Of a DNA stretch of 61,599 nucleotides, positions 1 to 61,599 are shown in pieces. The notes beneath the pieces are model-generated. The model did no database searches. It saw nothing but the letters and a program-made list of their open reading frames with translations, and was not told where the DNA came from. The number at the start of each line of letters is the position of its first letter. Position 1 is the stretch's first letter. The DNA is taken from assembly GCA_031260605.1 (NCBI GenBank), contig JAISLF010000064.1, forward strand, positions 1-61,599. The letters are read 5' to 3'. Origin of the DNA: Oscillospiraceae bacterium. GTDB lineage: Bacteria; Bacillota; Clostridia; Oscillospirales; Oscillospiraceae. The translations under genes and the position numbers were made by a program.

Positions 1-2810
1 AGGAGTCCGACGACGGAGGAGGAAACAGAGTCGTTTCGCGGACTTGTTTCAATCCACGGACTCCGCGCAGGAGTCCGACTTTGCGACTCGTAGCGGCTCA
101 AGCAGTGCTTCCTGTTTCAATCCACGGACTCCGCGCAGGAGTCCGACCTGCTGTGCTACACCACAAACGCGCCGTCCATCGAGGTTTCAATCCACGGACT
201 CCGCGCAGGAGTCCGACTACCCCGCGCCCGCGCTGCCCTGCGTCCTCACGCGTTTCAATCCACGGACTCCGCGCAGGAGTCCGACGAATTCCCCGCCGAT
301 ATGCTTTCCGGCAACATAGGTTTCAATCCACGGACTCCGCGCAGGAGTCCGACGCGGGCGTGGGTATGATTGACGGAGTATCATTTTGTTTCAATCCACG
401 GACTCCGCGCAGGAGTCCGACGCAGAGCGACGGAATGCCGCCCGCCCACATTTTGTTTCAATCCACGGACTCCGCGCAGGAGTCCGACAAAACAGGGTCA
501 GTTAGGAGTAATTGCGCCACTACGTTTCAATCCACGGACTCCGCGCAGGAGTCCGACCTATGCGATACAGCGACGCTGCGGGGAGTATGGACGTTTCAAT
601 CCACGGACTCCGCGCAGGAGTCCGACGTTTGCCGCCAGACGGCAGACTGGATTGTAGGCAGTTTCAATCCACGGACTCCGCGCAGGAGTCCGACTTCGTT
701 GAACTGGGCAAGTAGCTTGGGGTCGAGCGTTTCAATCCACGGACTCCGCGCAGGAGTCCGACTCACAAAAAACACAATTGTCAGTACTGTTGCGCCGTTT
801 CAATCCACGGACTCCGCGCAGGAGTCCGACTCAAATTCCAGTACGCCGCCACGCTATTATAACGTTTCAATCCACGGACTCCGCGCAGGAGTCCGACCTT
901 TCGACAATTCTGCATATATTCTAAGATATACAGTTTCAATCCACGGACTCCGCGCAGGAGTCCGACATGTTCTTTTTTATACTCACATTAAAGCCTGACA
1001 GTTTCAATCCACGGACTCCGCGCAGGAGTCCGACAGCTGCGAATCCCGGTGAGGGTGAGCGTCAACCCGTTTCAATCCACGGACTCCGCGCAGGAGTCCG
1101 ACTCTGCTCTTCGGGGTTGCACTCCTCGCGTATGTAGTTTCAATCCACGGACTCCGCGCAGGAGTCCGACCCAATAAAAGTACCGGCGAGCGACAGAACT
1201 GTATTGTTTCAATCCACGGACTCCGCGCAGGAGTCCGACCTCAACGCACAGAACGCAGTAAACGGCGGCGTGGTTTCAATCCACGGACTCCGCGCAGGAG
1301 TCCGACGTTTGACCACATAATTATCAATAACAACTGAAAATGTTTCAATCCACGGACTCCGCGCAGGAGTCCGACTGTCGTTAAAACCGTCCACACGCCC
1401 CACGCATTAGTTTCAATCCACGGACTCCGCGCAGGAGTCCGACGAGGCGATTGGCACGGTGAAAAACCCAATGATACGTTTCAATCCACGGACTCCGCGC
1501 AGGAGTCCGACACGAGTGCGCGGGCGTGGCGTCGGAGCTGATACGCGTTTCAATCCACGGACTCCGCGCAGGAGTCCGACTCGATCATTCCTTGAATATC
1601 ATTTACGCCGATTGTGTTTCAATCCACGGACTCCGCGCAGGAGTCCGACCTATAAACATCGGCTACGGCAACGCTGCTTCAAATGTTTCAATCCACGGAC
1701 TCCGCGCAGGAGTCCGACCTATGTTGGCGGGATACGCTTAAGGTAAGGAGGAGTTTCAATCCACGGACTCCGCGCAGGAGTCCGACCGGCAGATTCTGCC
1801 GCGAACCTTGTTGCGGCTGTGTTTCAATCCACGGACTCCGCGCAGGAGTCCGACTGGCGATTTGCTGTATGTAAAAATCTTGAATTAGTGTTTCAATCCA
1901 CGGACTCCGCGCAGGAGTCCGACTGTTATCGGACGCTGTCCGCAAAAACACCGCGCCGTTTCAATCCACGGACTCCGCGCAGGAGTCCGACCTACGCTTT
2001 TTTCGAGTGGCACTGTCACTTTTTCGGTTTCAATCCACGGACTCCGCGCAGGAGTCCGACTTGAAAACCCGCTCGCCATTTTCTTTGACAATTCCGTTTC
2101 AATCCACGGACTCCGCGCAGGAGTCCGACACGCTAAGCGTAAGTCCGTTGGGCTGACGGAGGAGGTTTCAATCCACGGACTCCGCGCAGGAGTCCGACTC
2201 AACCTCAACGCAAGTAGCACACAGCCCAGCTGTTTCAATCCACGGACTCCGCGCAGGAGTCCGACGAAACGCCAAAATGTCGCACGTTATGCTGATACCG
2301 TTTCAATCCACGGACTCCGCGCAGGAGTCCGACCTCTCAACGCGTATTTTCGGCGCAAAGGATTGACGGTTTCAATCCACGGACTCCGCGCAGGAGTCCG
2401 ACCGCTTTATCATAAATGGAGGCAAAAAACATGACGGTTTCAATCCACGGACTCCGCGCAGGAGTCCGACATCACACTCGCACCCCACCGCCCCTTTTTT
2501 CTCGTTTCAATCCACGGACTCCGCGCAGGAGTCCGACCCCGACTTCTCAACAAGCGCAACCTGCTCGTCAAGTTTCAATCCACGGACTCCGCGCAGGAGT
2601 CCGACGGCGTTGGCTGCCGCAAGCGGATACGTTATTTCAAGTTTCAATCCACGGACTCCGCGCAGGAGTCCGACTTGCCGCGATTGTTTCTTGGGTTAAA
2701 CTGAGCCTGTTTCAATCCACGGACTCCGCGCAGGAGTCCGACTCCTGTTCGGTGTCAATTACACGGTCGCGCTTTTGTTTCAATCCACGGACTCCGCGCA
2801 GGAGTCCGAC
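1..2810 (-). CRISPR. CRISPR array with a type I-C-like repeat: 41 complete repeats, one partial repeat at the window edge, 41 spacers
   Basis: The 34-nt unit gtttcaatccacggactccgcgcaggagtccgac (plus strand) recurs every 67-70 nt (starts 46, 114, 184, 252 ... 2709, 2777). All copies look identical by eye. Spacers are 33-36 nt and unique. The reverse complement GTCGGACTCCTGCGCGGAGTCCGTGGATTGAAAC ends in the ATTGAAAC handle typical of I-C and contains a 7-bp stem GGACTCC/GGAGTCC. The adjacent cas genes are on the minus strand. Bases 1-11 are the tail of a further repeat, so the array continues off the window. Confidence 0.97.
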
Positions 2811-3071
2811 TGCAAAATTGCACAAATGTGCTGCTTTGCTTTTATGCAAACTGCGCGAAATCGTCCTACTCGTCTAATTTTGGCGCAGATTTGCCCTTGT
2901 TTTTTGCGATTTCCGAAAAATCACACTTCTTTTTACTCTGTTTTTTGGTGCGAACGTTCCGGTTTTTTATGTTCGCTTTGGGTTCGCACCTGCGCGGCGC
3001 GTCCCCGCTCCCGGGTTAAGCGCGTTGCGTATGCGCGCGGTTACTTCTGGTGTCCTGTCATCCGCTCCCAC
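2811..3071 (-). promoter_or_regulatory. CRISPR leader (between the cas2 stop and the first repeat)
   Basis: Non-coding, T/A-rich stretch between the cas2 stop (3072) and the leader-proximal repeat (2777-2810). Position and orientation follow from the cas operon direction. No promoter was mapped. Confidence 0.6.
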
Positions 3072-3362
3072 TCACACAATCAGCGGGTCTGTTACGTCAA
3101 AGGACGGCTTGGCTCCGTAATGCTCGGTCTTGCTCTTGTAGTTGTTGCCGAGCGAGTAAAAGCGCAGGCTGTCAAGCTCCGGGTCGATGATTTTCACAAG
3201 CTTGTCCTTTACAAGGCGCAGCTGCGCCGCGTCCAACACGCACTCAAACACCGAGTTTTGCACGCGCTGCCCGTAGTTGACGCAGTTTTTTGCAACGTGC
3301 CGCAAACGCCGTCGCCCGGCGGCTGTTTCCGTGTTTACATCGTAGGTAATCAGTACAAGCAT
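3072..3362 (-). CDS. cas2: CRISPR-associated endoribonuclease Cas2
   Basis: 96 aa from the internal ATG (MLVLITYDVNTETAAGRRRLRHVAKNC...), a typical Cas2 N-terminus. It is the last gene before the array. The longer ORF-track start (3449) would overlap cas1. Confidence 0.9.
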   Translation of the reverse strand: MLVLITYDVNTETAAGRRRLRHVAKNCVNYGQRVQNSVFECVLDAAQLRLVKDKLVKIIDPELDSLRFYSLGNNYKSKTEHYGAKPSFDVTDPLIV

Positions 3363-3366
3363 TGCT

Positions 3367-4398
3367 TCACTTCCACAAAAACGGCGGGTATTCGTCCAAA
3401 TCACCGCGCAGGTGCCGCGCGAGCAGGAGTGACTGCGCGTACGGCACAAGCCCCCACGCGATTTTCTCGTTCAAAAACGGGTGGCTTAGCTGCTCCTGCT
3501 TGCGTTTTTGCCACGCCGTTAAAACCGCGCGGCGCGTATCGTCGTCCATTATCACCGCGCCGCTTTCCTTTACAGTAAAGCCTGATGCGTCCACCTGGCG
3601 CGTGTTTATCAGCGTTAGCACGAACCTGTCGGCAAGCGGCGCGCGCAGTTCCTCCAGCAAGTCAAGAGCCAGAGACCGCCGACCCGGCCTGTCGCGGTGC
3701 AAAAAGCCCACGTATGAGTCCAGACCCACCGAGGTCAGCGCGGACGCTATGTCGTTTCCAAGCAGCGTGTAGATAAAAGACAGAAGCGCGTTCACGCGGT
3801 CAAGAGGCGGACGGCGCGAGCGGGTGCGGAAGAAAAAATCGTCCTTGCTTTGCAGTATCATATCGTCAAAAACCGAAAAATACTGCTGCGCCGCTTCTCC
3901 CTCAATACCGCGCAGCTCGCCGAGCGTTTTTGCGCTCTGCAGCGCGGCGTAGGCATCTGCTATGAAGCCGGAGACGCGCTTTAGCTTTTCCACATCGAGC
4001 CGCAGTGAATAATCGCGCGTGGCGCGTTCTATAACCCAGCGGCTGTTGAAGAGCTTTCCCGTTAGGATATTTCTCGCGATTGCGGCGCTGGCTTCCTCGC
4101 TGTCAGACACGCGGTATTGCGTTTTGCGTAGCGTGACATTGCCCTGCTCCACACCGTGAACGCCCGCGATAAACCGCCCATGCGTGGTGAGAAAGGACAG
4201 AGATATTTTGTTCTCGGCGCACTTGCCCATAAGCGCGGGAGACGCGCCGGTATACCCAAAGGTGACGATTCCCTCCAGGTTGTGCAGCGGCACTCGCTTT
4301 ATTTCCTCGTCTTCATTAAGAATAACCACGTTTTCGCCGTCAAGCGAAAGGTACGCGTCCGGCGATGTAACATACAGCGTATTGAGCAGTATTTTCAC
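3367..4398 (-). CDS. cas1: CRISPR-associated endonuclease Cas1 (type I-C)
   Basis: 343 aa from the GTG at 4398 (VKILLNTLYVTSPDAYLSLDGENVV...). The GTG overlaps the cas4 stop as GTGA (4395-4398). The upstream part of the ORF-track ORF (to 4656) lies inside cas4 in another frame. Confidence 0.9.
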   Translation of the reverse strand: MKILLNTLYVTSPDAYLSLDGENVVILNEDEEIKRVPLHNLEGIVTFGYTGASPALMGKCAENKISLSFLTTHGRFIAGVHGVEQGNVTLRKTQYRVSDSEEASAAIARNILTGKLFNSRWVIERATRDYSLRLDVEKLKRVSGFIADAYAALQSAKTLGELRGIEGEAAQQYFSVFDDMILQSKDDFFFRTRSRRPPLDRVNALLSFIYTLLGNDIASALTSVGLDSYVGFLHRDRPGRRSLALDLLEELRAPLADRFVLTLINTRQVDASGFTVKESGAVIMDDDTRRAVLTAWQKRKQEQLSHPFLNEKIAWGLVPYAQSLLLARHLRGDLDEYPPFLWK

Positions 4399-5054
4399 TC
4401 CGACCCCCCCATTGCTCCACTGATATATTCCCGCACGCTCGTGGCTTTCGGCAGACGCGGCAGGCAGATGTCCTTTAGCGAGCAAGCGTTGCAGGACTTC
4501 GTCATTTTCACGCGCGGAGTGTACCGCCGCTCGTAATAGCCGCGCATTTCGGCAAAGCTCTCCCGCACGGCGCCGCGCAGCTCTTCGGTCAACGCAACCG
4601 CCTCGCGCCGCCGTGTTTCTCCGTAATAAAGATACGCGGTTTCGATTTCCGGGCAAAGCAGCATTTCCTCAAGGCAGAGCGCTTGCGCGCAGAGCTGGAG
4701 CCTGTCAGCGTCGTTCACCTTAGGGCTGCCGCGCTTGTACTCAATGGGACAAGGCTGCCACAGTCCCTCACGCCCGTGCAGCGCCACTCCGTTGGGATTC
4801 GCGTGAAACTCCACAATATCGCACTGCCCGGAAACGCCGAGTGTGTTTGAAAACACGGGCATTTCACGCGTAATGATGGTGTTTCCTCGCTTTTCTCTAA
4901 AAAACGGGTCGTGCGCACGCTCGTGCATTAGCCTTCCCTCAACGGTGCGCAGGTTCTCGCTCCACGCCTGCTCGATATGAATCAGCGCCCACTGGCGGCG
5001 GCAGAACGAAAAGTGCTGTATACCGGAGATTTGCAGATAATCGTCCGCGTCCAC
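4395..5054 (-). CDS. cas4: CRISPR-associated exonuclease Cas4
   Basis: 219 aa. It has a RecB-like fold signature with an N-terminal Cys (HFSFCRRQW) and a C-terminal Cys cluster (CNACSLKDIC), as in Cas4. It sits between cas7 and cas1. Confidence 0.9.
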   Translation of the reverse strand: MDADDYLQISGIQHFSFCRRQWALIHIEQAWSENLRTVEGRLMHERAHDPFFREKRGNTIITREMPVFSNTLGVSGQCDIVEFHANPNGVALHGREGLWQPCPIEYKRGSPKVNDADRLQLCAQALCLEEMLLCPEIETAYLYYGETRRREAVALTEELRGAVRESFAEMRGYYERRYTPRVKMTKSCNACSLKDICLPRLPKATSVREYISGAMGGSE

Positions 5055-5056
5055 GG

Positions 5057-5929
5057 CTACAGCAGCTCCAGCAGCGAAACGCCGTCCGGCATTGTCTTGT
5101 CAGCCTGAATATCGTAGTCACCGTACTTACGCGGAGGAGTTGTTTCGTCAACGCGTGTTGCCGTGATTTTCTCAAACAGTAACGACGCCGGGGCGTTGCC
5201 GAGAACGCTGTCGTGGCGAAAAGCGTACAGCTTTCGCGCGGACATCTTGCCTCGCGCGGCGGAATGGTCGTGCTCGAACATATTTTTAAGCGCTTGCCAA
5301 AACAGCTCAAGATCCTCTGCTGTAAAGCCGGTTTTCTTGGCGTAGTTTGCAGAGATAAAGCCCTCCGCGCGGTATAGAGCGTAGGGAACTACATATTTGC
5401 GTCCCATTGTGCGGTTCTCGCTCGCGGTTTCCTTTTCGGTGGTGGAGGCCATACGCGTAATTGTGACCTCCTGCTGCAAAATCGAGTCTTGGCTTTTCGC
5501 AAAGCAAAGCTGAATCGGCCCGCGAACCTGCCCGCACTTGTAGTCGCCCGTATCCATAACTGCGCCAAAGGTGCGTACATCAAAAAAGCGGTCGCACATC
5601 CATTCCTGTGCGCTCTTTTTTGATTCCTTTTTGTCCTCCTTTGCGGGAATTTCGAGCGCGTCATAAGCAAGCTTTTGCTGGTTGTTCAGCACAGAACCCT
5701 CGGTTACGTAAATATCGAGGTGTGAGCCGCGCTCGCTGTCCGCGTACTCGCGCGCAAGCTCGACGAAGTTTCTCACCTTGCGCTTTAAGCACACATCGGT
5801 GACGATTCCGAAGCCCGTCTGCGGGTCAATGCGCGGCATATTGCCCGCGTCCGGGTCGCCGTTCGGGTTGCCGTTTTCCACGTCGAAGTACAGCACGAAT
5901 TCGTAGCGGTTGTTAAGTATTTCAGACAT
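5057..5929 (-). CDS. cas7: Type I-C Cascade subunit Cas7c (Csd2)
   Basis: 290 aa from the ATG at 5929 (MSEILNNRYEFVLYFDVENGNPNGDPDAGNMPRIDP...), a Csd2-family signature. It overlaps the cas8c stop by 8 nt. Confidence 0.9.
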   Translation of the reverse strand: MSEILNNRYEFVLYFDVENGNPNGDPDAGNMPRIDPQTGFGIVTDVCLKRKVRNFVELAREYADSERGSHLDIYVTEGSVLNNQQKLAYDALEIPAKEDKKESKKSAQEWMCDRFFDVRTFGAVMDTGDYKCGQVRGPIQLCFAKSQDSILQQEVTITRMASTTEKETASENRTMGRKYVVPYALYRAEGFISANYAKKTGFTAEDLELFWQALKNMFEHDHSAARGKMSARKLYAFRHDSVLGNAPASLLFEKITATRVDETTPPRKYGDYDIQADKTMPDGVSLLELL

Positions 5930-6326
5930 TGTTTGTTTCCTCCGTTGTTGTGTTAGATGTTTCTTTTTTCTTCCATAGGTCGTGGTTTTGGTGATAATAG
6001 CCGACAATAAATCTTCCTTGGTCTTCCGCGTTCAATGTTTGCGGGAATCCTGTAGAGTCGAACTCCTCCATTATACTGCCGACAAGCTGATTGAAATAAA
6101 CCGCCCTGCCCTTGTTAAAGTCGGATTTTGCCAAGTGCTTTTTATGCAGCAAAAGCATTGATGTAAATACCATTTGCGGCGCGGCAAGAGCGGTATTTAG
6201 GTATTTGTCCAAAACGCTTGAGTTCACATTTCCAAGCGCCTCCTGCTGCGCCTTCTCAAATACCGCAATAAGCCGTCCCAATAAATACCCCCGATTTCTC
6301 TCCTCTAAATTCAGTGCCACTGTCAT
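5922..6326 (-). CDS. Putative internally translated Cas11c (small subunit), nested in frame in the 3' end of cas8c
   Basis: An in-frame ATG at 6326 is preceded by aagaGGAGaca. The product (134 aa) starts MTVALNLEERNRGYLLGRLIAVFEKAQQEA. Type I-C systems are known to make Cas11 from an internal start in cas8c. Applying that to this locus is an inference. Confidence 0.4.
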   Translation of the reverse strand: MTVALNLEERNRGYLLGRLIAVFEKAQQEALGNVNSSVLDKYLNTALAAPQMVFTSMLLLHKKHLAKSDFNKGRAVYFNQLVGSIMEEFDSTGFPQTLNAEDQGRFIVGYYHQNHDLWKKKETSNTTTEETNNV

Positions 6327-7688
6327 TGTCTCCTCTTGTTTATTTTTCCGCGCTGTGCGGTTTAGAAATCCTTTGACTACACCCGCGCGGGTGCGGTTTA
6401 CGTTCTTATCCGCCCGAACACGCGTGAGCATTGCGTTGTACAGGCTGTATGGATACGCCGATTCGTCGAGTATGCTGCGAATCAGCGCGCCCTCAAGCGT
6501 CGGCGGGATGTTATCGTATTTCTGCTGAACCGCCGTTTCGCGCAAAATGTCAATCGGCTTTGTCAGCCAATCCCGGTCACGCTCCGATTTAATTATCGCA
6601 ATGTCCTTATAGTGCTGTCCTATGCGCTCAAGCAGATTGCCGAAGGTGTCGGAATGGAAAAAGCGGATTACGAGGCGTGTTTTTGCGGCGGAAATGCCGA
6701 GAATGTGAAACGTCACATCCTTGTCAAAGCCCGTGGTGTCCGGGATTTTCCCGCTTTCAAAGGACGACAGCAGGCTTTGTATCTTCTTTGCGGCAGGCTC
6801 GTCCAAAATGCGTTCGTCCGATTTGCCGTCGTCCCAGTGGCCGCCGAACAGTGCGGAAAACGTTTCCTCTTCGTTTCTTGCCTCACTTTCCGCCCAGAAC
6901 AACACCTTTGTGTCCGCCATTCGCACAACGTGCTTTGAATCGGCAATTAGGGCATTCAGCGCGGTGGTGTATTTATGTTCGGCAATAACTGAAACCGGTG
7001 CATTTGTACCGTTATAATCTTCTTCTTTTTTGCCTTTTTTTATAACCCTCGTAAGATTATATGACTTAAAAGAATCTTGATTGAAACCTACTACCGTCGG
7101 CTTATCCTGTCCAAACCCGCCGATATTGCCGTGTATCCGTGAAATAGGAATATCAATATCGCCTGTGACTAAACACTGCCCTTTCTCAAAAGTCGTTACC
7201 AATTTTTCATAGTGCCGCACCCACGCCGACTTTACCGCATGGCGGTTGTGGATATAGCCCTCACTCCCCTCGAGACGAAAAACAATATTGCCGGCGTCGA
7301 GCTTATCGGATAGCTCCTGAACGTCCGCGTCAAAAAATTTCAGTACGGCGGCGGCTCCGTCGTCGTCAACGCCGCCGAGGACTTCACGGTGCAGCTCGCG
7401 CGACGCCTCGCGTTTTTGCTGCCCGCGCTTTTCGTCAGCCGCGAAAAAATATCCCGTGTTATCGCACAAAAACGCGGCGTCAACACCGGAGGAGCGCTTC
7501 GGCTGCTGGGGCGTTAACATCTGCTGCGGCTTTTTCGCGTCCACGAGCGAAATCACATCGCCTGCAAGCTTGCCGTCCAAATCCAGCGTAACGCACCACG
7601 CAACAGGCGTGACCGCCCAGCCCGGCATCGCGGCATTGCCGTTTTCCGCAAGCCGATCGTAGTACCCGCAAAGCGCCTGCAAAATCAT
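5922..7688 (-). CDS. cas8c: Type I-C Cascade large subunit Cas8c (Csd1)
   Basis: 588 aa, MILQALCGYYDRLAENGNAAMPGWAV..., a Csd1-like N-terminus. It lies between cas5 and cas7. Confidence 0.9.
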   Translation of the reverse strand: MILQALCGYYDRLAENGNAAMPGWAVTPVAWCVTLDLDGKLAGDVISLVDAKKPQQMLTPQQPKRSSGVDAAFLCDNTGYFFAADEKRGQQKREASRELHREVLGGVDDDGAAAVLKFFDADVQELSDKLDAGNIVFRLEGSEGYIHNRHAVKSAWVRHYEKLVTTFEKGQCLVTGDIDIPISRIHGNIGGFGQDKPTVVGFNQDSFKSYNLTRVIKKGKKEEDYNGTNAPVSVIAEHKYTTALNALIADSKHVVRMADTKVLFWAESEARNEEETFSALFGGHWDDGKSDERILDEPAAKKIQSLLSSFESGKIPDTTGFDKDVTFHILGISAAKTRLVIRFFHSDTFGNLLERIGQHYKDIAIIKSERDRDWLTKPIDILRETAVQQKYDNIPPTLEGALIRSILDESAYPYSLYNAMLTRVRADKNVNRTRAGVVKGFLNRTARKNKQEETMTVALNLEERNRGYLLGRLIAVFEKAQQEALGNVNSSVLDKYLNTALAAPQMVFTSMLLLHKKHLAKSDFNKGRAVYFNQLVGSIMEEFDSTGFPQTLNAEDQGRFIVGYYHQNHDLWKKKETSNTTTEETNNV

Positions 7689-8371
7689 ATCGTCACCGCC
7701 TTTGCCGTGTCAATCACGCCGCGCCGCATTTTCGCGCGGAAGAATTTCGGCGTGTATTCGTACTCTTTCTTCTCTTCGTTCACGGTCTTATACTCCATAT
7801 CCCACAGCATAAAGCCGAGGTCTCGGCTCTCCGTATCCGCGTAGTAGCTCTCCGGCACGGTGTCGCCCTCTTCTATCAGCCGAAAGTGCGCTGCGAATTC
7901 GCGCGTGCCGAAATACGGCTGGTTGTAGCATTGCCCGCGCCTTGCGCGGCGATTGAACTGGTCGAGAAACTTGCCGATATTGTCGCTTTCGGTCATTTTC
8001 TCGCGGACAAGCTCAAAATGTGCGTCGATTATGTACGCCACATCGCGTAAAAGCAGTGTCGCCCGCTGCTGGCGGTCCTCGGTTATCACTTGGTGCAGGT
8101 CAATATCGCCGCCTTTTTGCGCAGTAGTTATATTGCGCGGCGGAATCTTTCCGCCAAGCTCGTTTCTCCGCACGGAATCAAAGCGAATCTCGTTTAGCAC
8201 CGTGAGCTTATCCACAACCCAGCGCATTCCGGGGTGCCAGTACACTGCCTCAAGAACTCCGCGCGCGGCAGACGGCGTAATCACGTCGTAGCTCACGCGC
8301 TCCGCCTTCATTTCGGGGCGGGTGAAGCATGCGTAATCGCCCCAAACCAAAAGTCTCACGCCGTAACCCAT
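7685..8371 (-). CDS. cas5: Type I-C pre-crRNA processing subunit Cas5c (Cas5d)
   Basis: 228 aa, MGYGVRLLVWGDYACFTRPEMKAERVSYDVITPSAARG..., a Cas5d signature. It overlaps the cas8c start by 4 nt. Confidence 0.9.
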   Translation of the reverse strand: MGYGVRLLVWGDYACFTRPEMKAERVSYDVITPSAARGVLEAVYWHPGMRWVVDKLTVLNEIRFDSVRRNELGGKIPPRNITTAQKGGDIDLHQVITEDRQQRATLLLRDVAYIIDAHFELVREKMTESDNIGKFLDQFNRRARRGQCYNQPYFGTREFAAHFRLIEEGDTVPESYYADTESRDLGFMLWDMEYKTVNEEKKEYEYTPKFFRAKMRRGVIDTAKAVTI

Positions 8372-8389
8372 AGTTTTTCCTCCTATACC

Positions 8390-10609
8390 CTAAAAAATTA
8401 ACTCTTTCATCTCAAAATCGGACACAAGCCCAAGCTTTTCTATGTAGCAGTCCGCCATATTCTCCTCGCGCAGCGCGTAAATACCCATTTCGTCTCCGAT
8501 TTCAGAAATAAAACCGTATTTATGCAGCTTTATGTAGTCATCAGCGTGGACTGAAACAGTGTACCGCTGCAAACCGCGCAGGTATTTCATCGGAAATATC
8601 GTGCCTTGCGCCTCTCGCAAAAGCTCCCGCGCCTTGTCATCATACGGGATGATCACGCTTGTTTGGTTGTCCTGAATCAGCTTGTATTTGTGTTCGATTT
8701 CCCTGTAGGAAAACGACATTTTGCGCCAACCTTCTGCAATACCGCTCAGGATTTTCTGCGCGTCCAAGTCCGTATCAAGCCCGTAGCGTAGGTTAAAAAA
8801 CTGCTCTATCGCGTCCGGCAGGAGCGGATTTGGGTGCGCTTTCATCACCTCTGTACCGAGCTTTGCCATACGCTGAAAACGACCGCGCGGCACACCGTCC
8901 TCCGGCGTGAACACAAGCACCTCACCGGGAATGGGCTCGCCGTTTTCATCGGTAAGCTCACCCTCTCGGTTACAGCGTCCCGCCGCCTGCGCGATTGAGT
9001 CGATTCCCGCGACCGAGCGATAGACGCAGGGAAAATCAATATCAACACCGGCTTCGATCAGCTGGGTTGACACTACAACACAGCGCTGATTGTTCGTCAA
9101 CCGCGCCTTAATCTCGTCAAGTACCCTTGTCCGGTGTTCGGGACACATAACCGCGCTCAGATGGTAGAAGCCGTCACTATCGCCGAGCAGGTTGAAAAGC
9201 TTTTTGGCGTGACCGCGCGTGTTTACAATACACAGCGCCTGCTTCCTCCCGCGCAGCTGCTCCGCAAGGACTTCGTTTGAGATTTCGCCGATTTGGCTGA
9301 CCTTTGTTCTCGAAAGCTCCGAAAACAGCGCGCCCGTATCCGGAACAATCTCGGTTACGGCAAGACCGTCGAGCCATTTGGGCTTAAGTGACGGCTGTGT
9401 CGCGGTGCAGAATACGACCGTTGCGCCGAAGTCCGCGACGAGGCATTTCAGAGCGGCAAGCGTCGGCAACAGCAGGTCGTCCGGCAGACTTTGCGCTTCG
9501 TCGAGGATTATAACGCTGTTTGCGATATTGTGAAGCTTGCGCGCCTTTGACGGCTTTGCGGCAAACAGACTCTCAAAAAACTGCACGTTTGTAGTGACCA
9601 CAAGCGGCGCGTCCCAGTTTTCGCACGCGAGGCGGCGGATTACGTCGCGCTCGTTTCCGTTTTCGTCACTGCCGTCCGCTTTGTTTTCGGCTCCGGCATT
9701 GCTGTGATGCTCAAGCACTAAATCACTGCCGAAAATTTCGCGGAACACGTCGGCGGTTTGCTCGGTTATTGAGGTAAACGGAATTGCGTAAATAATCCGC
9801 TTCATACCGTGCTTTTCGGCGTGCCTGAGCGCAAAGGCAAGCGACGAGAGCGTTTTTCCGCCACCCGTTGGAACAGTAAGCTTGAAAAATCCGCGCGGGG
9901 ACTCTGCGGCGGACAAGCACGCGGAAAGCACGCCGCGCCGCGCAATGCTCACAGGATTATCCTGCGGGTAAGACAGCAGTTTCTGCAGCTTTGGCACAAA
10001 CAACTCGCAATAACATGCAATCGGTGGGAGCTTCGGCCGAAGCTCGCTTTTGTCGTGCGAAGCAAAGGCCTCTGTATCCAAATAGTCAGCGTCAACAAGC
10101 GCAGAAAAAACCATTCTTGTAAGCATTGTGATGTAAAATGCCAAATGCTCTATGCTTTGCGCCTCAGTTTTAGGTAGCATAATAGACGCGGATGTCTCCG
10201 GGATGGTGCAGAGAAGCTCGCTGTCCGGGCGGCTGAGCATTTCGTCTAAGCCCTCACCATAATTCGAGGCGTCATCCGGCAGACCCCCGTGGTGACCGCT
10301 GATTATGTATGCAAGCAGCTTGCCGAGTTGTTTGCCGTATCGCGCGACGGCAATCCTCGCGCCGGCGGTTTTGTGGTCGGCGTGTATGTTTTTGCCGCGC
10401 AGCCGCTGCTGAAAGGTCTCCGTCGCCTTTCCTATGTCGTGCAACAATCCTGCGGCATAGGCAAGTTCGCCCGCGCCGAATTGCTCCGCAAATTCACGGG
10501 CAAGCGCCGCAACGGCTGTCAGGTGTGCGTCCAGAGTTTGCCATTCGGACTCCGGCAACACTTTTTTGTCGGAGTCTTCTTTAGTGTGTGCGAATACGGC
10601 GGCAGGCAT
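8390..10609 (-). CDS. cas3: CRISPR-associated helicase/nuclease Cas3 (HD + DExH)
   Basis: 739 aa. HD motifs (LLHDIGK, ISGHHGG), Walker A (VPTGGGKT) and a DEAQ box (ILDEAQ). It is the first gene of the operon. Confidence 0.93.
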   Translation of the reverse strand: MPAAVFAHTKEDSDKKVLPESEWQTLDAHLTAVAALAREFAEQFGAGELAYAAGLLHDIGKATETFQQRLRGKNIHADHKTAGARIAVARYGKQLGKLLAYIISGHHGGLPDDASNYGEGLDEMLSRPDSELLCTIPETSASIMLPKTEAQSIEHLAFYITMLTRMVFSALVDADYLDTEAFASHDKSELRPKLPPIACYCELFVPKLQKLLSYPQDNPVSIARRGVLSACLSAAESPRGFFKLTVPTGGGKTLSSLAFALRHAEKHGMKRIIYAIPFTSITEQTADVFREIFGSDLVLEHHSNAGAENKADGSDENGNERDVIRRLACENWDAPLVVTTNVQFFESLFAAKPSKARKLHNIANSVIILDEAQSLPDDLLLPTLAALKCLVADFGATVVFCTATQPSLKPKWLDGLAVTEIVPDTGALFSELSRTKVSQIGEISNEVLAEQLRGRKQALCIVNTRGHAKKLFNLLGDSDGFYHLSAVMCPEHRTRVLDEIKARLTNNQRCVVVSTQLIEAGVDIDFPCVYRSVAGIDSIAQAAGRCNREGELTDENGEPIPGEVLVFTPEDGVPRGRFQRMAKLGTEVMKAHPNPLLPDAIEQFFNLRYGLDTDLDAQKILSGIAEGWRKMSFSYREIEHKYKLIQDNQTSVIIPYDDKARELLREAQGTIFPMKYLRGLQRYTVSVHADDYIKLHKYGFISEIGDEMGIYALREENMADCYIEKLGLVSDFEMKELIF

Positions 10610-10638
10610 TGTTTCACTTCCATTTCTATTATACGCTG

Positions 10639-10667
10639 ATTATATCATTGCACAGAGCTTTTGTAAA
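10639..10667 (-). promoter_or_regulatory. Candidate sigma-A promoter of the cas operon
   Basis: Minus strand TTTACA (10667-10662), 17-nt spacer, TATAAT (10644-10639), about 30 nt upstream of the cas3 ATG. Confidence 0.4.
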
Positions 10668-10816
10668 TATAAAAAACTGTAAAAAACAACAAAACCCGAT
10701 AAAAATATGAAAAAAACGCTTCATCGGTCCATGATGACAACCTACTGCAAATCATTCGATGGAGCCTCGTTCGGTTTGCCCCATTGCGCAAAGCACCCCC
10801 GCGCACCCACACCCTA

Positions 10817-10845
10817 TTGACTGAACTCATCTAATGCATTATAAT
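10817..10845 (+). promoter_or_regulatory. Candidate sigma-A promoter of the flavodoxin-like gene
   Basis: TTGACT (10817-10822), 17-nt spacer, TATAAT (10840-10845). Confidence 0.45.
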
Positions 10846-10919
10846 AACAGTGTAACTGCAATTTACTTCGTCCGTCACACTAAAAAACAAACAGCGGTTT
10901 CATAAAGGAGAATTTGAAT

Positions 10920-11372
10920 ATGGCAGGAAAAAATCTGATTGTGTATTATTCGCGCACAGGTATCACTGAACTGCTTGCAACGGCGCTTCAGGAAAAGCTG
11001 GGCTGTGATATTGACCGTGTGCAGTACGCTGAGCGCGACAAGGTTTCCTTTGCGGCGGCGGGGTTTGAGGCTGTCCGCAAAACCACTGTGAAAATCAAGG
11101 GCGACACACACGACGCCTCCGATTACAACAGAATCTTCATCATCTCGCCTGTATGGGCGAGTTCGCTTGCGACTCCGGTTCGCAGCTATCTTGCCGCAAA
11201 TGCGGACAAGATAAAATCCTACGCACTGCTTGTCACCTCCGGCGGCTCCGACGTTGACGGCGCCGAACGGGACGCGGCAGCGGCGGCGGGAAAAGCGCCC
11301 GACGCGTCACAGCAGTTTCTTTCGGCTGATATTAAGCGCGGGAATTTCGACCTGAAAAGCTTCACCGAATAG
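10920..11372 (+). CDS. Flavodoxin-like fold protein
   Basis: 150 aa from the ATG at 10920, with AGGAG 9 nt upstream. MAGKNLIVYYSRTGITELLA... resembles a flavodoxin FMN-loop N-terminus. The ORF-track start at 10914 is a TTG. Confidence 0.65.
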   Translation: MAGKNLIVYYSRTGITELLATALQEKLGCDIDRVQYAERDKVSFAAAGFEAVRKTTVKIKGDTHDASDYNRIFIISPVWASSLATPVRSYLAANADKIKSYALLVTSGGSDVDGAERDAAAAAGKAPDASQQFLSADIKRGNFDLKSFTE

Positions 11373-11524
11373 ACGTGAATGCTGACTACCCGCAGAACAC
11401 ACAAGCGCACCTGAGAACTATTGTTTTCGGGTGCGCTTCTGCGTATCACGCACTCATCAGCGCCGCTATACGCCCCAAAAAAGCGCCGATTTTGCTTCCG
11501 GACTGCCTTTTTTGTACCAAAACC

Positions 11525-11559
11525 TGCTTTTTAGACACGCAGAACTGCTTTTTAGACAA
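11525..11559 (+). promoter_or_regulatory. Two 14-nt direct repeats (CTGCTTTTTAGACA) phased 21 bp apart just upstream of the -35; candidate LytTR-type operator
   Basis: Exact copies at 11525-11538 and 11546-11559. The second ends 7 nt before the -35 hexamer of the adhesin promoter. Confidence 0.4.
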
Positions 11560-11566
11560 AAACACT

Positions 11567-11595
11567 TGCAATTGAGAATTGTTTTCGTTATAATC
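11567..11595 (+). promoter_or_regulatory. Candidate sigma-A promoter of the giant adhesin gene
   Basis: TTGCAA (11567-11572), 17-nt spacer, TATAAT (11590-11595). Confidence 0.55.
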
Positions 11596-11750
11596 AATAT
11601 ATAGTATCATGGTGCTATTTTTGGCGCATTGTTCCGCGCAAAATCAAACTTCCTCCCTGCAACAAACTCGTAACAAAACGACGTGATTTTGTGTCGGCGG
11701 CGGGGCAAACTTATAGTAATAAAAAGTCAGCAATTTTCAGTGGTGGTGAA

Positions 11751-14700
11751 ATGAAAAAACATACAAAATCAGGGCGCAAACCCTTTTCCAGAACACTTGC
11801 GGCAACGCTTGCGGTTGTTCTTATGTTGTCCTTTGCGGCAACGGCGCTGTCGTCCTCCGGCTTAGTGCCTGAGGATGAGGTCACGGACGCTGCCGTAACA
11901 GACACGGCGAACACAGGCGACGCGGCGGGCCCGTCCGAAGAGCCGCCGTCTGACCCGACAGACGCGCCGGAGCCGACCGACGTGCCTGCGGCGGAGGTAA
12001 CGGACGAACCGGCGGACGAGCCGGCAGGCGACCCGTCCGAGGTGCCACCGACGGAAGAGCCGGGCGATGAGCCGGGTGACGCACCGACACCGGACCCGGA
12101 CGCTGCCCCGTCGGCTGAGCCGTCGGAGGAGCCGGACGCCTTGCCGGAAGAGGCGGAGGAGGACCTGCCGCTGCTGACTGCCGGCGCTCCGACGCTGACG
12201 CTCTCAGCTGTAACCACCAACGGTTCTGCGCCGCTGCCTCAGCCTTGGGACTATGTGTCAGCTTATACCTACACCACCGTTATCTCCGGCGACCCTGACG
12301 GAACCGGAACAGGGCGCGTTATTACGTTGACCGCTCCAGCGGGTATGCGTTTTAACCTCGGCGCAGTTGCGGGAAAACCAGGCATTACAATAAAATACAC
12401 CACCACGTATGCCTGGAATACCGCAAACTACGGCAAGGAAATTCAGTTTATCCTTGACGACGGCTTTAATGACAGCTTCCTGTTTCAGATTCCGGTGCTT
12501 GCCGCCGGAGCGAACACCGGAAACGCAACGACAAATAGCGCCCCCGCAGCCGCCCAGGCAAATACCGCCCTGTCCGTCGGCAATGTCATCTACAACTGGG
12601 GCTACGCCGGCAACACCACCGCACCAAAAAGCACCACCACTGCAACCGCCACCGGCAGCTGGGGCGGCACTGTGCCTGGTGCGGCACTGGAAATGGACTA
12701 TGCAATATTTAATAAGGACGTATTTACGGGCCTGTATTTAAGCGGAGAAAGCGGTGCCCTTTACACAGCGGCGACCATAACAGGCGACGGGCAAATCGTC
12801 TATTACGCACGCGTACATTCGAGCGGCTCAATGTACTACAATACGACGACGGCGGACTACAACGCCTGGCTGTTTTACACTGACCAAACCTCTGTCAAGC
12901 ACGTTCCGTTTTGGAACCTTACAGTTAAGGTTTATATACCTGACGGGCTAAGAGTATCTAACACTGCGCTTGCGTCGCTTGTTCAGAACGACGGGGACGG
13001 CAAGGGCAGTTATATACGCGTTGAAAACTGCAATCTATCCGCGCCGATAACCAACAGCTACGCGGTTACCAGAATGAAATCGCCTGTAGGCGGCGCCAGA
13101 ATAACAGGCGGAAATAACGGAACCTACGGAATTTACGGCTCCAGCGCACATTACGCTGCGAATAATCTGTTCGGCCCTACCTATGCACTGAATCTCGCTC
13201 TTGCGCTTGATGAGCCGATTTCAAACGGCAAGGTTTATACCGCACCTGATACCGAATACGAGTACGACACATATGACGAAAACGGAGATCTTGAACACGT
13301 AGTTAAAACGCTGAATCCTGTTAGAATCACTACACCGAACTTAAAGGGTATTGACGCATACGCGATTACAGCGGGAACTGCCGATGCGGCGACCGAAAAA
13401 CTGCAATACGCAACGATTACGCTGAAAAATCAGTATACCTATAACCACGCGAATTACAACGGACTGAATAAAAATGACCAGCACGTCGGCGGAACTTTGA
13501 CCTTTGAAGCAGATCCGGCAGCTTATTCTTTGCAGGAAATGCGCGTAACAGCAGCGGTTGCTGCTAATCAGTTTTGGGCGCGCGGAGGTGCGTCGGGTTC
13601 AGGCGTGCCGGCTACCGCCAACGGTGTTCAGGTTCTAAACGCCCTACGCTCCGGTTTGCCTGCGAGTACAGTTGTGGAATACGAGCTTGAGGACGGGCTG
13701 ACCTATACCGCCAACAAGACCATAACCCCACTTACGAGCTATCTGCCGCTTGTCGCGGGCGACCCTCTTTGCCAAATTCTCATTGACGACGGCGGCTTTA
13801 TATCGGTTGTCGATTTTCCCGACGCAACGGACACAAACCGTGTTGTTAAAGTCACATTCACGCTTACCAAAGGGCTAAACCTTGCCTCGGCGTTTTATTA
13901 CAATTTCAGGTACAGTTATATAGCAGACGCGGGACTTCCGGATAACGCGCCCTCCGAGGGGTCCGGCGTTCACAGGACGCAAATGGCGATTCTTCTCACA
14001 GAGCCGGGCGGCTGCACATTCCGCGACGGCGCGGCGGCTGATTCCTCACCTGTTATTACTGACGGCGCACACAGCCAGATTCAGACTATATATATCCGCA
14101 GTACGCTTGACCTGCTGCTTATGCAGACGCGCGGAATTTATATGTCCAACAGCCATACAGAAGCGGGAATTCAAGCGGGTATAAACAACACCGGTGTTCA
14201 GGAGGTTCCGTTCCTTAACGGCGGAACCGGAAATACCGCACGCTCCGCCACCATCGCGTTTGCTTACGGCTTCGTCGGCGACTCCACAAACTACACTGCC
14301 AAGCAAGGCGCGTGGCCTGTATACTACGATTTTGAAATGGCGATAAAAACAGATACGGAAGCACAAAGACGGTATCTTGAAACTGTAAAATCGTTTGATG
14401 TTCTCGCAACGATGTTCACTAACGCCAAAATTGAGTACACGACAAACCTAAGCGGGGGAGTTCAGACACTTACGCTCGGCTCAACAACGAGTTATCCGCC
14501 AACCGGCTCTGCGCTGATCGGCGCCACAACAAGCTCCTTTGGGACAAAGACATTTTCGCTCGCGGCTGATGAATATTTGACAAGCTTTGTGCTCAAGGCA
14601 GATGAATTCAAGGCTGGCGCGGTGTACTGGCGCAATACCTCACCTGTAGGAACTAACCCGGTCGGCTCCCTTTACCCGACGCAGGGCTACTGGGGCGTGA

Positions 14701-17700
14701 ACGACGACGGAAGCTATCGCGGCAGCGGCATTGTGTTCTACTCGCACCAAACCCGCAATTTCCGCAGCGACGGCACACCGATTCCTGACGCATATGCCGA
14801 ATATGCCGCCACACTTGCCACATTTGATCTGCAAACGCGCTTTTCGGGGCGGATTGACCCGCTGTCGCCCGACAGAATTGCCGAAAAATCAAGCTTTTCG
14901 TCTGCCGGCGTTACATTTCCGATAGTATTTAGAAGAACCGCAGCCGTTACGCTGATGATCAGTAATGACGCACACGGCTATTCGTTTGCGCCATATAATA
15001 ACGGCTCGGAATACACAACTGCGGCGATACCTGTACAAGTAGCACAAGGCTCAACGTTTTCAATGCCAATAAGCTTGGGAGTCGGATACGCTTATATTCG
15101 GTCCGCCGGCTCACAGGTTAACCGATACAACACCATAACGTGGATGAAGGTGAACCCGAACTTTTCATATGTCGGCACTGACCCAAAGGTTCACGTCGTA
15201 ACAGCATCTGACGGAGCAACCTGGCTGTGGATAGAAGAGGACCCCGTGAATCACAATATCACAGGTCAAGCCGCGTTTGTAGCATATCTGTCAATGCTGG
15301 CGCTGCCAACAGCGAGTGTCGGCACCACGCGTGTCGTCGATGAGCTGTACAGAACACTCGACACACGTGAGCAATACGACCGCAACTGGGGCATGACAAA
15401 CGCTGCCGCCGGCTACACCTATAATATAACGCTGCCGCCGCTTGTGCCGGACATTTTGGAGCTGTATAACGGCAATAACGGAAACGGCACAGGAAGTATT
15501 CGCGCAGTAGCGGGCTATCCCGCAACGACCAACATCCTAAAGGCGTTCACCTCGGGCGTAACGCTGCTGTCAGGCGTCGGCTCGTCATACAGCGCGGTTG
15601 ACGCAAACGCCATGTGGCGTGAGCCGCAGAGCAGTTCCCTTGTTGTACAAGCGGCAATCGGCGGCGGTTCGTCTGTGCCGGTTGCGGATTACGAGGTAAT
15701 TTTCCACTTGCCGCAAAACGGCGAGACTGTTTCGCACACGCCGAAAAATGAAGGGCCGACCGATACTGTAGTGGATTACGGTCTGCATTTGCGCGGCGCG
15801 ATAAACGACTCGCAGGCAGGCTCAATCCCGCACACGGTGGAGTACAAAATCGGCGGCACATGGTATGCGCAGGCTGCGGTTGACGCGAACGGCGGCTGGA
15901 GTGCGGTTACGAATGTAAAAGTGTTTTTCCCAAGCTATCCTCCGGAAACAACTGTCGGCATAATCCTGCCTGTCGCGCCGGACGAGTCCGCGCGAGCACT
16001 TACGCCCGGCGACCTGTCAGCCGTAACGGCAACGTACAGCTGGGGCGGCGAGCCGGCAAACAGAACCAACGCGGCGCGGTTCCTGCTGGAGAAATACCGC
16101 ATTGCGAGCACCTCCGCTACGGCGGGGTACGCGTTTAACGACACGAACAACAATAACCTGTTTGTAAACAACGCAGGTCAGGGCGAAATTAAGCGCGCGG
16201 GAATGCCCGTTGAGCTTTGGGCAGCGGACAGCACGGGCGTGCCGCTCGGCGCAGCACCTGTTGCGACGACGGCAACGAAAAGTGACGGAACCTGGGAGTT
16301 CACAGGTCAGAACAGCGACTATTATGTTGTGAAATACGTTCTTCCGGAGGGCTACAGGTTCGCGGCAAAAGGCGCTAACACAACGGCAAACGCCTCGCAT
16401 GTTGACACGGCGACGGGGCTTACGGACTTAATCAACGCAACCGGCGTTGTGGATATGACAAGCTCGCGCAACGCGGGCGTACAGGCTTCTCCGCTGGTTA
16501 AGGTAAAGTTTGTGCTGAAAAACGGCGATGAGGGCACGGAAAACGAAATTGTTGTTTCCTCCACGCAGTACGCCGGAATCATCGGCAATAACATCTGCAC
16601 ACCGGGCACAACCGCGGGCGTGAATGTGCCGACGCACTATCATCTGTCCTCAGGAGAGCCGGCAAGCCGAAATAAGGTGCTGAGCTTTGCCGACCCCGTC
16701 GCGTCCTTTGTCTGGCTTGTCGAGGGCGATCCGATTACAATCACCTACATCGGCAACAGCGGCGCAACGCCGGCGCCCGGCTCCGTTACAACCTACAACG
16801 AAACGGTGCCGTACGCGCCGAGCACACTGCAAAACAACCGCTTTGAGCGCACAGGCTACAACTTCATCGGCTGGGCAATGACAAGCACGGGTGCAGTGGC
16901 GTACCTGAACCAGTCGGCGTTTGCGAACTGGGAGTCTGAGATTGCGTGGAACGGCACTGCCGGCTCGGTGACGTTTTACGCGAAGTGGGAGGCAAACGGC
17001 GTTGCGCTCAAAATCGAGCATATTGACGTTGATGTGCCCACCGACAAGGTAATTGCCGATCAAAGCGTCACAACGGGTCACCACGACGATGACGTTACCG
17101 AGTATTACGTGACAAATCGCGCTCTGCAGCTTGACCCGACGGCGATTTACTACCCCTGCGACTCCCTCGGGAATCTGCTTCCCGCCGCGCGAATTGCGGA
17201 TGGCAGATCAATCACGCTGGACGAGACGGAGGGCAACCCGAACGTGCTCACGCTGTACTACAAGCGGGCGTTTACTGTGACATTTGACGCAACCTACGGC
17301 GAATTCCCGTTGGCGGCGGCAACAGACACTGTCGAGGTTCTGCGCAACAACAAGGTTGCGGCGGCGCAGGCGGCGACAGAAGAGGGCAAGCTCACCGCGC
17401 CTGACGACGCGTATTTCGCGCACTGGAGCGCAACGACGAGTCCCAGCGGCGGACCTGTGGATTTCTCCTTAACGGCGGACGTCACGGCAAGCGGAACGGT
17501 GTATTACGCGATTTGGAACGTGAAATACACGGTGCTGTACATTGACGAGGACACGGGCGCGGTTATTACGGACGAAACCGACGCATACACCGGCTATGCT
17601 GGGCAGAGCGCACAGAAAACCGCAAGTGTGCCGGCGGGCTACCGCTTAGCTGACGGGCAGAACGCAACGGAAACGCTTGCCGCGCTTGATACGGTCAAGG

Positions 17701-18986
17701 CAAACAATGTCATTACGTTCTACCTCAAGGAACTGACATCGGTTGCGGGCAAAAAGGTCTGGATCCACGGTGAAAACGACCGGTCCAAGTGGCCGTCCTC
17801 CGTCACGGTAAATCTGCTGGCGGACGGAACGGCGGCTGACTCACAGTCTGTAACCGACGCGACGGAAAACGCAAACGGCGAATGGGAATTTGAGTTCACA
17901 GACGTTGATTTGCGCGACGATCTCGGCAATATTATCGACTACACCGTCAGTGAGGATACGGTTACGCCGTACAACGCGGCGTACGACCAGGCGACGCATA
18001 CGATAACCAACACGTATGACGCGCAGGAGGTTTTGATTGAGGGACACAAAACGTGGGACTACGGAATCGCCTCGCCGAGCGAGCGCCCGACGGAAATTAC
18101 AGTCGTCGCGCTTGCAAACGGTGTGATTGCAGACACGCTTGTCGTCACTGAGGCGGACGGCTGGGACTACAACTTTGTCCTGCCGAGATACGACGCTGAG
18201 CACAAGCTTATCGTCTACACAATAGACGAGCTGGATGTTGCGCACTACGTTAAAACAGTGACGGGAACGGATATTCTGAATACCTTTGACCCCGACAGCG
18301 TGACGGTTACGATTTCCGGCCACAAAACGTGGGATTACGGCACAGCGCCGGAGTCCGCGCGTCCCGAAAAGCTGACCGTGCAGGTGTACGAAGGCGACCG
18401 CCTTGCCGCACAAAAGGACGTGACGGCGGCGGATAACTGGGACTACGCGTTTGAGCTGCCGAAGTATGACGCGGGCGGCAAGGAGATTGTTTACCGTGTA
18501 GACGAAGCGTCTGTGCCAGGATACACCAAGGAGTTATTCGGATATAACCTAAAAAACACGTATGACCCGACAACAAACGAAACTGTCACGATAAAGGGCG
18601 CTAAAACGTGGAAGCACGGCGCAAATCCTGCGGAAAACCGTCCGACGTCAATACAGATTTGCCTTATGGTCGGCGATACAATCATCGCCGAGAAAAAGGT
18701 GACAGAAGCGCAAAGCTGGGGTTGGACATTCACGGCTGCCAAATACGGCGAGGACGGCAAGGAGATTCAGTACCGCATTTATGAGCGCTGGCTGCCGAAC
18801 TATGACCGCAGGGTTTCCGGCTGGAACGTCACAAACACGTGGAACAACGGCTCGCCGAAAACAGGCGACATGTCGCGTATTCTTCCGTGGATTGCGATAA
18901 TGGCAGCTTCTGCCGCGGGTGCAGTGTGGGTTCTTGCACCGTGGAAACGGCGCAGCAGGGACGATGACGCGGAGCCGCAGGATTAA
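11751..18986 (+). CDS. Giant cell-wall-anchored surface adhesin (SPKTG sorting signal, Cna-B-type repeats)
   Basis: About 2411 aa from the ATG at 11751. It has a signal peptide (MKKHTKSGRKPFSRTLAATLAVVLMLSFAATA) and an acidic Pro-rich linker. It also has Listeria-Bacteroides-type repeats (GYNFIGW...VTFYAKWE) and a MucBP-like segment. Four tandem Cna-B-like repeats (GHKTWDYG...ERP..ITV) lie at ~17740-18850. The C-terminus is SPKTG, a hydrophobic stretch, then KRRSR. Confidence 0.85.
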   Translation: MKKHTKSGRKPFSRTLAATLAVVLMLSFAATALSSSGLVPEDEVTDAAVTDTANTGDAAGPSEEPPSDPTDAPEPTDVPAAEVTDEPADEPAGDPSEVPPTEEPGDEPGDAPTPDPDAAPSAEPSEEPDALPEEAEEDLPLLTAGAPTLTLSAVTTNGSAPLPQPWDYVSAYTYTTVISGDPDGTGTGRVITLTAPAGMRFNLGAVAGKPGITIKYTTTYAWNTANYGKEIQFILDDGFNDSFLFQIPVLAAGANTGNATTNSAPAAAQANTALSVGNVIYNWGYAGNTTAPKSTTTATATGSWGGTVPGAALEMDYAIFNKDVFTGLYLSGESGALYTAATITGDGQIVYYARVHSSGSMYYNTTTADYNAWLFYTDQTSVKHVPFWNLTVKVYIPDGLRVSNTALASLVQNDGDGKGSYIRVENCNLSAPITNSYAVTRMKSPVGGARITGGNNGTYGIYGSSAHYAANNLFGPTYALNLALALDEPISNGKVYTAPDTEYEYDTYDENGDLEHVVKTLNPVRITTPNLKGIDAYAITAGTADAATEKLQYATITLKNQYTYNHANYNGLNKNDQHVGGTLTFEADPAAYSLQEMRVTAAVAANQFWARGGASGSGVPATANGVQVLNALRSGLPASTVVEYELEDGLTYTANKTITPLTSYLPLVAGDPLCQILIDDGGFISVVDFPDATDTNRVVKVTFTLTKGLNLASAFYYNFRYSYIADAGLPDNAPSEGSGVHRTQMAILLTEPGGCTFRDGAAADSSPVITDGAHSQIQTIYIRSTLDLLLMQTRGIYMSNSHTEAGIQAGINNTGVQEVPFLNGGTGNTARSATIAFAYGFVGDSTNYTAKQGAWPVYYDFEMAIKTDTEAQRRYLETVKSFDVLATMFTNAKIEYTTNLSGGVQTLTLGSTTSYPPTGSALIGATTSSFGTKTFSLAADEYLTSFVLKADEFKAGAVYWRNTSPVGTNPVGSLYPTQGYWGVNDDGSYRGSGIVFYSHQTRNFRSDGTPIPDAYAEYAATLATFDLQTRFSGRIDPLSPDRIAEKSSFSSAGVTFPIVFRRTAAVTLMISNDAHGYSFAPYNNGSEYTTAAIPVQVAQGSTFSMPISLGVGYAYIRSAGSQVNRYNTITWMKVNPNFSYVGTDPKVHVVTASDGATWLWIEEDPVNHNITGQAAFVAYLSMLALPTASVGTTRVVDELYRTLDTREQYDRNWGMTNAAAGYTYNITLPPLVPDILELYNGNNGNGTGSIRAVAGYPATTNILKAFTSGVTLLSGVGSSYSAVDANAMWREPQSSSLVVQAAIGGGSSVPVADYEVIFHLPQNGETVSHTPKNEGPTDTVVDYGLHLRGAINDSQAGSIPHTVEYKIGGTWYAQAAVDANGGWSAVTNVKVFFPSYPPETTVGIILPVAPDESARALTPGDLSAVTATYSWGGEPANRTNAARFLLEKYRIASTSATAGYAFNDTNNNNLFVNNAGQGEIKRAGMPVELWAADSTGVPLGAAPVATTATKSDGTWEFTGQNSDYYVVKYVLPEGYRFAAKGANTTANASHVDTATGLTDLINATGVVDMTSSRNAGVQASPLVKVKFVLKNGDEGTENEIVVSSTQYAGIIGNNICTPGTTAGVNVPTHYHLSSGEPASRNKVLSFADPVASFVWLVEGDPITITYIGNSGATPAPGSVTTYNETVPYAPSTLQNNRFERTGYNFIGWAMTSTGAVAYLNQSAFANWESEIAWNGTAGSVTFYAKWEANGVALKIEHIDVDVPTDKVIADQSVTTGHHDDDVTEYYVTNRALQLDPTAIYYPCDSLGNLLPAARIADGRSITLDETEGNPNVLTLYYKRAFTVTFDATYGEFPLAAATDTVEVLRNNKVAAAQAATEEGKLTAPDDAYFAHWSATTSPSGGPVDFSLTADVTASGTVYYAIWNVKYTVLYIDEDTGAVITDETDAYTGYAGQSAQKTASVPAGYRLADGQNATETLAALDTVKANNVITFYLKELTSVAGKKVWIHGENDRSKWPSSVTVNLLADGTAADSQSVTDATENANGEWEFEFTDVDLRDDLGNIIDYTVSEDTVTPYNAAYDQATHTITNTYDAQEVLIEGHKTWDYGIASPSERPTEITVVALANGVIADTLVVTEADGWDYNFVLPRYDAEHKLIVYTIDELDVAHYVKTVTGTDILNTFDPDSVTVTISGHKTWDYGTAPESARPEKLTVQVYEGDRLAAQKDVTAADNWDYAFELPKYDAGGKEIVYRVDEASVPGYTKELFGYNLKNTYDPTTNETVTIKGAKTWKHGANPAENRPTSIQICLMVGDTIIAEKKVTEAQSWGWTFTAAKYGEDGKEIQYRIYERWLPNYDRRVSGWNVTNTWNNGSPKTGDMSRILPWIAIMAASAAGAVWVLAPWKRRSRDDDAEPQD

Positions 18987-18996
18987 TTGAACAATG

Positions 18997-19024
18997 CCCG
19001 CCGCCCGAAAAGGCGGCGGGTTTT
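18997..19024 (+). terminator. Rho-independent terminator after the adhesin gene
   Basis: cccgccgcc-cgaaaa-ggcggcggg followed by tttt. Confidence 0.8.
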
Positions 19025-19060
19025 GGATATACGCCGATAAAACCGGGGGAATGAGTACAG

Positions 19061-19816
19061 GTGCATATAACTAAAGTGTACGTTGCCGTATGCGTCGGAG
19101 ACGATGCGGATAACGCGGAGATTGTTCGCCGCTGCCGAGCGGTGGGTGAACAAAACAATATAGAAATCGGATTTCAAAGCTACGGCTCTCCGTCTGAGAT
19201 GGCGGAGGAATTACGGCGTGAGAGCTACCGTGACTCGCTGCATATTCTCGTCACAGAAACGGCAGGCGAGGCAAACACCGCAATTGAAATCCGCAAAACA
19301 GGCTTTTCGGGGATAATCATCGAAATGAGCGACACACAGTCTGTCGGCGATATTGAAAAGGTGTTTGACGCGGAGGTTTTCAACTTTGTTGTGCGGCGCA
19401 AAAACAGTGATTCGCGCTTTGAAGAAGTGCTGCTGAAGGCTATATGGGAAATCACGAAACGGCAGCAAAAGCATATTATCCTGACCTTCGGCGGAGACAC
19501 GAGGAAGATTCCGCTTGGAGATATTGTGATGTTCGAAACTGAAAATCGTATGATTAAGGTCACCTACGGGCAGGAGAGCTTTTTGTTTCGCTCAACGCTG
19601 GACTCCCTTGAGGAGCGTCTCGGCACAGAGGGCTTTTGCCGTGTGCAGCGGTCGTTTCTAATATCAATTGACCGTATTCGCGCATATACAAAATCCGCAG
19701 TCACTCTGGATAACGGCGCGCAGCTTCCGTTTGGGCGGCTGAACAAGCAAACAGCGCTGGCGCAGATTGAAAACTGGCTCACGGCTTCCGCCCCGTCGCA
19801 GGAGGCGGACAAATGA
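19061..19816 (+). CDS. LytTR-family DNA-binding regulator with a degenerate receiver-like N-terminal domain
   Basis: The C-terminal half (FETENRMIKVTYGQESFLFRSTLDSLEERLGTEGFCRVQRSFLISIDRI) is LytTR-like. The N-terminal domain has no obvious phospho-acceptor Asp (HILVTETAG). No kinase gene is adjacent. The GTG start is uncertain. Confidence 0.7.
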   Translation: MHITKVYVAVCVGDDADNAEIVRRCRAVGEQNNIEIGFQSYGSPSEMAEELRRESYRDSLHILVTETAGEANTAIEIRKTGFSGIIIEMSDTQSVGDIEKVFDAEVFNFVVRRKNSDSRFEEVLLKAIWEITKRQQKHIILTFGGDTRKIPLGDIVMFETENRMIKVTYGQESFLFRSTLDSLEERLGTEGFCRVQRSFLISIDRIRAYTKSAVTLDNGAQLPFGRLNKQTALAQIENWLTASAPSQEADK

Positions 19817-20328
19817 CCGCCCCTCGAGTTCGCAAAGTCTGCGTGTTGCTGCTTGCGCTGCTGTGCTTTGCAATAGCGCTCAGCGCGGCGTGTCTTACGG
19901 TGCGCGCAGCGGAGGGCAAGGAAAGTATCTGGGGCGAGTGGATTATAGACCGCGAGCCGACGGAAACGGAGCCGGGTATGCGGCACCGCGTCGCAAAAAC
20001 AACCGGCGCCGTCGAGTACGAGGAAATTCCGGTGCTTGTCCTCTCCCCTGCCCCGACGCCTACGCCGACGCCGGAGTCAACGCCACGCCCGGTTCCTTTG
20101 CCGTCTCCGACTCCCGAGCCTGTTCCCGAGCAGACTGCCCCGCCGGTGCTAACTAAGGCGGAGGCTGCCGCTGTCGGCGCGACAGGCGGGATAAGCGTGT
20201 TTTTTGTGTTGTTTTGCGTATTGTGGGTACTCCCCGTGCGGCGCATACTGCATACGGACAAATCCGAAAAGCAAAAGAGAATGGCAAAAGCAGCGGAAAT
20301 ACGCGCGGAACGGAGGCGGTTCAAATGA
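19813..20328 (+). CDS. Secreted/membrane-anchored Pro/Thr-rich protein
   Basis: 171 aa with an N-terminal signal/TM, a PTPTPTPESTPRPVPLPSPTPEP linker and a C-terminal TM. ATGA overlap with the LytTR stop. Confidence 0.55.
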   Translation: MTAPRVRKVCVLLLALLCFAIALSAACLTVRAAEGKESIWGEWIIDREPTETEPGMRHRVAKTTGAVEYEEIPVLVLSPAPTPTPTPESTPRPVPLPSPTPEPVPEQTAPPVLTKAEAAAVGATGGISVFFVLFCVLWVLPVRRILHTDKSEKQKRMAKAAEIRAERRRFK

Positions 20329-20471
20329 CGTGGATTATTGCCGTGTGCGCGGCGGTGTCGGCTGTATGTATCGCGGTGTTCGCGGTTCTGCGCGCGCATT
20401 ACAAAAAGCGGCTGCGGGATATAGACGGCTTTGTTGGTGTATATGACGCGGAGGAGGACAGCGAGGAGTAG
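20325..20471 (+). CDS. Small single-pass membrane protein
   Basis: 48 aa, MTWIIAVCAAVSAVCIAVFAVLRAHYKKRL... ATGA overlap with the preceding gene, which suggests translational coupling. Confidence 0.4.
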   Translation: MTWIIAVCAAVSAVCIAVFAVLRAHYKKRLRDIDGFVGVYDAEEDSEE

Positions 20472-20506
20472 CGGTCCACCGCGTGAACTCGGCATTGTTA
20501 GGTTAT

Positions 20507-20550
20507 AATTAAGCGCACCTGAAAACGGCTGTTTTCAGGTGCGCTTAATT
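20507..20550. terminator. Bidirectional stem-loop between convergent genes
   Basis: Perfect 20-bp inverted repeat aattaagcgcacctgaaaac / gttttcaggtgcgcttaatt with loop ggct. Confidence 0.75.
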
Positions 20551-20571
20551 GTGGGGTGAGGCAGTTTGTTG

Positions 20572-20907
20572 CTAATTATGCATTGGGTACACCCTTACCG
20601 GTACGCCGAGTCTGCGGCAGTTCTCGATAACGAACCTTGTGCCGCCGCTGTGACCGTCCCAAAACGCCAGCACCAGGTCGGAATACTCGATAATCTGCAG
20701 ATTCCGCTTCAGCGGCGCGGCGCGCCCGTACCGCGTGTACTCCGGCAGGAATTCCGTCAGCGCAATGCCGTGCGCCTTTGCGTACTCGCGGGCGCAGGTG
20801 TCCGCACCTGCGGCGCCGCCTGAAACGATTTCCGTTGTTTCAGGCGGCAAATATTTATCCAAATCCTTAATAAGTAACCCGCGTGAGCCGATGACCGCTA
20901 CTTTCAT
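20572..20907 (-). CDS. SLOG/DprA-like Rossmann-fold protein (DUF2493-like)
   Basis: 111 aa, MKVAVIGSRG...IVSGGAAGADTCAREYA..., matching the GGAxGAD motif of the SLOG/Smf-like fold. Family assignment is from memory. Confidence 0.55.
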   Translation of the reverse strand: MKVAVIGSRGLLIKDLDKYLPPETTEIVSGGAAGADTCAREYAKAHGIALTEFLPEYTRYGRAAPLKRNLQIIEYSDLVLAFWDGHSGGTRFVIENCRRLGVPVRVYPMHN

Positions 20908-21016
20908 ATTTGTCCTCGCAAACTTATTTAGATATACAGTATATCCGTTTCCGTCAGTATATCACATATTGAGCATATAATAAAGCCATAGTATATCTAT
21001 GTAAGGAGCGTATATT

Positions 21017-21217
21017 ATGGCAATAAAGAGCTTATCTATTCGCATTGAAGAGGAAATGCTCGGAAAACTCGGCTTTGTAGCCAACTATGAGGGGAGGTCT
21101 CTGAACAGCCACATTCTTGTTCTGATTCGCGAAAGTATAAAGCGGCACGAGGAGCAGTACGGCATAATCAGCGGCGACGTCAGTCCGGACACAAACGTAA
21201 AGCCCTCGCGCAAATAG
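21017..21217 (+). CDS. Ribbon-helix-helix (Arc/CopG-like) protein, paralog 1
   Basis: 66 aa. The N-terminal beta-strand pattern (LSIRIEEEMLGKLGFVANYEGRSLNSHI) fits an RHH fold. It shares the YEGRS.N motif with the 21322 gene. Confidence 0.55.
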   Translation: MAIKSLSIRIEEEMLGKLGFVANYEGRSLNSHILVLIRESIKRHEEQYGIISGDVSPDTNVKPSRK

Positions 21218-21321
21218 CAATTTTTTTGGTTCGTCATATATCCACCATTTTACCACCATTTTCGTTTTGACGCAAGTATGATTGTACAATAGATGGTAAA
21301 TAACATCTATGAGGTGCATAT

Positions 21322-21504
21322 ATGGTGGATAAAGACATACTACGGTACACCCTGCGGACAAATCGCGAGCTGTTTCGGAAATTTCGGTATATTGCCGAGT
21401 ATGAGGGGCGCTCCGCCAACCGCGAGATAGAGCAATTTATGAAGCAGCGCGTTAAGCAGTTCGAAGAACAGCACGGAGAGATAACCGCAGAGGATAACAA
21501 GTAG
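21322..21504 (+). CDS. Ribbon-helix-helix (Arc/CopG-like) protein, paralog 2
   Basis: 60 aa, LRYTLRTNRELFRKFRYIAEYEGRSANREIEQFM. Paralogous to the 21017 gene. Confidence 0.55.
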   Translation: MVDKDILRYTLRTNRELFRKFRYIAEYEGRSANREIEQFMKQRVKQFEEQHGEITAEDNK

Positions 21505-21557
21505 CCGCCGCGTGTTGCGCTGCCGCCGGTGTGTGCGGCGAGAATTTCGGGCACAGC

Positions 21558-21593
21558 AAAAAAGGACGCTCCCTTGCGGGAACGTCCTTTTTT
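21558..21593. terminator. Bidirectional terminator (A6/T6-flanked stem)
   Basis: aaaaaaggacg...cgtcctttttt lies between convergent genes that end at 21504 (+) and 21649 (-). Confidence 0.7.
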
Positions 21594-21648
21594 GCGGATA
21601 TTTTGTTGCGTAACGCTTTATTTGGCTGCGGTTAGGGTGCTTTACGGC

Positions 21649-22680
21649 TCAACCGCCGTACTTCTTCCGCGAATACTCAAACGTCTCGCGCATAATTATC
21701 TCCGTTACGCGCGGATTCATTCCCATTGAGAACATAACCATTCCGCCATTTTCGCCGTAGGTGTCTATCGCCGTGCGAACCGCCGCGACTATTTCGCCCT
21801 CGGCAACATCAGGCTTTTCGAGCAGTGCGGAGTCGAGATGTATCGTAAACGCGAGCTTGTCGCCGTGCGCCTTTTTGAGCGCAATGTGGTCGTTCATCGG
21901 CTGCCCCTCCCAGAGGTCGGCAAACTGCGCTATGTAAGGCACGATTGCGTCTATTTTGCCGCAGGAATGCATATTCACGTACTTGCCGCGCGAGTGAATA
22001 TGGTCGGCAAGGCGCTTTGTCGGCTCAAAGAAGTATTTCGCGTACATATCAGGCGACATAAACGGCGCACGCTGCGTACCCCAATCGTCTGATATTGCGA
22101 CAAAATCAATCGGAACCCAGCTGTCGAGAATCTTGTCAATAAGCTTGATTTTGTAGTCCGCCATCGTGTTTGCGTACTCAATAACATCGTCCGGCTCGGT
22201 CGCAAGCCACACGAAAACCTCTTCGGACTCCGAAATGTCGAGCAGACGCTCAAACATCCCGTTTTGCATAACGTACATATTCATTTTCTGCGAATTGTCG
22301 TACTGCGCCAGCGCTTCCTCACGCCCTTTGCCGAAGTCAATCGCGTCAAGATCCGGGAAAATCAGCTTTTCGCGCCAGTCTGCCGGGTCGGGGCAGATGT
22401 GCGTTTCCGGCGGAACCATCTGCGCGCCCGCCGTCTCCACAAACCGCCACGTCGCGCCGAACCAGTCCTTGCCGCTTTCCGTAAGCGGCGGACGCTCGCC
22501 GTCGTTCGGGCATTGGCAGAACGTGTTCTCGGCGAACATTACGGGTATCCAGAGCGGCTTTTTGTGCTCTAAAATGAGCTTCATATTCTCGCGCGGCGGC
22601 ACGGGATAGTCGATTTTCGGCAGCTCCGCGCGATTCGCGACCGTGCCCGCCTTAATAAGCTTTTCGTCTTTTTCGTTCAT
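21649..22680 (-). CDS. Uroporphyrinogen decarboxylase (URO-D/MtaA)-family protein
   Basis: 343 aa. The C-terminal pattern DDWGTQRAPFMSPDMYAKYF...NMHSCGKIDAIVPYI resembles the URO-D family. Assignment is from memory. Confidence 0.5.
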   Translation of the reverse strand: MNEKDEKLIKAGTVANRAELPKIDYPVPPRENMKLILEHKKPLWIPVMFAENTFCQCPNDGERPPLTESGKDWFGATWRFVETAGAQMVPPETHICPDPADWREKLIFPDLDAIDFGKGREEALAQYDNSQKMNMYVMQNGMFERLLDISESEEVFVWLATEPDDVIEYANTMADYKIKLIDKILDSWVPIDFVAISDDWGTQRAPFMSPDMYAKYFFEPTKRLADHIHSRGKYVNMHSCGKIDAIVPYIAQFADLWEGQPMNDHIALKKAHGDKLAFTIHLDSALLEKPDVAEGEIVAAVRTAIDTYGENGGMVMFSMGMNPRVTEIIMRETFEYSRKKYGG

Positions 22681-22710
22681 AACACAAACCTCTATAAATT
22701 ATTGAAATAG

Positions 22711-24588
22711 TTACAGCCGCATAGCCGCGTCAAACCCTGACGTGACCGCGTTCCACACGGAACCGCCGCCTTTTGCGTCGCCGACAATGTAAACGTCGTC
22801 CGCTGCGCTGCTAAAGCGTGAGAGCAGCTCCTCATCCGGGCGAAAGCCGAGGGACAGAACTACGTTGTCGCACGGCAGGAGTGTTTGCGCCCCGTCCTTT
22901 TGCAGCACAGCGCCGTCCGCGTTCACGTCCTCAATTCGGGTTTCGCCGATAATCCGCACGTTTGCCTCTTGCAGCAGCGCGCGCAGGGCAATCAGGTTTA
23001 TCGGCGTTGCGCCGCCGCCCGTCTGCTCCTCCGGCAAGAGGTCAACGAGCGTGACGCTTTTGCCGAGTGCGGCAAGCGTCAGGGCAAACTCCATTCCGGT
23101 CACGCCCGCACCCGCGATTACAACATTCTCGCCGAGCCGCGCGGGATTCTCCTCCGCGTCTCCGACCCATAGCACGCTGCCCGTACCGCTTGCCGTAAAG
23201 TGCGGTATAATCGGCTTTGCGCCGATACCGAGTATCAGCGCGTCAAATTTCGCGTTCGCCAGAAGTGCGGGCGTCGCCTCTGTGCTCAGACGAATTTCGA
23301 TTTGTGCGTTTTGGCTGACAACACGCCGCGCCCAGTCGAGATACACCCGCAGGTCGGTCTTTAGCTCGCCGACTGCCGCGAGGTTCAGCAGTCCGCCGAG
23401 CTTATCGGTCTTTTCAAACAGCGTTACTGTGTGGCCTTTGTCCGCGGCGGTGAGCGCCGCCTGAATTCCCGCGATTCCGCCGCCGATTACAGCGACGTTT
23501 CGGGGCGCTTCCGTTTTGCGCGTGTCAAACCGCGTCTCGCGGCCGATAAGCGGATTTACGGCGCAGCGCACGGTTTTGAACATCGAGTGCGTGCGCGAAA
23601 TGCAGGTGTTGCAGCGAATGCAGGGGCGAATTTCCGCGTCACGGCCGTGCCGCGCCTTTTCCACACAGCGCGTGTCCGCAAGCACCGTGCGAATCATCGC
23701 CACCATATCGACATCGCCGTTTGAGATTGCTTTTTCGGCGGTCTCAAGGTCAAACGAGCCGACGACAGAAACGGGCACAGTCAGCGACTCCTTAAACCGC
23801 TTGGCGTAAGGCAGATTCATCGCGCGCGGCAGGTAGCTCGGCGCGTTGATAAACGGCAGGAGCGCGTCCACCTCCAGCAGACCGCGCGAAACGTGCAGCA
23901 GGTCAATGTACGGCTCGATTACCTTTGCGTACTCAAGGGTTTCCTCCAGAGTCGTCATATCCGGCTGCATTTCCTCGGCGGAAATACGGTATTCAACGGC
24001 GAGCTTGCCGCCCGTCGCCTCCTTAATTCCACGCAAAAGCTCTATGCCGAAGCGGCAGCGGTTTTCAAAGGAGCCGCCGAAGCGGTCCGTCCGGTGATTG
24101 AACTTTTTGTTGAAGAACATCGACGGCACATTGCCGTGTCCGCCGTGAATCATAATTATGTCGAACCCGGCGGTTTGGCAAAGCCTTGCCGCGTTTACGA
24201 AATCCGCGATAATGCGCTCGACCTCGGCGGTGCTTGTCTGCTGGGCGACGCTATCAGGCGGCGAGAGCATATATCTTCCGTGTACAAGCTCAATTCCCGC
24301 CGCCGCGCCGCAGCTTTTTATTCCCTCGGCAATGTCTGACAGTCCGGAAAGAAACAGCGGCGAGCTTGCGGATAGCGTCCTGCCTGAAATCGGCGGGCGC
24401 TCATCCACTCCGGTAACGCCGATCATCACGATACCGGCGCCGGAACGCGCAAGCTCGGTTGTGTAGGCGTAAAACTCCGGCGTAACGGAGCCGTCAGCCC
24501 CGGTTAGAAACGGAGCTGCGGGCGCAACCTCAATACGGTTTTTCACGCACAGGCTGCCGATTTGTATCGGTTCAAAAATACTTTTCAT
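22711..24588 (-). CDS. NADH:flavin oxidoreductase (OYE domain + Fe-S + FAD/NAD(P) domain; 2,4-dienoyl-CoA-reductase-like)
   Basis: 625 aa from the ATG at 24588 (MKSIFEPIQIGSLCVKNRIEVAPA...). It has an OYE N-domain, a CIRCNTCISR cluster and a GGGIAG dinucleotide motif. The start is uncertain; see the SD-hairpin finding. Confidence 0.8.
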   Translation of the reverse strand: MKSIFEPIQIGSLCVKNRIEVAPAAPFLTGADGSVTPEFYAYTTELARSGAGIVMIGVTGVDERPPISGRTLSASSPLFLSGLSDIAEGIKSCGAAAGIELVHGRYMLSPPDSVAQQTSTAEVERIIADFVNAARLCQTAGFDIIMIHGGHGNVPSMFFNKKFNHRTDRFGGSFENRCRFGIELLRGIKEATGGKLAVEYRISAEEMQPDMTTLEETLEYAKVIEPYIDLLHVSRGLLEVDALLPFINAPSYLPRAMNLPYAKRFKESLTVPVSVVGSFDLETAEKAISNGDVDMVAMIRTVLADTRCVEKARHGRDAEIRPCIRCNTCISRTHSMFKTVRCAVNPLIGRETRFDTRKTEAPRNVAVIGGGIAGIQAALTAADKGHTVTLFEKTDKLGGLLNLAAVGELKTDLRVYLDWARRVVSQNAQIEIRLSTEATPALLANAKFDALILGIGAKPIIPHFTASGTGSVLWVGDAEENPARLGENVVIAGAGVTGMEFALTLAALGKSVTLVDLLPEEQTGGGATPINLIALRALLQEANVRIIGETRIEDVNADGAVLQKDGAQTLLPCDNVVLSLGFRPDEELLSRFSSAADDVYIVGDAKGGGSVWNAVTSGFDAAMRL

Positions 24589-24657
24589 AGCTAAATTCGG
24601 GACAGACGAGTACGACTGTCCCCTCCTCAAGGTGCTTACCTGAACTTGAACATTAGT

Positions 24658-24686
24658 ATAGTACCACACTGTGTGCGGTTAGTCAA
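24658..24686 (-). promoter_or_regulatory. Candidate sigma-A promoter of the oxidoreductase gene
   Basis: Minus strand TTGACT (24686-24681), 17-nt spacer, TACTAT (24663-24658). Confidence 0.4.
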
Positions 24687-24740
24687 GAGAAAAACAATCT
24701 CGGGGTGGAAATCCGGCGTCTGTGGTTTGCTTCGCCGTGT

Positions 24741-25700
24741 GGGTTTGCTTGAACTTGGGTGCAACCGTTGAACTGCGGCGCGGGTTGCTGCGTTTGGAAT
24801 TGCGTCTTTTGCTTCGCCGCTTGGCGAAGCTAAGCGCCTGCGCGGCGGGCGGTTCCTTTCTTGTCTTGGCAAGAAAGGAACCAAAGAAGCCGCTTTTTCG
24901 CTTAGGCGATCGCGCTGCGGCAAGTGTACGTGTCCGTGCGTCCGCACCCGGACAGAATTGCCGATGGACGGGGCGTTAGGCCCCTATGTGCCGGAGGTGA
25001 GTATCGGCGGGTGGCCACAGGATTTGGCGAATCCCACCCGCACCGCGCCCTGCGCTGTGTGGTGCGGCAAGCAGTTGCGTGTCCCGACGCGCATAGCGCG
25101 AAGGTAGACGAGGACACCCAACCGCACCTACGCCGTGCGGGTGCGGTGGTTTTACACAAAATGCGGTGAGAACCAAAAGCCGGGACGATGAGGGCATCGT
25201 CCCCTACGGAGATGAAGCCCTGCGGCGACGGGGTACGAACCCGCACCGTACAGGTGCGCTGATTGCCGCAACATACCCGCCGCGTCGGGAGACGCACCTA
25301 CTTGCCGCTACAGCGGGCGGCAGCAATCGTAGCAAACCAGTCCTTCTGTGGCCACCCGTAGGGACTTCGCGGCAAGCACTACCTTACCCCAGACATCAAC
25401 CCCGCGACAGGCTTTGACCCTGCGTGCGGCGCAGCTGAGGCGTTCGTGCACTCCACCGCGATACGTCGCGGGGAATAGCAGACGACCACATTGTCACCAC
25501 CGCAGTTCCCGTATAAAAAAAGATTGCTTCTTTTAAAGAAGTCGTCCCTTTTTTGGTTACTTTTTTCCGACGAAGCGGAAAAAAGTAACCGCCCGCCGCG
25601 TAGGCGCTTAGCAGCGCGAAGCTGCCAAGCTTCACCCCAATTACAAACATAGCAACCCGCGCCGCAGGTCAACGCTTGCACCCAAATAAAAGCAAAGCCC
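24741..25700 (+). repeat. Large ORF-free, hairpin-dense element, copy 1 (candidate structured ncRNA or non-autonomous element)
   Basis: It aligns over ~0.9 kb with 38690-39600 in the same orientation. A 22-bp closing helix (24829-24850 with 25591-25612) is extended by ~60-nt imperfect inverted repeats (24741-24802 vs 25638-25700). No reading frame is conserved between the copies. Confidence 0.8.
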
Positions 25701-25732
25701 GGTCTCGACGCTTTACGAGTCCGGGCTTTGCT
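25691..25732 (-). terminator. Rho-independent terminator of the sugar ABC operon
   Basis: agcaaagcccgg...ccgggctttgct stem, followed on the minus strand by ttttatttggg. It lies 24 nt downstream of the permease stop. Confidence 0.75.
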
Positions 25733-25755
25733 GTAATTCTTTGTTTTGCGTGTAA

Positions 25756-26802
25756 TTACGCGTTTTTCTCTGCGAGAAGTGCCTTACGGCGGCGCTCTGC
25801 CGAGATATAGTCAACAATGAGCGCGACGACGAGCAGGAAGCCTGCCGCAAAGGTCGTCCAGTAGTCCTGCACGTTCAGAACGCGGAGCATATTGTTGAAT
25901 ATGTTCAGCAGGAACAGCGCAATAAGCGCACCGCCGAGGTGACCCGCGCCGCCCATAAACGAGACTCCGCCGAGGATTGATCCGGAGATAACCTTCATAT
26001 CAGGTGCGGAGGCAGCGATTGCCGTTGGGCTTGCGAGCGTCAGCTGTGCCGTCCAGAGAAGTCCGCCGATTGCCGCGAGGACGCTGTTGTTAACGAACAG
26101 TATCATACGGATTTTGTTCGGATTCAGTCCTGACAGGCGCGCCGCAGGCGGGTTTCCGCCGGACATATAGACGCTGCGTCCAAAGCGAGTGCGCGACAGC
26201 ACGAACTGATACACAACGACAAGAACCAGCGCGAACAGGAAGATTACGGGGAAGCGTCCGAAAAGGCTTGCCTTACCAAGGTCGAGGAAGCCCTGCGCAC
26301 GTGTCGAGAGAATCTGCACGTTGTTGCCGCCGTTCATGACATTGCACAGTCCCTTATATACGGAGGACATACCGATGGTCGCAATGAATGCCGGGAAATG
26401 CAGCAAATTGATGAGTATCGTGTTGATGAGTCCGAAGCCTGCGGCGATTATCAGCGTAATCAGAAGACATACCGGCCACGGAAGCATTGTTTTTACGATA
26501 AGGTTCGCGAAAATCATTGCCGCAAGCATTGCCTGTGCGCCGACTGAAAGGTCGATATTGCCGCCGATAAGTATCATCGCAATTCCGCACATCATGACAA
26601 TCTGAATAACCAGATTGTAGAATATGCCCAGCAGGTTGCCGCTTGCCATGAAGCCGTCCGTGAAGATTGCCGTAAACGGCTTTTCTCCCTTTGTCACGCC
26701 GCTGCTAATCACCATTGTGAAAAGCATAAGCACAATAAGCAGAATGAGCAGAGGCCCTGATTTGTCACGCAGAAAGCGTTTATACCAAGATGTCTTTTGC
26801 AT
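25756..26802 (-). CDS. Sugar ABC transporter permease (CUT2/RbsC-like)
   Basis: 348 aa polytopic membrane protein of the RbsC/branched-chain-type permease family. Confidence 0.85.
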   Translation of the reverse strand: MQKTSWYKRFLRDKSGPLLILLIVLMLFTMVISSGVTKGEKPFTAIFTDGFMASGNLLGIFYNLVIQIVMMCGIAMILIGGNIDLSVGAQAMLAAMIFANLIVKTMLPWPVCLLITLIIAAGFGLINTILINLLHFPAFIATIGMSSVYKGLCNVMNGGNNVQILSTRAQGFLDLGKASLFGRFPVIFLFALVLVVVYQFVLSRTRFGRSVYMSGGNPPAARLSGLNPNKIRMILFVNNSVLAAIGGLLWTAQLTLASPTAIAASAPDMKVISGSILGGVSFMGGAGHLGGALIALFLLNIFNNMLRVLNVQDYWTTFAAGFLLVVALIVDYISAERRRKALLAEKNA

Positions 26803-26806
26803 TTTT

Positions 26807-27847
26807 TTACCCCCTTGCCTGCCGTGCCATTTTCTGACCGGCGCGAATCTGTGTGAAAAAGTCTATGGACAGTGCCACAAGGAGCAGCAGACCTGTGAAT
26901 ATGCTGTACCAGAACGGGTTTACCTTGATGCTTGTCATTCCGATTTGGAACGTGTTAAGAATAAGCAGACCGATAAATGCACCGCCCATTCCGCCCGCGC
27001 CGCCGCCGAACGATATACCGCCGAGGATTGCCGCTGTGATACCCGTGAACTGGTTGCCCTGCAGTGCAAGAAGCTGACCCTGACCGAGCTTTGCGGTATT
27101 GAATACGCCGGACACGCCGCCGAGAACCGCACTGTTGATAAACAGAATGTACGTAATCGCGCGGGAGTTAATTCCCGCAAGGTGCGCCGCCTGGCGGTTG
27201 CCGCCCATAAGCATAACCTTTTTGCCGAACGTCGTCTTTGAAATGAGTATTCCGTATACTATAAAGAATATCAGCATTATGAAAACGCCGGACGGTATAA
27301 ACCACACCTTTCCGATTGTCAGCCATTTAAGAAACGCCGGCTTTTGAAAGGGAATGTTCTGCGCCGTTCCCGTCTCACTTCCGAGTGAGCTGAACAAACG
27401 CATAAGCCCCTGCGCCATATAGGACATCGCAAGCGTTCCGATGAATGCGGGGAAGTGGAACTTGTCGATAAGCAGTGCGTTTGCCGCACCGAATACCGCG
27501 CAAAGCGCCAGCCCGATAATCACGCCCAGGTACCACGGCAAGCCCCAGCCTGCCATCGCGGAGGCAAGAACCATTCCGCCGAACGCACCGACTGCCGCCT
27601 GTGACAGGTCAATGTCGCCTGAAATCAGCAAACAGCCTGCGCCTATTGTCAGGAATGACGATAGTACGATTGATTCGAGGATGTTCCTGAAGGTGCTCAT
27701 CGCAAAGAATTTGTTGCCGATAAGCGGTGCCCAGACCGAGAATATAATCCAGAGTCCCGCAAGCAGAAGCACAAGCGTAAATACCTTATGAGTAACAATC
27801 GGCTTTACGAACCTTTGGTAAAAGCTCTTATTTGTTGTGTTTTCCAT
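26807..27847 (-). CDS. Sugar ABC transporter permease (CUT2/RbsC-like), second subunit
   Basis: 346 aa, paralogous to the downstream permease. Confidence 0.85.
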   Translation of the reverse strand: MENTTNKSFYQRFVKPIVTHKVFTLVLLLAGLWIIFSVWAPLIGNKFFAMSTFRNILESIVLSSFLTIGAGCLLISGDIDLSQAAVGAFGGMVLASAMAGWGLPWYLGVIIGLALCAVFGAANALLIDKFHFPAFIGTLAMSYMAQGLMRLFSSLGSETGTAQNIPFQKPAFLKWLTIGKVWFIPSGVFIMLIFFIVYGILISKTTFGKKVMLMGGNRQAAHLAGINSRAITYILFINSAVLGGVSGVFNTAKLGQGQLLALQGNQFTGITAAILGGISFGGGAGGMGGAFIGLLILNTFQIGMTSIKVNPFWYSIFTGLLLLVALSIDFFTQIRAGQKMARQARG

Positions 27848-27858
27848 TGTTCGTCTCC

Positions 27859-29352
27859 TTAGTCCAGCATCGCCATGGCAAGCACGCTTTCTTCCGTCGC
27901 GTTTGCGCGGTCAACTGTGCCTGTGACGTGTCCGTTATGCATGACGATAATCTTATCCGCAAGGTTAATAACCTCGGTAAGCTCACTGGATATTATAATA
28001 ACGCCGATTCCTGCTTTCGCAAGGTCGCAGACGGTCTGATAAATCTCCGCCTTTGTTCCGACGTCAATACCCTTTGTCGGCTCGTCGAGAATGAGAAGCT
28101 TTGTCGTCATCTGGCTACTTGTCCAGCGTCCGAGAATGACCTTCTGCTGGTTACCGCCGGAAAGCTCACCGACAATCTTGTCAACGGTCGGCGTTTTGAT
28201 TGAGTATTTCTCAACCGCTTCTTCAGCAAGATCATCTACCTGCCTGTTGTTGACAATCTTGTATTTTGAAACCTTGTTAACAACGGGCATAACGATATTA
28301 TCTTTAATTGTGCGTCCGAGAACAAGCCCCTGCTCCTTACGGTCTTCCGGACAGAGCGCAACGCCCGCCGCAATCGCGTCACGGGGAGACTTGAAGTGCG
28401 TAACCGCGCCGTCGAGGATTATCGTGCCGCCTGTAACGGGGTCCGCCCCGAACAGCGCGCGCGCAACCTCTGTGCGTCCCGCGCCGACGAGTCCCGCAAG
28501 TCCTACGACCTCGCCGCGGCGAACCGTAAAGCTCACGTCGCGCACGTAAGGCGTTTTGAGGTTCTGAACATCAAGAACAATCTCGCCGAACTCTGTGTTT
28601 CGCGACAGGCTTGCGTATGTATCGCCGATGTCACGCCCGACCATCGCCTTAATAAGCTCTGCTTCGCTCGTATCGGCGGTTTTAAGCTGTGTAACTAATT
28701 TTCCGTCCTTCATAACGACAATATCGTCTGTAATCTGGAAAATTTCCGCCATACGGTGTGAAACGTAAATTACAACCTTACCCGCTGCCTTTAGCTCGCG
28801 GATTATGTTGAAGAGAATCGTGATTTCTGTATCCGTCAGCGGCGCTGTCGGCTCGTCGAACGCGATAATATCCGCGTCACGGCGATATGCCTTCATAATC
28901 TCAACCATCTGCTGGTGTGCGATATTAAGCCGCGCGACTTTTTCCGTCGGGTCAATCGGAAGTCCGAATTTATTGATGATCTCAAGCGCGTCTTTGTAGA
29001 GCTTGCGCTTGTCAAACAGTCCTAATTTAGTTTTGGGAAGCGCGCCCGGGAAAAGGTTCTCCATAACGGACATTTCCGGCATAAGCTGGCGTTCCTGATA
29101 AATAACGCTTATTCCCGCGGAAATCGCAGCCTGAGGGTCTGCGAACTTCACCTGCTGGTCGTTTATGAATAATTCTCCCTCATCGCCGCGCTGGTCTCCG
29201 CTCATGATTTTAAGGAGTGTACTCTTTCCTGCGCCATTTTCGCCGAGCAGCGCAAGTACTCTGCCACCCTCAGCGCGAAAACTGATGTCGTCAAGCGCAC
29301 GGACGCCGGGGTAGAGCTTCGATATTCCCCGGAACTCCAATGAATTTGCCAT
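27859..29352 (-). CDS. Sugar ABC transporter ATP-binding protein (tandem ABC domains, RbsA/MglA-like)
   Basis: 497 aa. Walker A GENGAGKST, signature LSGGNQQK, two ABC cassettes. Confidence 0.9.
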   Translation of the reverse strand: MANSLEFRGISKLYPGVRALDDISFRAEGGRVLALLGENGAGKSTLLKIMSGDQRGDEGELFINDQQVKFADPQAAISAGISVIYQERQLMPEMSVMENLFPGALPKTKLGLFDKRKLYKDALEIINKFGLPIDPTEKVARLNIAHQQMVEIMKAYRRDADIIAFDEPTAPLTDTEITILFNIIRELKAAGKVVIYVSHRMAEIFQITDDIVVMKDGKLVTQLKTADTSEAELIKAMVGRDIGDTYASLSRNTEFGEIVLDVQNLKTPYVRDVSFTVRRGEVVGLAGLVGAGRTEVARALFGADPVTGGTIILDGAVTHFKSPRDAIAAGVALCPEDRKEQGLVLGRTIKDNIVMPVVNKVSKYKIVNNRQVDDLAEEAVEKYSIKTPTVDKIVGELSGGNQQKVILGRWTSSQMTTKLLILDEPTKGIDVGTKAEIYQTVCDLAKAGIGVIIISSELTEVINLADKIIVMHNGHVTGTVDRANATEESVLAMAMLD

Positions 29353-29519
29353 TCGTTCACCTACCTGAATTTCTGTATTGGCTTGGCTTTAACTTTTCCT
29401 TAAAAGAAAAGTATCAAAAGAAATATAATTCCGTCAGGCTTCAGCGTGATTTCAGGCATTTTGCCCGAAACGGAAGTTTCTGCTTTTGATTCGGAGCCTT
29501 GCTCCTGTTATTTACTAAT

Positions 29520-29553
29520 AAAGCAAGGGCGGCGGGACCGCCGCCCTTGCTTT
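29520..29553 (-). terminator. Intercistronic GC-rich stem-loop between the binding-protein and ATPase genes (attenuator/mRNA stabiliser)
   Basis: 15-bp perfect stem aaagcaagggcggcg / cgccgcccttgcttt with loop ggac, in the 239-nt gap after the binding-protein gene. Confidence 0.55.
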
Positions 29554-29591
29554 ATCTTGCCTCAAACTAAGGGTTAAGTTTAAGGATTTGC

Positions 29592-30923
29592 TTACGGTTT
29601 TGCAAAGTCTGCCGGCACCGGGATGAATGCAGAGTAATCATCAAGTGTCAGGCCCGGTACGTCGTAGTTGTACTCGTTTGCTTTTGCATAGAGGTCAGAC
29701 CACTCAAGGTAGTGCTTGTAGTCGTCCTGCTCAAGCCAGACTGTCGGCAGGCGGAGCTGCGGAATCGAGCGGCCTTCGGCGCCCTTGTCATCCCACTTAA
29801 CCCATTCCGGCCAGATTGTGTCAGGCGTTGCCCAACCCATCAGGTATGCGTAGACTGCGCCGAGGATAGGCTCAGAGTACAGGTTGTTTGCTGTGTACAG
29901 TGCATAGCGGCATGCGTTCTTCGCGCCGCCGTCCCACATTGCGATGAAGCCCGATCCGCCGAAGGTAACGACGCAGGAGCTATCCGTCAGGCCCTGCTGA
30001 TCGATAACCTGAGCAGCTGCCTGTCCGAGATCGTCGATGAGTCCCATAACGAGCCAGTACTTGTATTCGCCGTGTGTTGAGATAACAGGTGTGACAGCTT
30101 CGAGCCCGCCGTTAAGCGTAAGACCCGCAGATGCTGTGTCAACTTCAAAGTAGTTCGGTCCGTCTGTCTTGACGCCCTTGGATTCCCAAGCTGCCTTCGC
30201 GCCGATTACGCGCTCCTGAAGCGGGGGTGATGTCGAGAAGCCCATTGAAAGCAGTCCGATTTCTTCATACGGAACGTCCTTCAGGTTTGCTTCTTTCCAC
30301 TCGATGAGCTTATAGATCTGCTGTGCGCCTGCGTCGAAGTTATCAAAACCAACGTAGGGGTTAATCAGGTTGCCGCCGATCGGGAGACCTGCGCCGGACG
30401 CGCCGTCACGCGGGGGAGCCATCTGGGACATCCACTGCACATCGGGATACTGCTCAAGGATCTCAAGGATTGCCGGGAAAACCGTTGTGTCAGGGTCAAG
30501 CACGAAGCCCTTAACGCCCTGGTCAATGAGGTTTCTCAGGTTTGTGAGGAACAGGTCAGAGTCGGAGTTCGCCGCCTGGAAGCCCTGCCAGTCAAGGTTG
30601 AAGATCGGCGCCCAGTGGGCATATGCGTCCGCCGCCATCTGATACAGGAAGCTGTTCTCTGTCGCCAGGTATGCAACCTTGAACTTCTCGTTCTGGGTGT
30701 AGTCATACTCAGGGTCATAGTGAGCAACTGTGTTGAGGTTCAGCGAGCCGTCTGCGTTTGCATGCGGATACGCTTTGCCCGTTGTTACGGGAGGCGTGTC
30801 GTCGCCGTCCGGTGCTGCCGTTACAGGTGCGTCCGGTGTGGGTGTCGTCTTGTCTGCCGGCTTACACGCAAACAGCGCAACCGCCATCGTAAGGGCAAGC
30901 AGTAATGCTAATACTTTCTTCAT
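29592..30923 (-). CDS. Sugar ABC transporter substrate-binding lipoprotein
   Basis: 443 aa from the ATG at 30923. Lipobox MKKVLALLLALTMAVALFAC, a Pro/Thr/Asp linker, then a periplasmic-binding-protein type I fold. It is the first gene of the operon. Confidence 0.8.
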   Translation of the reverse strand: MKKVLALLLALTMAVALFACKPADKTTPTPDAPVTAAPDGDDTPPVTTGKAYPHANADGSLNLNTVAHYDPEYDYTQNEKFKVAYLATENSFLYQMAADAYAHWAPIFNLDWQGFQAANSDSDLFLTNLRNLIDQGVKGFVLDPDTTVFPAILEILEQYPDVQWMSQMAPPRDGASGAGLPIGGNLINPYVGFDNFDAGAQQIYKLIEWKEANLKDVPYEEIGLLSMGFSTSPPLQERVIGAKAAWESKGVKTDGPNYFEVDTASAGLTLNGGLEAVTPVISTHGEYKYWLVMGLIDDLGQAAAQVIDQQGLTDSSCVVTFGGSGFIAMWDGGAKNACRYALYTANNLYSEPILGAVYAYLMGWATPDTIWPEWVKWDDKGAEGRSIPQLRLPTVWLEQDDYKHYLEWSDLYAKANEYNYDVPGLTLDDYSAFIPVPADFAKP

Positions 30924-31201
30924 TCTGTTCTTTTTCCTCCATAATATTATGGTGTCTTTATATTTTGTAAACGTACACCGAATGAACAATTTATTTCAGA
31001 CGGATAATGTTTACTTTGTGCATAATATCATACCCAAATTGAAATGTCAAGCATTTATTAAGTAACGACTACTTAAATATTAACCAAAAATTCGACCGCG
31101 GTTCACACTAAATTCACAAATTTCATTGATACTTCCGCAAAAATCGAGTGTATCTAATTTTATGTAACAATTTCGAAACATTATTATAAATAGGTCTCTG
31201 T

Positions 31202-33580
31202 CTATATCCGCCGAAACAATTTCGGAAGTCCGCGCAGGCGTTTGCCGTTCATAATGAGAAGCAATCCCTCAAGTCTGGCAGGCGGAAGCACCCCTCCGCT
31301 CATCATTCCGAACGCACGCAGCGGTGTTTCCATAATCGTCGCCTCCGCCATACGGCGAAAGCTCTCATCCTCGTTGTTTTCGGGATTGGAATAAATTTTG
31401 TTTGTAATTCTACTGATGATTTTTGTCAGCGTGCGTCCGATTCTTGTTACGCTGACGTCCACAAGCGTCGAGTTCGTGTGAAACAGCTCGCCCGATGTGC
31501 GCCGTTGCGGCAGCTCTTGCCCGTAAACCGCCGCGAAATCCGCGTCCGGAACTGTAAAGGCGCCTGACGGCACACTATAATATATTGTATTCTGCAAATC
31601 TTCAAGTATACTCTCGCTGCCGTCGCCTGTAATTTCCACCTCCGCGCTTGCGCGAATATCGCGGCTTGAGGCGGCAACCGAGACTGTATACGTCCCGCCT
31701 TCAACTGCCCAAGCGGCAGTTTTTGGGTTGTAGTACGAAAAACTTCTCGGATTCAGCTCAAAGGTTATGGTTCGGCTTTCCCCGGGAGTCAAAAACACCT
31801 TGTCAAAGCCCTTTAGCTCGTGCGCCGCGCGGTATATTCTTGAATCCGAGGGGCCGGACACATACAGCTGCACAATTTCGGCTCCGGCAATCTTGCCTGC
31901 ATTCGTAACCGTCACGCTTGCGGAGTTTTCGTCAGCCATAAACGCGGAATACTCAAATTCCGTGTAGGACAGCCCGAACCCGAACGGAAACGCAATCGGG
32001 CGCTTTGCCGTATCGTAATACCGGTAGCCGACAAAAATGCTCTCGCGGTATTCAACGGACAAATCTCCTGTTGAGAAATTTCCGAAGCAGGGCGTATCCT
32101 CAAGCGCAAGGGGATAGCTCTCGGCAAGCTTGCCGCTCGGGCTTTGCGCGCCCGTGAGTATGTCCGCAAGTCCGCCGCCGCCCGCCTGTCCTCCGAGTCC
32201 TCCGAGCAGAATTCCGCGAACCTCTTCCCGCCACGGCATTAAAACAGGCGCGCCGCACTGCAAAATAACCGCCGTGTTCGGATTCGCCGCAGCGGCTGCC
32301 GAAATCATTGCGTTGTGGCTGTCGGGCAGATTCAGGTCGGTTCTGTCAAAGCCCTCGCTCTCGTAATCGTCCGGCAGTCCCGCAAACACGAGCACTGCGT
32401 CACAGCTCGCGGCAAGCTCAGCTGTCTCGGCTGGGTCACTGCCGTCTGCATATTTCACGTCAACGCCCAGAGCCGCAAGCTCATCATAGGCATTGTCAAG
32501 CTTCAGCGGATTTATTCTGCTGCTTCCCGCACCCTGATAGCGCGGCCGCTTGGCGAATTCGCCGATAACCGCGACGCTTGCTCCGGCGGCAAGCGGGAGA
32601 ACGCCGCCGTCATTTTTCAGCAGCACCGCCGATTCGCTCTGTGCGCGGCGCGCTAAGGCGTGGTGCGCAGCGTCGTCAAAGGAATAGTCCGGCGTCAGGC
32701 TCTCCTGCGCTTTGAGCGCAAGGCGGGCAAGCCTGCGCGCGGATTCGTTCAGCACTTCCTCCGGCAGCCCGCCCTGCCGCACCGCTCGCGCGACAATTCT
32801 ATCGTTATATCCGCCGGAGGCAGGCATTTCAAGGTCAAGCCCGGCAAGCAGCCCCGCAACCCGGTCGTTTACGGCATTCCAGTCGCTGACGACGACGCCG
32901 TCAAACCCCCATTCCCCGCGCAGAATATCCGTAAGCAGCCGACGGTTTTCGCTGGCGAACACTCCGTTAATTTTGTTGTAGCTGCACATCACGGTTTGCG
33001 GCTTCGCTTTCCGAACCGCCGCTTCAAACGCCGCAAGGTAAATCTCGCGCAGCGCCCGCTCGTCCACAACGGAGTCGCCTATCATCCTGAAGCGCTCCTG
33101 GCTGTTCGCGGCAAAATGCTTGAGCGACACACCGATTCCCTGCGACTGAATGCCGTCTATAATAGACACGGCAAGCTCACCCGCCAAAAAGGGGTCCTCG
33201 CTGAAATACTCAAAATTCCTGCCGCACAGCGGACTGCGCTTTATGTTAACGCCGGGTCCGAGAACAACGCTTACCTGCTCTGCCAACGCCTCCTCGCCGA
33301 TTGCCTGCCCGATTTCACGCAAAAGTCCGCGGTCAAAGCTGTTTGCGGTTGTTGCGGCGGGCGGAAAGCAGGTCGCCGGGGCGCTGATGTTCACGCCCAT
33401 ATTGTCCGTTCTGCCAATCTGCTTGCGCAGCCCGTGAGGACCGTCCGCCACCATAATGCTCGGAAAGTCCAAGCGCGCAAGCCCCTGCGTGTGCCACGTG
33501 TCAGCGCCGGAGCACAGACTTGCTTTTTCCGCAAGCGTCATCTCCGAGACGATTGTTTCGGCTTTTTCGGTAATGGTCAT
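31202..33580 (-). CDS. Glycoside hydrolase family 3 beta-glucosidase/xylosidase
   Basis: 792 aa. MTLAEKASLCSG...ADGPHGLRKQ...GFDGVVVSDW are GH3 N-domain motifs. Confidence 0.88.
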   Translation of the reverse strand: MTITEKAETIVSEMTLAEKASLCSGADTWHTQGLARLDFPSIMVADGPHGLRKQIGRTDNMGVNISAPATCFPPAATTANSFDRGLLREIGQAIGEEALAEQVSVVLGPGVNIKRSPLCGRNFEYFSEDPFLAGELAVSIIDGIQSQGIGVSLKHFAANSQERFRMIGDSVVDERALREIYLAAFEAAVRKAKPQTVMCSYNKINGVFASENRRLLTDILRGEWGFDGVVVSDWNAVNDRVAGLLAGLDLEMPASGGYNDRIVARAVRQGGLPEEVLNESARRLARLALKAQESLTPDYSFDDAAHHALARRAQSESAVLLKNDGGVLPLAAGASVAVIGEFAKRPRYQGAGSSRINPLKLDNAYDELAALGVDVKYADGSDPAETAELAASCDAVLVFAGLPDDYESEGFDRTDLNLPDSHNAMISAAAAANPNTAVILQCGAPVLMPWREEVRGILLGGLGGQAGGGGLADILTGAQSPSGKLAESYPLALEDTPCFGNFSTGDLSVEYRESIFVGYRYYDTAKRPIAFPFGFGLSYTEFEYSAFMADENSASVTVTNAGKIAGAEIVQLYVSGPSDSRIYRAAHELKGFDKVFLTPGESRTITFELNPRSFSYYNPKTAAWAVEGGTYTVSVAASSRDIRASAEVEITGDGSESILEDLQNTIYYSVPSGAFTVPDADFAAVYGQELPQRRTSGELFHTNSTLVDVSVTRIGRTLTKIISRITNKIYSNPENNEDESFRRMAEATIMETPLRAFGMMSGGVLPPARLEGLLLIMNGKRLRGLPKLFRRI

Positions 33581-33582
33581 AA

Positions 33583-34953
33583 CTAAAACCTACCCTCTAA
33601 GAGTCTGTCCGCCTCCTGTCTGCTGATTTCGCCGGTGTTGCACTTCACCATAACCTGAACGTCCTTGTCGCGCAGCTTGTAGCGGGAGAAGACCGGCAGG
33701 CTCAGCAGCGTTCCGGCTGCCGGAATCAAAAGATAAATTGCCCAGAGCTTGTCGTTTATTCCGTTTACCTGAACAGCCCCCTCGCCCTCAATAAATCCGA
33801 TTGCCCACAGGGCAAGACCCGCCGCAGCAGTGGCAATCGCGGCAGTCATTTTCGCCGAAAAGGTCTGAATGGAAAAAGACAGTCCGGACGCGGGAACGCC
33901 GCTTTTGAAATGCCCATACTCAGCGCAGTCCGGTGTGAACATAAACATCAGTACCCCGACCATTCCGTTCGGAAAACCGCGCAGTGCCGAAAAAACGTAC
34001 ACGGACATCAGATTGTTGTAACCGACAAAATACGCTATGAGCGTAAAGATTACGCTTGCGACAGAGCACCAGAAAAACAGGTGATATTTGTCTACTTTCT
34101 TAACTATCAGCGGAATAAACGCACCTGCAATAATAGACGGCACTACGCTCAGAAGAGCGATTACCGCCATTAGGCTTTCGTCGCCTAAGTTTAATCGCGC
34201 GATATACATATGAAGAACAGACGCTACGTTTAAGCCGCCAGAGATTATAAATGAGGAAAAGTAAATCAGCAGATACTTGTTCTGACCGATGAACTTGAAC
34301 ATCTGCTTCAGTCCGACCTCGCCCTCCTGCGCCTGCGGCTTGACGCGCTCCTTTCCGGCAAAGCAAATCGGCGCCATTAAAATCAGCGCCGCAACGGAAA
34401 GCACAACCGCCGTCATCCACCAGCCGCCTATGCTCTCGCGGACAAGCGGCACCACGACAAAAACCGCAAGCGTTGCAATCATCGCAAACACACGCCCGAC
34501 GGAAATCAGCGAGGCTCGCTCCGTCTGTACGTCTGTCATTACGGTTACCAGACCGAAAATCGGCACATCGCAGATTGTGTATGCGGTGTCCCACAAAACG
34601 TATCCGACTACAGCCCAAATCACCTTGCCGATTGTTGGAATCCCGCTTGGAATGGCAAACAGAAATATTGTTGCAACAGGAATCGCAAGCAGTGAAATCC
34701 TCAGCCACGGCATAAACTTGCCGCTCTTGAATCTAACCTTGTCAACAATTCCGCCGAAAATCGGGTCGTTAACAGCATCCCAGATCTTGACCGCAAGCGT
34801 GATTCCCGTAACGGTGAGAGCGGGAATTCCCACATCGGTAAAATACACGACGAGATACGTCAGCAGAAGGTAGTAAAAAACATTCTGCCCCATAAAATAC
34901 AGACCGTAGAAAGAACCCTCCATCAGTCTTGTGCCACGTGAGCGACTATGCAT
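33583..34953 (-). CDS. GPH-family glycoside/pentoside/hexuronide:cation symporter
   Basis: 456 aa from the ATG at 34953, with AGGAGG 8 nt upstream. The motif TLAVKIWDAVNDPIFGGIVDK is typical of MelB/YicJ-type symporters. Confidence 0.8.
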   Translation of the reverse strand: MHSRSRGTRLMEGSFYGLYFMGQNVFYYLLLTYLVVYFTDVGIPALTVTGITLAVKIWDAVNDPIFGGIVDKVRFKSGKFMPWLRISLLAIPVATIFLFAIPSGIPTIGKVIWAVVGYVLWDTAYTICDVPIFGLVTVMTDVQTERASLISVGRVFAMIATLAVFVVVPLVRESIGGWWMTAVVLSVAALILMAPICFAGKERVKPQAQEGEVGLKQMFKFIGQNKYLLIYFSSFIISGGLNVASVLHMYIARLNLGDESLMAVIALLSVVPSIIAGAFIPLIVKKVDKYHLFFWCSVASVIFTLIAYFVGYNNLMSVYVFSALRGFPNGMVGVLMFMFTPDCAEYGHFKSGVPASGLSFSIQTFSAKMTAAIATAAAGLALWAIGFIEGEGAVQVNGINDKLWAIYLLIPAAGTLLSLPVFSRYKLRDKDVQVMVKCNTGEISRQEADRLLEGRF

Positions 34954-35116
34954 AATCAACGCCTCCTAAAACCCCGATTAGTAATTTGTGTTTTGAGTGT
35001 ATCACAGATTTAGCCGCAAAGCAACTATAAAATTACTCCGTTATGCACTTTCTTTTTTCGGGTTATGCAGCGGTTGTTTACGTCTGCTAACATACGGCAT
35101 TTCCTGCACGAACGCA

Positions 35117-35169
35117 ACAAAGCAAAAGCACCACGATTGCGGTGAACAATCGCGGTGCTTTTGCTTTGT
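35117..35169 (-). terminator. Long stem-loop terminator after the metal-ABC operon
   Basis: 23-bp stem with one mismatch (acaaagcaaaagcaccacgattg / caatcgcggtgcttttgctttgt) and loop cggtgaa, 17 nt downstream of the stop at 35186. Confidence 0.7.
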
Positions 35170-35185
35170 GCGGGCGTCCTCCACT

Positions 35186-35635
35186 CTACTGCGTGACAGT
35201 TTCCTTTCCGCGCTTCTCCTTTACCGTCAGGGACGACAGCGCGAGTCGCAGGTACATATACCCGCCGTCGTCGTACTCCTCAAGCACGCCGACAGCCTCA
35301 ACCCAGTCGTTATCCTGCGGATACTCCCTGTCCCAGACGACCTCAAAGCCGCAGTTCGCGTCGTATCCGCAGCAGCCGGGACCGTAGCGGATTACACAGC
35401 GGTACTTGTCGTACTCCGGATTTGCCGACACGCTGTCGTACACGGTGAAAATGCCCTCAAGCTTTATTTTTTTGCCCAGATAGTCCTCAGGATTCGTGTA
35501 AATGTCGTTTGTCTGCGAAACAAAAACCTTTTCCTTAATTTCAATTGCGTTGTCCGCCGCCGCGCCGCTTCCGCAGCCGCAGAGAAGCGACAGGCAGACG
35601 CAAAACGCAATTACAAAGGCAAGCTTTCTTTTCAT
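35186..35635 (-). CDS. Lipoprotein with a Cys-rich motif (GPGCCGYDANCG), last gene of the metal-ABC operon
   Basis: 149 aa from the ATG at 35635, with ATGA overlap with the permease stop. Lipobox LSLLCGC. The CC..DA motif recalls the DUF1980/TIGR03943 C-terminal domain (from memory). Confidence 0.55.
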   Translation of the reverse strand: MKRKLAFVIAFCVCLSLLCGCGSGAAADNAIEIKEKVFVSQTNDIYTNPEDYLGKKIKLEGIFTVYDSVSANPEYDKYRCVIRYGPGCCGYDANCGFEVVWDREYPQDNDWVEAVGVLEEYDDGGYMYLRLALSSLTVKEKRGKETVTQ

Positions 35636-36492
35636 TGCTCGTCCTCCGTGACTGCATTTGCCGATTTTGCCCGAAAAAGAGTGCGCGACGCGCCGAACAG
35701 CCAGAACAGCAAAAACGCCGCGATATTCACAACAACAACGCTTGCGCCCGTCGGCGTTTCGTAAATGTACGAAAGAACCACCCCAACAAAAAAGCACACA
35801 ACCGAAACCGTCGCCGAGCAAACCGTAACGCTGAAAAACCGCTTGCAAACGCGCATTGAGGTCAGCGCCGGGAATATCACAAGACTTGAAATCAACAGCG
35901 CACCCATCATACGCATACCGAGCACGATTGTAATCGCAGTTAAAAGCGCGAGCAGCATATTGTACGCCGAGGTTTTCACTCCCGTTGCGCGGGAAAAGCT
36001 CTCGTCAAACGTCACGGCGAAGATTTTGTTGTAGAACAGGATAAAAAGCGCGAGAACAGCCGCCGCGAGGACTATCGAGAGCTTCACGTCGCCCTTGCTC
36101 ATAACGAGAATGCTGCCGAACATATAGTTGCAAACGTCCGTATTCATTCCCGTTGTCTGCGAGATGACGACAACGCCGAGAGCCAGTGAGCTTGTTGAGA
36201 TTATCGCAATTGCCGCGTCGCCCTTTATCTTGCTGCTCTCGGAAATTCGCAGGAGCAAAAACGCCGCGATAACAACAACGGGTATCGAAATTGTAAGCGG
36301 CGCGGCGTTCATCGCCGTTGCAACGGCAAGTGCGCCGAAGCCGACGTGAGACAGCCCGTCGCCGATCATCGAGTACCGCTTGAGCACCAGACTTACGCCG
36401 AGAAGCGACGAGCAGAGCGAAACAAGCAGTCCGACTATGACGGCGCGGACTAAAAACGTGTATGAAAACATCTCTGAAAGTATGTTAAGCAT
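35632..36492 (-). CDS. Metal (Zn/Mn-type) ABC transporter permease
   Basis: 286 aa from the ATG at 36492 (MLNILSEMFSYTFLVRAVIVGLLVSL...), ZnuB/MntB family. Confidence 0.85.
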   Translation of the reverse strand: MLNILSEMFSYTFLVRAVIVGLLVSLCSSLLGVSLVLKRYSMIGDGLSHVGFGALAVATAMNAAPLTISIPVVVIAAFLLLRISESSKIKGDAAIAIISTSSLALGVVVISQTTGMNTDVCNYMFGSILVMSKGDVKLSIVLAAAVLALFILFYNKIFAVTFDESFSRATGVKTSAYNMLLALLTAITIVLGMRMMGALLISSLVIFPALTSMRVCKRFFSVTVCSATVSVVCFFVGVVLSYIYETPTGASVVVVNIAAFLLFWLFGASRTLFRAKSANAVTEDEQ

Positions 36493-37195
36493 TTGCCTTA
36501 CCTCCTGTAAATGTTCGCCCCGCGTCTGACAGCAGGTAATCTGCGGTTTTGCCGAAAAACACCTGCGCGTTTTGCAGATGCAGAATATGGCTCGCGTATT
36601 TAACCGCGCTTTGAATGTCATGCGAGACCATAACCACAGTCAGCCCCTCCTCCCGGCACAGCTCGTTAATAATACGGTACATCTCCTGCGTGACGAGCGG
36701 GTCAAGTCCCGCAACCGGCTCGTCCAGCAGGAGGAGCTTTTGCGTCGCGCAAAGCGCCCGCGCCAGAAGCACGCGCTGCTGCTGCCCGCCGGAAAGCTCT
36801 CTGTAGCAGCGGCTTTTCAGGTCTGAAATTCCGAGACGCTCAATGTTTTGCAGCGCGATTTTGCGGTCCTCCCGCGAGTAAAAGGGCAAAAGCCCCCGTG
36901 AGGCAAGTCTGCCTGAGAGAACGACCTCAAACGCGCTTGCGGGGAAGTCCTTTTGCGCCGCCGTCTGCTGCGGGAGATACCCAATTTCGCGGCTGTCAAG
37001 TCCGTCACCTGTCAGGACCTCTCCCGACTGCGGACGCATAAGCCGCAAAAGTCCCTTTACAAGAGTTGACTTTCCCGAACCGTTTTCTCCGACAATACAG
37101 AGGTAGTCCCCCTGATTAACCTCAAAATTCAGTCCGGAAACGGCCGTTTTGCCCTCGTAGGCAAAAGCCGCGTCCCGGCAGGTGATGAATGCCAT
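36485..37195 (-). CDS. Metal ABC transporter ATP-binding protein
   Basis: 236 aa. Walker A GENGSGKST, signature LSGGQQQR. ZnuC-like. Confidence 0.88.
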   Translation of the reverse strand: MAFITCRDAAFAYEGKTAVSGLNFEVNQGDYLCIVGENGSGKSTLVKGLLRLMRPQSGEVLTGDGLDSREIGYLPQQTAAQKDFPASAFEVVLSGRLASRGLLPFYSREDRKIALQNIERLGISDLKSRCYRELSGGQQQRVLLARALCATQKLLLLDEPVAGLDPLVTQEMYRIINELCREEGLTVVMVSHDIQSAVKYASHILHLQNAQVFFGKTADYLLSDAGRTFTGGKANA

Positions 37196-38137
37196 TTAGC
37201 TCAAAGCCTCCTTTAGTGCGGAAACGTTTTCGGTCATAATATCAATGTAGGTTTTCCCCGCCTCAAAGTCCGCCTTGGAAATATTGTGGCAGGCGTGCAG
37301 CAAAAGCACCTTTGCGCCCGTCTCTTCGGCAAGGGTGTTTGCCATTCTCTTGTTTCCCATCTCTATGTGGAACACAACCGGTATTTTCTCGGCAATTATC
37401 TTGTCAATCAGGAATTTCACCGTTGCAGCGCTCGCCTCCGTTTCGGTTGAGCAGCCGGGAAACGCCGCAAAATATTCGAGTCCGTAAGCGTCGGCAAGGT
37501 ATCTGAACGGGAATCGGTCGCCGAACACAATTGTCCTGCGCACAGCGCTGTCCGCAACGGCCTGCAGCTGCGCGTCAAGCGCGTCAAGCTTTTGCAGATA
37601 CTCAGATGTGTTTGACTTGTAGAACTCCGCGTTGTCCGCGTCGCGCGCAGCAAGCGCGTCTGAGATTTTCTGCACTATGAGCTTTGCGTTTTTCGGGGAG
37701 GTCCAGACGTGCTCGTCGTACTCCGGCTCCTCTGCGGCTTCCTCCTCCCCGTCCTGCATTCCCTCAACTGTTTCCTCTTCAACAGCCGTCACGCAGTCCA
37801 TCAGTGTAACGATTGTCATTTTCGAGGTGTCCACAGATTCCAGCACGTCCCGCACCCACTCGTCAGACTCGCCGCCGACGTATATAAAAACGTCGCAATT
37901 GCGGATTGTTATAACGTCCTTGGGCGTAGGCTCAAAGGAATGGCTCTCGGAGCCGGGCGGCAGCAGCATACTAAGCGAGGCGCGGTCTCCCGCAATAGCT
38001 CGGGCAAAATCGTACGGCGGAAAAATTGTTGTGACGATGCTGAGCTTGCCTGTATCTGCTTGCGGCGCAGTACGGTTACACGCAAAAAGCGACGCGCAAA
38101 GCACTGCCGACAGTATATATATAAGTATTTTTTTCAT
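37196..38137 (-). CDS. Metal ABC transporter substrate-binding lipoprotein (cluster A-I, ZnuA/TroA-like)
   Basis: 313 aa from the ATG at 38137. Lipobox ASLFAC. It has conserved His positions (ESHSFEP, DEHVWTSP) and an acidic loop (EGMQDGEEEAAEEPEYDEH). Confidence 0.82.
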   Translation of the reverse strand: MKKILIYILSAVLCASLFACNRTAPQADTGKLSIVTTIFPPYDFARAIAGDRASLSMLLPPGSESHSFEPTPKDVITIRNCDVFIYVGGESDEWVRDVLESVDTSKMTIVTLMDCVTAVEEETVEGMQDGEEEAAEEPEYDEHVWTSPKNAKLIVQKISDALAARDADNAEFYKSNTSEYLQKLDALDAQLQAVADSAVRRTIVFGDRFPFRYLADAYGLEYFAAFPGCSTETEASAATVKFLIDKIIAEKIPVVFHIEMGNKRMANTLAEETGAKVLLLHACHNISKADFEAGKTYIDIMTENVSALKEALS

Positions 38138-38267
38138 TAGGTTTGTTTGTAATCCTCTTTTTATGTTTTTGTCCTGCAATACATATAAAAAACGCAAAAA
38201 GCACAACCGGCCGCCAAATCGGCACGTTTGCCAATCCGGCGGCGGATTATTGCTTTTCGCTGAGGAT

Positions 38268-38594
38268 TTACGCTGTAATTTTAACCTTTAGTTCAATCGG
38301 CGACGGCATATGCACACAAAAAACATACGTCAAAAGTGCCGAAACAACTGCAAAAACGCAGGCAAAGGCGGCGGTCGCCTTAACAGCCTCGCCGCTGCCG
38401 CCGACAAGAATTTTCGCAGCAGAAATAACATGCGCGCAGGTAAGGCACGCACCGTCCGCACCGTCGTGGTCGTGGTCGTGCTCCGCAAAGGTAAGAATGT
38501 AGCTCGCGGAGAGCAGCAGCGCCGCGGAAAAGACGGCGCAGAGAATAAGGGCGGACAGCTTCTTTTGTCTGCCAACGCGGCGGTGTTTGAGCAA
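38268..38594 (-). CDS. Small membrane protein with an EHDHDHDGADGACLTCAH metal-ligand-like motif
   Basis: 108 aa. TTG start at 38594 with GGGAGG 8 nt upstream. Two predicted TM segments flank an HDHDHD + CxxC stretch. It is the first gene of the metal operon. Confidence 0.55.
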   Translation of the reverse strand: MLKHRRVGRQKKLSALILCAVFSAALLLSASYILTFAEHDHDHDGADGACLTCAHVISAAKILVGGSGEAVKATAAFACVFAVVSALLTYVFCVHMPSPIELKVKITA

Positions 38595-38633
38595 TGCGTG
38601 TACCTCCCTTTGCTTGCGCGGATATTTGTGGTA

Positions 38634-38662
38634 AGTATATCACGTTTGGCAGAGTTGGTCAA
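38634..38662 (-). promoter_or_regulatory. Candidate sigma-A promoter of the metal-uptake operon
   Basis: Minus strand TTGACC (38662-38657), 17-nt spacer, TATACT (38639-38634). Confidence 0.45.
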
Positions 38663-38689
38663 GGGGGCGCGGGGGCGGTTGCGTTCAGC

Positions 38690-39962
38690 TGTGCGCCGGA
38701 GGGTGCGGTGTTTGTAAGTGCGGCGAAGCTGCGCCTCGCGACTTTGCTTTACGCCTGCGCGGCGGGCGGTTCCTTTCTTGTCTTGGCAAGAAAGGAACCA
38801 AAGAAGCCGCTTTTGGGCTTAGGCGGGTTGCGTTGCTGCAAGTGTACGTGTCCGTACATCCGAACCCAGACAGAGCTGCCGACTGACGGGCTTTAGCCCT
38901 ATTTGCCAGAGATAAGTGCAGGTGGGTGGCAACCATAATTTAGCGAAGCCAACCCGCACCGCGCCCTGCGCTGTGTGGTGCGGCAAGACGTTGCGTGCCC
39001 CGACGCACGAAGTGCGGAGGTAGACGAGGGCACCCGACGCACCTTCGCCGTACGGGTGTGGTGGTTTAAGGCAATAGTCGAAGAGTTCCAAAAGCAGGGA
39101 CGATGAGGGCATCGTCCCCTACAGAGATGAAGACCTGTGGCAACGGGGACGCGATAGCACCGTACAGGTGCGCTGATTGCCGCAATGCACCCGCCCCACC
39201 GGGACACACACCACATTGTCGCACAACGTGCGGCAGCAATCGTAGCAGCAATTACCTTCCGGTTGGCACCCGACGGCAGTTTGCGGCAAGTTACAGCATT
39301 ACCTAAGTCTCCAACGCCGCGACAGGCTTCGCCCCTGCGTGCGGCGGTGCGGAAGTGTTCGCCGTGACCACCGCAATACGTCGCGGGGAAAGGCACATTC
39401 CGCATTGCCGCCACCGCAGTTCCCGTATAGAAAAAAGATTGCTTCTTCTAAAGAATTCGCCCCTTTTTGGTTACTTTTTCCGGCGAAGCGGAAAAAGTAA
39501 CCGCCCGCCGCGCAGGCGCTCTGCAGCGCGAAGCTGCCAAGCTTCGCTGCAATTACAAACACCGCAACCTGCGCCGCAGACAACACGCTTGCACCCGAGC
39601 AAAAGCAGAACAGAGTGGCGAAGCAACCCCCGGGCGGCAGATTGCCGCCCTACACCCGCCAAAAATCCGGCGGTAACCACCACAAGGGACGCTGAGGGCA
39701 GCGTCCCCCACAAACGCAAAGCTCTGACAAAAGCAAAAACCCAGCCAAACACCGCACCCTGTGCCGCAGGAAATACGCTTGCACCCAAGTAAAAGCAAAG
39801 CAGAACGGCGAAGCCCCCCGGGCGGCAGATTGCCGCCCCTATGCCCGCCGAAAGTCCCTGCGCAACCGCGACAAGGGACGCTGAGGGCAGCGTCCCCTAC
39901 AGAAGTACGAAGCCCTGAAATAAGCAAAAACAATCCCCGCCCCGCAAAAAAACACCCTGCAG
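38690..39962 (+). repeat. Large ORF-free, hairpin-dense element, copy 2, with a ~190-nt tandemly duplicated tail module
   Basis: Homologous to 24741-25700. A perfect 16-bp closing helix (38752-38767 with 39503-39518) encloses a 735-nt core. The tail units start at 39555 and 39745. The element ends at the -35 of the response-regulator promoter. Confidence 0.8.
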
Positions 39963-39991
39963 TTGATAATTCCTCCCCGCTGCTGTATAAT
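39963..39991 (+). promoter_or_regulatory. Candidate sigma-A promoter of the RR-HK-ABC operon
   Basis: TTGATA (39963-39968), 17-nt spacer, TATAAT (39986-39991). GGGGGGA RBS before the ATG at 40021. Confidence 0.5.
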
Positions 39992-40020
39992 AAGAAAAAC
40001 TGCACCGGGGGGATTATCTT

Positions 40021-40707
40021 ATGCCGCGAATATTTCTTGTAGAGGACGACGAGGCAATCGCCAAAAACCTTACGCTTCTGCTGCGACGGGAGAACTTTTC
40101 CGTAACGCGCGCGGCGGGACAAAAAGAAGCCCTTGCTCTGCTTGACGACGCAAAATTTGACCTCGCGCTCATCGACATTTCTCTGCCGGACGGCAACGGC
40201 TTTGCCGTTTGCACGGCGGTAAAGTCGCTGGCTGAAACGCCGGTTATCTTCCTTACGGCATCGGGAGACGAGGCGAGCGTCGTCACCGGTCTGAATATGG
40301 GCGCGGACGACTATATAACAAAGCCGTTTCGTCCGATGGAACTGATCGCCCGCATAAAAACCGCACTGCGAAAAAGCGGAAACGCGCCGTCTTCCTTTGA
40401 GCTGTCGTCACTGCACATTGACACTGCAAGCGGAAACGTCCGTAAAAACGGAAAGGAACTGTTTTTGTCCGCGCTTGAATACCGCTTACTGCTGGTGTTT
40501 TTGAACAACCGGGGAACGATTATTACGCGCAACAAGCTGCTTGACGAGCTGTGGGACGCGGCGGGCGAATTCGTCAACGACAACACGCTGACGGTTTATA
40601 TCAAGCGGCTGCGCGAGAAGATTGAGGACGACCCCGCGAACCCGCAGATTATCCTGACGGTGCGCGGTATGGGCTACAGGCTTGGTGGACAAAATGCTGC
40701 GGAATAG
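40021..40707 (+). CDS. OmpR-family response regulator
   Basis: 228 aa. Receiver (MPRIFLVEDDEAIA...LIDISLPDGNG) plus a winged-helix output (LTVRGMGYRL). Confidence 0.92.
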   Translation: MPRIFLVEDDEAIAKNLTLLLRRENFSVTRAAGQKEALALLDDAKFDLALIDISLPDGNGFAVCTAVKSLAETPVIFLTASGDEASVVTGLNMGADDYITKPFRPMELIARIKTALRKSGNAPSSFELSSLHIDTASGNVRKNGKELFLSALEYRLLLVFLNNRGTIITRNKLLDELWDAAGEFVNDNTLTVYIKRLREKIEDDPANPQIILTVRGMGYRLGGQNAAE

Positions 40708-41722
40708 GGAATTCAGGCAATTTGCAGGTGTGTTTCTGGTGCTTGCAGCAATTGCGATAAGCGCGGGATTTGTTATAGGCACGGCGGCGGGAATCCTTAC
40801 CGTCTGCGTGTCCGCCGCTTTTGGGACGGCATTTTTTGTGTTTACAAGAGCGCGGTACCGGAATATTGCGCGGATTTCCCGGCAGATTGACGCTGTTTTG
40901 CACAGCGAGAACCGCATAGAACTCGGAGATTTTGACGAGGGCGAGCTTTCAATTCTGCACAGCGAGATAACTAAAATGACGCTGCGAATCAGGGAACAAA
41001 ATGACTCGCTGAAAAAAGACAGGCAGTATCTCGCCGACTCGCTGGCGGACATTGCGCACCAGCTTCGCACGCCCTTGACCTCCGCCAACCTTATTCTCTC
41101 TCTTCTCGCGCAAAGCCCCGATGACAGTCAGCGACAGGACTTTGTGCGCGAGCTTGACGGGCTGCTTGTACAAATGGACAGGCTGATTACGTCTTTGCTC
41201 AAGCTCTCGCGCCTTGACGCGGGCGTTGTCGCGTTTCAAAATGAGCCTGTTGCCGTACAGACGCTTGTTGACTCCGCGCTTGCGCCGCTTGCAATTCCAA
41301 TGGAGCTGCGCGGCATAGAAATCGAAAAAGCGCTGCCGGACGGAGCCGAGATAAGAGGCGACCTCGGCTGGCTATCCGAGGCGGTTCAGAATATCCTGAA
41401 AAACTGTATGGAAAGCGTCGGCGAAAACGGCAAAATCGAGATTACCTGCCGTGACAATGCGCTATACACCGAGCTTGTCATTCACGACAGCGGCTCGGGT
41501 TTTTCACCGGAGGATCTGCCGCACTTGTTTGACCGGTTTTATCGCGGAACAGGCGCCGCCGCCAGCGGATACGGCATTGGCCTTGCGCTCTGCAAGACAA
41601 TTGTGTCGCGGCAGGGCGGGTCTGTTACGGCGAAAAACCACCCGCAGGGAGGCGCGGTATTCGCGCTGCGGTTTCCGAAAGTGACGAATGTGTCACCGTC
41701 AAGTCACCGGGACGTCACCTGA
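40694..41722 (+). CDS. Sensor histidine kinase
   Basis: 342 aa from the ATG at 40694. Two N-terminal TM segments, H-box IAHQLRTPLTS, N/G boxes (ILKNCMES, DSGSGF, GYGIGLAL). Confidence 0.88.
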   Translation: MLRNREFRQFAGVFLVLAAIAISAGFVIGTAAGILTVCVSAAFGTAFFVFTRARYRNIARISRQIDAVLHSENRIELGDFDEGELSILHSEITKMTLRIREQNDSLKKDRQYLADSLADIAHQLRTPLTSANLILSLLAQSPDDSQRQDFVRELDGLLVQMDRLITSLLKLSRLDAGVVAFQNEPVAVQTLVDSALAPLAIPMELRGIEIEKALPDGAEIRGDLGWLSEAVQNILKNCMESVGENGKIEITCRDNALYTELVIHDSGSGFSPEDLPHLFDRFYRGTGAAASGYGIGLALCKTIVSRQGGSVTAKNHPQGGAVFALRFPKVTNVSPSSHRDVT

Positions 41723-41771
41723 AAAGGGTATGCTGTGGTTACAACTAACCACACAAGGGGTGCACAAATAA

Positions 41772-42452
41772 ATGGAACTTCTCAGAATAGAAAACCTCAG
41801 CAAGGTTTACGGCAAGGGCGAAAATCAGGTAACCGCGCTTGACAATATTTCACTGACTGTTGAAAAAGGCGAATTCGTGGCGATTATCGGTTCCTCAGGT
41901 TCCGGTAAGTCAACGCTTTTGCACATAATCGGCGGCGTGGACGTACCGACCTACGGAAAGGTGTTTTTGGACGGGCAGGACGTCTACGCGCAGAAAAGCG
42001 AGAAGCTTGCTATATTCCGCCGCCGTCAGGTAGGGCTGATTTATCAGTTTTACAACCTGATTCCGACGCTGAATGTGGTGGAAAACATCACGCTGCCTGT
42101 GCTTATGGATAAGCGCGAGGCAAGTCCTGAGCGTCTTGAGGAGCTGCTCGGTCTGCTCGGACTCGCGGGGCGGCGCACGCATCTGCCGAATCAGCTTTCC
42201 GGCGGACAGCAGCAGCGCGTGTCGATAGGGCGGGCGCTGATGAACGCACCGGCCGTTATGCTCGCCGACGAGCCGACGGGCAACCTCGACAGCGCGACAG
42301 GTCAGGAAATCATCAATCTGTTAAAGCTGAGCAACAAAAAGTACGGACAGACGCTTATTGTCGTGACGCACGACGAAAATATCGCCCTGCAGGCGGACCG
42401 CATTATCGGCATATCGGACGGTAAAATTTCGCGCGACGAGCGCGTGAGGTAG
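41772..42452 (+). CDS. ABC transporter ATP-binding protein (MacB/FtsE-like)
   Basis: 226 aa. Walker [10 protein letters not shown], signature LSGGQQQR. Confidence 0.9.
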
Positions 42453-42459
42453 CTGCCCT

Positions 42460-45048
42460 ATGAATATCTTTAATAAGGTCACGTGGCAAAGCCTGAAGCG
42501 CAGCCGCACGCGCACAGCTGTCACAATAATCGGTGTTATTTTGTCCGTTGCAATGCTTGCGGCTGTTACTACATTTATTGCGTCCCTGCAAAACTTTCTG
42601 CTTCAGGGGCAAATCGCGGAATACGGCGACTGGCACGTGAAGTTCACGGACACAGATTCCGCCTTTGTGCAAGAGGCTGCGGCAGCTTCGGAGGTCAAAA
42701 ACTCCGCCGCTGTGCAAAACATCGGATATAGCTTGCTGGAAGGCGGGCAGAACCCGAACAAGCCGTACATTTTTGTAGCGGGTCTTGATGATTCCGCATT
42801 TGATATGCTGCCGGTGAGGCTCATTGAGGGCAGACTCCCGCAAAACAGCGGCGAAATCGTTATCCCGGAGCACCTTGAGTTAAACGGCGGCGTCTCGCTG
42901 AAAATCGGACAGACGCTGGTTCTGCCTGTCGGAATCCGCACGCTGGACGGGCATACGCTCGGACAAAAAAACTCCTATCAGGGCAGCAGTGAGCATATTG
43001 CGGCGGAGACTTTCACGCCGCTTGTAACCAAAACCTATACAATAGTCGGCATTATTGAAAGACCGGGCTTTGAGGGCTATTCAGCGCCGGGTTATACCGC
43101 GGTAACTATGCCGGACGCGCAGGCTGCCGGGAACACCGCCGAGTTTGACGTGTTTGTCGCGCTGAAAAAGCCGGGCACGGTTTACGGCTACGCGGAAAAA
43201 GCGGCAGGGCAGTACGGCACGGAGTTTAACAGCGGGCTGCTGCGGATTATCGGCGTGTCGGACAACGACAATTTCAACGCAATTCTGTATTCGCTCGGCG
43301 GCATTTTGATTGCTATGATTATGATTGGCGGCATTTTGCTGATTTACAACTCCTTTGCAATCTCCGTGAGTGAACGCTCCCGCCAGTTCGGAATTCTTTC
43401 GTCTGTCGGCGCAACAAAAAAACAGCTCCAGCGGTCGGTGCTGTTTGAGGGGATTTGTATCGGCGCAATCGGTATTCCGGTCGGAATCCTCGCGGGTATC
43501 GGCGGTATCGGCGTGACGCTGAGGTTCATCGGAGGCATTTTTAGGTCGCTGAGCGCAACAGAGACTACGCTGTCACTGACCGTATCCATTCCGGCAATCA
43601 TAATTGCCGCCGCTGTCGGCACTGTTGTAATTCTGCTGTCGGCTTACATTCCGGCGCGGCGTGCCGTGAAAAAATCAGCAATCGAGATTATCCGCCAAAC
43701 GGACGACATTAAGGTCTCCGCCAAGTCGGTAAAAACCTCCGGGCTGACGGCGGCTCTGTTCGGACTGCCGGGAACGCTTGCGCTCAAGAACTTCAAGCGC
43801 AACAAAAAGCGCTACCGCAGTACGGTTCTGTCACTGTTTGTCAGCGTGGTGCTGTTCATCTCCGCCAGCGCATTTGGAATGTATCTGAAGCAGGGAACGG
43901 ATATGTCGGTGCAGGATTACGGGTATGATATATCATTTTCCGCCGCGCAAGGCACGTATCACAGAAGCGATGAAGAGCTTCTGCGCCTTTATAACGAGAT
44001 GAAGGGCGTTGCGGGTGTTGACGGCGGTGCGTACGAAACGAGCCTCAACTGCACCGGATATATTGCTAAGGACAAGCTTACCGAGCGGTATATTGAATAT
44101 ATGGGGTATGCTGAGGAGGAGTCGGACGAGGTGCCCGTATATTTGCAGGTAACACTCCTTGACGACGAAGCCTATGCAAGGTACATTGCAGCGCTCGGAC
44201 TGTCTCCCGAGGAATACAATGCCGAAACCGGAAAGCTTGCCGCCGTTGCAATGATAAGAGGGTACGACCCGTCAACCCAGCGCAGCGTGATGGTTGATGT
44301 GTTCAGGCAGAACACAGTTTCAATGCGGCTAATTCCCGGATCAAACTCCCTGCTGCAGGAGGACGCGCAGCGGGACTTTGATTTCACAATTGTGGAGAAA
44401 ATGCCGCAGGAATTCAGAGAAACATACTTTATGGGCATTGCCGTCTATGCTCCGTACTCGGCTAAAGCGCTGTTTAACGCGCCGGAGGAGCTGTTCGGCG
44501 GCATATATATGGCATTTACGTCAAGCGACCCGACAGCTTCTGCCGCCGCGATGGAAACCGTTATCAAAAGCGCGGGAATAACCGCCGGGTACACGCTGTT
44601 TAATGTGGACGCGCAGCAGCAGATAAGCCGCAGCCTTATTTTAGTCGTCAATGTTTTCACATACGGCTTTGCAATCCTGATTTCACTGATTGCGATTGCC
44701 AACGTGTTCAACACAGTGTCCACCAGCATACACCTGCGGCGACGCGAGTTCGCTATGCTGCGCTCGATAGGTATGGGCACGCGCGACTTTAATAAGATGA
44801 TGAACTTTGAGTGCCTCTTCTACGGACTAAAGGCGCTGCTGTACGGACTGCCCGCCGCCGCGCTTGTTACGTTCGGGATTTACAAGGCGGTGCTGAACGC
44901 CGTAGACGTTTCGTTCACGCTGCCCTGGAGCAGCGTTGCAATCAGCGTGATTGCTGTGTTTTTTGTGGTGTTTGCAACAATGCTGTACTCGGTGCGCAAG
45001 GTGAAAAGCGCGAATGTGATAGACGCGCTACGGGATGATATGGCGTAG
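42460..45048 (+). CDS. FtsX-like ABC permease with two FtsX domains (putative antimicrobial-peptide efflux/sensing)
   Basis: 862 aa. An N-terminal TM plus a large extracytoplasmic domain, repeated twice. It is genetically linked to the RR/HK pair. Confidence 0.82.
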   Translation: MNIFNKVTWQSLKRSRTRTAVTIIGVILSVAMLAAVTTFIASLQNFLLQGQIAEYGDWHVKFTDTDSAFVQEAAAASEVKNSAAVQNIGYSLLEGGQNPNKPYIFVAGLDDSAFDMLPVRLIEGRLPQNSGEIVIPEHLELNGGVSLKIGQTLVLPVGIRTLDGHTLGQKNSYQGSSEHIAAETFTPLVTKTYTIVGIIERPGFEGYSAPGYTAVTMPDAQAAGNTAEFDVFVALKKPGTVYGYAEKAAGQYGTEFNSGLLRIIGVSDNDNFNAILYSLGGILIAMIMIGGILLIYNSFAISVSERSRQFGILSSVGATKKQLQRSVLFEGICIGAIGIPVGILAGIGGIGVTLRFIGGIFRSLSATETTLSLTVSIPAIIIAAAVGTVVILLSAYIPARRAVKKSAIEIIRQTDDIKVSAKSVKTSGLTAALFGLPGTLALKNFKRNKKRYRSTVLSLFVSVVLFISASAFGMYLKQGTDMSVQDYGYDISFSAAQGTYHRSDEELLRLYNEMKGVAGVDGGAYETSLNCTGYIAKDKLTERYIEYMGYAEEESDEVPVYLQVTLLDDEAYARYIAALGLSPEEYNAETGKLAAVAMIRGYDPSTQRSVMVDVFRQNTVSMRLIPGSNSLLQEDAQRDFDFTIVEKMPQEFRETYFMGIAVYAPYSAKALFNAPEELFGGIYMAFTSSDPTASAAAMETVIKSAGITAGYTLFNVDAQQQISRSLILVVNVFTYGFAILISLIAIANVFNTVSTSIHLRRREFAMLRSIGMGTRDFNKMMNFECLFYGLKALLYGLPAAALVTFGIYKAVLNAVDVSFTLPWSSVAISVIAVFFVVFATMLYSVRKVKSANVIDALRDDMA

Positions 45049-45068
45049 GGTGGGGGGGGATAACGGAA

Positions 45069-45110
45069 CAGCCGCGCGGCTTCGGGAAAGGCTGCGCGGC
45101 TGTTTGGGTT
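45069..45110 (+). terminator. Rho-independent terminator of the ABC/FtsX operon
   Basis: cagccgcgcggc-ttcgggaaag-gctgcgcggctg followed by tttgggtt. Composition switches to AT-rich immediately after it. Confidence 0.75.
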
Positions 45111-45112
45111 AG

Positions 45113-45220
45113 CTTGATAATATGGAAAATTGACATTTTTTGCCTTTGGCACAAGTTACGGAAACTCATATAGGCAAGCAATAACTTCGAATCGCCGAAA
45201 CTATTGTTCGTAGAATTCAT
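45113..45220 (-). pseudogene. 5' fragment of a gene translationally coupled to the radical SAM gene, truncated at the AT-rich/GC-rich boundary
   Basis: ATG at 45220 in an ATGA overlap with the rSAM stop. The AT-rich reading frame (MNSTNNSFGDSKLLLAYMSFRNLCQRQKMSIFHIIKL) runs straight into the FtsX terminator and antisense FtsX sequence, where the composition changes. Confidence 0.3.
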
Positions 45221-46290
45221 CTTGGTGAGGCATTTTTCAAATAATTCACTCTTTCTCTAAGTAGATCATCAACCCACTCTTTTTGAACAAAGCAAGTTTC
45301 TGATGTATAATTAAACGAAAATGCAGATGCTCGGCATCCTCCTTGACAAATTGGCAAAAACTCACATTTAAAGCATCGTTCCTCAAGTGAAGGATTGCAC
45401 CACTGTTCAATGGCACTATAATTCGTAATTCCGCCCCATATATCGCCAAATTTTGCGTTATTATCGTCCATTGCCATAGTGCATTTATATAATTCACCAT
45501 TGGGCGATATAACAAATCCGTCTACTGCACAAGCACTACATTGTGTTGTGCGCTGATGAAGTGCAAATGCTTTTAGCGGTGTTAAAAAGCCTGCATTTAC
45601 AAGCGCATTTTGCACCGCAAACCAACAGTCCTGCTTCGTTATGTCTAGTGTCTGAACCTTGCTATTCCCATACAAGTGATAAGCATAAACAGATAAGTAT
45701 TTAGTTCGTGGCAAAAATGAATTTAGATATTCTATAAGCGATAAGATATCTTGAAGATTATTGGCATCGTAGTTTAATCTTACGCTTGTATAAATACCAT
45801 TGTCAGCCATTTGAATTATATTCTTAATAACTGTTTGGAAGTAGTTGTTCGAATTTGCATATTTTTTTCTGCGACCATACTCCTGCTCCGTGCCGTCAAG
45901 GGTTATTTGGATTTTTCGAATATTCCACTTTGAATTCATTTTTTTAATAATTTCAGAATTGATAAGAGACCCGTTGCTGACCATACTGAAAGCAACATTG
46001 TCATCACCAAGTTTCTCACGCAAACGGCAAGAAATATAGTCAATAATGTCGGTGTTCATTAACGGTTCGCCACCAAACCATTCAATCTTTATTTTTCCTT
46101 TGCCTACAGTTGAAATAAATTCGCAAACTTGATCTGCTGTCGCTCTATTCATACTCGTTGCATTTTGGCTTTTCTCATAGCAATAAAAACACCGAGCATT
46201 GCACACTGTCGTTGGTAGAATGCGAAAAAAAGAATTTGTTGGATTAGTAATGCTAGTGATTCTAGACAAATTAATGGCAGAACAAAACAC
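45217..46290 (-). CDS. Radical SAM/SPASM-domain peptide-maturase-like enzyme
   Basis: 357 aa. It has the CNARCFYC (CxxxCxxC) cluster and C-terminal SPASM-type cysteines (CSACAV...YKC...CFKCEFLPICQGGCRA). It is strongly AT-rich relative to its neighbours. The only start available is a GTG right after an in-frame stop and without a good SD. Confidence 0.8.
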   Translation of the reverse strand: MFCSAINLSRITSITNPTNSFFRILPTTVCNARCFYCYEKSQNATSMNRATADQVCEFISTVGKGKIKIEWFGGEPLMNTDIIDYISCRLREKLGDDNVAFSMVSNGSLINSEIIKKMNSKWNIRKIQITLDGTEQEYGRRKKYANSNNYFQTVIKNIIQMADNGIYTSVRLNYDANNLQDILSLIEYLNSFLPRTKYLSVYAYHLYGNSKVQTLDITKQDCWFAVQNALVNAGFLTPLKAFALHQRTTQCSACAVDGFVISPNGELYKCTMAMDDNNAKFGDIWGGITNYSAIEQWCNPSLEERCFKCEFLPICQGGCRASAFSFNYTSETCFVQKEWVDDLLRERVNYLKNASPR

Positions 46291-46321
46291 CTTTTAGGGC
46301 TATTTTGCAGAATCTCGGCAT
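46271..46321 (-). CDS. Hypothetical 16-aa Cys-containing peptide ORF (MPRFCKIALKGVLFCH) overlapping the rSAM start
   Basis: ATG at 46321 preceded by GAGGA with a 6-nt spacer. The stop TAA at 46273-46271 lies 17 nt inside the rSAM ORF. It is too short for statistical support. Confidence 0.2.
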   Translation of the reverse strand: MPRFCKIALKGVLFCH

Positions 46322-46348
46322 GGCTCGTCCTCAAAATTGTTATTGATA

Positions 46349-46382
46349 AAAATTGTTATGGCGGCGAACGTCCATAACAATT
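46349..46382. promoter_or_regulatory. Operator-like 12-bp perfect inverted repeat (aaattgttatgg N10 ccataacaattt) plus a third half-site
   Basis: Seen directly. A further attgttat copy lies at 46336-46343. All lie upstream of the mini-ORF/rSAM on the minus strand. Confidence 0.35.
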
Positions 46383-46414
46383 TCCAGAAAAACAGCTCCA
46401 CGTTTTAGACATGA

Positions 46415-46450
46415 GAAAAGCCCGAAACCTCTTGCGGTTCCGGGCTTTCA
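46415..46450 (-). terminator. Rho-independent terminator, inferred to be the original terminator of the tRNA-Ser gene
   Basis: Minus strand GAAAGCCCGGAACC-GCAAGA-GGTTTCGGGCTTTTC, with one G-U, followed by TCATG. It sits 1 nt downstream of the TCTCCGCCA repeat. Confidence 0.65.
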
Positions 46451-46459
46451 TGGCGGAGA
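46451..46459. repeat. Left copy of the 9-bp direct repeat TGGCGGAGA (tRNA 3' end TCTCCGCCA); candidate att core of the satellite
   Basis: Identical 9-mer at 58984-58992, where it forms the 3' end of the tRNA-Ser fragment. Confidence 0.5.
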
Positions 46460-46523
46460 TATAGGCACCGCGCCCCTTAAACCTTGATATATCAACGCTT
46501 TTCCCGTCTGTGGCACTTGATTT

Positions 46524-46532
46524 GGTGTTTAT
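46524..46532 (+). repeat. GGTGTTTAT motif (left-end copy); candidate integrase arm-type site
   Basis: The same 9-mer occurs three times at the right end (58849, 58860, inverted at 58876). The 16-nt match tttggtgtttatttgg is shared between the two ends. Confidence 0.4.
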
Positions 46533-46589
46533 TTGGCGCATATTGTCCTGCTGCGTGGCGGCGCAAAATGGGGCTGCGCTGTGCGCCAG

Positions 46590-46802
46590 TTATCGCACTG
46601 GTTTGTAGTATTCACCGCCGCTTTCTATGTAGGCTTCAAGCACTTTGCGGGTGATGTAGCAACGTGTGCCGCACCGGATAACCGGAAAAGCTCCTGTCTT
46701 GATTAGCCCACGCAATCCGAATTCTGGGAAAGCGTATTCCCGCGCGGCTTCTCTGATAGTCATAATAACTTTCTGCTTTGCTGGTTCTGTTGGCGTGTTC
46801 AT
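46590..46802 (-). CDS. Excisionase-family helix-turn-helix protein
   Basis: 70 aa from the ATG at 46802. MTIREAAREYAFPEFGLRGLIKTGAFPVIRCGTRCYITRKVLEAYIESGG fits the HTH_17/excisionase pattern. Confidence 0.65.
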   Translation of the reverse strand: MNTPTEPAKQKVIMTIREAAREYAFPEFGLRGLIKTGAFPVIRCGTRCYITRKVLEAYIESGGEYYKPVR

Positions 46803-46894
46803 TGAATTTTCTCCTTTTGTTTTGTGTGGCGAAAATCCCTTGTACGCAAGTATATTATACCGCCCAACGCAACGGCATGTCAAGAAAATTTTGC

Positions 46895-46923
46895 TTGCGT
46901 TTTGGGTCGAATTGTGCTATACT
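46895..46923 (+). promoter_or_regulatory. Candidate extended -10 promoter of the CPBP cargo operon
   Basis: TTGCGT (46895-46900), 17-nt spacer ending in TGC, TATACT (46918-46923). Confidence 0.45.
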
Positions 46924-46984
46924 TTATAAGTGCATTTTTGCCTGCGGGCAGAAATGCTATAAACTCACGAAAGGGGAGATAACT

Positions 46985-47593
46985 ATGGATTTGTTAACCG
47001 CAAAAAGAAGGGTACTTTTTTCGTGTCTGCTTGCGTTAGTATATATCGGGTTACCTCTACTTTTACTTTTTGGGGTTATTGATTTTAACTATAAATTTTA
47101 TGCGCTTACGGTCGGTGCTATTATTGTCTATGCAATAGGCAAAATGTTCAAGCTCTCGAATGCTGAAATGGGCATAACTATTAGTGGCACGAAAAGGTCC
47201 ATTATATATATATTACCTTTAACGATAGTCCTTGCTATCGTTGGTATCATAATGTGGATTAGTGGTTTTTCGAGAATCACGCCTAATGAAAGCTGGACAT
47301 TTTTTATTTTTTACATATTTATATCATCGCCAGTTCAAGAGTTTTTATACCGCGGAGTATTAGAAGCTGCATTTTTGAAATTCAAAATGCCTTATATTGT
47401 TAGAATGATTGTGGTGTCTGCTTTGTACAGCTTTGTGCATATAATATATAGGGATTTTCTCACGTTGGTACTTACTTTCGTAATAGGTGTTATATGGTTT
47501 GCTTGCTATCAAAAACCCAAAAACTTGATTGGCGTTTCGATTAGCCATGCTGTTCTTGGCTTTGTGACAATTGTAGCAGGGATAATAAACTAA
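46985..47593 (+). CDS. CPBP-family intramembrane glutamic endopeptidase (CAAX protease/Abi family)
   Basis: 202 aa from the ATG at 46985, with GGGGAG 7 nt upstream. It carries the motifs SPVQEFLYRG (EExxxR-like), SFVHIIY (FxxxH) and SHAVLG. It is polytopic and AT-rich. Confidence 0.78.
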   Translation: MDLLTAKRRVLFSCLLALVYIGLPLLLLFGVIDFNYKFYALTVGAIIVYAIGKMFKLSNAEMGITISGTKRSIIYILPLTIVLAIVGIIMWISGFSRITPNESWTFFIFYIFISSPVQEFLYRGVLEAAFLKFKMPYIVRMIVVSALYSFVHIIYRDFLTLVLTFVIGVIWFACYQKPKNLIGVSISHAVLGFVTIVAGIIN

Positions 47594-48342
47594 TGGGAGA
47601 ACGAAAAAAGAAAAGGGGTAAATCTCAAAAAAAACGGCAAGGTTTCCAGCGTGACGTTTTGCCGATTATGTCGCAAGATAAATCCAAGCAAAAATCTATT
47701 CCAGAAATGCAACAACATGCGGAAGAAAATAAGGTGGATTTTTCGTATGAAGTGATTATCTTGATAGTGTCATTGCTACATGGAAATTTATTCTTTTTGT
47801 TAGCAGATAAACTTATTAACTTGTTGAATAAGTTTTCATTTTCTTCGTTATCATATCTAATATTTTTCACATCGGTTTTTATTAGAGTTTTTCAAACTCA
47901 TATTTTAGCAGCAATAAAAAGTAGCGGCAAATGGATTTTTAAGCCGACAGATTTTATCTATGTTTTTTTCACTGCTCTTTTTGAGTACCTTCTGTTTTCG
48001 AGTGATAAAATAACGAAAATAGGAGTAAATTTGTATTTCTACTTAATATTTGCATATTGTGTTTTTGGAATATTCGGATATTTATTAACCTATCTACGTT
48101 CAAGAAAAAGCTGTGATGCAAAGTATCTTGACACAGAAGCAACAACACAAACAATAAACATTATGGTGGTTTTTATTGTGGGTGTTTTGCATTTGGGCTA
48201 TTATTTTTCTGCTTTTGCTTCTTATGTTTCTATTGACTGCATTAGCTATATATCTTCTTTTTTGTTATTGCTTAACGTCTATACATCTTTGAAATTGAGC
48301 GAAACACAATTGAAACAAACTCTTTTAGGGAATAGCACTTAA
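47593..48342 (+). CDS. Polytopic membrane protein of unknown function with a Lys/Arg-rich N-terminal tail
   Basis: 249 aa, with its start overlapping the CPBP stop (TAATG). About 6 predicted TM segments. I recognise no motif. AT-rich. The N-terminal start is uncertain. Confidence 0.5.
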   Translation: MGERKKKRGKSQKKRQGFQRDVLPIMSQDKSKQKSIPEMQQHAEENKVDFSYEVIILIVSLLHGNLFFLLADKLINLLNKFSFSSLSYLIFFTSVFIRVFQTHILAAIKSSGKWIFKPTDFIYVFFTALFEYLLFSSDKITKIGVNLYFYLIFAYCVFGIFGYLLTYLRSRKSCDAKYLDTEATTQTINIMVVFIVGVLHLGYYFSAFASYVSIDCISYISSFLLLLNVYTSLKLSETQLKQTLLGNST

Positions 48343-48348
48343 TTTATT

Positions 48349-48666
48349 CTATACCCCCCTTTTCCGCGCCCAAACGCCAATATCCCCCTTGTACCCCTCG
48401 AACACGTCCACGCGGGAAATATCGTACAGCACGCCCCTGTACCGCACAACGTGGGCGGTCGTGATGTCGTCACGCCAGTTTATCACAAATAGCACTTCCT
48501 CGACGGCCTGAACGCTCATAGCGGCATGAATTTCTTTGCCGGATAGTTGCCGGAAATACGCCCACAGGGGCGGCGCGATTGGCGTTAGTGTTTCGGTTGT
48601 AAAGCCCTCTGCGTCCTTTGCGGTCGTAACCGCCAGCACCTCAATTTTCTTGTCTTTCAGCTTCAT
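48349..48666 (-). CDS. Phage head closure / head-tail adaptor protein
   Basis: 105 aa. Size and the pattern (..FRQLSGKEIHAAMSVQAVEEVLFVINWRDDIT..RYRGVLYDI..V) fit the HK97/SPP1-type head-closure family. Confidence 0.65.
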   Translation of the reverse strand: MKLKDKKIEVLAVTTAKDAEGFTTETLTPIAPPLWAYFRQLSGKEIHAAMSVQAVEEVLFVINWRDDITTAHVVRYRGVLYDISRVDVFEGYKGDIGVWARKRGV

Positions 48667-48702
48667 AATATACCCCTTTCGGTGACTCCGTGTTTCACGG
48701 GG

Positions 48703-50352
48703 TCATATCGCCCCCGTAAATTCTGTAAAGTGTTCGTACAAGCCCACAAAACAATCAAGCAATGCCGCCGCGCCGTCTATACGTTGCCGCGGCGATTGGT
48801 TTTTGACGGGCACAATGTTGCCGTTTCGGTCAATTTGTACGCCTGTGTTCGACAAGCACCATTTCAAAATCGGGTTGTTATTGTAAATAACCTTGTGGGC
48901 TTGCAGGTCAACGCCTAACATTTGCATAGGCAGGGACAGCGTGCGCGGGCCTTGAATGCACCGCACCATATTAAAGCCGTTGAGCGTCATTTCATCTACA
49001 AAATAGCGTGCCGAATAGGAATCATAATAAACCCACGTCGGGACAAGCTCATATTGCTGTACCGTTTCCACAAACCACGCTGTAACGTCGCTGTAATTGA
49101 TACTGTTGCCCATGCAAAGCCGCAATAGCCCGCGCCGCGCCCATTCGTCATAGGGTATTCTATCTTGTGTGACGCGCTCTTGTAGGCGGTCGGCGGGCAA
49201 GAAATACATTTGCGATATATACTTGCGGTCGTCGCCGCGCTTCATAAATAACAGGCTTGCACAAGTCAGGTCGGTTGTAATGGACAGGTCAACGCCGCCG
49301 ATACAGTACGCCCCGCGAAAATCTTCAAGGTTGAAAGTTTCGGTATTGTTGATGTCGTCAAAGGATAACCACGCGCTTTTTGACGTTTCCCGTATGTTAA
49401 AATGCTTGCACAATAGCCCGGACAGTTCCGACGGGTTTTGCCGTGCCCGTTCCACCTCGGCGGTGAGCGTGTCTATTTTCTTTACCGTGCCCAACGCTGG
49501 ATTGGCCTTTATCCACGCGGCGGGGTCGCTCCACTCTGCGCGGTTGTCAAGCTCATACAGCACGGGCAAAAACCGTTCGTCGGTGATTGCCCCGTCTGCC
49601 ACCTGCACGGCGTATGTGTATAAATCGTCAAAGACGTTTTCGCGGGTTGTGCCGGCGGTGGTGAGCATTAAAAGCATAGGTTGTCGGCGGGCTGTTTGGC
49701 TCTGTTTCAGCACTTCATAAAGGGTTTTATCTTTTACGGCGTGTAATTCGTCAAGTAGGACTAAATGAGCGTTTAGCCCGTCCAGCGTGTCCGAATTGCG
49801 CGCCAGCGGCTGCATTTTAGAAAAATTGGGCTCATAGAGTAAATCATTCTTGCGCTTGCGAAAATGCTTTGACAGTTCCGGCGACTGCTTCACCATAGCC
49901 AAAACTTCATCAAAAATCAAGCGGCTTTGCGCGTATTTGGTCGCCGCTGTGTAGACTTCCGCGCCGCCCTCATTGTCGGACGTGAGCATATAGAGCGCAA
50001 GAGCGGCGGCAAGGGTCGATTTGCCGTTTTTGCGCCCTACAAGGAAAAAGCCCTCGCGGTATTTCCGCAAGCCGTGGGTGTCCACAAAGCCGAATAACGC
50101 TTGCACAAACGCCTTTTGAAACAGTTCCAGCGTGACAGGTTTCCCGGCATATTCGCCCTTGCTGTGCTTGCAAAAACGCTCGATAAATTCAATGGGGCGA
50201 TTGGCGCGGGCTTCATCAAAAATATATCGTCCGACGAATTTCGTCGAATGGGCACAGTCGGCGGCAAGGCGGGCATACACGGCTTTTACGCGCCCACAAG
50301 CGGGGATTTCCCCCGCCTGCAACGCGTTGTTATATTGTATGATGTAATTCAT
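48703..50352 (-). CDS. terL: Terminase large subunit
   Basis: 549 aa. Walker A GRKNGKST and a C-terminal nuclease-like domain. ATGA overlap with the upstream small gene. Confidence 0.88.
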   Translation of the reverse strand: MNYIIQYNNALQAGEIPACGRVKAVYARLAADCAHSTKFVGRYIFDEARANRPIEFIERFCKHSKGEYAGKPVTLELFQKAFVQALFGFVDTHGLRKYREGFFLVGRKNGKSTLAAALALYMLTSDNEGGAEVYTAATKYAQSRLIFDEVLAMVKQSPELSKHFRKRKNDLLYEPNFSKMQPLARNSDTLDGLNAHLVLLDELHAVKDKTLYEVLKQSQTARRQPMLLMLTTAGTTRENVFDDLYTYAVQVADGAITDERFLPVLYELDNRAEWSDPAAWIKANPALGTVKKIDTLTAEVERARQNPSELSGLLCKHFNIRETSKSAWLSFDDINNTETFNLEDFRGAYCIGGVDLSITTDLTCASLLFMKRGDDRKYISQMYFLPADRLQERVTQDRIPYDEWARRGLLRLCMGNSINYSDVTAWFVETVQQYELVPTWVYYDSYSARYFVDEMTLNGFNMVRCIQGPRTLSLPMQMLGVDLQAHKVIYNNNPILKWCLSNTGVQIDRNGNIVPVKNQSPRQRIDGAAALLDCFVGLYEHFTEFTGAI

Positions 50353-50615
50353 ATGACCAAAAGCCCCCGCGTGTCGTACACCGACGGTTTGTTAAAATCT
50401 GTGAGCGCGTCCACCGCGCCTGCGTTTTCGCTCTGCTCCTCGCTTACAAGTGACAACTGCAATTTTGCCGCGTCCATATAGGATTTCAGCAAGGCGCGGT
50501 ATTCCTTCGTGTCGCCTTCAATTTCTGCGCCGCGTAATGCCTGCGTGAGAAAAATTAACTTGTCGTTCAACTCGCGGATAACCTGCCCGCGCTCTTTGTT
50601 GTAATTGGTTTTCAT
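50349..50615 (-). CDS. Putative terminase small subunit
   Basis: 88 aa from the ATG at 50615 (MKTNYNKERGQVIRELNDKL...). It lies between the HNH and terL genes, as in HK97-like cos modules. Sequence evidence is weak. Confidence 0.4.
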   Translation of the reverse strand: MKTNYNKERGQVIRELNDKLIFLTQALRGAEIEGDTKEYRALLKSYMDAAKLQLSLVSEEQSENAGAVDALTDFNKPSVYDTRGLLVI

Positions 50616-50905
50616 TATAATTGCCCCTTTCTGATGTCGCCCTCGGCGGTAAATTCTAACCCCTGCAATATCGCCCCGCCTGTGCCGTAATGCTCGGTGT
50701 TGTGGCATTCGATACACAAACTTTCAAGCAAGGCGGCGTTTAGGGATATGGCCGGGTCGGCTATGTTGCGGCTGTTTAGGTGTGTTTTGTGGTGCGCAAT
50801 GTCGGCGGGCTTGCCGCAGCGCTCGCATAGGTAACTTTGGCTTGTGAGAAATGCCCGCGATAACCGCCGCCACGCTTTACTATTGTAAAATGCTGCTTGT
50901 GTCAT
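50615..50905 (-). CDS. HNH endonuclease (packaging-associated)
   Basis: 96 aa. CERCGK...HH...N...CIECHNTEH motif. Confidence 0.8.
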   Translation of the reverse strand: MTQAAFYNSKAWRRLSRAFLTSQSYLCERCGKPADIAHHKTHLNSRNIADPAISLNAALLESLCIECHNTEHYGTGGAILQGLEFTAEGDIRKGQL

Positions 50906-51174
50906 ACTATTTGCCTTTCCGCGCTCAACGCTTTTAACAGACAGTCAATAACGTGCTGTAATTTGGCGGTGTCGCTGTTTTCGCCGTAATACCATTGTTG
51001 CAGGATAAACCGCCCGGCGGTCTTGGCGACGGGGGAATAATCCCCCGTTGCTGTGTACCCTGTTGTTTCGGTCAGATAGTCCGGGATTGCTTCAATGAGC
51101 GGCTGTATTATGCCGTCATTGTCCGCGCCGTCAATCCGCAATATGTCCCGCGCTTCCTCGATTGTAAAAATCAT
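50902..51174 (-). CDS. Head-tail connector (gp6-like) protein
   Basis: 90 aa from the ATG at 51174 (MIFTIEEARDILRIDGADNDGIIQPLIEAIPDYL...). ATGA overlaps on both sides. Confidence 0.65.
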   Translation of the reverse strand: MIFTIEEARDILRIDGADNDGIIQPLIEAIPDYLTETTGYTATGDYSPVAKTAGRFILQQWYYGENSDTAKLQHVIDCLLKALSAERQIV

Positions 51175-52655
51175 GCTGTTACCTCGATTTTGACAAAGGC
51201 GGCGGGCAAAATCGGCTTTGCGTCGGCAATGCACAACGCTCTAAAATCCACAAGGCCAGATGTAAACCCGCTTTCGCGGCTAACCTCGATTGCCACGCCC
51301 TGCGGGACATTGGCGCCGTAATATTTGAAATTGCCGAATAGGATTGTGCCGGCGGGTATATTGTCGTCCAACACCACAGGAAACCCAAAAAATCGGTGTG
51401 TGCCGCCGCTTTCGGTGTCGGTGAAAAGATATGCGCCTGTGGAATCTTTCAGCGGGTACACGTTGCTGAATAATGTCGCGGTGGACATGGCGAATTTTGC
51501 GCCGCCTGCATATCCGGCGGGCAGTTTGGCGATGGCTTGCAACAAATTGTCGGCGGTGATGGTCGCAACCGATAAGCTGTTTTGTGCGTTCCATGTAATG
51601 CCGGACAAAATGCCCTGCGGCTGCCCTGTGCCGGTCCCGTTGACGATAGCCGCGCCGATAGCGTCGGTTATGCTGTTTTTGAGTTCGGCGGTCAGGTAGT
51701 TTTCAAAGGCCGATAATTCCATGCGCCTAACCGTCGCCGACAAAGACAGGATTTTCAAGAGTTCAAAGGCGCTGAATGTTACCGACGTTGTAGTGATGTT
51801 TTTGCGGTCGGTGGGTTGCCCCTCAACGTGCCAGCTTGCCGCGTCGGTAGGTGTGCCGATAGGGATTGACAGGTTCGCCGGGACATTGAAAAGCCGGATT
51901 TCATTGTATAGGCCGTTGATGTCGCGGGCTTGGGTGATAACCTCGTTCAGGGTTTGCGTGGGCACAACCGCCGCGCTGGTAGATAGGGTGTTGAACGCGT
52001 CGGCTCGTTTTTCAGCTTTGGCGGTGCTCATGGCGCGGGTTTCCCCGTCGGTGAGTTCCTGCCCTAACAGGGATTTGTAAAAGGCCGTGCGGTATTCCGG
52101 GGTGGCGTGGGTGTCCGTTTGTGACACAGGCTTTTCAAGGCTTTGTAAAATGGGATTGTACATGGTGGTTTCCTCTTTCTGCGCGTTTCGCGCCGTGATT
52201 TTGGTTTGCGGGTATGCCGCCCGCGTGACTGCGCTTAGTTCGTATACCTTGCTGATTTTGGTAACTGTGCGGGTCTTGGTCTGCTCGTTATAATCGCTTT
52301 GGGCGATGTCGAACATAAAGGACATTTGCGACAAGTCCCCCCGCTTTATGGCGGTATGGAGTTCGCGCCCGCGCTCGGTGTCGGGCAGGGTCGCGGACAT
52401 TTGCAAGCCCTCTGCGGTGACGGCAAGCGTCATGGTTTCGGGGCTGCGCGCCAGCGGGATTGATTGGTTATCGTGGTTGACTTGCAACGTGATGTTTGAC
52501 AAGTCCACGCCGTCCAGCGCGCCCGGGCTGATGATTTCCGTAACGTCGCCGATTTGGGCGGGCTGGTCAAACACAATCGGCAAGCCCTCCACGATTAACG
52601 GCTTGTCGCTGTCTGCTCGGACGTTATACGCCCTTGTCTGGGTCTGTGTGCTCAT
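51171..52655 (-). CDS. Fused HK97-type prohead protease and major capsid protein
   Basis: 494 aa. The N-terminal ~160 aa are prohead-protease-like (LIVEGLPIVFDQP...LQVNHD). The C-terminal ~290 aa are HK97-fold capsid-like (AAVVPTQTLNEVITQARD...LSIPIGT...). Confidence 0.75.
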   Translation of the reverse strand: MSTQTQTRAYNVRADSDKPLIVEGLPIVFDQPAQIGDVTEIISPGALDGVDLSNITLQVNHDNQSIPLARSPETMTLAVTAEGLQMSATLPDTERGRELHTAIKRGDLSQMSFMFDIAQSDYNEQTKTRTVTKISKVYELSAVTRAAYPQTKITARNAQKEETTMYNPILQSLEKPVSQTDTHATPEYRTAFYKSLLGQELTDGETRAMSTAKAEKRADAFNTLSTSAAVVPTQTLNEVITQARDINGLYNEIRLFNVPANLSIPIGTPTDAASWHVEGQPTDRKNITTTSVTFSAFELLKILSLSATVRRMELSAFENYLTAELKNSITDAIGAAIVNGTGTGQPQGILSGITWNAQNSLSVATITADNLLQAIAKLPAGYAGGAKFAMSTATLFSNVYPLKDSTGAYLFTDTESGGTHRFFGFPVVLDDNIPAGTILFGNFKYYGANVPQGVAIEVSRESGFTSGLVDFRALCIADAKPILPAAFVKIEVTA

Positions 52656-53763
52656 TTTCTAATACCTCACCTTTCATTTGATATTGATTTGCTGTTTTCG
52701 CGTCAACATAGTTGAGCGATTGCAACCGTTTGTCGCCGTCCTCGACGGGTGGCAGGGCAAGCAGTTTGCGCGCTTCATTGACGGATAGAACGCCCAACGC
52801 ACCCGCTTCATGGAGTAGGGATATTTTTGTTTTGGCGGCTGAAAACTCCAACCGCTCCGACGTGAATTTCACGGCAACGCCGCATTTTCGGCTAAATTCA
52901 AGGCTCATTTGGATTGCCAGCGGCTCAATACAGCTTTCATAAAATGCGCTGAATGCGTCCTCGGAATAATTGCCGCTGATGATGTCCTCGCTAACCCCTA
53001 AATAGCGGTATATTTGCGCGTTGACGGCGTTTACCTGTGTTTCGGGGATTGTGTAGGGGGCTGTGGCTATCGGCTCAAAATTGTACCGCATATCCGTGGC
53101 CGCAATGCCGCCCTGATTGCCAGCGATAAAATCCCGGACAAAAGTTTCTTTTTCAAGCCGGATTTGTTCGGGGTTTGTCAGGCTGGTAAACTTCAACACG
53201 CCGCGCAAGGCTACGCCGTTTTTGGTCGCCGCGCTGATACCCTGCTGCAAAACCTCGGCGGTATCAAGCAGGGGGAACAACGGCGCGTTGTTGTCGCCTA
53301 ACAGTTCGCCGCCGCCAAAAAAGCGGCGCAAGTGGATAATGTCGCCGTATGGGAATAGCACTTGCCGCCCGTCGGCAAAGCGCATTTGCGCGTATAAGGC
53401 GCCGTCTGTGCCTTGCTGAAATTCCACGCTGGACGGGTTGAGGGGATAAAACGCCGTCACATTTGCGCCGTCACGCTCTATCAATACAAAGCCGTTATTT
53501 TGCGTGTAGTACGCGGTTGTCAGCTTGTATAACAGGTCGTACCCGCTCATGTAGGGGTTGGGGCTTGTGGTGAGCAAGGTTTCTATGGCGGCCCCGTCGC
53601 TGTGGGCGGTGAGCTTGGCGGCGTGTCTGCCGATGGTATCCACGGCGGCACGGAAAACGGCATTGCCCCACGCGCTGCCGCCGAAACTCTGAAACTGATT
53701 GTCAATACTGATAACGGCGGCTTGCTGTTTGGGCTTGGGTCTGAATAGCGATAATAGGTTCAT
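52624..53763 (-). CDS. Phage portal protein (HK97 family)
   Basis: 379 aa. Typical length and position upstream of the protease/capsid gene. Portal-like sequence (..NPYMSGYDLLYKLTTAYYTQNNGFVLIERD..). Confidence 0.8.
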   Translation of the reverse strand: MNLLSLFRPKPKQQAAVISIDNQFQSFGGSAWGNAVFRAAVDTIGRHAAKLTAHSDGAAIETLLTTSPNPYMSGYDLLYKLTTAYYTQNNGFVLIERDGANVTAFYPLNPSSVEFQQGTDGALYAQMRFADGRQVLFPYGDIIHLRRFFGGGELLGDNNAPLFPLLDTAEVLQQGISAATKNGVALRGVLKFTSLTNPEQIRLEKETFVRDFIAGNQGGIAATDMRYNFEPIATAPYTIPETQVNAVNAQIYRYLGVSEDIISGNYSEDAFSAFYESCIEPLAIQMSLEFSRKCGVAVKFTSERLEFSAAKTKISLLHEAGALGVLSVNEARKLLALPPVEDGDKRLQSLNYVDAKTANQYQMKGEVLENEHTDPDKGV

Positions 53764-53863
53764 CTGGTCGCGCTCCTTTCAAAATATTTTTGCCGTGGAG
53801 AGGAAAAGTTACCTCCCACGTCGGTGTTGGGCGGTCGTGCTTTTTCCGTCACGGTGGGGGGTG

Positions 53864-53965
53864 ATGTAGGGCAATGTAGGCTAAAACATAAACTTTTCAT
53901 AGAACGTATTTTTTGAAAATTTCTTGTATAGAGGAGTTTTATATTTCCCCTACATTGCCCTACAT
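53864..53965. repeat. Iteron pair (ATGTAGG x2, inverted x2) flanking a 68-bp AT-rich spacer; candidate replication origin
   Basis: atgtagggcaatgtagg (53864-53880) and its perfect reverse complement cctacattgccctacat (53949-53965). They lie immediately downstream of the primase-helicase gene. Confidence 0.45.
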
Positions 53966-53989
53966 TGATTTTAGAAAAACATAGCCTTT

Positions 53990-55786
53990 TCAATGGTTGT
54001 AACCCCCTTTCAAAAAGTCGTCGTTGATTTGGCAACCATAGACAAGCACCCCCGCGCTCATGCGACGGTAAGCAAAGCCTGCGCCCTCCATGGCCGCTTT
54101 GAAGTCTTGTGCGGTGCGGATATATTCGCCGTTGCGGTCACAATAATATCGGTAGGTGTTGTATAGGTCGCCGGATTTTTCGGTGTATGTTTTGTCAACC
54201 TCTACGCACTCGGTGATGAAATTTTTTAGCCAGTCGTTATCGGCGCGGTATTGGTCAATCGCCTGCTTGACGCATTCCGGCGGTTCGATGTGCCCGCCTG
54301 CGGCTATGAATTTGCGTGCGCCCTCAACTATCCACGCCAACACGGCCCCGCCGGCATTGCGGAATAGGTAGTCGCTATAATTTTTGATGTCGCTTTTGCC
54401 TGTGAACACGGCGTTAAACGGTACCACAATCAATCGCCGCCACGTTCCCGCGTCACTGCTGCCGATTTTTGGCAGGTGGTTTGTGTATAAAATGGTGGTG
54501 TGGGACGGCGTGAACACAAACGGGTCTTTATATTTCTTTTCGCCGCCGATTTTATCCGTGCTGCATATCTTTTTAACAAAGGACGCGTCAAGCCGGGTGC
54601 CTTCTTCCAGTTCCGGGGCTATAATCATGCGTTTGCCGCGCAACTCGCCCAACTCCCAATTTTTGCCGTTCTTGCGGCCTGTGGTCAGCGTTTCCGCGCT
54701 TATCTGCCCGGCATAGTCCCCCAACACCCGCGACGTTGTATTAAACAAGGTGCTTTTACCGTTTTGCCCGTCGCCATAGGCGATGATGAGGTTTTCCGCA
54801 AGCACCTTGCCGACGGCCACTTCCCCATGGATTAGTTGCAAATATTCTGCAAGTTCGCTGTCATTGCAGGTGGTGCGGGCGATATGGTCTGCCCATAGCT
54901 GCGCACCCTCGGTGCCGGGTGTAACCTCGGTCATTTTGGTGTGGAAGTTTTCAGGATTGTGCGGGTGCATTGTCCCGGTGCGCAAGTCAACCTCGCCGCC
55001 GGGCGTATTGAGCAGGTAGGCTTTTTTGTCCAGTTCCTGCGCCCTGATAGCAAGGGGTGTTTGGGCTTCGGTCATAATCCCGTTAATGGTGACACTATCC
55101 CGGCATTTCAAGATAAACCGCTGATAGGCCGCAATGGGCGCAAGGCCTTTTTTCGCTTTGGCCAGCAGGGCGGCCGCTGCGGCCTTGTCTGCGTCGCTGC
55201 CGCCCTGTTTGACTGCCGCCACTGCGTTTTCTACTTTTTCTACGCATTGCGTGGCTTTGCAGTAGGCGGGCGTGTTTTCTTCAAGCTGCCTTTCGGTCAG
55301 TTCATGCAGACACCCACGAGACGCGGCGGCGTTTTCTTCCCACACCTGCCCATTGTAAATAATGTACTTTGTGGCCGGGCAGTGGCGCAAACGCGCACTG
55401 TATTCACGCGCCAGCAATAAGGCTTCGCCCACGTCCGTGAAGTCTGTGGGTTCAAGGGTAAAGTCTTGGTCGGCGTTTTCCTTATAATCGGGATTGGCGG
55501 CGATTTGGTCTGCTGCGCGGGCAATACCGGTTTCGATGACAGCATGATGAAATTCTGCGTCGTCAAGCGGCGGGTCGCATTTGGCGTTGTTGGCGGCGGT
55601 GCATATTTCAAGGGTGCGTGCCGGGTCGTTGGTGGCGTACATTGTCCGAAAAGCAAGGTCATATATCATGCACTCACGGCCTTGCCCCTCGCTTAACTTT
55701 ATGCTTTTGCTCTGTGTAGGAATTGCCCGCCCCACAAGCGCGGGGACGGTTTCGGGCACGGTGTTCAAAAATGCTGTCAGGTTCAT
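53990..55786 (-). CDS. P4/D5-family primase-helicase (NTPase)
   Basis: 598 aa. Walker A GDGQNGKST and a D5_N/primase C-terminal-like organisation. ATGA overlap with the upstream gene. Confidence 0.82.
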   Translation of the reverse strand: MNLTAFLNTVPETVPALVGRAIPTQSKSIKLSEGQGRECMIYDLAFRTMYATNDPARTLEICTAANNAKCDPPLDDAEFHHAVIETGIARAADQIAANPDYKENADQDFTLEPTDFTDVGEALLLAREYSARLRHCPATKYIIYNGQVWEENAAASRGCLHELTERQLEENTPAYCKATQCVEKVENAVAAVKQGGSDADKAAAAALLAKAKKGLAPIAAYQRFILKCRDSVTINGIMTEAQTPLAIRAQELDKKAYLLNTPGGEVDLRTGTMHPHNPENFHTKMTEVTPGTEGAQLWADHIARTTCNDSELAEYLQLIHGEVAVGKVLAENLIIAYGDGQNGKSTLFNTTSRVLGDYAGQISAETLTTGRKNGKNWELGELRGKRMIIAPELEEGTRLDASFVKKICSTDKIGGEKKYKDPFVFTPSHTTILYTNHLPKIGSSDAGTWRRLIVVPFNAVFTGKSDIKNYSDYLFRNAGGAVLAWIVEGARKFIAAGGHIEPPECVKQAIDQYRADNDWLKNFITECVEVDKTYTEKSGDLYNTYRYYCDRNGEYIRTAQDFKAAMEGAGFAYRRMSAGVLVYGCQINDDFLKGGYNH

Positions 55787-56343
55787 TGTCCGTCCTCGCT
55801 TTCTCCGAAAAATTCTACTTGTGGCTTTTCTACTCCGAAAAAGAATCTTGCCGCGTCTTTTGCGTTTTGGTCAAATTGGGGGAAGTAGGCGCACACTTTG
55901 CTTTTCAAGGCGGTAAATGCCGCCGCGTCGGTAATGGGGTCGATTGCAAAATATACATGGAACCGGGGCCGGGGCGAATACGGCCCCTTTTGCTTCATAT
56001 GGTTGCGGCTGTATGATACATAGAACGGCACACCGGGAAACGCAGCTTGAATGTGCGCCGGGGTTATCCAGTCTGCGGGGTGGTCGCTGTGGGTGTTGTC
56101 GTTGTCATACATGGCCGCGTTGGCGCACTCAAAATCTTCAATGCACCTGTGGGCTGGGATTAGGTTTGTATGTTCCTTGTCCTTTGAGCGATACCCGGCC
56201 CGATACTTTGCCGAAACATGGTCACGGCTAACCGCCGCCCGGAAACTGTCAAGGTCGGTGACACGCACAGGGTGCGGGTATGAAGTGTTGTTTTGATTGC
56301 CTGTGCAATCGGCAACATACAAGGTAAATTCTGCGTATTTCAT
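55783..56343 (-). CDS. Primase-polymerase (prim-pol)-like protein
   Basis: 186 aa from the ATG at 56343. The ...RPRFHVYFAI... motif resembles bifunctional prim-pol/VirE-N domains. ATGA overlap with the upstream HTH gene. Confidence 0.5.
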   Translation of the reverse strand: MKYAEFTLYVADCTGNQNNTSYPHPVRVTDLDSFRAAVSRDHVSAKYRAGYRSKDKEHTNLIPAHRCIEDFECANAAMYDNDNTHSDHPADWITPAHIQAAFPGVPFYVSYSRNHMKQKGPYSPRPRFHVYFAIDPITDAAAFTALKSKVCAYFPQFDQNAKDAARFFFGVEKPQVEFFGESEDGQ

Positions 56344-56609
56344 TCTAACCCCCATTCCCACAGACCGCTTTTTTCGTCGGCCAGCGCGGCCAGCAGCTTT
56401 GTGTAATTGATGTACTGTGTGCGTCCGCTGCGCAAAATCGGTATTTTCTTGGTGGCGATGAGCCGCCGTATTGTCCGTTCGCGCAAGATACCCGTTGCCG
56501 CTGTTTCGCGCACGGTCAGCATAACCGGCTTTGCTATCCCAGTTGTGATTTTGGTTTCGTTCACGGTTTCGCCCCCTCTGAAAAATTTTCTTGTTTGCCC
56601 TGTTGACAT
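56340..56609 (-). CDS. Excisionase/AlpA-like helix-turn-helix protein
   Basis: 89 aa. MLTVRETAATGILRERTIRRLIATKKIPILRSGRTQYINYTKLLAAL fits the HTH_17 pattern. It is the first gene of the leftward operon. The exact start is uncertain. Confidence 0.6.
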   Translation of the reverse strand: MSTGQTRKFFRGGETVNETKITTGIAKPVMLTVRETAATGILRERTIRRLIATKKIPILRSGRTQYINYTKLLAALADEKSGLWEWGLE

Positions 56610-56631
56610 TCGCCAGAAAATGCGCTATAAT
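56603..56631 (+). promoter_or_regulatory. Consensus sigma-A promoter, rightward (repressor-integrase operon)
   Basis: TTGACA (56603-56608), 17-nt spacer, TATAAT (56626-56631). Confidence 0.6.
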
Positions 56632-56650
56632 CGGTTTAGCGCCTATTCTT

Positions 56651-56679
56651 ATTATAGACTACCGCTTGCGGAAAGTCAA
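56651..56679 (-). promoter_or_regulatory. Near-consensus sigma-A promoter, leftward (HTH-replication-packaging operon), face-to-face with the rightward promoter
   Basis: Minus strand TTGACT (56679-56674), 17-nt spacer, TATAAT (56656-56651). Confidence 0.55.
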
Positions 56680-56751
56680 ACAGGAAACGCGCAAAAATGG
56701 CTTGTAGCAAGTAAAACGGCAAGTCAATCAAGAAAAGGGGGCAATGTTACT

Positions 56752-57390
56752 TTGCTTACTGAAACGGATATTTTGAAGAAAACCATAGGCCAGCGCCTTG
56801 AAATGCTCCGCGAACAACGCGGGCTAAAACGTCAAGGGGTGTCCGACGAATTAAAGGGGGCTATTTCCCGCTCCGCTCTTGAACAGTTGGAAAAAGGCCT
56901 AACAGAGCCGCGCGCGCAAACGCTCTTGTTATTGTCGCGGTACTACAATGTCAGCGCGGATTTTCTCTTGACAGGGGCAAGCCCCGAAAACTTGGGGGCA
57001 TATCGTGAATTGGGGCTAACCGATGAAACGCTTGCCTTTTGGGAAAAGCAAATTGACATAGCGCGAAATGCAGAGAAGTTCGCGGCGTTTTCCGATGTGT
57101 TAAACACCCTCATGACAGACACCCGCTTTTTCAATCTGTTTTGGGGTCTTATCGTCTTGAATGCGGAATTGGACGCGGTGGACAAGGAAATTGCAGCGAT
57201 TGAATCAGAAATGCCCGCAATAGACTTGTCAAAAACAGTGCGCACACAAGACGTTGAATTGCTGAAAAAGTATAGTCAGACAAAAGGGCGTGTTGCGCCT
57301 TTGCAGGAACGCCGGGACTTTTTGCAATATCGCTATCAAAAGGAAGTTGAAGCGCTGTTTATTTCCTATATCAAGGGGGACGGTGAATAA
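56752..57390 (+). CDS. XRE-family (cI-like) transcriptional repressor
   Basis: 212 aa from the TTG at 56752, with AAGGGGG 10 nt upstream. HTH IGQRLEMLREQRGLKRQGVSDEL...SALEQLEKG. The ORF-track start at 56407 is antisense to the HTH gene and unlikely. Confidence 0.7.
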   Translation: MLTETDILKKTIGQRLEMLREQRGLKRQGVSDELKGAISRSALEQLEKGLTEPRAQTLLLLSRYYNVSADFLLTGASPENLGAYRELGLTDETLAFWEKQIDIARNAEKFAAFSDVLNTLMTDTRFFNLFWGLIVLNAELDAVDKEIAAIESEMPAIDLSKTVRTQDVELLKKYSQTKGRVAPLQERRDFLQYRYQKEVEALFISYIKGDGE

Positions 57391-58778
57391 TGGCGACTGT
57401 CACAAAACGCGGCATTTCATTTAGAATTACGGTTTCCCTCGGCTACGGCAAGAGCGAAACAGGCGAATACAAGCAAATTCGCAAGACTTTAACGTACACC
57501 CCGCCAGCAGGAACGGCACCGCAAAAGGCGCGGAAACTTGCCGATGAACAAGTGGTATTGTTTGAGCAACGTGTCAGGGGTCTGCCGTCCTACGGCGAAA
57601 ATATGACGTTTTCACAGCTTTGCGACTGGTTCTTTTCCACCATTGCGCCAAACAAGATAAGAGAACGGACACAAGACAATTACAAAAGCAACCTCAATTA
57701 TTACGTCCTGCCTACATTCAGCAACACCAAACTAAAAGACATGACAGCGGCCCGGCTTGATATGCTCTATGCCGATATGCAAAAGGGCGGCGGTGTGGGC
57801 GAAACGGTGACGTTGCGGGAAAACTCCACCTTGCCGGAATTGGTGAAAAACAAAGCTGTCAAGACGGCAAAAGAAATGGGTGTGTCAGATGTCGCCCTGC
57901 GAAAAGCCGTGCGCGGTGAACGGCTTCGCGGCGATACCGCCGAAAAGATAGCCGCCTACTTCGGGCAAAAACTATCGGAAATGTTCGTCACCGAAAAAGC
58001 ACAAAAGCCTTTGTCGGCTCATTGCGTTCATGGCGTTGTAACTGTCCTGTCCAGTATCTTTCAATCGGCCTACAAGGCGGGCATTGTCAAAGAAAACCCC
58101 ATACGACGCACCACGCCACCAAAGCATGAGGGCAAAGCCACAAGCACCGCATTTCTCGATGAAGAACAAGCGCGGCAATTTGTGGCGTTGCTGGACGCAC
58201 AACCCCAAAGCACCTACAAGGCCGCCTTTTTCGTCTTGCTCTATGTCGGCTTGCGGTCGGGTGAATTGCGCGCCCTACACTGGGAAGATGTGGACTTGTC
58301 CGGCGGTTTGCTCTATGTCCGGCATGGGCTATATGAAAAAGACGGGGCCTATACACTCACCCCGCCGAAAAATAATTCCAGCATTCGCGCCTTGAAATTA
58401 CCGCAAGATATTATCGACGTGCTAACCGATTACAAGGCATGGCAGGACGAACAAGCCGCCGCCCTCGGTACCCGTTGGAAGGACAACGGCATTGTATTCC
58501 CAAACACCAAAGGTGGCTACTTGGACGGGCAAGCGTTCAACAAAAAGCTGAAACAGTTGATTGCTGGCACGGATTTGCCGGACATTCACCTGCACAGCCT
58601 ACGCCACACAACGGCAAGCCTGTTGATAAACAACCATGAAACGGCGGCCACAGTGTCCGCACAACTCGGCCACAGTAGCATTGACACCACAAACCGCGTC
58701 TACGTCCACAGCTTCAAGGCCGCGCAAGCGTCGGCGGCAGTGGGATTACAAACGCTATTGCGCAAGCAAACTGTATAG
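57390..58778 (+). CDS. int: Tyrosine recombinase/integrase with an N-terminal arm-binding domain
   Basis: 462 aa. Catalytic-domain motifs (LRSGELRAL, HSLRHTTASLL, LGHSSIDTTNRVYVH). Its start overlaps the repressor stop (TAATG). Confidence 0.9.
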   Translation: MATVTKRGISFRITVSLGYGKSETGEYKQIRKTLTYTPPAGTAPQKARKLADEQVVLFEQRVRGLPSYGENMTFSQLCDWFFSTIAPNKIRERTQDNYKSNLNYYVLPTFSNTKLKDMTAARLDMLYADMQKGGGVGETVTLRENSTLPELVKNKAVKTAKEMGVSDVALRKAVRGERLRGDTAEKIAAYFGQKLSEMFVTEKAQKPLSAHCVHGVVTVLSSIFQSAYKAGIVKENPIRRTTPPKHEGKATSTAFLDEEQARQFVALLDAQPQSTYKAAFFVLLYVGLRSGELRALHWEDVDLSGGLLYVRHGLYEKDGAYTLTPPKNNSSIRALKLPQDIIDVLTDYKAWQDEQAAALGTRWKDNGIVFPNTKGGYLDGQAFNKKLKQLIAGTDLPDIHLHSLRHTTASLLINNHETAATVSAQLGHSSIDTTNRVYVHSFKAAQASAAVGLQTLLRKQTV

Positions 58779-58848
58779 CAAATTGAATAGCACGACGAAA
58801 AGCCCCGCTGAAAACGTCTTGAAAACGCTTTCGGCGGGGTTGATGTTT

Positions 58849-58884
58849 GGTGTTTATTTGGTGTTTATTGGTGCGATAAACACC
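58849..58884. repeat. Three GGTGTTTAT motifs (two direct, one inverted); candidate integrase arm-type sites at the right end
   Basis: 58849-58857 and 58860-58868 are direct copies. 58876-58884 (ataaacacc) is inverted. They lie 100-135 nt from the 9-bp core. Confidence 0.4.
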
Positions 58885-58983
58885 AATATTTCACGCTGCA
58901 TAGTGCAACGGTAAAAGTCAACAAATGCATCAATAGCAAGGAAAATGAAAAGTGGCGCAACGTCCGTAAACGCTACGCCACCT

Positions 58984-59039
58984 TGGCGGAGAGGGTGGGA
59001 TTCGAACCCACGCTACCTTGCGGTAGACCTGATTTCGAG
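58984..59039 (-). pseudogene. 3' half of a tRNA-Ser (anticodon loop CUCGAAA to CCA); displaced att fragment, not a complete tRNA
   Basis: Minus strand ctcgaaa-tcagg-t-ctaccgcaaggtag-c-gtgggttcgaatcccac-cctctcc-g-cca. This gives an anticodon loop, a 3' anticodon stem strand, a long variable arm, a canonical T arm (GGTTCGAATCC), an acceptor 3' strand, discriminator G and CCA. The sequence upstream does not form an anticodon stem, D arm or matching acceptor 5' strand. Confidence 0.7.
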
Positions 59040-59403
59040 GCGAAATTTCCGCTCATATCTCCGCATAACTCCTTATATCGTCCCTGTCCAAATGGGCTTA
59101 AAATAAGGCTTTTCACGTTTTTTCTTATAAGCCTTTATAAGCCCAATTTTTTGTGCCTTGAAGCCCTCGGCAACATTTTTCCTACACGAGTTTTCTTGGC
59201 ACATTTTTATTGTAGCCATAGAATCTCATTTTTTGACTTGTTTTTTCAGCAAACAAAAAAGTGTTAGAAAAATCATACGAGATATTTCTGAATGGTCGTA
59301 TGACCTATAACCTCTATGTGTCGTCGCTATTATACAGCGCAATCTGCAAAATTTCAATATGTATTTGCGGCAAGCATTTTTCACTATGCCGCCGCATTTA
59401 GGA

Positions 59404-60681
59404 TTATCGAGAGTCCCTGTCATTTTTCTTTTTGGCTGTACGCGCTTGCATATCTCTGTTTGGATGGAGCGCGTTGTGATATGCGTCGAGTACAACAAGT
59501 TTTCGGCTGTTCCGCACATCAACATACCGTGCCGTTACATCTGCCATATTGGTGGAGATACCGAGCGATAGCCCAATGCCCTTTAACGAGTGTCCCAATA
59601 CCTGCCCCACCGTATAAAAATCGCCTGTCAGTTCGTGCATATTGGTAGCTGCGCTGTGACGTAAATCGTGAAAACGGATGTGTGGCATATTCAGATGGCG
59701 AAGCAGTTGACCGAAATTACAGGTCACGCGGTCTGGACGCAAGGGAGAACCATCCGCTTGTGATATGACAAGATTATTCTCGTAATATGGCATACCCGAA
59801 AACTCAGTAAGTTCTCGTTTTTTCTGTTGCATTTCAAACTGTTTTTTGAAATATGGCAAGGTCGCGTCCGTAATCGGCAAAACACGGTCATTAGATTTGG
59901 TTGGCGCAAATTCTTCAATGATAGTTGTCTTGGGCGGCACTTTGAAAGGCATTTGTTCTACAACCGAAAAGGTACGATTCTCTAAATCGACGTTCTGCCA
60001 ACGCAAGCCTAACACCTCATTTCGTCGCAGACCATACATACCGCTCAACACGATAATCATTTCCCACTCAGTACCTACGCATTTACTCATAAGTCCCTGC
60101 ATTTGCTCCACCGTGTAAGGGTCGGGCGTTTTTCCGTCTTTGCCAATCTTCGTCAAGATGTCCCGCGCGGGGTTTCCTTGAATATAGCCGTATTTTCTCG
60201 CTCCCTCAAATGCCACGCTCAAAATGCGCTGTGCATAACGCAGGGTACTTTGGGAAAGTTTGCGCTCATTGAGTTTCGCCAGCATATCGTCAATCATTTT
60301 TGGGGTCAACCGATTCAGGGGAACATTCCCGATATAAGGGACGATGTGATTTTTGATATGACTTTTATATCCCGAAAATGTGCTTGGGCGCAGATTCGCC
60401 TTGCCGTGCGCTTCAACCCATTCTTCAAGATATTGTTTGACTGTCTGTTTTGCGTCGGCGGCTTTGACGGGTTCATACCCGCCAAAAGACAGCTTTTTCC
60501 GCATTTCTGTTTCATGCTCCACGGCTTCCGGCTTGGTAAGGAAACCGCGTTTGCCATAGGTTTGATATTCGCCATCTTCATCCTTATATTTTAGGTTGAC
60601 ATCGTAGACGGTTCCGGCTTTGCCAGACTTTGTGCCATCTGCATTTTTCTTGTTGACAACCTTGCGTGTAGTAACTGCCAT
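59404..60681 (-). CDS. int: Tyrosine recombinase/integrase with an N-terminal arm-type DNA-binding domain
   Basis: 425 aa. N-terminus GTVYDVNLKYKDEDGEYQTYGKRGFLTKPEAVEHE. Catalytic motifs (GLRRNEVLGL, HDLRHSAATNM, LGHS...TARYV). Confidence 0.9.
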   Translation of the reverse strand: MAVTTRKVVNKKNADGTKSGKAGTVYDVNLKYKDEDGEYQTYGKRGFLTKPEAVEHETEMRKKLSFGGYEPVKAADAKQTVKQYLEEWVEAHGKANLRPSTFSGYKSHIKNHIVPYIGNVPLNRLTPKMIDDMLAKLNERKLSQSTLRYAQRILSVAFEGARKYGYIQGNPARDILTKIGKDGKTPDPYTVEQMQGLMSKCVGTEWEMIIVLSGMYGLRRNEVLGLRWQNVDLENRTFSVVEQMPFKVPPKTTIIEEFAPTKSNDRVLPITDATLPYFKKQFEMQQKKRELTEFSGMPYYENNLVISQADGSPLRPDRVTCNFGQLLRHLNMPHIRFHDLRHSAATNMHELTGDFYTVGQVLGHSLKGIGLSLGISTNMADVTARYVDVRNSRKLVVLDAYHNALHPNRDMQARTAKKKNDRDSR

Positions 60682-60682
60682 C

Positions 60683-60919
60683 TTATTCAGCCCCTTTCTT
60701 CATAGTAGGAGTAATTCGGTTACGCTGATACCAATCCCAAATGGCTTGGTCAGCAAGCAAACGCCGATTTCCGTTTTCGACGTACTCAATTTCGTGGTTA
60801 TCCATGAGTTCACGCAGTTTGTTTTCTCCGATTCCGCTTATCCTGCTCATAAGTTCAACTGATTTCAACATGGGGAGCATTTCGGGAGCAGGAGCGGCAG
60901 TCTTAATTTTTGTCGCCAT
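60683..60919 (-). CDS. xis: Excisionase-family DNA-binding protein
   Basis: 78 aa from the ATG at 60919, with GGAGGG 7 nt upstream. LKSVELMSRISGIGENKLRELMDNHEIEYVENGNRRLL fits the excisionase HTH pattern. It lies immediately upstream of int. Confidence 0.65.
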   Translation of the reverse strand: MATKIKTAAPAPEMLPMLKSVELMSRISGIGENKLRELMDNHEIEYVENGNRRLLADQAIWDWYQRNRITPTMKKGAE

Positions 60920-60921
60920 AC

Positions 60922-61278
60922 TCACGCCCTCCATTTCAGCCCCACGCTGACCGCCAACGCCTTGTCAACCTCCTGCATAACGGGCTGCTCCAATGCACCG
61001 ACATAATCCCTCAGACGCTTCTTGTCGATTGTACGGATTTGCTCCAACAGCACAATAGAATCGCGGTCAAGCCCGTTTGTCGCTCCCAAAAGGCAATGGG
61101 TGGGTAGCATAGCTTTCATGGCTTTACTGGTGATTGCCGCGATGATGACGGTAGGGCTGTGCTTGTTGCCAATATCGTTCTGAATAACAAGAACAGGACG
61201 AATACCGCCCTGTTCGCTGCCGACAACGGGGTTTAAGTCGGCGTAGTATAAATCGCCCCGTAATATGGAATTGTTCAT
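60922..61278 (-). CDS. mazF: MazF/PemK (EndoA-like) type II toxin endoribonuclease
   Basis: 118 aa from the ATG at 61278, with AAGGAGG upstream. [45 protein letters not shown]...[13 protein letters not shown] is very close to the Bacillus EndoA pattern. Confidence 0.88.
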
Positions 61279-61599
61279 GTAGATTAGACCTCCTTGAAAA
61301 TTCACACCAATAGCGGTATGTAGGAAGTCGGACAGGGAGGGATTTTACGATTGCGGGCGTGTAAAATACGCCATTTTCACAGAATCCACCCTTGTGTCCG
61401 GCTTCGTATTTTCAAAGCATGAAATTTGTCCTCGACACCCCTCATACTTATGGGAAGTCATCAAACGGCGGCTTGCGAAACCGCGCCACGGGAGTTTCAC
61501 CCCAACTGTGGTTCTCACAGAGCCGCCCTCATTGCCTGCGACGGTTTTTTCGCGCTCGGACTGTGACTGGACGGGAGTATCGTTAGCCCCATTGCCTGT

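Follow-up and report, generated by a model that had tools for sequence, protein, structure and literature searches.

We find that the window, by which we mean the whole 61,599-nucleotide stretch of Oscillospiraceae DNA analysed here, contains two copies of a repeat that is probably a lineage-restricted, high-copy, non-coding and non-autonomous element of giant REPIN- or MITE-like type, either selfish or domesticated. The element is numerous and dispersed, does not code for protein, conserves a double-hairpin module near each end (hp1, then hp2) far better than its core, shares this module with elements whose cores are unrelated, and shows covariation in hp2; mobilisation probably occurs through these end hairpins. 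The preliminary description of this DNA had offered two readings, a non-autonomous element and a large structured RNA, and it is the first that is supported, given the copy number, the lack of coding capacity, the conserved modules and their sharing among elements; the second gains no support, since no Rfam hit is obtained, most predicted pairs hit by substitutions are broken and double changes are all but absent from the core.

A self-comparison of the window by BLASTN pairs 24835-25694 with 38752-39607 in direct orientation (867 columns, 82% identity), which confirms the two same-orientation copies first noticed by eye. The six identical blocks quoted at that time each occur exactly twice, once per copy, and many 1-2-nt indels separate the two sequences. 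The copies thus stand as described, with their ends revised: copy 2 is followed by tandem tail units, and several other copies stay homologous out to ~39626, so that its right boundary is not sharp. The features are as follows, with no strand given where none is assigned.

24741-25698 (~958 nt): copy 1, whole element (self-BLAST, alignment)
24741-24834: copy 1, 5' outer arm, pairing with 25607-25699 (inverted repeats, alignment)
24835-24851, plus strand: copy 1, 5' hp1, CGCCTGCGCGGCGGGCG, an imperfect 7-bp GC palindrome with a conserved T.G
24851-24882, plus strand: copy 1, 5' hp2 hairpin, GGTTCCTTTCTTG..CAAGAAAGGAACC (cross-family covariation)
24890-25500: copy 1, core, non-coding, ~75-83% identical to the copy 2 core, with local hairpins
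25182-25204, plus strand: copy 1, central hairpin GGGACGATGAGGGCATCGTCCCC (pattern occurrence, variants in other copies)
25501-25554: copy 1, A/T-rich block beside the 3' module (conservation measured at the copy 2 equivalent, 39415-39468)
25555-25590, minus strand: copy 1, 3' hp2, GGTTACTTTTTTCCG..CGGAAAAAAGTAACC (inverted repeat, 15/15 bp)
25590-25606, minus strand: copy 1, 3' hp1, minus-strand reading CGCCTACGCGGCGGGCG (hp1 occurrence, terminator scan)
25607-25698: copy 1, 3' outer arm (inverted repeats)
38663-39626: copy 2, whole element (self-BLAST, alignment, homology to other copies)
38752-38799, plus strand: copy 2, 5' hp1 (38752-38768) and hp2 (38768-38799), identical to copy 1
39097-39119, plus strand: copy 2, central hairpin (pattern occurrence)
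39415-39518: copy 2, A/T hairpin region, 3' hp2 (39469-39502) and 3' hp1 (39502-39518), the best-conserved block of the family
39556-39931, plus strand: two tandem ~190-nt tail units after copy 2 (39556-39745 and 39746-39931; self-BLAST)
Identical blocks, starts in copy 1/copy 2: 24835/38752 (59 nt), 25037/38953, 25182/39097, 25244/39158, 25317/39230, 25501/39415

The two copies, in 61.6 kb, lie at unrelated loci. According to promoter and terminator scans, copy 1 is flanked on one side by a permease gene's terminator and on the other by the promoter of a gene for an Old Yellow Enzyme-type oxidoreductase; the end of its 3' outer arm overlaps the terminator hairpin of the upstream gene (25685-25738) at its left arm. 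For this oxidoreductase, the nearest homologue is a Logan protein with only 65% identity and no synteny, which offers no empty site for comparison. The left end of copy 2 adjoins the -35 box of the znu-operon promoter, and divergent promoters lie on both sides of this copy, so that no read-through transcription enters it.

Read from the outside in, the element consists of an outer arm, hp1 and then hp2, a drifting core of ~650 nt, and the inverted module and arm. hp1 is a 17-nt imperfect GC palindrome; hp2 directly abuts it and is built of GTTAC, a T-rich stem, a loop, an A-rich stem and GTAAC. The 22-bp helix proposed for copy 1 (24829-24850 with 25591-25612) is present, with a single G.T at 24840/25601, as is its 16-bp perfect equivalent in copy 2 (38752-38767 with 39503-39518). 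The ~60-nt outer inverted repeats reported for copy 1 (24741-24802 and 25638-25699) are 85% complementary and form part of inverted arms that total ~150 nt (24741-24889 versus 25548-25699, 78%). The window has four occurrences of hp1, which form two inverted pairs and are found only in such pairs, the hp1 copies of an element being ~740 nt apart; a T.G occupies one fixed position of its stem in 11 of 15 ends. The 5' outer arm of copy 1 carries a second GC-rich quasi-palindrome, ctgcggcgcggg, ~65 nt outside hp1. The A/T-rich block comprises cgcagttcccgtata and an AAAAAAG..CTTTTTT hairpin, and belongs to a ~100-nt stretch that is ~97% identical between the copies, while each tail unit of copy 2 repeats the 3' outer arm together with three small hairpins, GGGACGCTGAGGGCAGCGTCCCC among them. 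A palindrome spanning the whole element was considered and rejected, since the only significant internal inverted pair beyond the arms (25064-25091 with 25281-25308) is found in copy 1 and is absent from copy 2. The window also holds a resident type I-C CRISPR system with the repeat GTTTCAATCCACGGACTCCGCGCAGGAGTCCGAC; despite a superficial resemblance, hp1 is not a CRISPR repeat, as it differs from this one and occurs only as inverted pairs, and no spacer matches the element.

Conservation follows this anatomy. The window copies agree at every position of the 5' module (100% identity), compared with 0.61-0.83 in the surrounding outer arm and core. Across the family, where statements rest on the roughly two-thirds of bases fixed by amino-acid sequences and hence on partial reconstructions and not on DNA, the core is 0.75-0.90 identical to copy 2 and the outer arms ~0.85, whereas the modules with the neighbouring A/T block reach 0.93-0.98. 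When ~100 copies are compared in pairs, the mean identity is 0.97 for the module and A/T block versus 0.83 for the core, and pairwise agreement in the outer arms is likewise ~83%, compared with ~97% in the double-hairpin module. The core is the least conserved part of the element, and the outermost ~90 nt also fall short of the subterminal module in conservation. With copies ~16% diverged, any burst of copying must be old.

These further copies were recovered through spurious translations. Junk-ORF translations from copy 2 match 26 proteins in one search and 88 in another (79 of the 88 were new in this second search and were mapped separately from those found earlier), and more than 100 "hypothetical proteins" in all were recovered with junk ORFs of the element. 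One related Oscillospiraceae MAG (LBO63) contains at least 60 distinct copies on ~48 contigs, counted as 60 differently tagged proteins that all align to one common 3' segment of the element; this provides the copy count per genome that the preliminary description had asked for, and it leads us to prefer large MITE- or REPIN-like selfish DNA over a new giant structured RNA. In searches elsewhere, copy 1 has no BLASTN match in phage and plasmid collections, two internal blocks used as patterns give no hits in viral contigs, the hp1 pattern gives only two chance hits there, both inside coding sequence, and an internal 20-mer gives only six chance hits among GTDB representative genomes, so that this block is absent from the representatives.

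Many copies have ORFs annotated by gene callers, as might be expected of a decayed protein-coding family such as dead transposase genes; the translations are low-complexity, Arg/Cys/Ala-rich junk, and no Pfam domain is found in more than 100 ORFs from element copies. Frameshift-aware protein-to-DNA alignment shows that the matched proteins are colinear with the element and that the frame changes from copy to copy, which argues that the element is non-coding, and the claim that no ORF is conserved between the two window copies proves correct, as they have none in common. An assembly artefact is contradicted by the recurrence of the element in an independent MAG assembly. We regard both of these explanations, decayed genes and artefact, as extremely unlikely.

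The structured RNA reading would make these copies multi-copy genes for a new ~0.8-1 kb non-coding RNA, in which the arms would pair to form a helix for closing or processing and the core would be the functional fold. Whole-element folding is indeed far more stable than that of dinucleotide shuffles (z = -17 for the plus and -11 for the minus strand), mainly on account of the arms; taken by themselves, the cores reach z = -3 to -6 on either strand. The three compensatory differences noted between the copies (gtgTcc/ggAcac versus gtgCcc/ggGcac, cgcGc..gCgcg versus cgcAc..gTgcg, and a T6/A6 versus a T5/A5 stem) are real, and RNAalifold on the two copies returns eight pairs with double changes. 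The central hairpin occurs four times in the window, on the plus strand every time, and in the window and other copies its stem varies in a compensatory manner around an invariant AGGG loop. The conserved A/T block beside the 3' module holds a weak promoter-like site on the minus strand (TTTAGA-17-TATACG, 8/12, found by eye below the scan threshold), while a promoter scan inside the element yields no site at or above its 9-of-12 threshold.

Compensatory changes are, on the other hand, confined to a few local hairpins, and a DNA-level hairpin element accounts equally well for those listed. Structures predicted from one copy have 49-68 of 74-91 changed pairs broken in the other, near the expectation for random substitution and inconsistently between strands, and the core architectures of minimum free energy differ between copy 1 and copy 2. 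Essentially one covarying pair is seen in the core across ~100 further copies, on codon-determined bases. Neither copy has an Rfam hit at the gathering score, in agreement with the earlier failure to recognise a known family by eye, and E-value searches with both copies (E <= 1-10) return nothing or spurious miRNA and leader matches far below thresholds. The argument that G-U pairs favour a plus-strand RNA fails on a systematic count, which reveals no strand bias: the arms of six elements have 80 G.T versus 66 A.C, and reconstructions from further copies have 30 versus 21 and 148 versus 102, with transversion mismatches more numerous still. To this can be added that the core is the part that varies most and is replaced by unrelated sequence between the same modules in other organisms, that at least 60 copies per genome are unheard of for a free-standing RNA gene, and that no read-through transcription reaches copy 2. 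Large ornate bacterial RNAs are present once or a few times per genome or are linked to a protein gene, unlike the at least 60 free-standing copies of this element. It resembles GOLLD, ROOL, OLE and HEARO/omega RNA in size range, location in Firmicutes and dense predicted structure, but differs from them in that it has no covariance-model match and that no conserved global fold or global covariation is seen. We take the dense hairpins of the core to have been present in the founder sequence, with a few local hairpins maintained and, on partial reconstructions of the other copies, no conserved global fold, and consider a family of structured RNA genes decidedly improbable. The local compensatory hairpins, together with fewer broken pairs than chance in two of four two-copy tests, are nonetheless consistent with some constraint at the RNA level.

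The modules are also found in other organisms. A metagenome scan with the end motif returns 16 loci, six of which (L009, L010, L018, L020, L022 and L023) contain real modules; inverted module pairs enclose different interiors in L018, L020, L023 and L009, and L024 has a solo module. Three loci (L011, L014 and L021) were rejected as chance hits in coding sequence, and in the remaining ones no paired module is seen, nor, at the BLAST cut-off applied, any similarity outside the 21-nt pattern. hp2 stays a hairpin across families, with 7 of 15 pairs changed on both sides; its 20 double-changed cells compare with 5.6 +/- 2.3 in shuffles (0 of 500 reach 20) and at most 5 in slid controls.

These loci also bear on an origin as a classical insertion-sequence-derived MITE, with a DDE transposase elsewhere in the genome and arms that represent extended terminal repeats with several binding sites, as in Tn7-, Mu- or IS21-type ends. 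Each end has two GC-rich motifs ~65-70 nt apart (clearest in the ends of L018, L020, L022 and L023), as such binding sites might appear, and the same ends enclose different cores, as in MITE families that stem from one IS. Like prokaryotic MITEs such as Correia, ERIC, QMITE and MITEAba12, the element is non-coding, flanked by inverted repeats, intergenic and multi-copy, with no transposase inside and multiple dispersed copies. Prokaryotic MITEs are typically shorter than 500 bp and AT-rich, with 4-30-bp terminal repeats and flanking direct repeats; stable stem-loops are predicted for their transcripts or single-stranded DNA, and they may carry terminator- or promoter-like sequences (PMC10969869). 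Length, arm length and G+C of our element all fall outside this usual range: it measures ~960 nt at ~58% G+C, has ~150-nt arms (78%) and is best conserved subterminally. No direct repeats or target-site duplications are visible around either window copy, the two that were examined and whose boundaries are uncertain. The relatively weak conservation of the outermost ~90 nt, and ragged ends followed by tandem partial units, likewise speak against such an origin, as does the failure to find an IS with the same ends. No Pfam transposase domain occurs among the 40 window ORFs scanned. A DDE transposase beside the module in L010, the sole transposase close to a module elsewhere, was rejected as the autonomous partner: its own terminal repeats are unrelated, and it belongs to an IS that is nested or lies alongside. 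We therefore judge a classical MITE unlikely.

REPINs follow a similar logic of organisation. In published REPINs, two highly conserved, inverted imperfect palindromes flank a spacer that is poorly conserved yet forms a hairpin, and hundreds of copies persist within a lineage (PMC3337134). Compared with REPINs and REP-BIMEs mobilised by RAYT (HUH/Y1) transposases (PMC3337134 and the RAREFAN preprint), the element is alike in its short conserved inverted palindromes and weaker, hairpin-prone spacer, in tens to hundreds of intergenic copies within one lineage where target duplications are not seen, and in the mosaic or tandem arrangement of module pieces. It differs in that a REPIN has a spacer of 34-110 bp, a length of ~90 bp and the form of one hairpin, whereas here the spacer is ~650-740 nt, the element ~1 kb and the core beyond the arms not a simple palindrome; each end has an extra hp2 hairpin and outer arm, without a GTAG-type head. 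REPINs have been described mainly in Proteobacteria, and the host here is a Firmicute. The 0.96-kb size, ~58% G+C and ~150-nt arms are thus far from those of typical MITEs or REPINs alike. The IS200/IS605-derived PATEs are similar in having subterminal imperfect hairpins as likely recognition sites and in that no target duplication is seen. In PATEs the left- and right-end hairpins share a strand and do not form inverted repeats; those of our element are inverted, and no TnpA or TnpB gene is nearby.

For the high-copy, non-autonomous element that we favour, the modules would be cis-acting sites for a trans-acting enzyme that copies it, their hairpins in single-stranded DNA being recognised by an HUH/Y1-type, RAYT- or IS200-like enzyme. 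We tentatively place such a REPIN/BIME-like route, as a possibility, ahead of classical DDE cut-and-paste, since no target-site duplication is seen, conservation peaks in subterminal and not in terminal sequence, a fixed T.G makes the palindromes imperfect, and pieces of the module occur as tandem tails.

The element may also affect its host. The T-rich sequence that follows the 5' hp1 makes it resemble a terminator when read inward, and both ends present a GC hairpin and a T-rich tract that a scan scores as terminator-like in this direction, so that copies may insulate neighbouring transcription units as a side effect. Taken further, the element might be a host cis-regulatory cassette, a bidirectional terminator, insulator or portable promoter that spread by recombination, is kept for its effect on neighbouring genes and is no longer mobile. 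This would fit copies that lie between transcription units, both window copies being directly upstream of a minus-strand promoter and gene, and modules conserved despite ~16% divergence elsewhere, which implies ongoing selection. A terminator, however, does not need a 17-nt sequence conserved across organisms, the T tract here is interrupted (GTTAC) and sequestered in hp2, and such a cassette leaves the 650-nt drifting core without a role; the shared orientation relative to neighbouring genes is known from two copies only. We consider a regulatory cassette highly unlikely.

A bolder extension of the mobile-element reading, which we think quite unlikely to hold in full, is that hp1-hp2 marks a hitherto undescribed mobile-element superfamily of uncultured Firmicutes, made up of giant REPINs that can have 0.4-0.75 kb of unrelated cargo and would be moved by a possibly single-copy, domesticated HUH-type enzyme. 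The cargo here would be a large RNA transcribed from the minus-strand A/T block between terminator-like bounds, with a cellular function that would explain at least 60 copies at ~16% divergence.

If the element is the giant REPIN- or MITE-like repeat that we propose, a single ~1-kb non-coding sequence makes up ~2-3% of a small gut Oscillospiraceae genome, an estimate that assumes at least 60 copies of ~1 kb and a genome of roughly 2-3 Mb. It would bring the logic of REPINs, at ten times their usual size, to a phylum in which few such systems have been described, and would extend the sizes known for non-autonomous repeats in bacteria, with the hp1-hp2 module as a sequence handle for finding the mobilising enzyme. 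On the practical side, the repeat breaks assemblies, is easily mistaken for a structured RNA, and adds spurious "hypothetical proteins" to public databases, dozens of them for each genome.

Copy 1 (approximately 24741-25698) and copy 2 (approximately 38663-39626), the two window copies of a ~0.9-1-kb non-coding, hairpin-rich repeat element, align in the same orientation by window self-BLAST (24835-25694 with 38752-39607; 82% identity over 867 columns), and six identical blocks singled out in the preliminary description each occur exactly twice in the window, once per copy. From the outside in, the element comprises an outer arm, a module of two hairpins (hp1 and hp2) and a ~650-nt core, followed by module and arm inverted. 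We reproduce the closing helix described for each copy, 22 bp with one G.T in copy 1 and 16 bp and perfect in copy 2, as well as the outer-arm inverted repeats of copy 1 (85% complementary); self-BLAST finds ~150-nt inverted arms in each copy, in copy 1 24741-24889 against 25548-25699 at 78% identity. The two copies have unrelated flanks: copy 1 has the stop codon and terminator (hairpin 25685-25738) of an ABC permease gene on one side and a minus-strand promoter on the other, and copy 2 is bordered by a minus-strand promoter and by a divergent response-regulator gene.

Promoters beside the two copies
24686-24658, minus strand: promoter of an Old Yellow Enzyme-type oxidoreductase gene, beside copy 1
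38662-38634, minus strand: promoter of the znuA operon, beside copy 2

A further hairpin, GGGACAGTCGTACTCGTCTGTCCC (24600-24625, minus strand), belongs not to the repeat but to the 5' leader of the oxidoreductase gene, where it lies between promoter and start codon.

Against dinucleotide shuffles, the whole element reaches a folding z of -17 (plus strand) and -11 (minus strand), with the arms the source of most of this excess; taken by themselves, the cores reach -3.6 and -6.1 in copy 1 and -3.0 and -2.9 in copy 2 on the two strands, and thus show no strand preference. Neither copy has an Rfam match, even at permissive thresholds. When a structure is predicted from one copy alone, 74-91 of its pairs are changed in the other and 49-68 of these are broken by the substitutions; 2-9 are compensated, where chance would give 3-4, and random placement of substitutions is beaten in only two of four strand/reference combinations, one per strand. 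An alifold consensus is 84% Watson-Crick in reconstructed copies, about what ~86% sequence identity alone gives, and contains a single truly covarying pair. Among its departures, G.U accounts for 30 on the plus strand and 21 on the minus, with 38 other mismatches; the local hairpins in 103 copies give 148, 102 and 290 in the same order; and the arms of six elements show 80 G.T, 66 A.C and 188 transversion mismatches. These counts reveal neither strand bias nor global covariation, so that the G-U pairs once taken to favor a plus-strand RNA lose that meaning. Only a few local hairpins are maintained: hp2, the stem with its T5/A5 and T6/A6 versions, the central hairpin (GGGACGNTGAGGGCANCGTCCCC) and a pair of small stems noted previously. 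The compensatory differences listed between the copies are real upon re-checking. Hairpins acting as single-stranded DNA would be expected to show changes of this kind, and template-switch correction of quasi-palindromes may also create them. A large RNA, one of two readings offered in the preliminary description, loses ground on the missing Rfam match and global covariation, and we consider it improbable.

The ORFs inside the copies are short, none is common to both and their translations are junk, in agreement with the non-conservation reported earlier. Internal blocks of the element find no DNA match in phage, plasmid, viral or GTDB-representative collections. Because gene callers likely annotated similar junk elsewhere, we queried protein collections with the translated junk ORFs of copy 2, and obtain 26 matches with a 171-aa ORF and 88 with one of 95 aa that covers the 3' end, all annotated "hypothetical" and none with a Pfam domain. 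Nearly all derive from one Oscillospiraceae MAG (tags LBO63_00030 to LBO63_08990) and JGI contigs whose lengths match, with one weak match in another MAG, LBQ91. Protein-to-DNA alignment that allows frameshifts shows every match to be colinear with the minus strand of the element, with frame changes that vary from copy to copy, the picture that translated conserved non-coding DNA would present. Sixty differently tagged LBO63 proteins retrieved by the 95-aa query fall on one shared 3' segment, which puts the number of copies in this MAG at 60 or more, on ~48 contigs. The repeat accounts for >100 spurious "hypothetical protein" entries in public databases (e.g., MDR0813527.1 and MDR0813309.1), ~64 of them in a single MAG, annotation noise that deserves flagging.

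Family-wide identities were derived from these proteins and refer only to bases fixed by the amino acid (~two-thirds of positions per protein), not to DNA, in well-aligned stretches; query choice biases them in part, except that the module values of the first protein set come from beyond the query region and are unbiased.

Identity to copy 2 at codon-determined bases
5' module: 0.96
3' module: 0.93-0.98
A/T-rich block adjoining the 3' module: 0.95-0.96
Core: 0.75-0.90
Outer arms: ~0.85

Compared pairwise at the same class of bases, the copies average 0.97 identity over 39415-39518 versus 0.83-0.85 over the core and outer arm, and the conserved part is therefore the subterminal module. Here hp1 (CGCCTGCGCGGCGGGCG, an imperfect 7-bp palindrome) is followed directly by hp2, laid out as GTTAC, T-rich stem, loop, A-rich stem and GTAAC.

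A module-motif scan of metagenome contigs shows inverted module pairs enclosing different interiors. Contigs L018, L020, L022 and L023 carry one family of ~600-nt, nearly complete palindromes with two hp1 copies ~70 nt apart at each end; in three of them, listed below, the paired motifs are GTTTCGCCTGCGCGGCGGGCGG and the hp1-hp2 module is the same as that of the window element.

Second-family elements (arms up to ~290 nt, ~77% identity)
L018 1030-1628
L020 1431-2078
L023 594-1160

Contig L009 holds a 738-nt element with yet another core between modules, and L024 a solo module. In the window, two tandem ~190-nt units after copy 2 (39556-39931), each repeating the 3' outer arm with three small hairpins that include GGGACGCTGAGGGCAGCGTCCCC, the central hairpin in a compensated form, resemble solo or incomplete ends in a BIME-style arrangement. 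Over 15 ends hp2 covaries, with both sides changed in 7 of 15 pairs and 20 double-changed cells compared with 5.6 ± 2.3 in shuffles (0/500 reach it) and ≤5 in slid controls; 11 of these ends retain a T.G at one position of the hp1 stem. Covarying hp2, the fixed T.G of hp1 and modules around differing cores argue for an end module that would be the functional unit, and a core that would be interchangeable cargo.

An IS near one module in a metagenome contig was rejected as the partner of the element; its terminal repeats (GGGGCGCGCATTCACTTGCGTTAAC, near positions 281 and 1597) are specific to it, and it is a nested or adjacent insertion.

L010 1-1646: IS whose DDE_Tnp_1 transposase occupies 305-1438; an hp1-hp2 module lies ~220 nt away

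The other reading offered in the preliminary description, a non-autonomous element, stands as the probable one in preference to an RNA gene, because copy number is high, copies are dispersed to unrelated intergenic sites, the element is restricted to one lineage, coding capacity is absent, strongly conserved inverted imperfect palindromes surround a drifting spacer, and unrelated cores share the same ends. Pfam scans of 40 window ORFs find no transposase domain. The main rival, a DDE-type MITE, appears unlikely; the element deviates from the usual MITE description in size, repeat length and base composition, with target duplications so far not seen (PMC10969869). REPINs consist of two inverted, highly conserved imperfect palindromes around a poorly conserved hairpin-forming spacer, and persist in lineages in hundreds of copies (PMC3337134). 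Our non-autonomous element follows the same logic in its palindromes, poorly conserved spacer and lineage persistence, but its spacer is ~10-fold longer. We tentatively propose that a single-stranded-DNA/HUH mechanism might mobilize it, a possible route rather than a likely one.

Elsewhere, the window contains a complete type I-C CRISPR-Cas locus (46-10609), the spacers of which have zero matches in the rest of the window.

Components of the CRISPR-Cas locus (cas genes on the minus strand)
46-2810: CRISPR array, 41 copies of GTTTCAATCCACGGACTCCGCGCAGGAGTCCGAC, spacers of 33-36 nt
3367-4656: cas1
5057-6007: cas7
5922-7688: csd1/cas8c
7685-8371: cas5d
8390-10609: cas3

A small prophage-like or phage-satellite-like island (48703-60681) encodes a large terminase, a fused prohead protease/capsid protein, a portal protein, a D5-type primase, an HTH regulator and two tyrosine integrases, and is adjoined by a low-GC stretch (34-44%) at 45-48 kb with radical SAM and CAAX-protease genes. 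The sole gathering-score Rfam match in the window is a pemK RNA (RF02913, 44 bits) at its edge (61486-61586, minus strand). A 2431-aa ORF with repeated Cna_B domains (11691-18986, plus strand) probably encodes a giant surface adhesin.

Follow-up and report, generated by a model that had tools for sequence, protein, structure and literature searches.

The window analysed here, a 61,599-nt stretch of DNA from an uncultured, Clostridia-like bacterium of the termite gut, contains an island of 16 genes. All of them are intact and tightly overlapped, with no frameshifts or stops, and profile searches of the ORFs (Pfam, PHROGs and NCBIfam) reproduced every gene call made in a preliminary description of this DNA. 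The relatives referred to below come from a survey of the family by its large terminase, TerL, which found 65 IMG/VR loci and 24 genome loci.

Genes and regulatory signals of the island

Two genes at the right end lie on the plus strand, opposite to the main operon, as originally described. They encode an XRE-family (HTH_3) repressor of 212 aa (56752-57390; PF01381, 1e-10; repressor families phrog_8, phrog_4 and phrog_3), also a gene call in the relative L006, and a tyrosine integrase (57390-58778; PF00589, 1e-24, and PF14659; phrog_1, 2e-65). Next to the repressor gene is a genetic switch (56565-56751) composed of face-to-face consensus promoters (plus strand, 56603-56631; minus strand, 56679-56651) and an inverted repeat (56615-56627/56637-56649), which is placed between the promoters and overlaps both −10 boxes.

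The leftward operon (minus strand) begins with a gene for a 74-aa HTH protein of the excisionase family (56340-56564; TIGR01764, 8e-5, below cutoff), a regulator in the AlpA-equivalent position that is likewise a gene call in L006. This protein had been described as AlpA/Xis-like; the excisionase type stands, but the family is HTH_17/excisionase and not Pfam AlpA. The second small HTH protein of the island, HTH_17/excisionase-like (46590-46805, minus strand; 71 aa from the ATG; PF12728, 7e-05; Tn916-Xis, 6e-03; phrog_66, excisionase and regulator), is encoded at the opposite end, adjoining attL. Its ORF is open to 46883, has its own consensus promoter (46854-46883, match 12/12), and specifies a product 45-58% identical to that of the HTH gene adjoining int in the relatives; we regard this protein as a candidate Xis.

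The replication module consists of a 186-aa primase-like N-terminal module (55783-56343) and a D5_N/SF3 (P4-type) replicative helicase (D5_N/DUF5906; 53990-55786; PF08706, 3e-24; PF19263, 9e-15), both on the minus strand. A single profile, phrog_1883, covers both genes: its N-terminus corresponds to the primase-like protein (6e-52, profile positions 2-162) and its C-terminus to the helicase (6e-191, positions 224-751), the two being split by an ATGA overlap. The 186-aa protein had no match in Pfam or PDB, and its motifs YDNDN and RFHVYF appear to resemble those of AEP primases. The iterons reported earlier downstream of the helicase gene are real. The replication origin (53862-53967) is formed by two tandem 10-nt copies of CAATGTAGGG (53948-53967), an AT-rich spacer of approx. 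65 nt and two inverted copies (53862-53880). The same layout is present in nine of the 10 relatives examined; the copies match over exact 9-mers in seven and are degenerate in L072 and L002, and L007 has just one exact inverted pair. The iteron sequence differs from element to element, yet the left and right arms agree within each. Between the origin and the ribosome-binding site of the portal gene lies a conserved non-coding block (53781-53860, minus strand; CCCCCC ... CACCGRCG..GGAG..CTTTTCC..AAAAA), in which CTTTTCC is invariant in an alignment of 14 family members, although the adjacent iterons differ; this block may be a cos site or else a site of late promotion or regulation.

The head-assembly and packaging genes follow, all on the minus strand. 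The first encodes a portal protein (52624-53763; PF04860, 7e-45; phrog_12, 5e-49) and the second a fusion of a prohead serine protease (S78) with a major capsid protein of the HK97 fold (51171-52655), with PF04586 (1e-27) at residues 10-163 and PF05065 (1e-44) at residues 229-491, and with matches to phrog_10 and phrog_80. They are followed by a gp6-like head-tail adaptor (Ad1; 50902-51174; PF05135, 1e-3; phrog_40, 1e-6; TIGR01560, 1e-5, above cutoff), an HNH endonuclease of the packaging module (50615-50905; phrog_144, 7e-16; PF01844, weak), an 88-aa ORF (50349-50615), TerL with its ATPase and nuclease domains (48703-50352; PF03354, PF20441; phrog_9, 7e-162) and a gp7-like head closure/head completion protein (Hc1; 48349-48666; PF05521, 3e-13; phrog_25, 7e-14). 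TerL is at most 49% identical to that of named phages (53% to one unannotated faecal contig), and the fusion protein at most 33% identical to deposited phages. All five ATGA overlaps previously noted in the leftward operon were found, and a further overlap, TAATG, joins the HNH gene to the 88-aa ORF.

This ORF, initially labelled a small terminase with a question mark, is probably a mini version of TerS. It occupies the TerS slot, in which 13 of the relatives examined keep a small ORF (77-92 aa), and the 116-aa versions of a sister clade match PF05119 (Terminase_4, 3e-4). The short and long versions were aligned by hhalign with an E value of 2e-4 and a probability of 45%; the window's own protein had no direct match in family profiles or PDB.

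The AT-rich cargo operon mentioned in the preliminary description is a 1.4-kb gene pair on the plus strand with a GC content of 33%, against 52.5% in the core. The first gene (46982-47593, ORF open from 46778) encodes a CPBP (Rce1-like) intramembrane protease (PF02517, 2e-10) with no match in PHROGs or PADLOC, and the second (47593-48342) a 249-aa polytopic membrane protein with no family match in the profile sets searched. The pair occupies the variable accessory slot of the family: between head closure and att the relatives carry one to five genes (0.9-2.8 kb), and those with matches encode methylases, R-M enzymes or an acyltransferase. As previously reported, tail and lysis genes are missing; no ORF within 46460-58985 matched a tail or lysis family (holin, endolysin) in Pfam, PHROGs or NCBIfam, and no space is left for such a gene.

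Ends of the element and its integration site

The ends proposed earlier (46460-58983) were correct to within a few bases. The island is bordered by two copies of the 9-nt direct repeat TGGCGGAGA, at 46451-46459 (attL core) and 58986-58994 (attR core). The latter forms the acceptor/CCA end of a fragment resembling tRNA-Ser (minus strand, about 58985-59040), which is part of the flank and lies outside the element; an Rfam match at 58987-59036 is to the antisense of a plastid trnS region, and ARAGORN called no complete tRNA at this end. Just inside attR, downstream of the tRNA end, the element carries a terminator (58949-58984, minus strand) consisting of a 16-bp hairpin and a T-run. The flank to the left of attL, which contains a terminator hairpin, is ordinary chromosome. 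A 9-nt repeat is by itself statistically unremarkable, and its weight comes from its position.

Two arm-type integrase sites were also identified. That of the right arm (58846-58873) comprises 2.6 copies of TTTGGTGTTTA, and that of the left arm (46521-46545; TTTGGTGTTTATTTGG...) repeats the same tandem 11-mer. The left site is located beyond the cargo, approx. 60-85 nt from the core repeat. This geometry matches the relatives, in which an analogous tandem (two copies of TAAGCGACAAA) occupies both positions, with a spacing of 11.3-13.4 kb. The sequence and the comparison with relatives show the island to be a discrete unit of 12.5 kb, for which the 3′ end of a tRNA-Ser-like sequence served as insertion site.

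In the assembly graph of the source run, a branch point falls exactly at 46459/46460. One unitig runs from 46430-46459 into CGGTGAGATTCGAACTCA (a tRNA 3′ end), a path resembling an unoccupied site. The T-arm of the tRNA in this path differs from that of the fragment adjoining the island, and the path is therefore that of a different strain or locus, not the direct product of excision.

Interpretation of the island and competing explanations

We interpret the 12,526 bp at 46460-58985 as an integrated phage satellite belonging to the capsid-forming PICI (cf-PICI) type, with a probability of about 0.8. It carries a lysogeny switch, a self-contained replication system that includes an origin, and the full set of head-assembly and DNA-packaging genes. 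The cf-PICI reading had been put forward in the preliminary description, and it is supported by the gene set, size, boundaries and missing tail and lysis genes, which fit the published definition (bioRxiv 10.1101/2022.09.08.507074; PMC10085698). Since tail and lysis genes are missing, both would have to be supplied by a helper phage; helper dependence, like excision, packaging and mobility of this copy, would follow by analogy. No helper phage was identified in the window, in which just 2.6 kb lies to the right of the element.

The element could be a true satellite by descent that is now immobile here (e.g. through lack of a compatible helper, or defective att or regulation). No excision signal was found in the sole run holding the island: the unitig depth is flat over the island and its flanks (24-28x, ratio approx. 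1), and no attP-type joint was seen in the Logan contigs, although such contigs cannot show absence. Moreover, the att core is short, and the integrase module shares just 37-40% identity with that of the relatives. Against this, the genes are free of frameshifts and stops, and the core repeats and arm sites of both ends are intact, as are the origin and the consensus promoters of the switch, so that we consider loss of mobility unlikely, though the most serious of the alternatives.

A deletion remnant, i.e. an ordinary prophage that has lost its tail and lysis modules, would equally contain phage-derived head, packaging and replication genes, and truncated copies of this family do exist elsewhere (L080, L081, L085, L090, L091 and L092, which retain just the TerL C-terminus and head closure). 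The island itself has all its genes intact and overlapped, and more than 25 independent loci (approx. 25-30; TerL 74-77% identical) from gut and rumen Clostridia metagenomes show its architecture, in the order Int-HTH-primase/helicase-portal-protease::capsid-adaptor-HNH-small ORF-TerL-head closure. Where both ends are on the contig, these elements measure 11.5-13.6 kb, with arm-type sites at both ends and att located 0.9-2.8 kb past head closure. The preliminary description would have taken the presence of these genes in full-length prophages of close relatives as the mark of a deletion remnant; the relatives are not pieces of longer prophages but discrete insertions. In silico removal restores an intact target ORF in L021 (a 13,200-bp element with a perfect 9-bp repeat), L010, L018 and L023, and the GenBank phage PV036454.1 carries the target gene uninterrupted. 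Complete phages are set apart both by a jump in TerL identity (from 60-77% to at most 48%) and by gene order: relatives whose TerL is 41-48% identical are siphoviruses of 27-35 kb that follow the canonical order TerL-portal-capsid-tail, and the one ORF checked in the tape-measure position (1039 aa) matches phage tape-measure proteins. The shared order, the size and the restored target genes point to a mobile unit, which makes a remnant very improbable; the island belongs to a family whose members, approx. 11.5-13.6 kb long, move as units among gut Clostridia.

Slightly less credible still are two adjacent elements, a satellite core of approx. 10.4 kb (48349-58985) and an unrelated, AT-rich islet at 46460-48342, to which the nearby Xis-like gene would belong. 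The sharp drop in GC content (0.33 versus 0.525) and the second HTH_17 gene, with its own promoter, beside the cargo would suit such an arrangement, but the left arm-type site lies beyond the cargo, as in the relatives, which also have variable cargo between head closure and att, and no att-like repeat is found near 48342-48349. Finally, an autonomous producer of tailless particles (GTA-like or a self-sufficient mini-virus) could encode its own capsid and packaging machinery, but hardly explains why the island encodes two proteins known to dock a tail, the head-tail adaptor and the head-closure protein, or why it lacks any lysis or release function, and the characterised cf-PICI requires helper tails (bioRxiv 10.1101/2022.09.08.507074); we regard it as extremely improbable.

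Proposed life cycle and comparison with known systems

For the satellite, a life cycle can be proposed by reference to the characterised cf-PICI EcCIEDL933 and to PICI biology. The XRE repressor would keep the element silent via the face-to-face promoter pair until a helper siphovirus of the HNH/cos type, induced or infecting, lifts repression. The leftward operon, from the small HTH regulator through primase and helicase to the head genes, would be expressed as one translationally coupled transcript. The integrase and the HTH_17 excisionase would excise the element via the 9-bp core and the arm-type repeats, and the primase and helicase would replicate it from the iteron origin. Portal and protease::capsid fusion would form small HK97-fold procapsids sized for approx. 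12.5 kb. HNH, TerS and TerL would act on satellite concatemers alone, cutting and packaging them. A neck finished by the gp6-like adaptor and head closure would accept helper-made tails, and the helper's lysis genes would release the particles.

The cf-PICI class was described in 2022-23, with EcCIEDL933 of E. coli as its prototype (Alqurainy et al., bioRxiv 10.1101/2022.09.08.507074), and SatelliteFinder includes a cfPICI model (PMC10085698). Compared by published description, the island shares with this class int, a regulator and a primase/replicase, followed by portal, protease, capsid, adaptor/connector, HNH, TerS and TerL; it also shares the missing tail and lysis genes, a capsid and TerL distant from all deposited phages, and the size class (12.5 kb, against 15.4 kb for EcCIEDL933 and a cf-PICI median of 14 kb; bioRxiv 10.1101/2022.09.08.507074; PMC10085698). 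It differs in that its regulators are an XRE repressor and an HTH_17 protein instead of AlpA, its head-closure gene follows TerL, its probable TerS is a mini version and its host is an uncultured, Clostridia-like bacterium of the termite gut.

Neither of the two features first thought unusual is so. The gene order, with morphogenetic genes first and then hnh-terS-terL, has been described for cf-PICIs of Proteobacteria and of Bacillus/Clostridium/Staphylococcus (bioRxiv 10.1101/2022.09.08.507074), and a fusion of protease and capsid is given as a typical trait of Firmicutes cf-PICIs (PMC10085698). In those of the Bacillus/Clostridium/Staphylococcus group, as here, portal, protease and capsid open the packaging operon, and prohead protease and capsid form one protein. 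The novelty lies in an additional member, from termite-gut Clostridia.

With classical PICIs/SaPIs the island shares int and repressor genes divergent from a regulator-primase-helicase operon, site-specific integration and an accessory cargo slot. The SaPI ori, too, has iterons on either side of an AT-rich region and lies just behind the replicase gene. Classical PICIs differ in using the capsid proteins of the helper, and have no portal, major capsid, TerL or connectors. The SatelliteFinder PICI model forbids portal and connector genes (PMC10085698), and therefore the element is not a classical PICI.

Most relatives were found inserted in the serine-integrase gene of Heliusvirales-like prophages, and one in terL. 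Tail and lysis genes near several of them, outside the att sites, are there because these relatives are nested in prophages. Nesting in prophage genes that are restored by precise removal is shared with helper-embedded PICIs (HE-PICIs; Tommasini, Mageeney and Williams 2023, PMC10111431). The latter are classical PICIs of Gram-negative bacteria and sit in late genes of the lambda type (PMC10111431), whereas the nested relatives are capsid-forming and occur in Clostridia, mostly in a gene of another kind, and the copy in the window sits in a tRNA.

The HNH, TerL, portal, S78 protease, HK97-fold capsid and connector proteins have homologues in HK97-like HNH/cos siphoviruses of Clostridia (e.g. 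Christensenellales phage IMGVR 15666929, PV036454.1, and C. difficile phiCD481-1). The present family may have been acquired from HNH-type siphoviruses in gut Clostridia, separately from the Firmicutes cf-PICIs. The HK97-like siphoviruses differ in being complete phages of 32-62 kb that carry tape measure, tail and endolysin genes; their gene order is the canonical TerL-portal-capsid.

Extent and integration site

The element is bordered by a 9-nt direct repeat, TGGCGGAGA, located at 46451-46459 and 58986-58994. The right copy forms the acceptor/CCA end of the 3' half of a minus-strand tRNA-Ser-like gene (approx. 58985-59040), which was identified by eye and by an Rfam match to the antisense of a plastid trnS region; ARAGORN predicted no complete tRNA anywhere in the window. 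The left copy is adjoined by a terminator hairpin and the chromosomal flank. By chance alone, two regions of 300 nt share a 9-mer not infrequently, and it is the position of the repeat that carries weight.

The window sequence originates from a termite-gut metagenome and is contained in one public run. The de Bruijn unitigs of this run break exactly at 46459/46460, and a 48-nt unitig leads from 46430-46459 into CGGTGAGATTCGAACTCA, a tRNA T-arm; this path resembles an unoccupied site and belongs to a co-occurring genome. A tandem 11-mer, TTTGGTGTTTA, is present inside both ends (46521-46545 and 58846-58873), and we read these repeats as putative arm-type integrase sites. As a candidate for the att core, a 16-nt repeat (46521/58846) was rejected, since it is internal to both the graph branch point and the tRNA end and since the same tandem motif of the relatives is found 60-125 nt inside their cores. 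From the position of the direct repeat, the graph branch and the arm-type repeats, the element therefore spans 46460-58985 (12,526 bp), essentially as proposed in the preliminary description (46460-58983). With an integrase at one end and site-specific integration between flanking direct repeats, it resembles the capsid-forming PICIs (cf-PICIs).

Unitig depth in the source run was flat (24-28x) across the island and its flanks. No attP joint was seen among the assembled unitigs, which by their nature cannot show its absence, and the few joints listed have sides of 20-29 nt and come from related sequences. Searching with the exact proteins yielded nothing beyond short unitigs from the same sample; no other strain was recovered, and the sequence was not extended to the right.

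Gene content, replication and class assignment

ORF listing and profile searches confirmed the gene names proposed earlier. In the case of the first gene of the leftward order, described as AlpA/Xis-like, the assignment to the excisionase-family HTH proteins (74 aa; 56340-56564) stood, and Pfam AlpA gave no match. This gene is followed on the minus strand by those of a primase-like protein (186 aa; 55783-56343; N-terminal part of phrog_1883), a D5_N/SF3 helicase (598 aa; 53990-55786; C-terminal part of phrog_1883), a portal protein (52624-53763; PF04860), a Peptidase_S78::HK97-capsid fusion (494 aa; 51171-52655; PF04586 and PF05065 in one protein), a gp6-like adaptor (50902-51174; PF05135, TIGR01560 above cutoff, phrog_40), an HNH protein (50615-50905), an 88-aa ORF in the TerS slot (50349-50615), TerL (48703-50352) and a head closure protein (48349-48666; PF05521, phrog_25). 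The HNH and TerL genes were clear in profile searches. All five of the ATGA overlaps described for this operon are present, and the XRE repressor (56752-57390) and tyrosine integrase (57390-58778), both found by profile search, are indeed on the plus strand. The primase-like protein, for which a PDB sequence search gave no match, and the helicase together correspond, on the profile evidence, to a single-protein replicase divided by an ATGA overlap.

The left 1.9 kb of the island comprises a second HTH_17/excisionase-like gene at the left end (46590-46805), which has its own consensus promoter, and the cargo; the rest consists of core genes. The cargo is a divergent pair at 33% GC, whose products are a CPBP intramembrane protease and a membrane protein of 249 aa. 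PHROGs and PADLOC gave no match for either, and PADLOC called no defence system. The cargo, TerS-slot and regulatory ORFs were additionally screened in NCBIfam and PADLOC. Among the tested ORFs of 46460-58985, the Pfam and PHROGs screens revealed no tail, holin or endolysin family, which bears out the reported absence of tail and lysis genes.

The switch region (56603-56679) contains two near-perfect sigma-70 promoters placed face-to-face, whose predicted start sites are separated by a few bases. An operator-like inverted repeat lies between both -10 boxes and overlaps them. As predicted from these motifs, the switch is a very compact, mutually exclusive promoter arrangement. The regulatory module adjoining int, in which the XRE repressor gene is divergent from the small excisionase-family HTH gene, is of the type found in cf-PICIs, in which the regulator is AlpA in Proteobacteria, whereas Firmicutes PICIs have one of the repressor type.

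The iterons reported between the helicase and portal genes are present in tandem and inverted copies: the putative origin (53862-53967) consists of two tandem CAATGTAGGG iterons, an AT-rich spacer of approx. 65 nt and two inverted copies. This layout was found in 9/10 relatives examined. The origin of L007 (L numbers denote the loci used for comparison) has one exact inverted pair only, and the iteron copies of L072 and L002 are degenerate. The iteron sequence varies from element to element yet agrees between both arms within each. On comparative grounds, this pattern gives good support to an origin that is functional and helicase-specific. Possession of a primase/replicase and an origin of its own is a further feature shared with cf-PICIs.

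Between the origin and the portal RBS there is a noncoding block (53781-53860) composed of a C-run, CACCGRCG, GGAG, an invariant CTTTTCC and an A-run. It is kept in all 14 family members aligned, despite their differing iterons, and is a candidate cos or late regulatory site. There is no space for cos between the HNH and TerS genes, because these overlap (as TAATG). The 88-aa ORF in the TerS slot was unmatched in Pfam, PHROGs, NCBIfam and the PDB sequences, and belongs to a family of 77-92 aa proteins conserved at the same position. Versions of 116 aa match PF05119 (P27-type TerS) at 3e-4, and short and long versions aligned in hhalign with an E-value of 2e-4 (probability 45%). Conserved position and this weak transitive homology make it a probable TerS.

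The gene set, boundaries, size, recurrence and lack of tail and lysis genes support the interpretation, made in the preliminary description, that 46460-58985 is a cf-PICI-type integrated satellite. The element has its own major capsid, prohead protease and portal, as well as an adaptor and head closure, with no tail and no holin or lysis gene; precisely such a tail-less gene set is reported in the cf-PICI papers (bioRxiv 10.1101/2022.09.08.507074). The median cfPICI has 14 kb and 19 proteins, with tails and holins as forbidden components (PMC10085698), and the E. coli prototype EcCIEDL933 measures 15.4 kb (bioRxiv 10.1101/2022.09.08.507074). Two features had been flagged as unusual. In both Proteobacterial and Bacillus/Clostridium/Staphylococcus cf-PICIs the morphogenetic genes come first, followed by hnh-terS-terL (bioRxiv 10.1101/2022.09.08.507074), and in Firmicutes cfPICIs the capsid tends to be merged with the prohead protease (PMC10085698). 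Neither the gene order nor the protease-capsid fusion is therefore unusual: the former is already documented and the latter is typical of the Firmicutes elements.

A classical PICI or SaPI uses the capsid proteins of its helper and has no portal, major capsid, TerL or connectors, and since the element has all four it is not of this kind. In the PICI model of SatelliteFinder, portal and head-tail adaptor/connector are forbidden, and capsid and TerL are unlisted (PMC10085698).

Integration module, switch, replication module with origin, and a head and packaging module, complete with the probable TerS, are all present by sequence. By analogy with EcCIEDL933 and PICI biology, a helper would trigger derepression of the leftward operon, Int and Xis would excise the element, and replication would start from the iteron origin. 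Small HK97-fold capsids would then be assembled, HNH-TerS-TerL would package only satellite DNA, and the neck would be completed by the adaptor and head-closure proteins. Tails made by the helper would be attached, and release would proceed via the helper lysis genes.

Relatives, nesting in prophages and a candidate helper lineage

A search with TerL yielded 65 IMG/VR loci and 24 genome loci. Approximately 25-30 of these, with TerL identities of 74-77% and originating from MAGs of Oscillospiraceae, Lachnospiraceae, Clostridiales and Tissierellia, all have the order Int, HTH_17, primase/helicase, portal, protease::capsid, adaptor, HNH, small ORF, TerL, head closure. The same order is found in a sister clade (TerL 60-65%), which includes a Christensenellaceae MAG (61%). 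A relative with approx. 60% TerL identity (L077) is carried by the cultured Clostridium sp. K13. A tandem TAAGCGACAAA, the counterpart of the arm repeat of the window, occurs in the relatives near int and again 11.3-13.4 kb away, and the units measure 11.5-13.6 kb, discrete and satellite-sized as are cf-PICIs.

In-silico removal of 13,200 bp between perfect 9-bp repeats in L021 produced an uninterrupted ORF of a large serine recombinase, and removal of the elements of L010 (13,436 bp) and L018 (13,628 bp) likewise restored such an ORF. In L023, removal of approx. 11.5 kb restored a phage-type terL ORF (site ..RVVPF/GQGFKSM..; core CCCTTCGG, at 219 and 11733-11741). The slot between head closure and att holds 1-5 genes (0.9-2.8 kb) in the relatives. 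Those with matches encode DNA methylases, AlwI or Eco57I-type R-M enzymes, or an acyltransferase, and no tail or lysis gene was found in it.

Loci with TerL identities of 41-48% have the canonical order HNH-TerL-portal-protease-capsid on contigs of 27-35 kb, followed by connectors, tail tube and, where a tape measure is expected, a long ORF (505-1039 aa). One of these ORFs was confirmed as a tape-measure homologue. Deposited phages reach <=53% identity in TerL and <=33% in capsid. Capsid and TerL of cf-PICIs form clades apart from their phage homologues; the comparison made here is a distribution of identities among these loci and deposited phages, in which the family (74-77%), the sister clade (60-65%) and complete phages (<=48-53%) occupy separate ranges for TerL. 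In a complete temperate siphovirus, tape measure, tail tube, distal tail and lysis cassette are co-linear with the head genes; these features are absent from the element and its family, whereas they are present in the TerL 41-48% relatives and in phage PV036454.1.

The preliminary description had asked whether the same unit recurs in related genomes, and it does so as the 11.5-13.6-kb insertions whose removal restores the target ORFs. The competing reading raised there, that the island is a deletion remnant of an ordinary prophage, would have close relatives carrying the same genes within full-length prophages; att-bounded units were found instead. It was rejected because of these recurrent bounded units, the restored ORFs, the tail-less slot and a gene order distinct from that of complete phages. 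Judged from sequence comparison, the satellite family is mobile as a unit across genomes.

Truncated forms of the satellites also exist. Many independent remnants that comprise only the TerL C-terminus and head closure, in some cases with cargo, were found (L080, L081, L085, L090 (Caproiciproducens galactitolivorans BS-1), L091, L092 and L071), and some of them still adjoin a split serine recombinase, a pattern that points to repeated loss of the int-proximal part. In L008 (6256-9846), genes for portal, capsid, gp6 connector and head completion make up a second head-only module 1.5 kb downstream of a family member, which may represent a tandem satellite.

Most relatives are nested in prophages (L018, 1-20570; also L010, L013, L021, L026, L072, L081 and L090), and tail and lysis genes near family members are therefore not their own. 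On the cargo side, the nested relatives are flanked by the 5' part of a large serine recombinase gene (approx. 156 codons, up to a conserved F/EKENI), and beyond the split recombinase lie a second serine recombinase, an endolysin and tail proteins of the prophage. The uninterrupted target is the last gene (39570-41132) of PV036454.1 (L099), a 61.9-kb Ca. Heliusvirales phage that encodes its own HNH, TerL, portal, capsid, tape-measure and endolysin. The Heliusvirales paper makes no mention of a satellite, PICI, integrase or serine recombinase. Heliusvirales-like prophages are a plausible candidate helper lineage.

Helper-embedded PICIs (HE-PICIs), which sit inside a gene of the helper prophage, are known in Gram-negatives, and those described so far are classical PICIs of Gram-negatives in lambda late genes (PMC10111431). 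This location is found in L010, L018, L021 and L072 (serine recombinase) and in L023 (terL), and the nested relatives appear to amount to helper-embedded capsid-forming satellites in gut Clostridia. The window copy is instead located at a tRNA-Ser 3' end, with chromosomal genes to its left, and its integrase module is 37-40% identical to those of the relatives.

We tentatively propose, at somewhat below even odds, that the family is an undescribed Clostridia-wide lineage of capsid-forming satellites, usually residing inside the large-serine-integrase gene (occasionally terL) of a Heliusvirales-like HNH-type prophage, and that the window copy arose by a swap of the integrase module, which retargeted it to tRNA-Ser. 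If so, the satellite has to excise before the helper's own recombinase is restored or at the same time, helper-embedding also occurs among capsid-forming satellites of gut Firmicutes and with an integrase gene as target, and a concrete candidate helper lineage can be named.

So far, experimental work on cf-PICIs is confined to E. coli, and most predicted ones come from cultured Proteobacteria, Lactobacillaceae and Enterococcaceae. As cf-PICIs are already known as a kind, the element is a new member, which would extend capsid-forming satellites to uncultured Clostridia of termite and mammalian guts and offers a cleanly delimited example (att core, arm sites, origin, switch and cargo slot). The value lies less in the window copy than in the biology of the family and its natural experiments: (i) iterons that co-vary between the origin arms, (ii) swapped integrase modules with tRNA, serine-integrase gene and terL as targets, and (iii) a hot-swappable cargo slot, often with restriction-modification genes. 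The 12-13-kb 'viral contigs' of this family in IMG/VR would accordingly be satellites and not incomplete phages, and prophage callers will fuse such satellites with their Heliusvirales-like host prophages, a warning for gut virome work.

Host and chromosomal surroundings

The region to the left of the element is ordinary chromosome (a two-component system, ABC/FtsX transporter, Znu, MFS, GH3 and a Cna_B adhesin). The adhesin gene (11691-18986) encodes a 2431-aa surface protein with four Cna_B domains, which ends with SPKTG and a hydrophobic and basic tail. The ending appears to be a sortase signal of the Clostridia type, which is in favour of a Gram-positive, Clostridia-like host. A Clostridia-like host is indicated both by this signal and by the hosts of the satellite relatives. 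As a taxonomic marker the GH3 gene was uninformative, its best matches (<=54% identity) coming from mixed phyla.

Genes for an OmpR-type response regulator, a histidine kinase, an ABC ATPase and an 862-aa MacB/FtsX permease (40021-45048) lie immediately to the left of the AT-rich region, in a layout predicted to be a BceAB-like peptide-antibiotic sensing and detoxification module. Just outside the left end of the element there is an AT-rich (37% GC) radical-SAM/SPASM RiPP-maturase gene (45217-46290). The unitig graph branches also at 46281 (46281-46459 region), and this gene is therefore variable between co-occurring genomes. That it forms one split cluster with the AT-rich cargo was rejected, since the att core, arm site and graph branch lie between them, and its PADLOC match to pVip is generic.

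Another integrative element begins rightward of the tRNA fragment (59404-61586) and runs past the end of the window. It encodes a tyrosine integrase with Arm-DNA-bind_4 (59404-60681), a MazF/PemK toxin (60922-61305) and an 83-aa ORF, and carries a pemK RNA motif (61486-61586).
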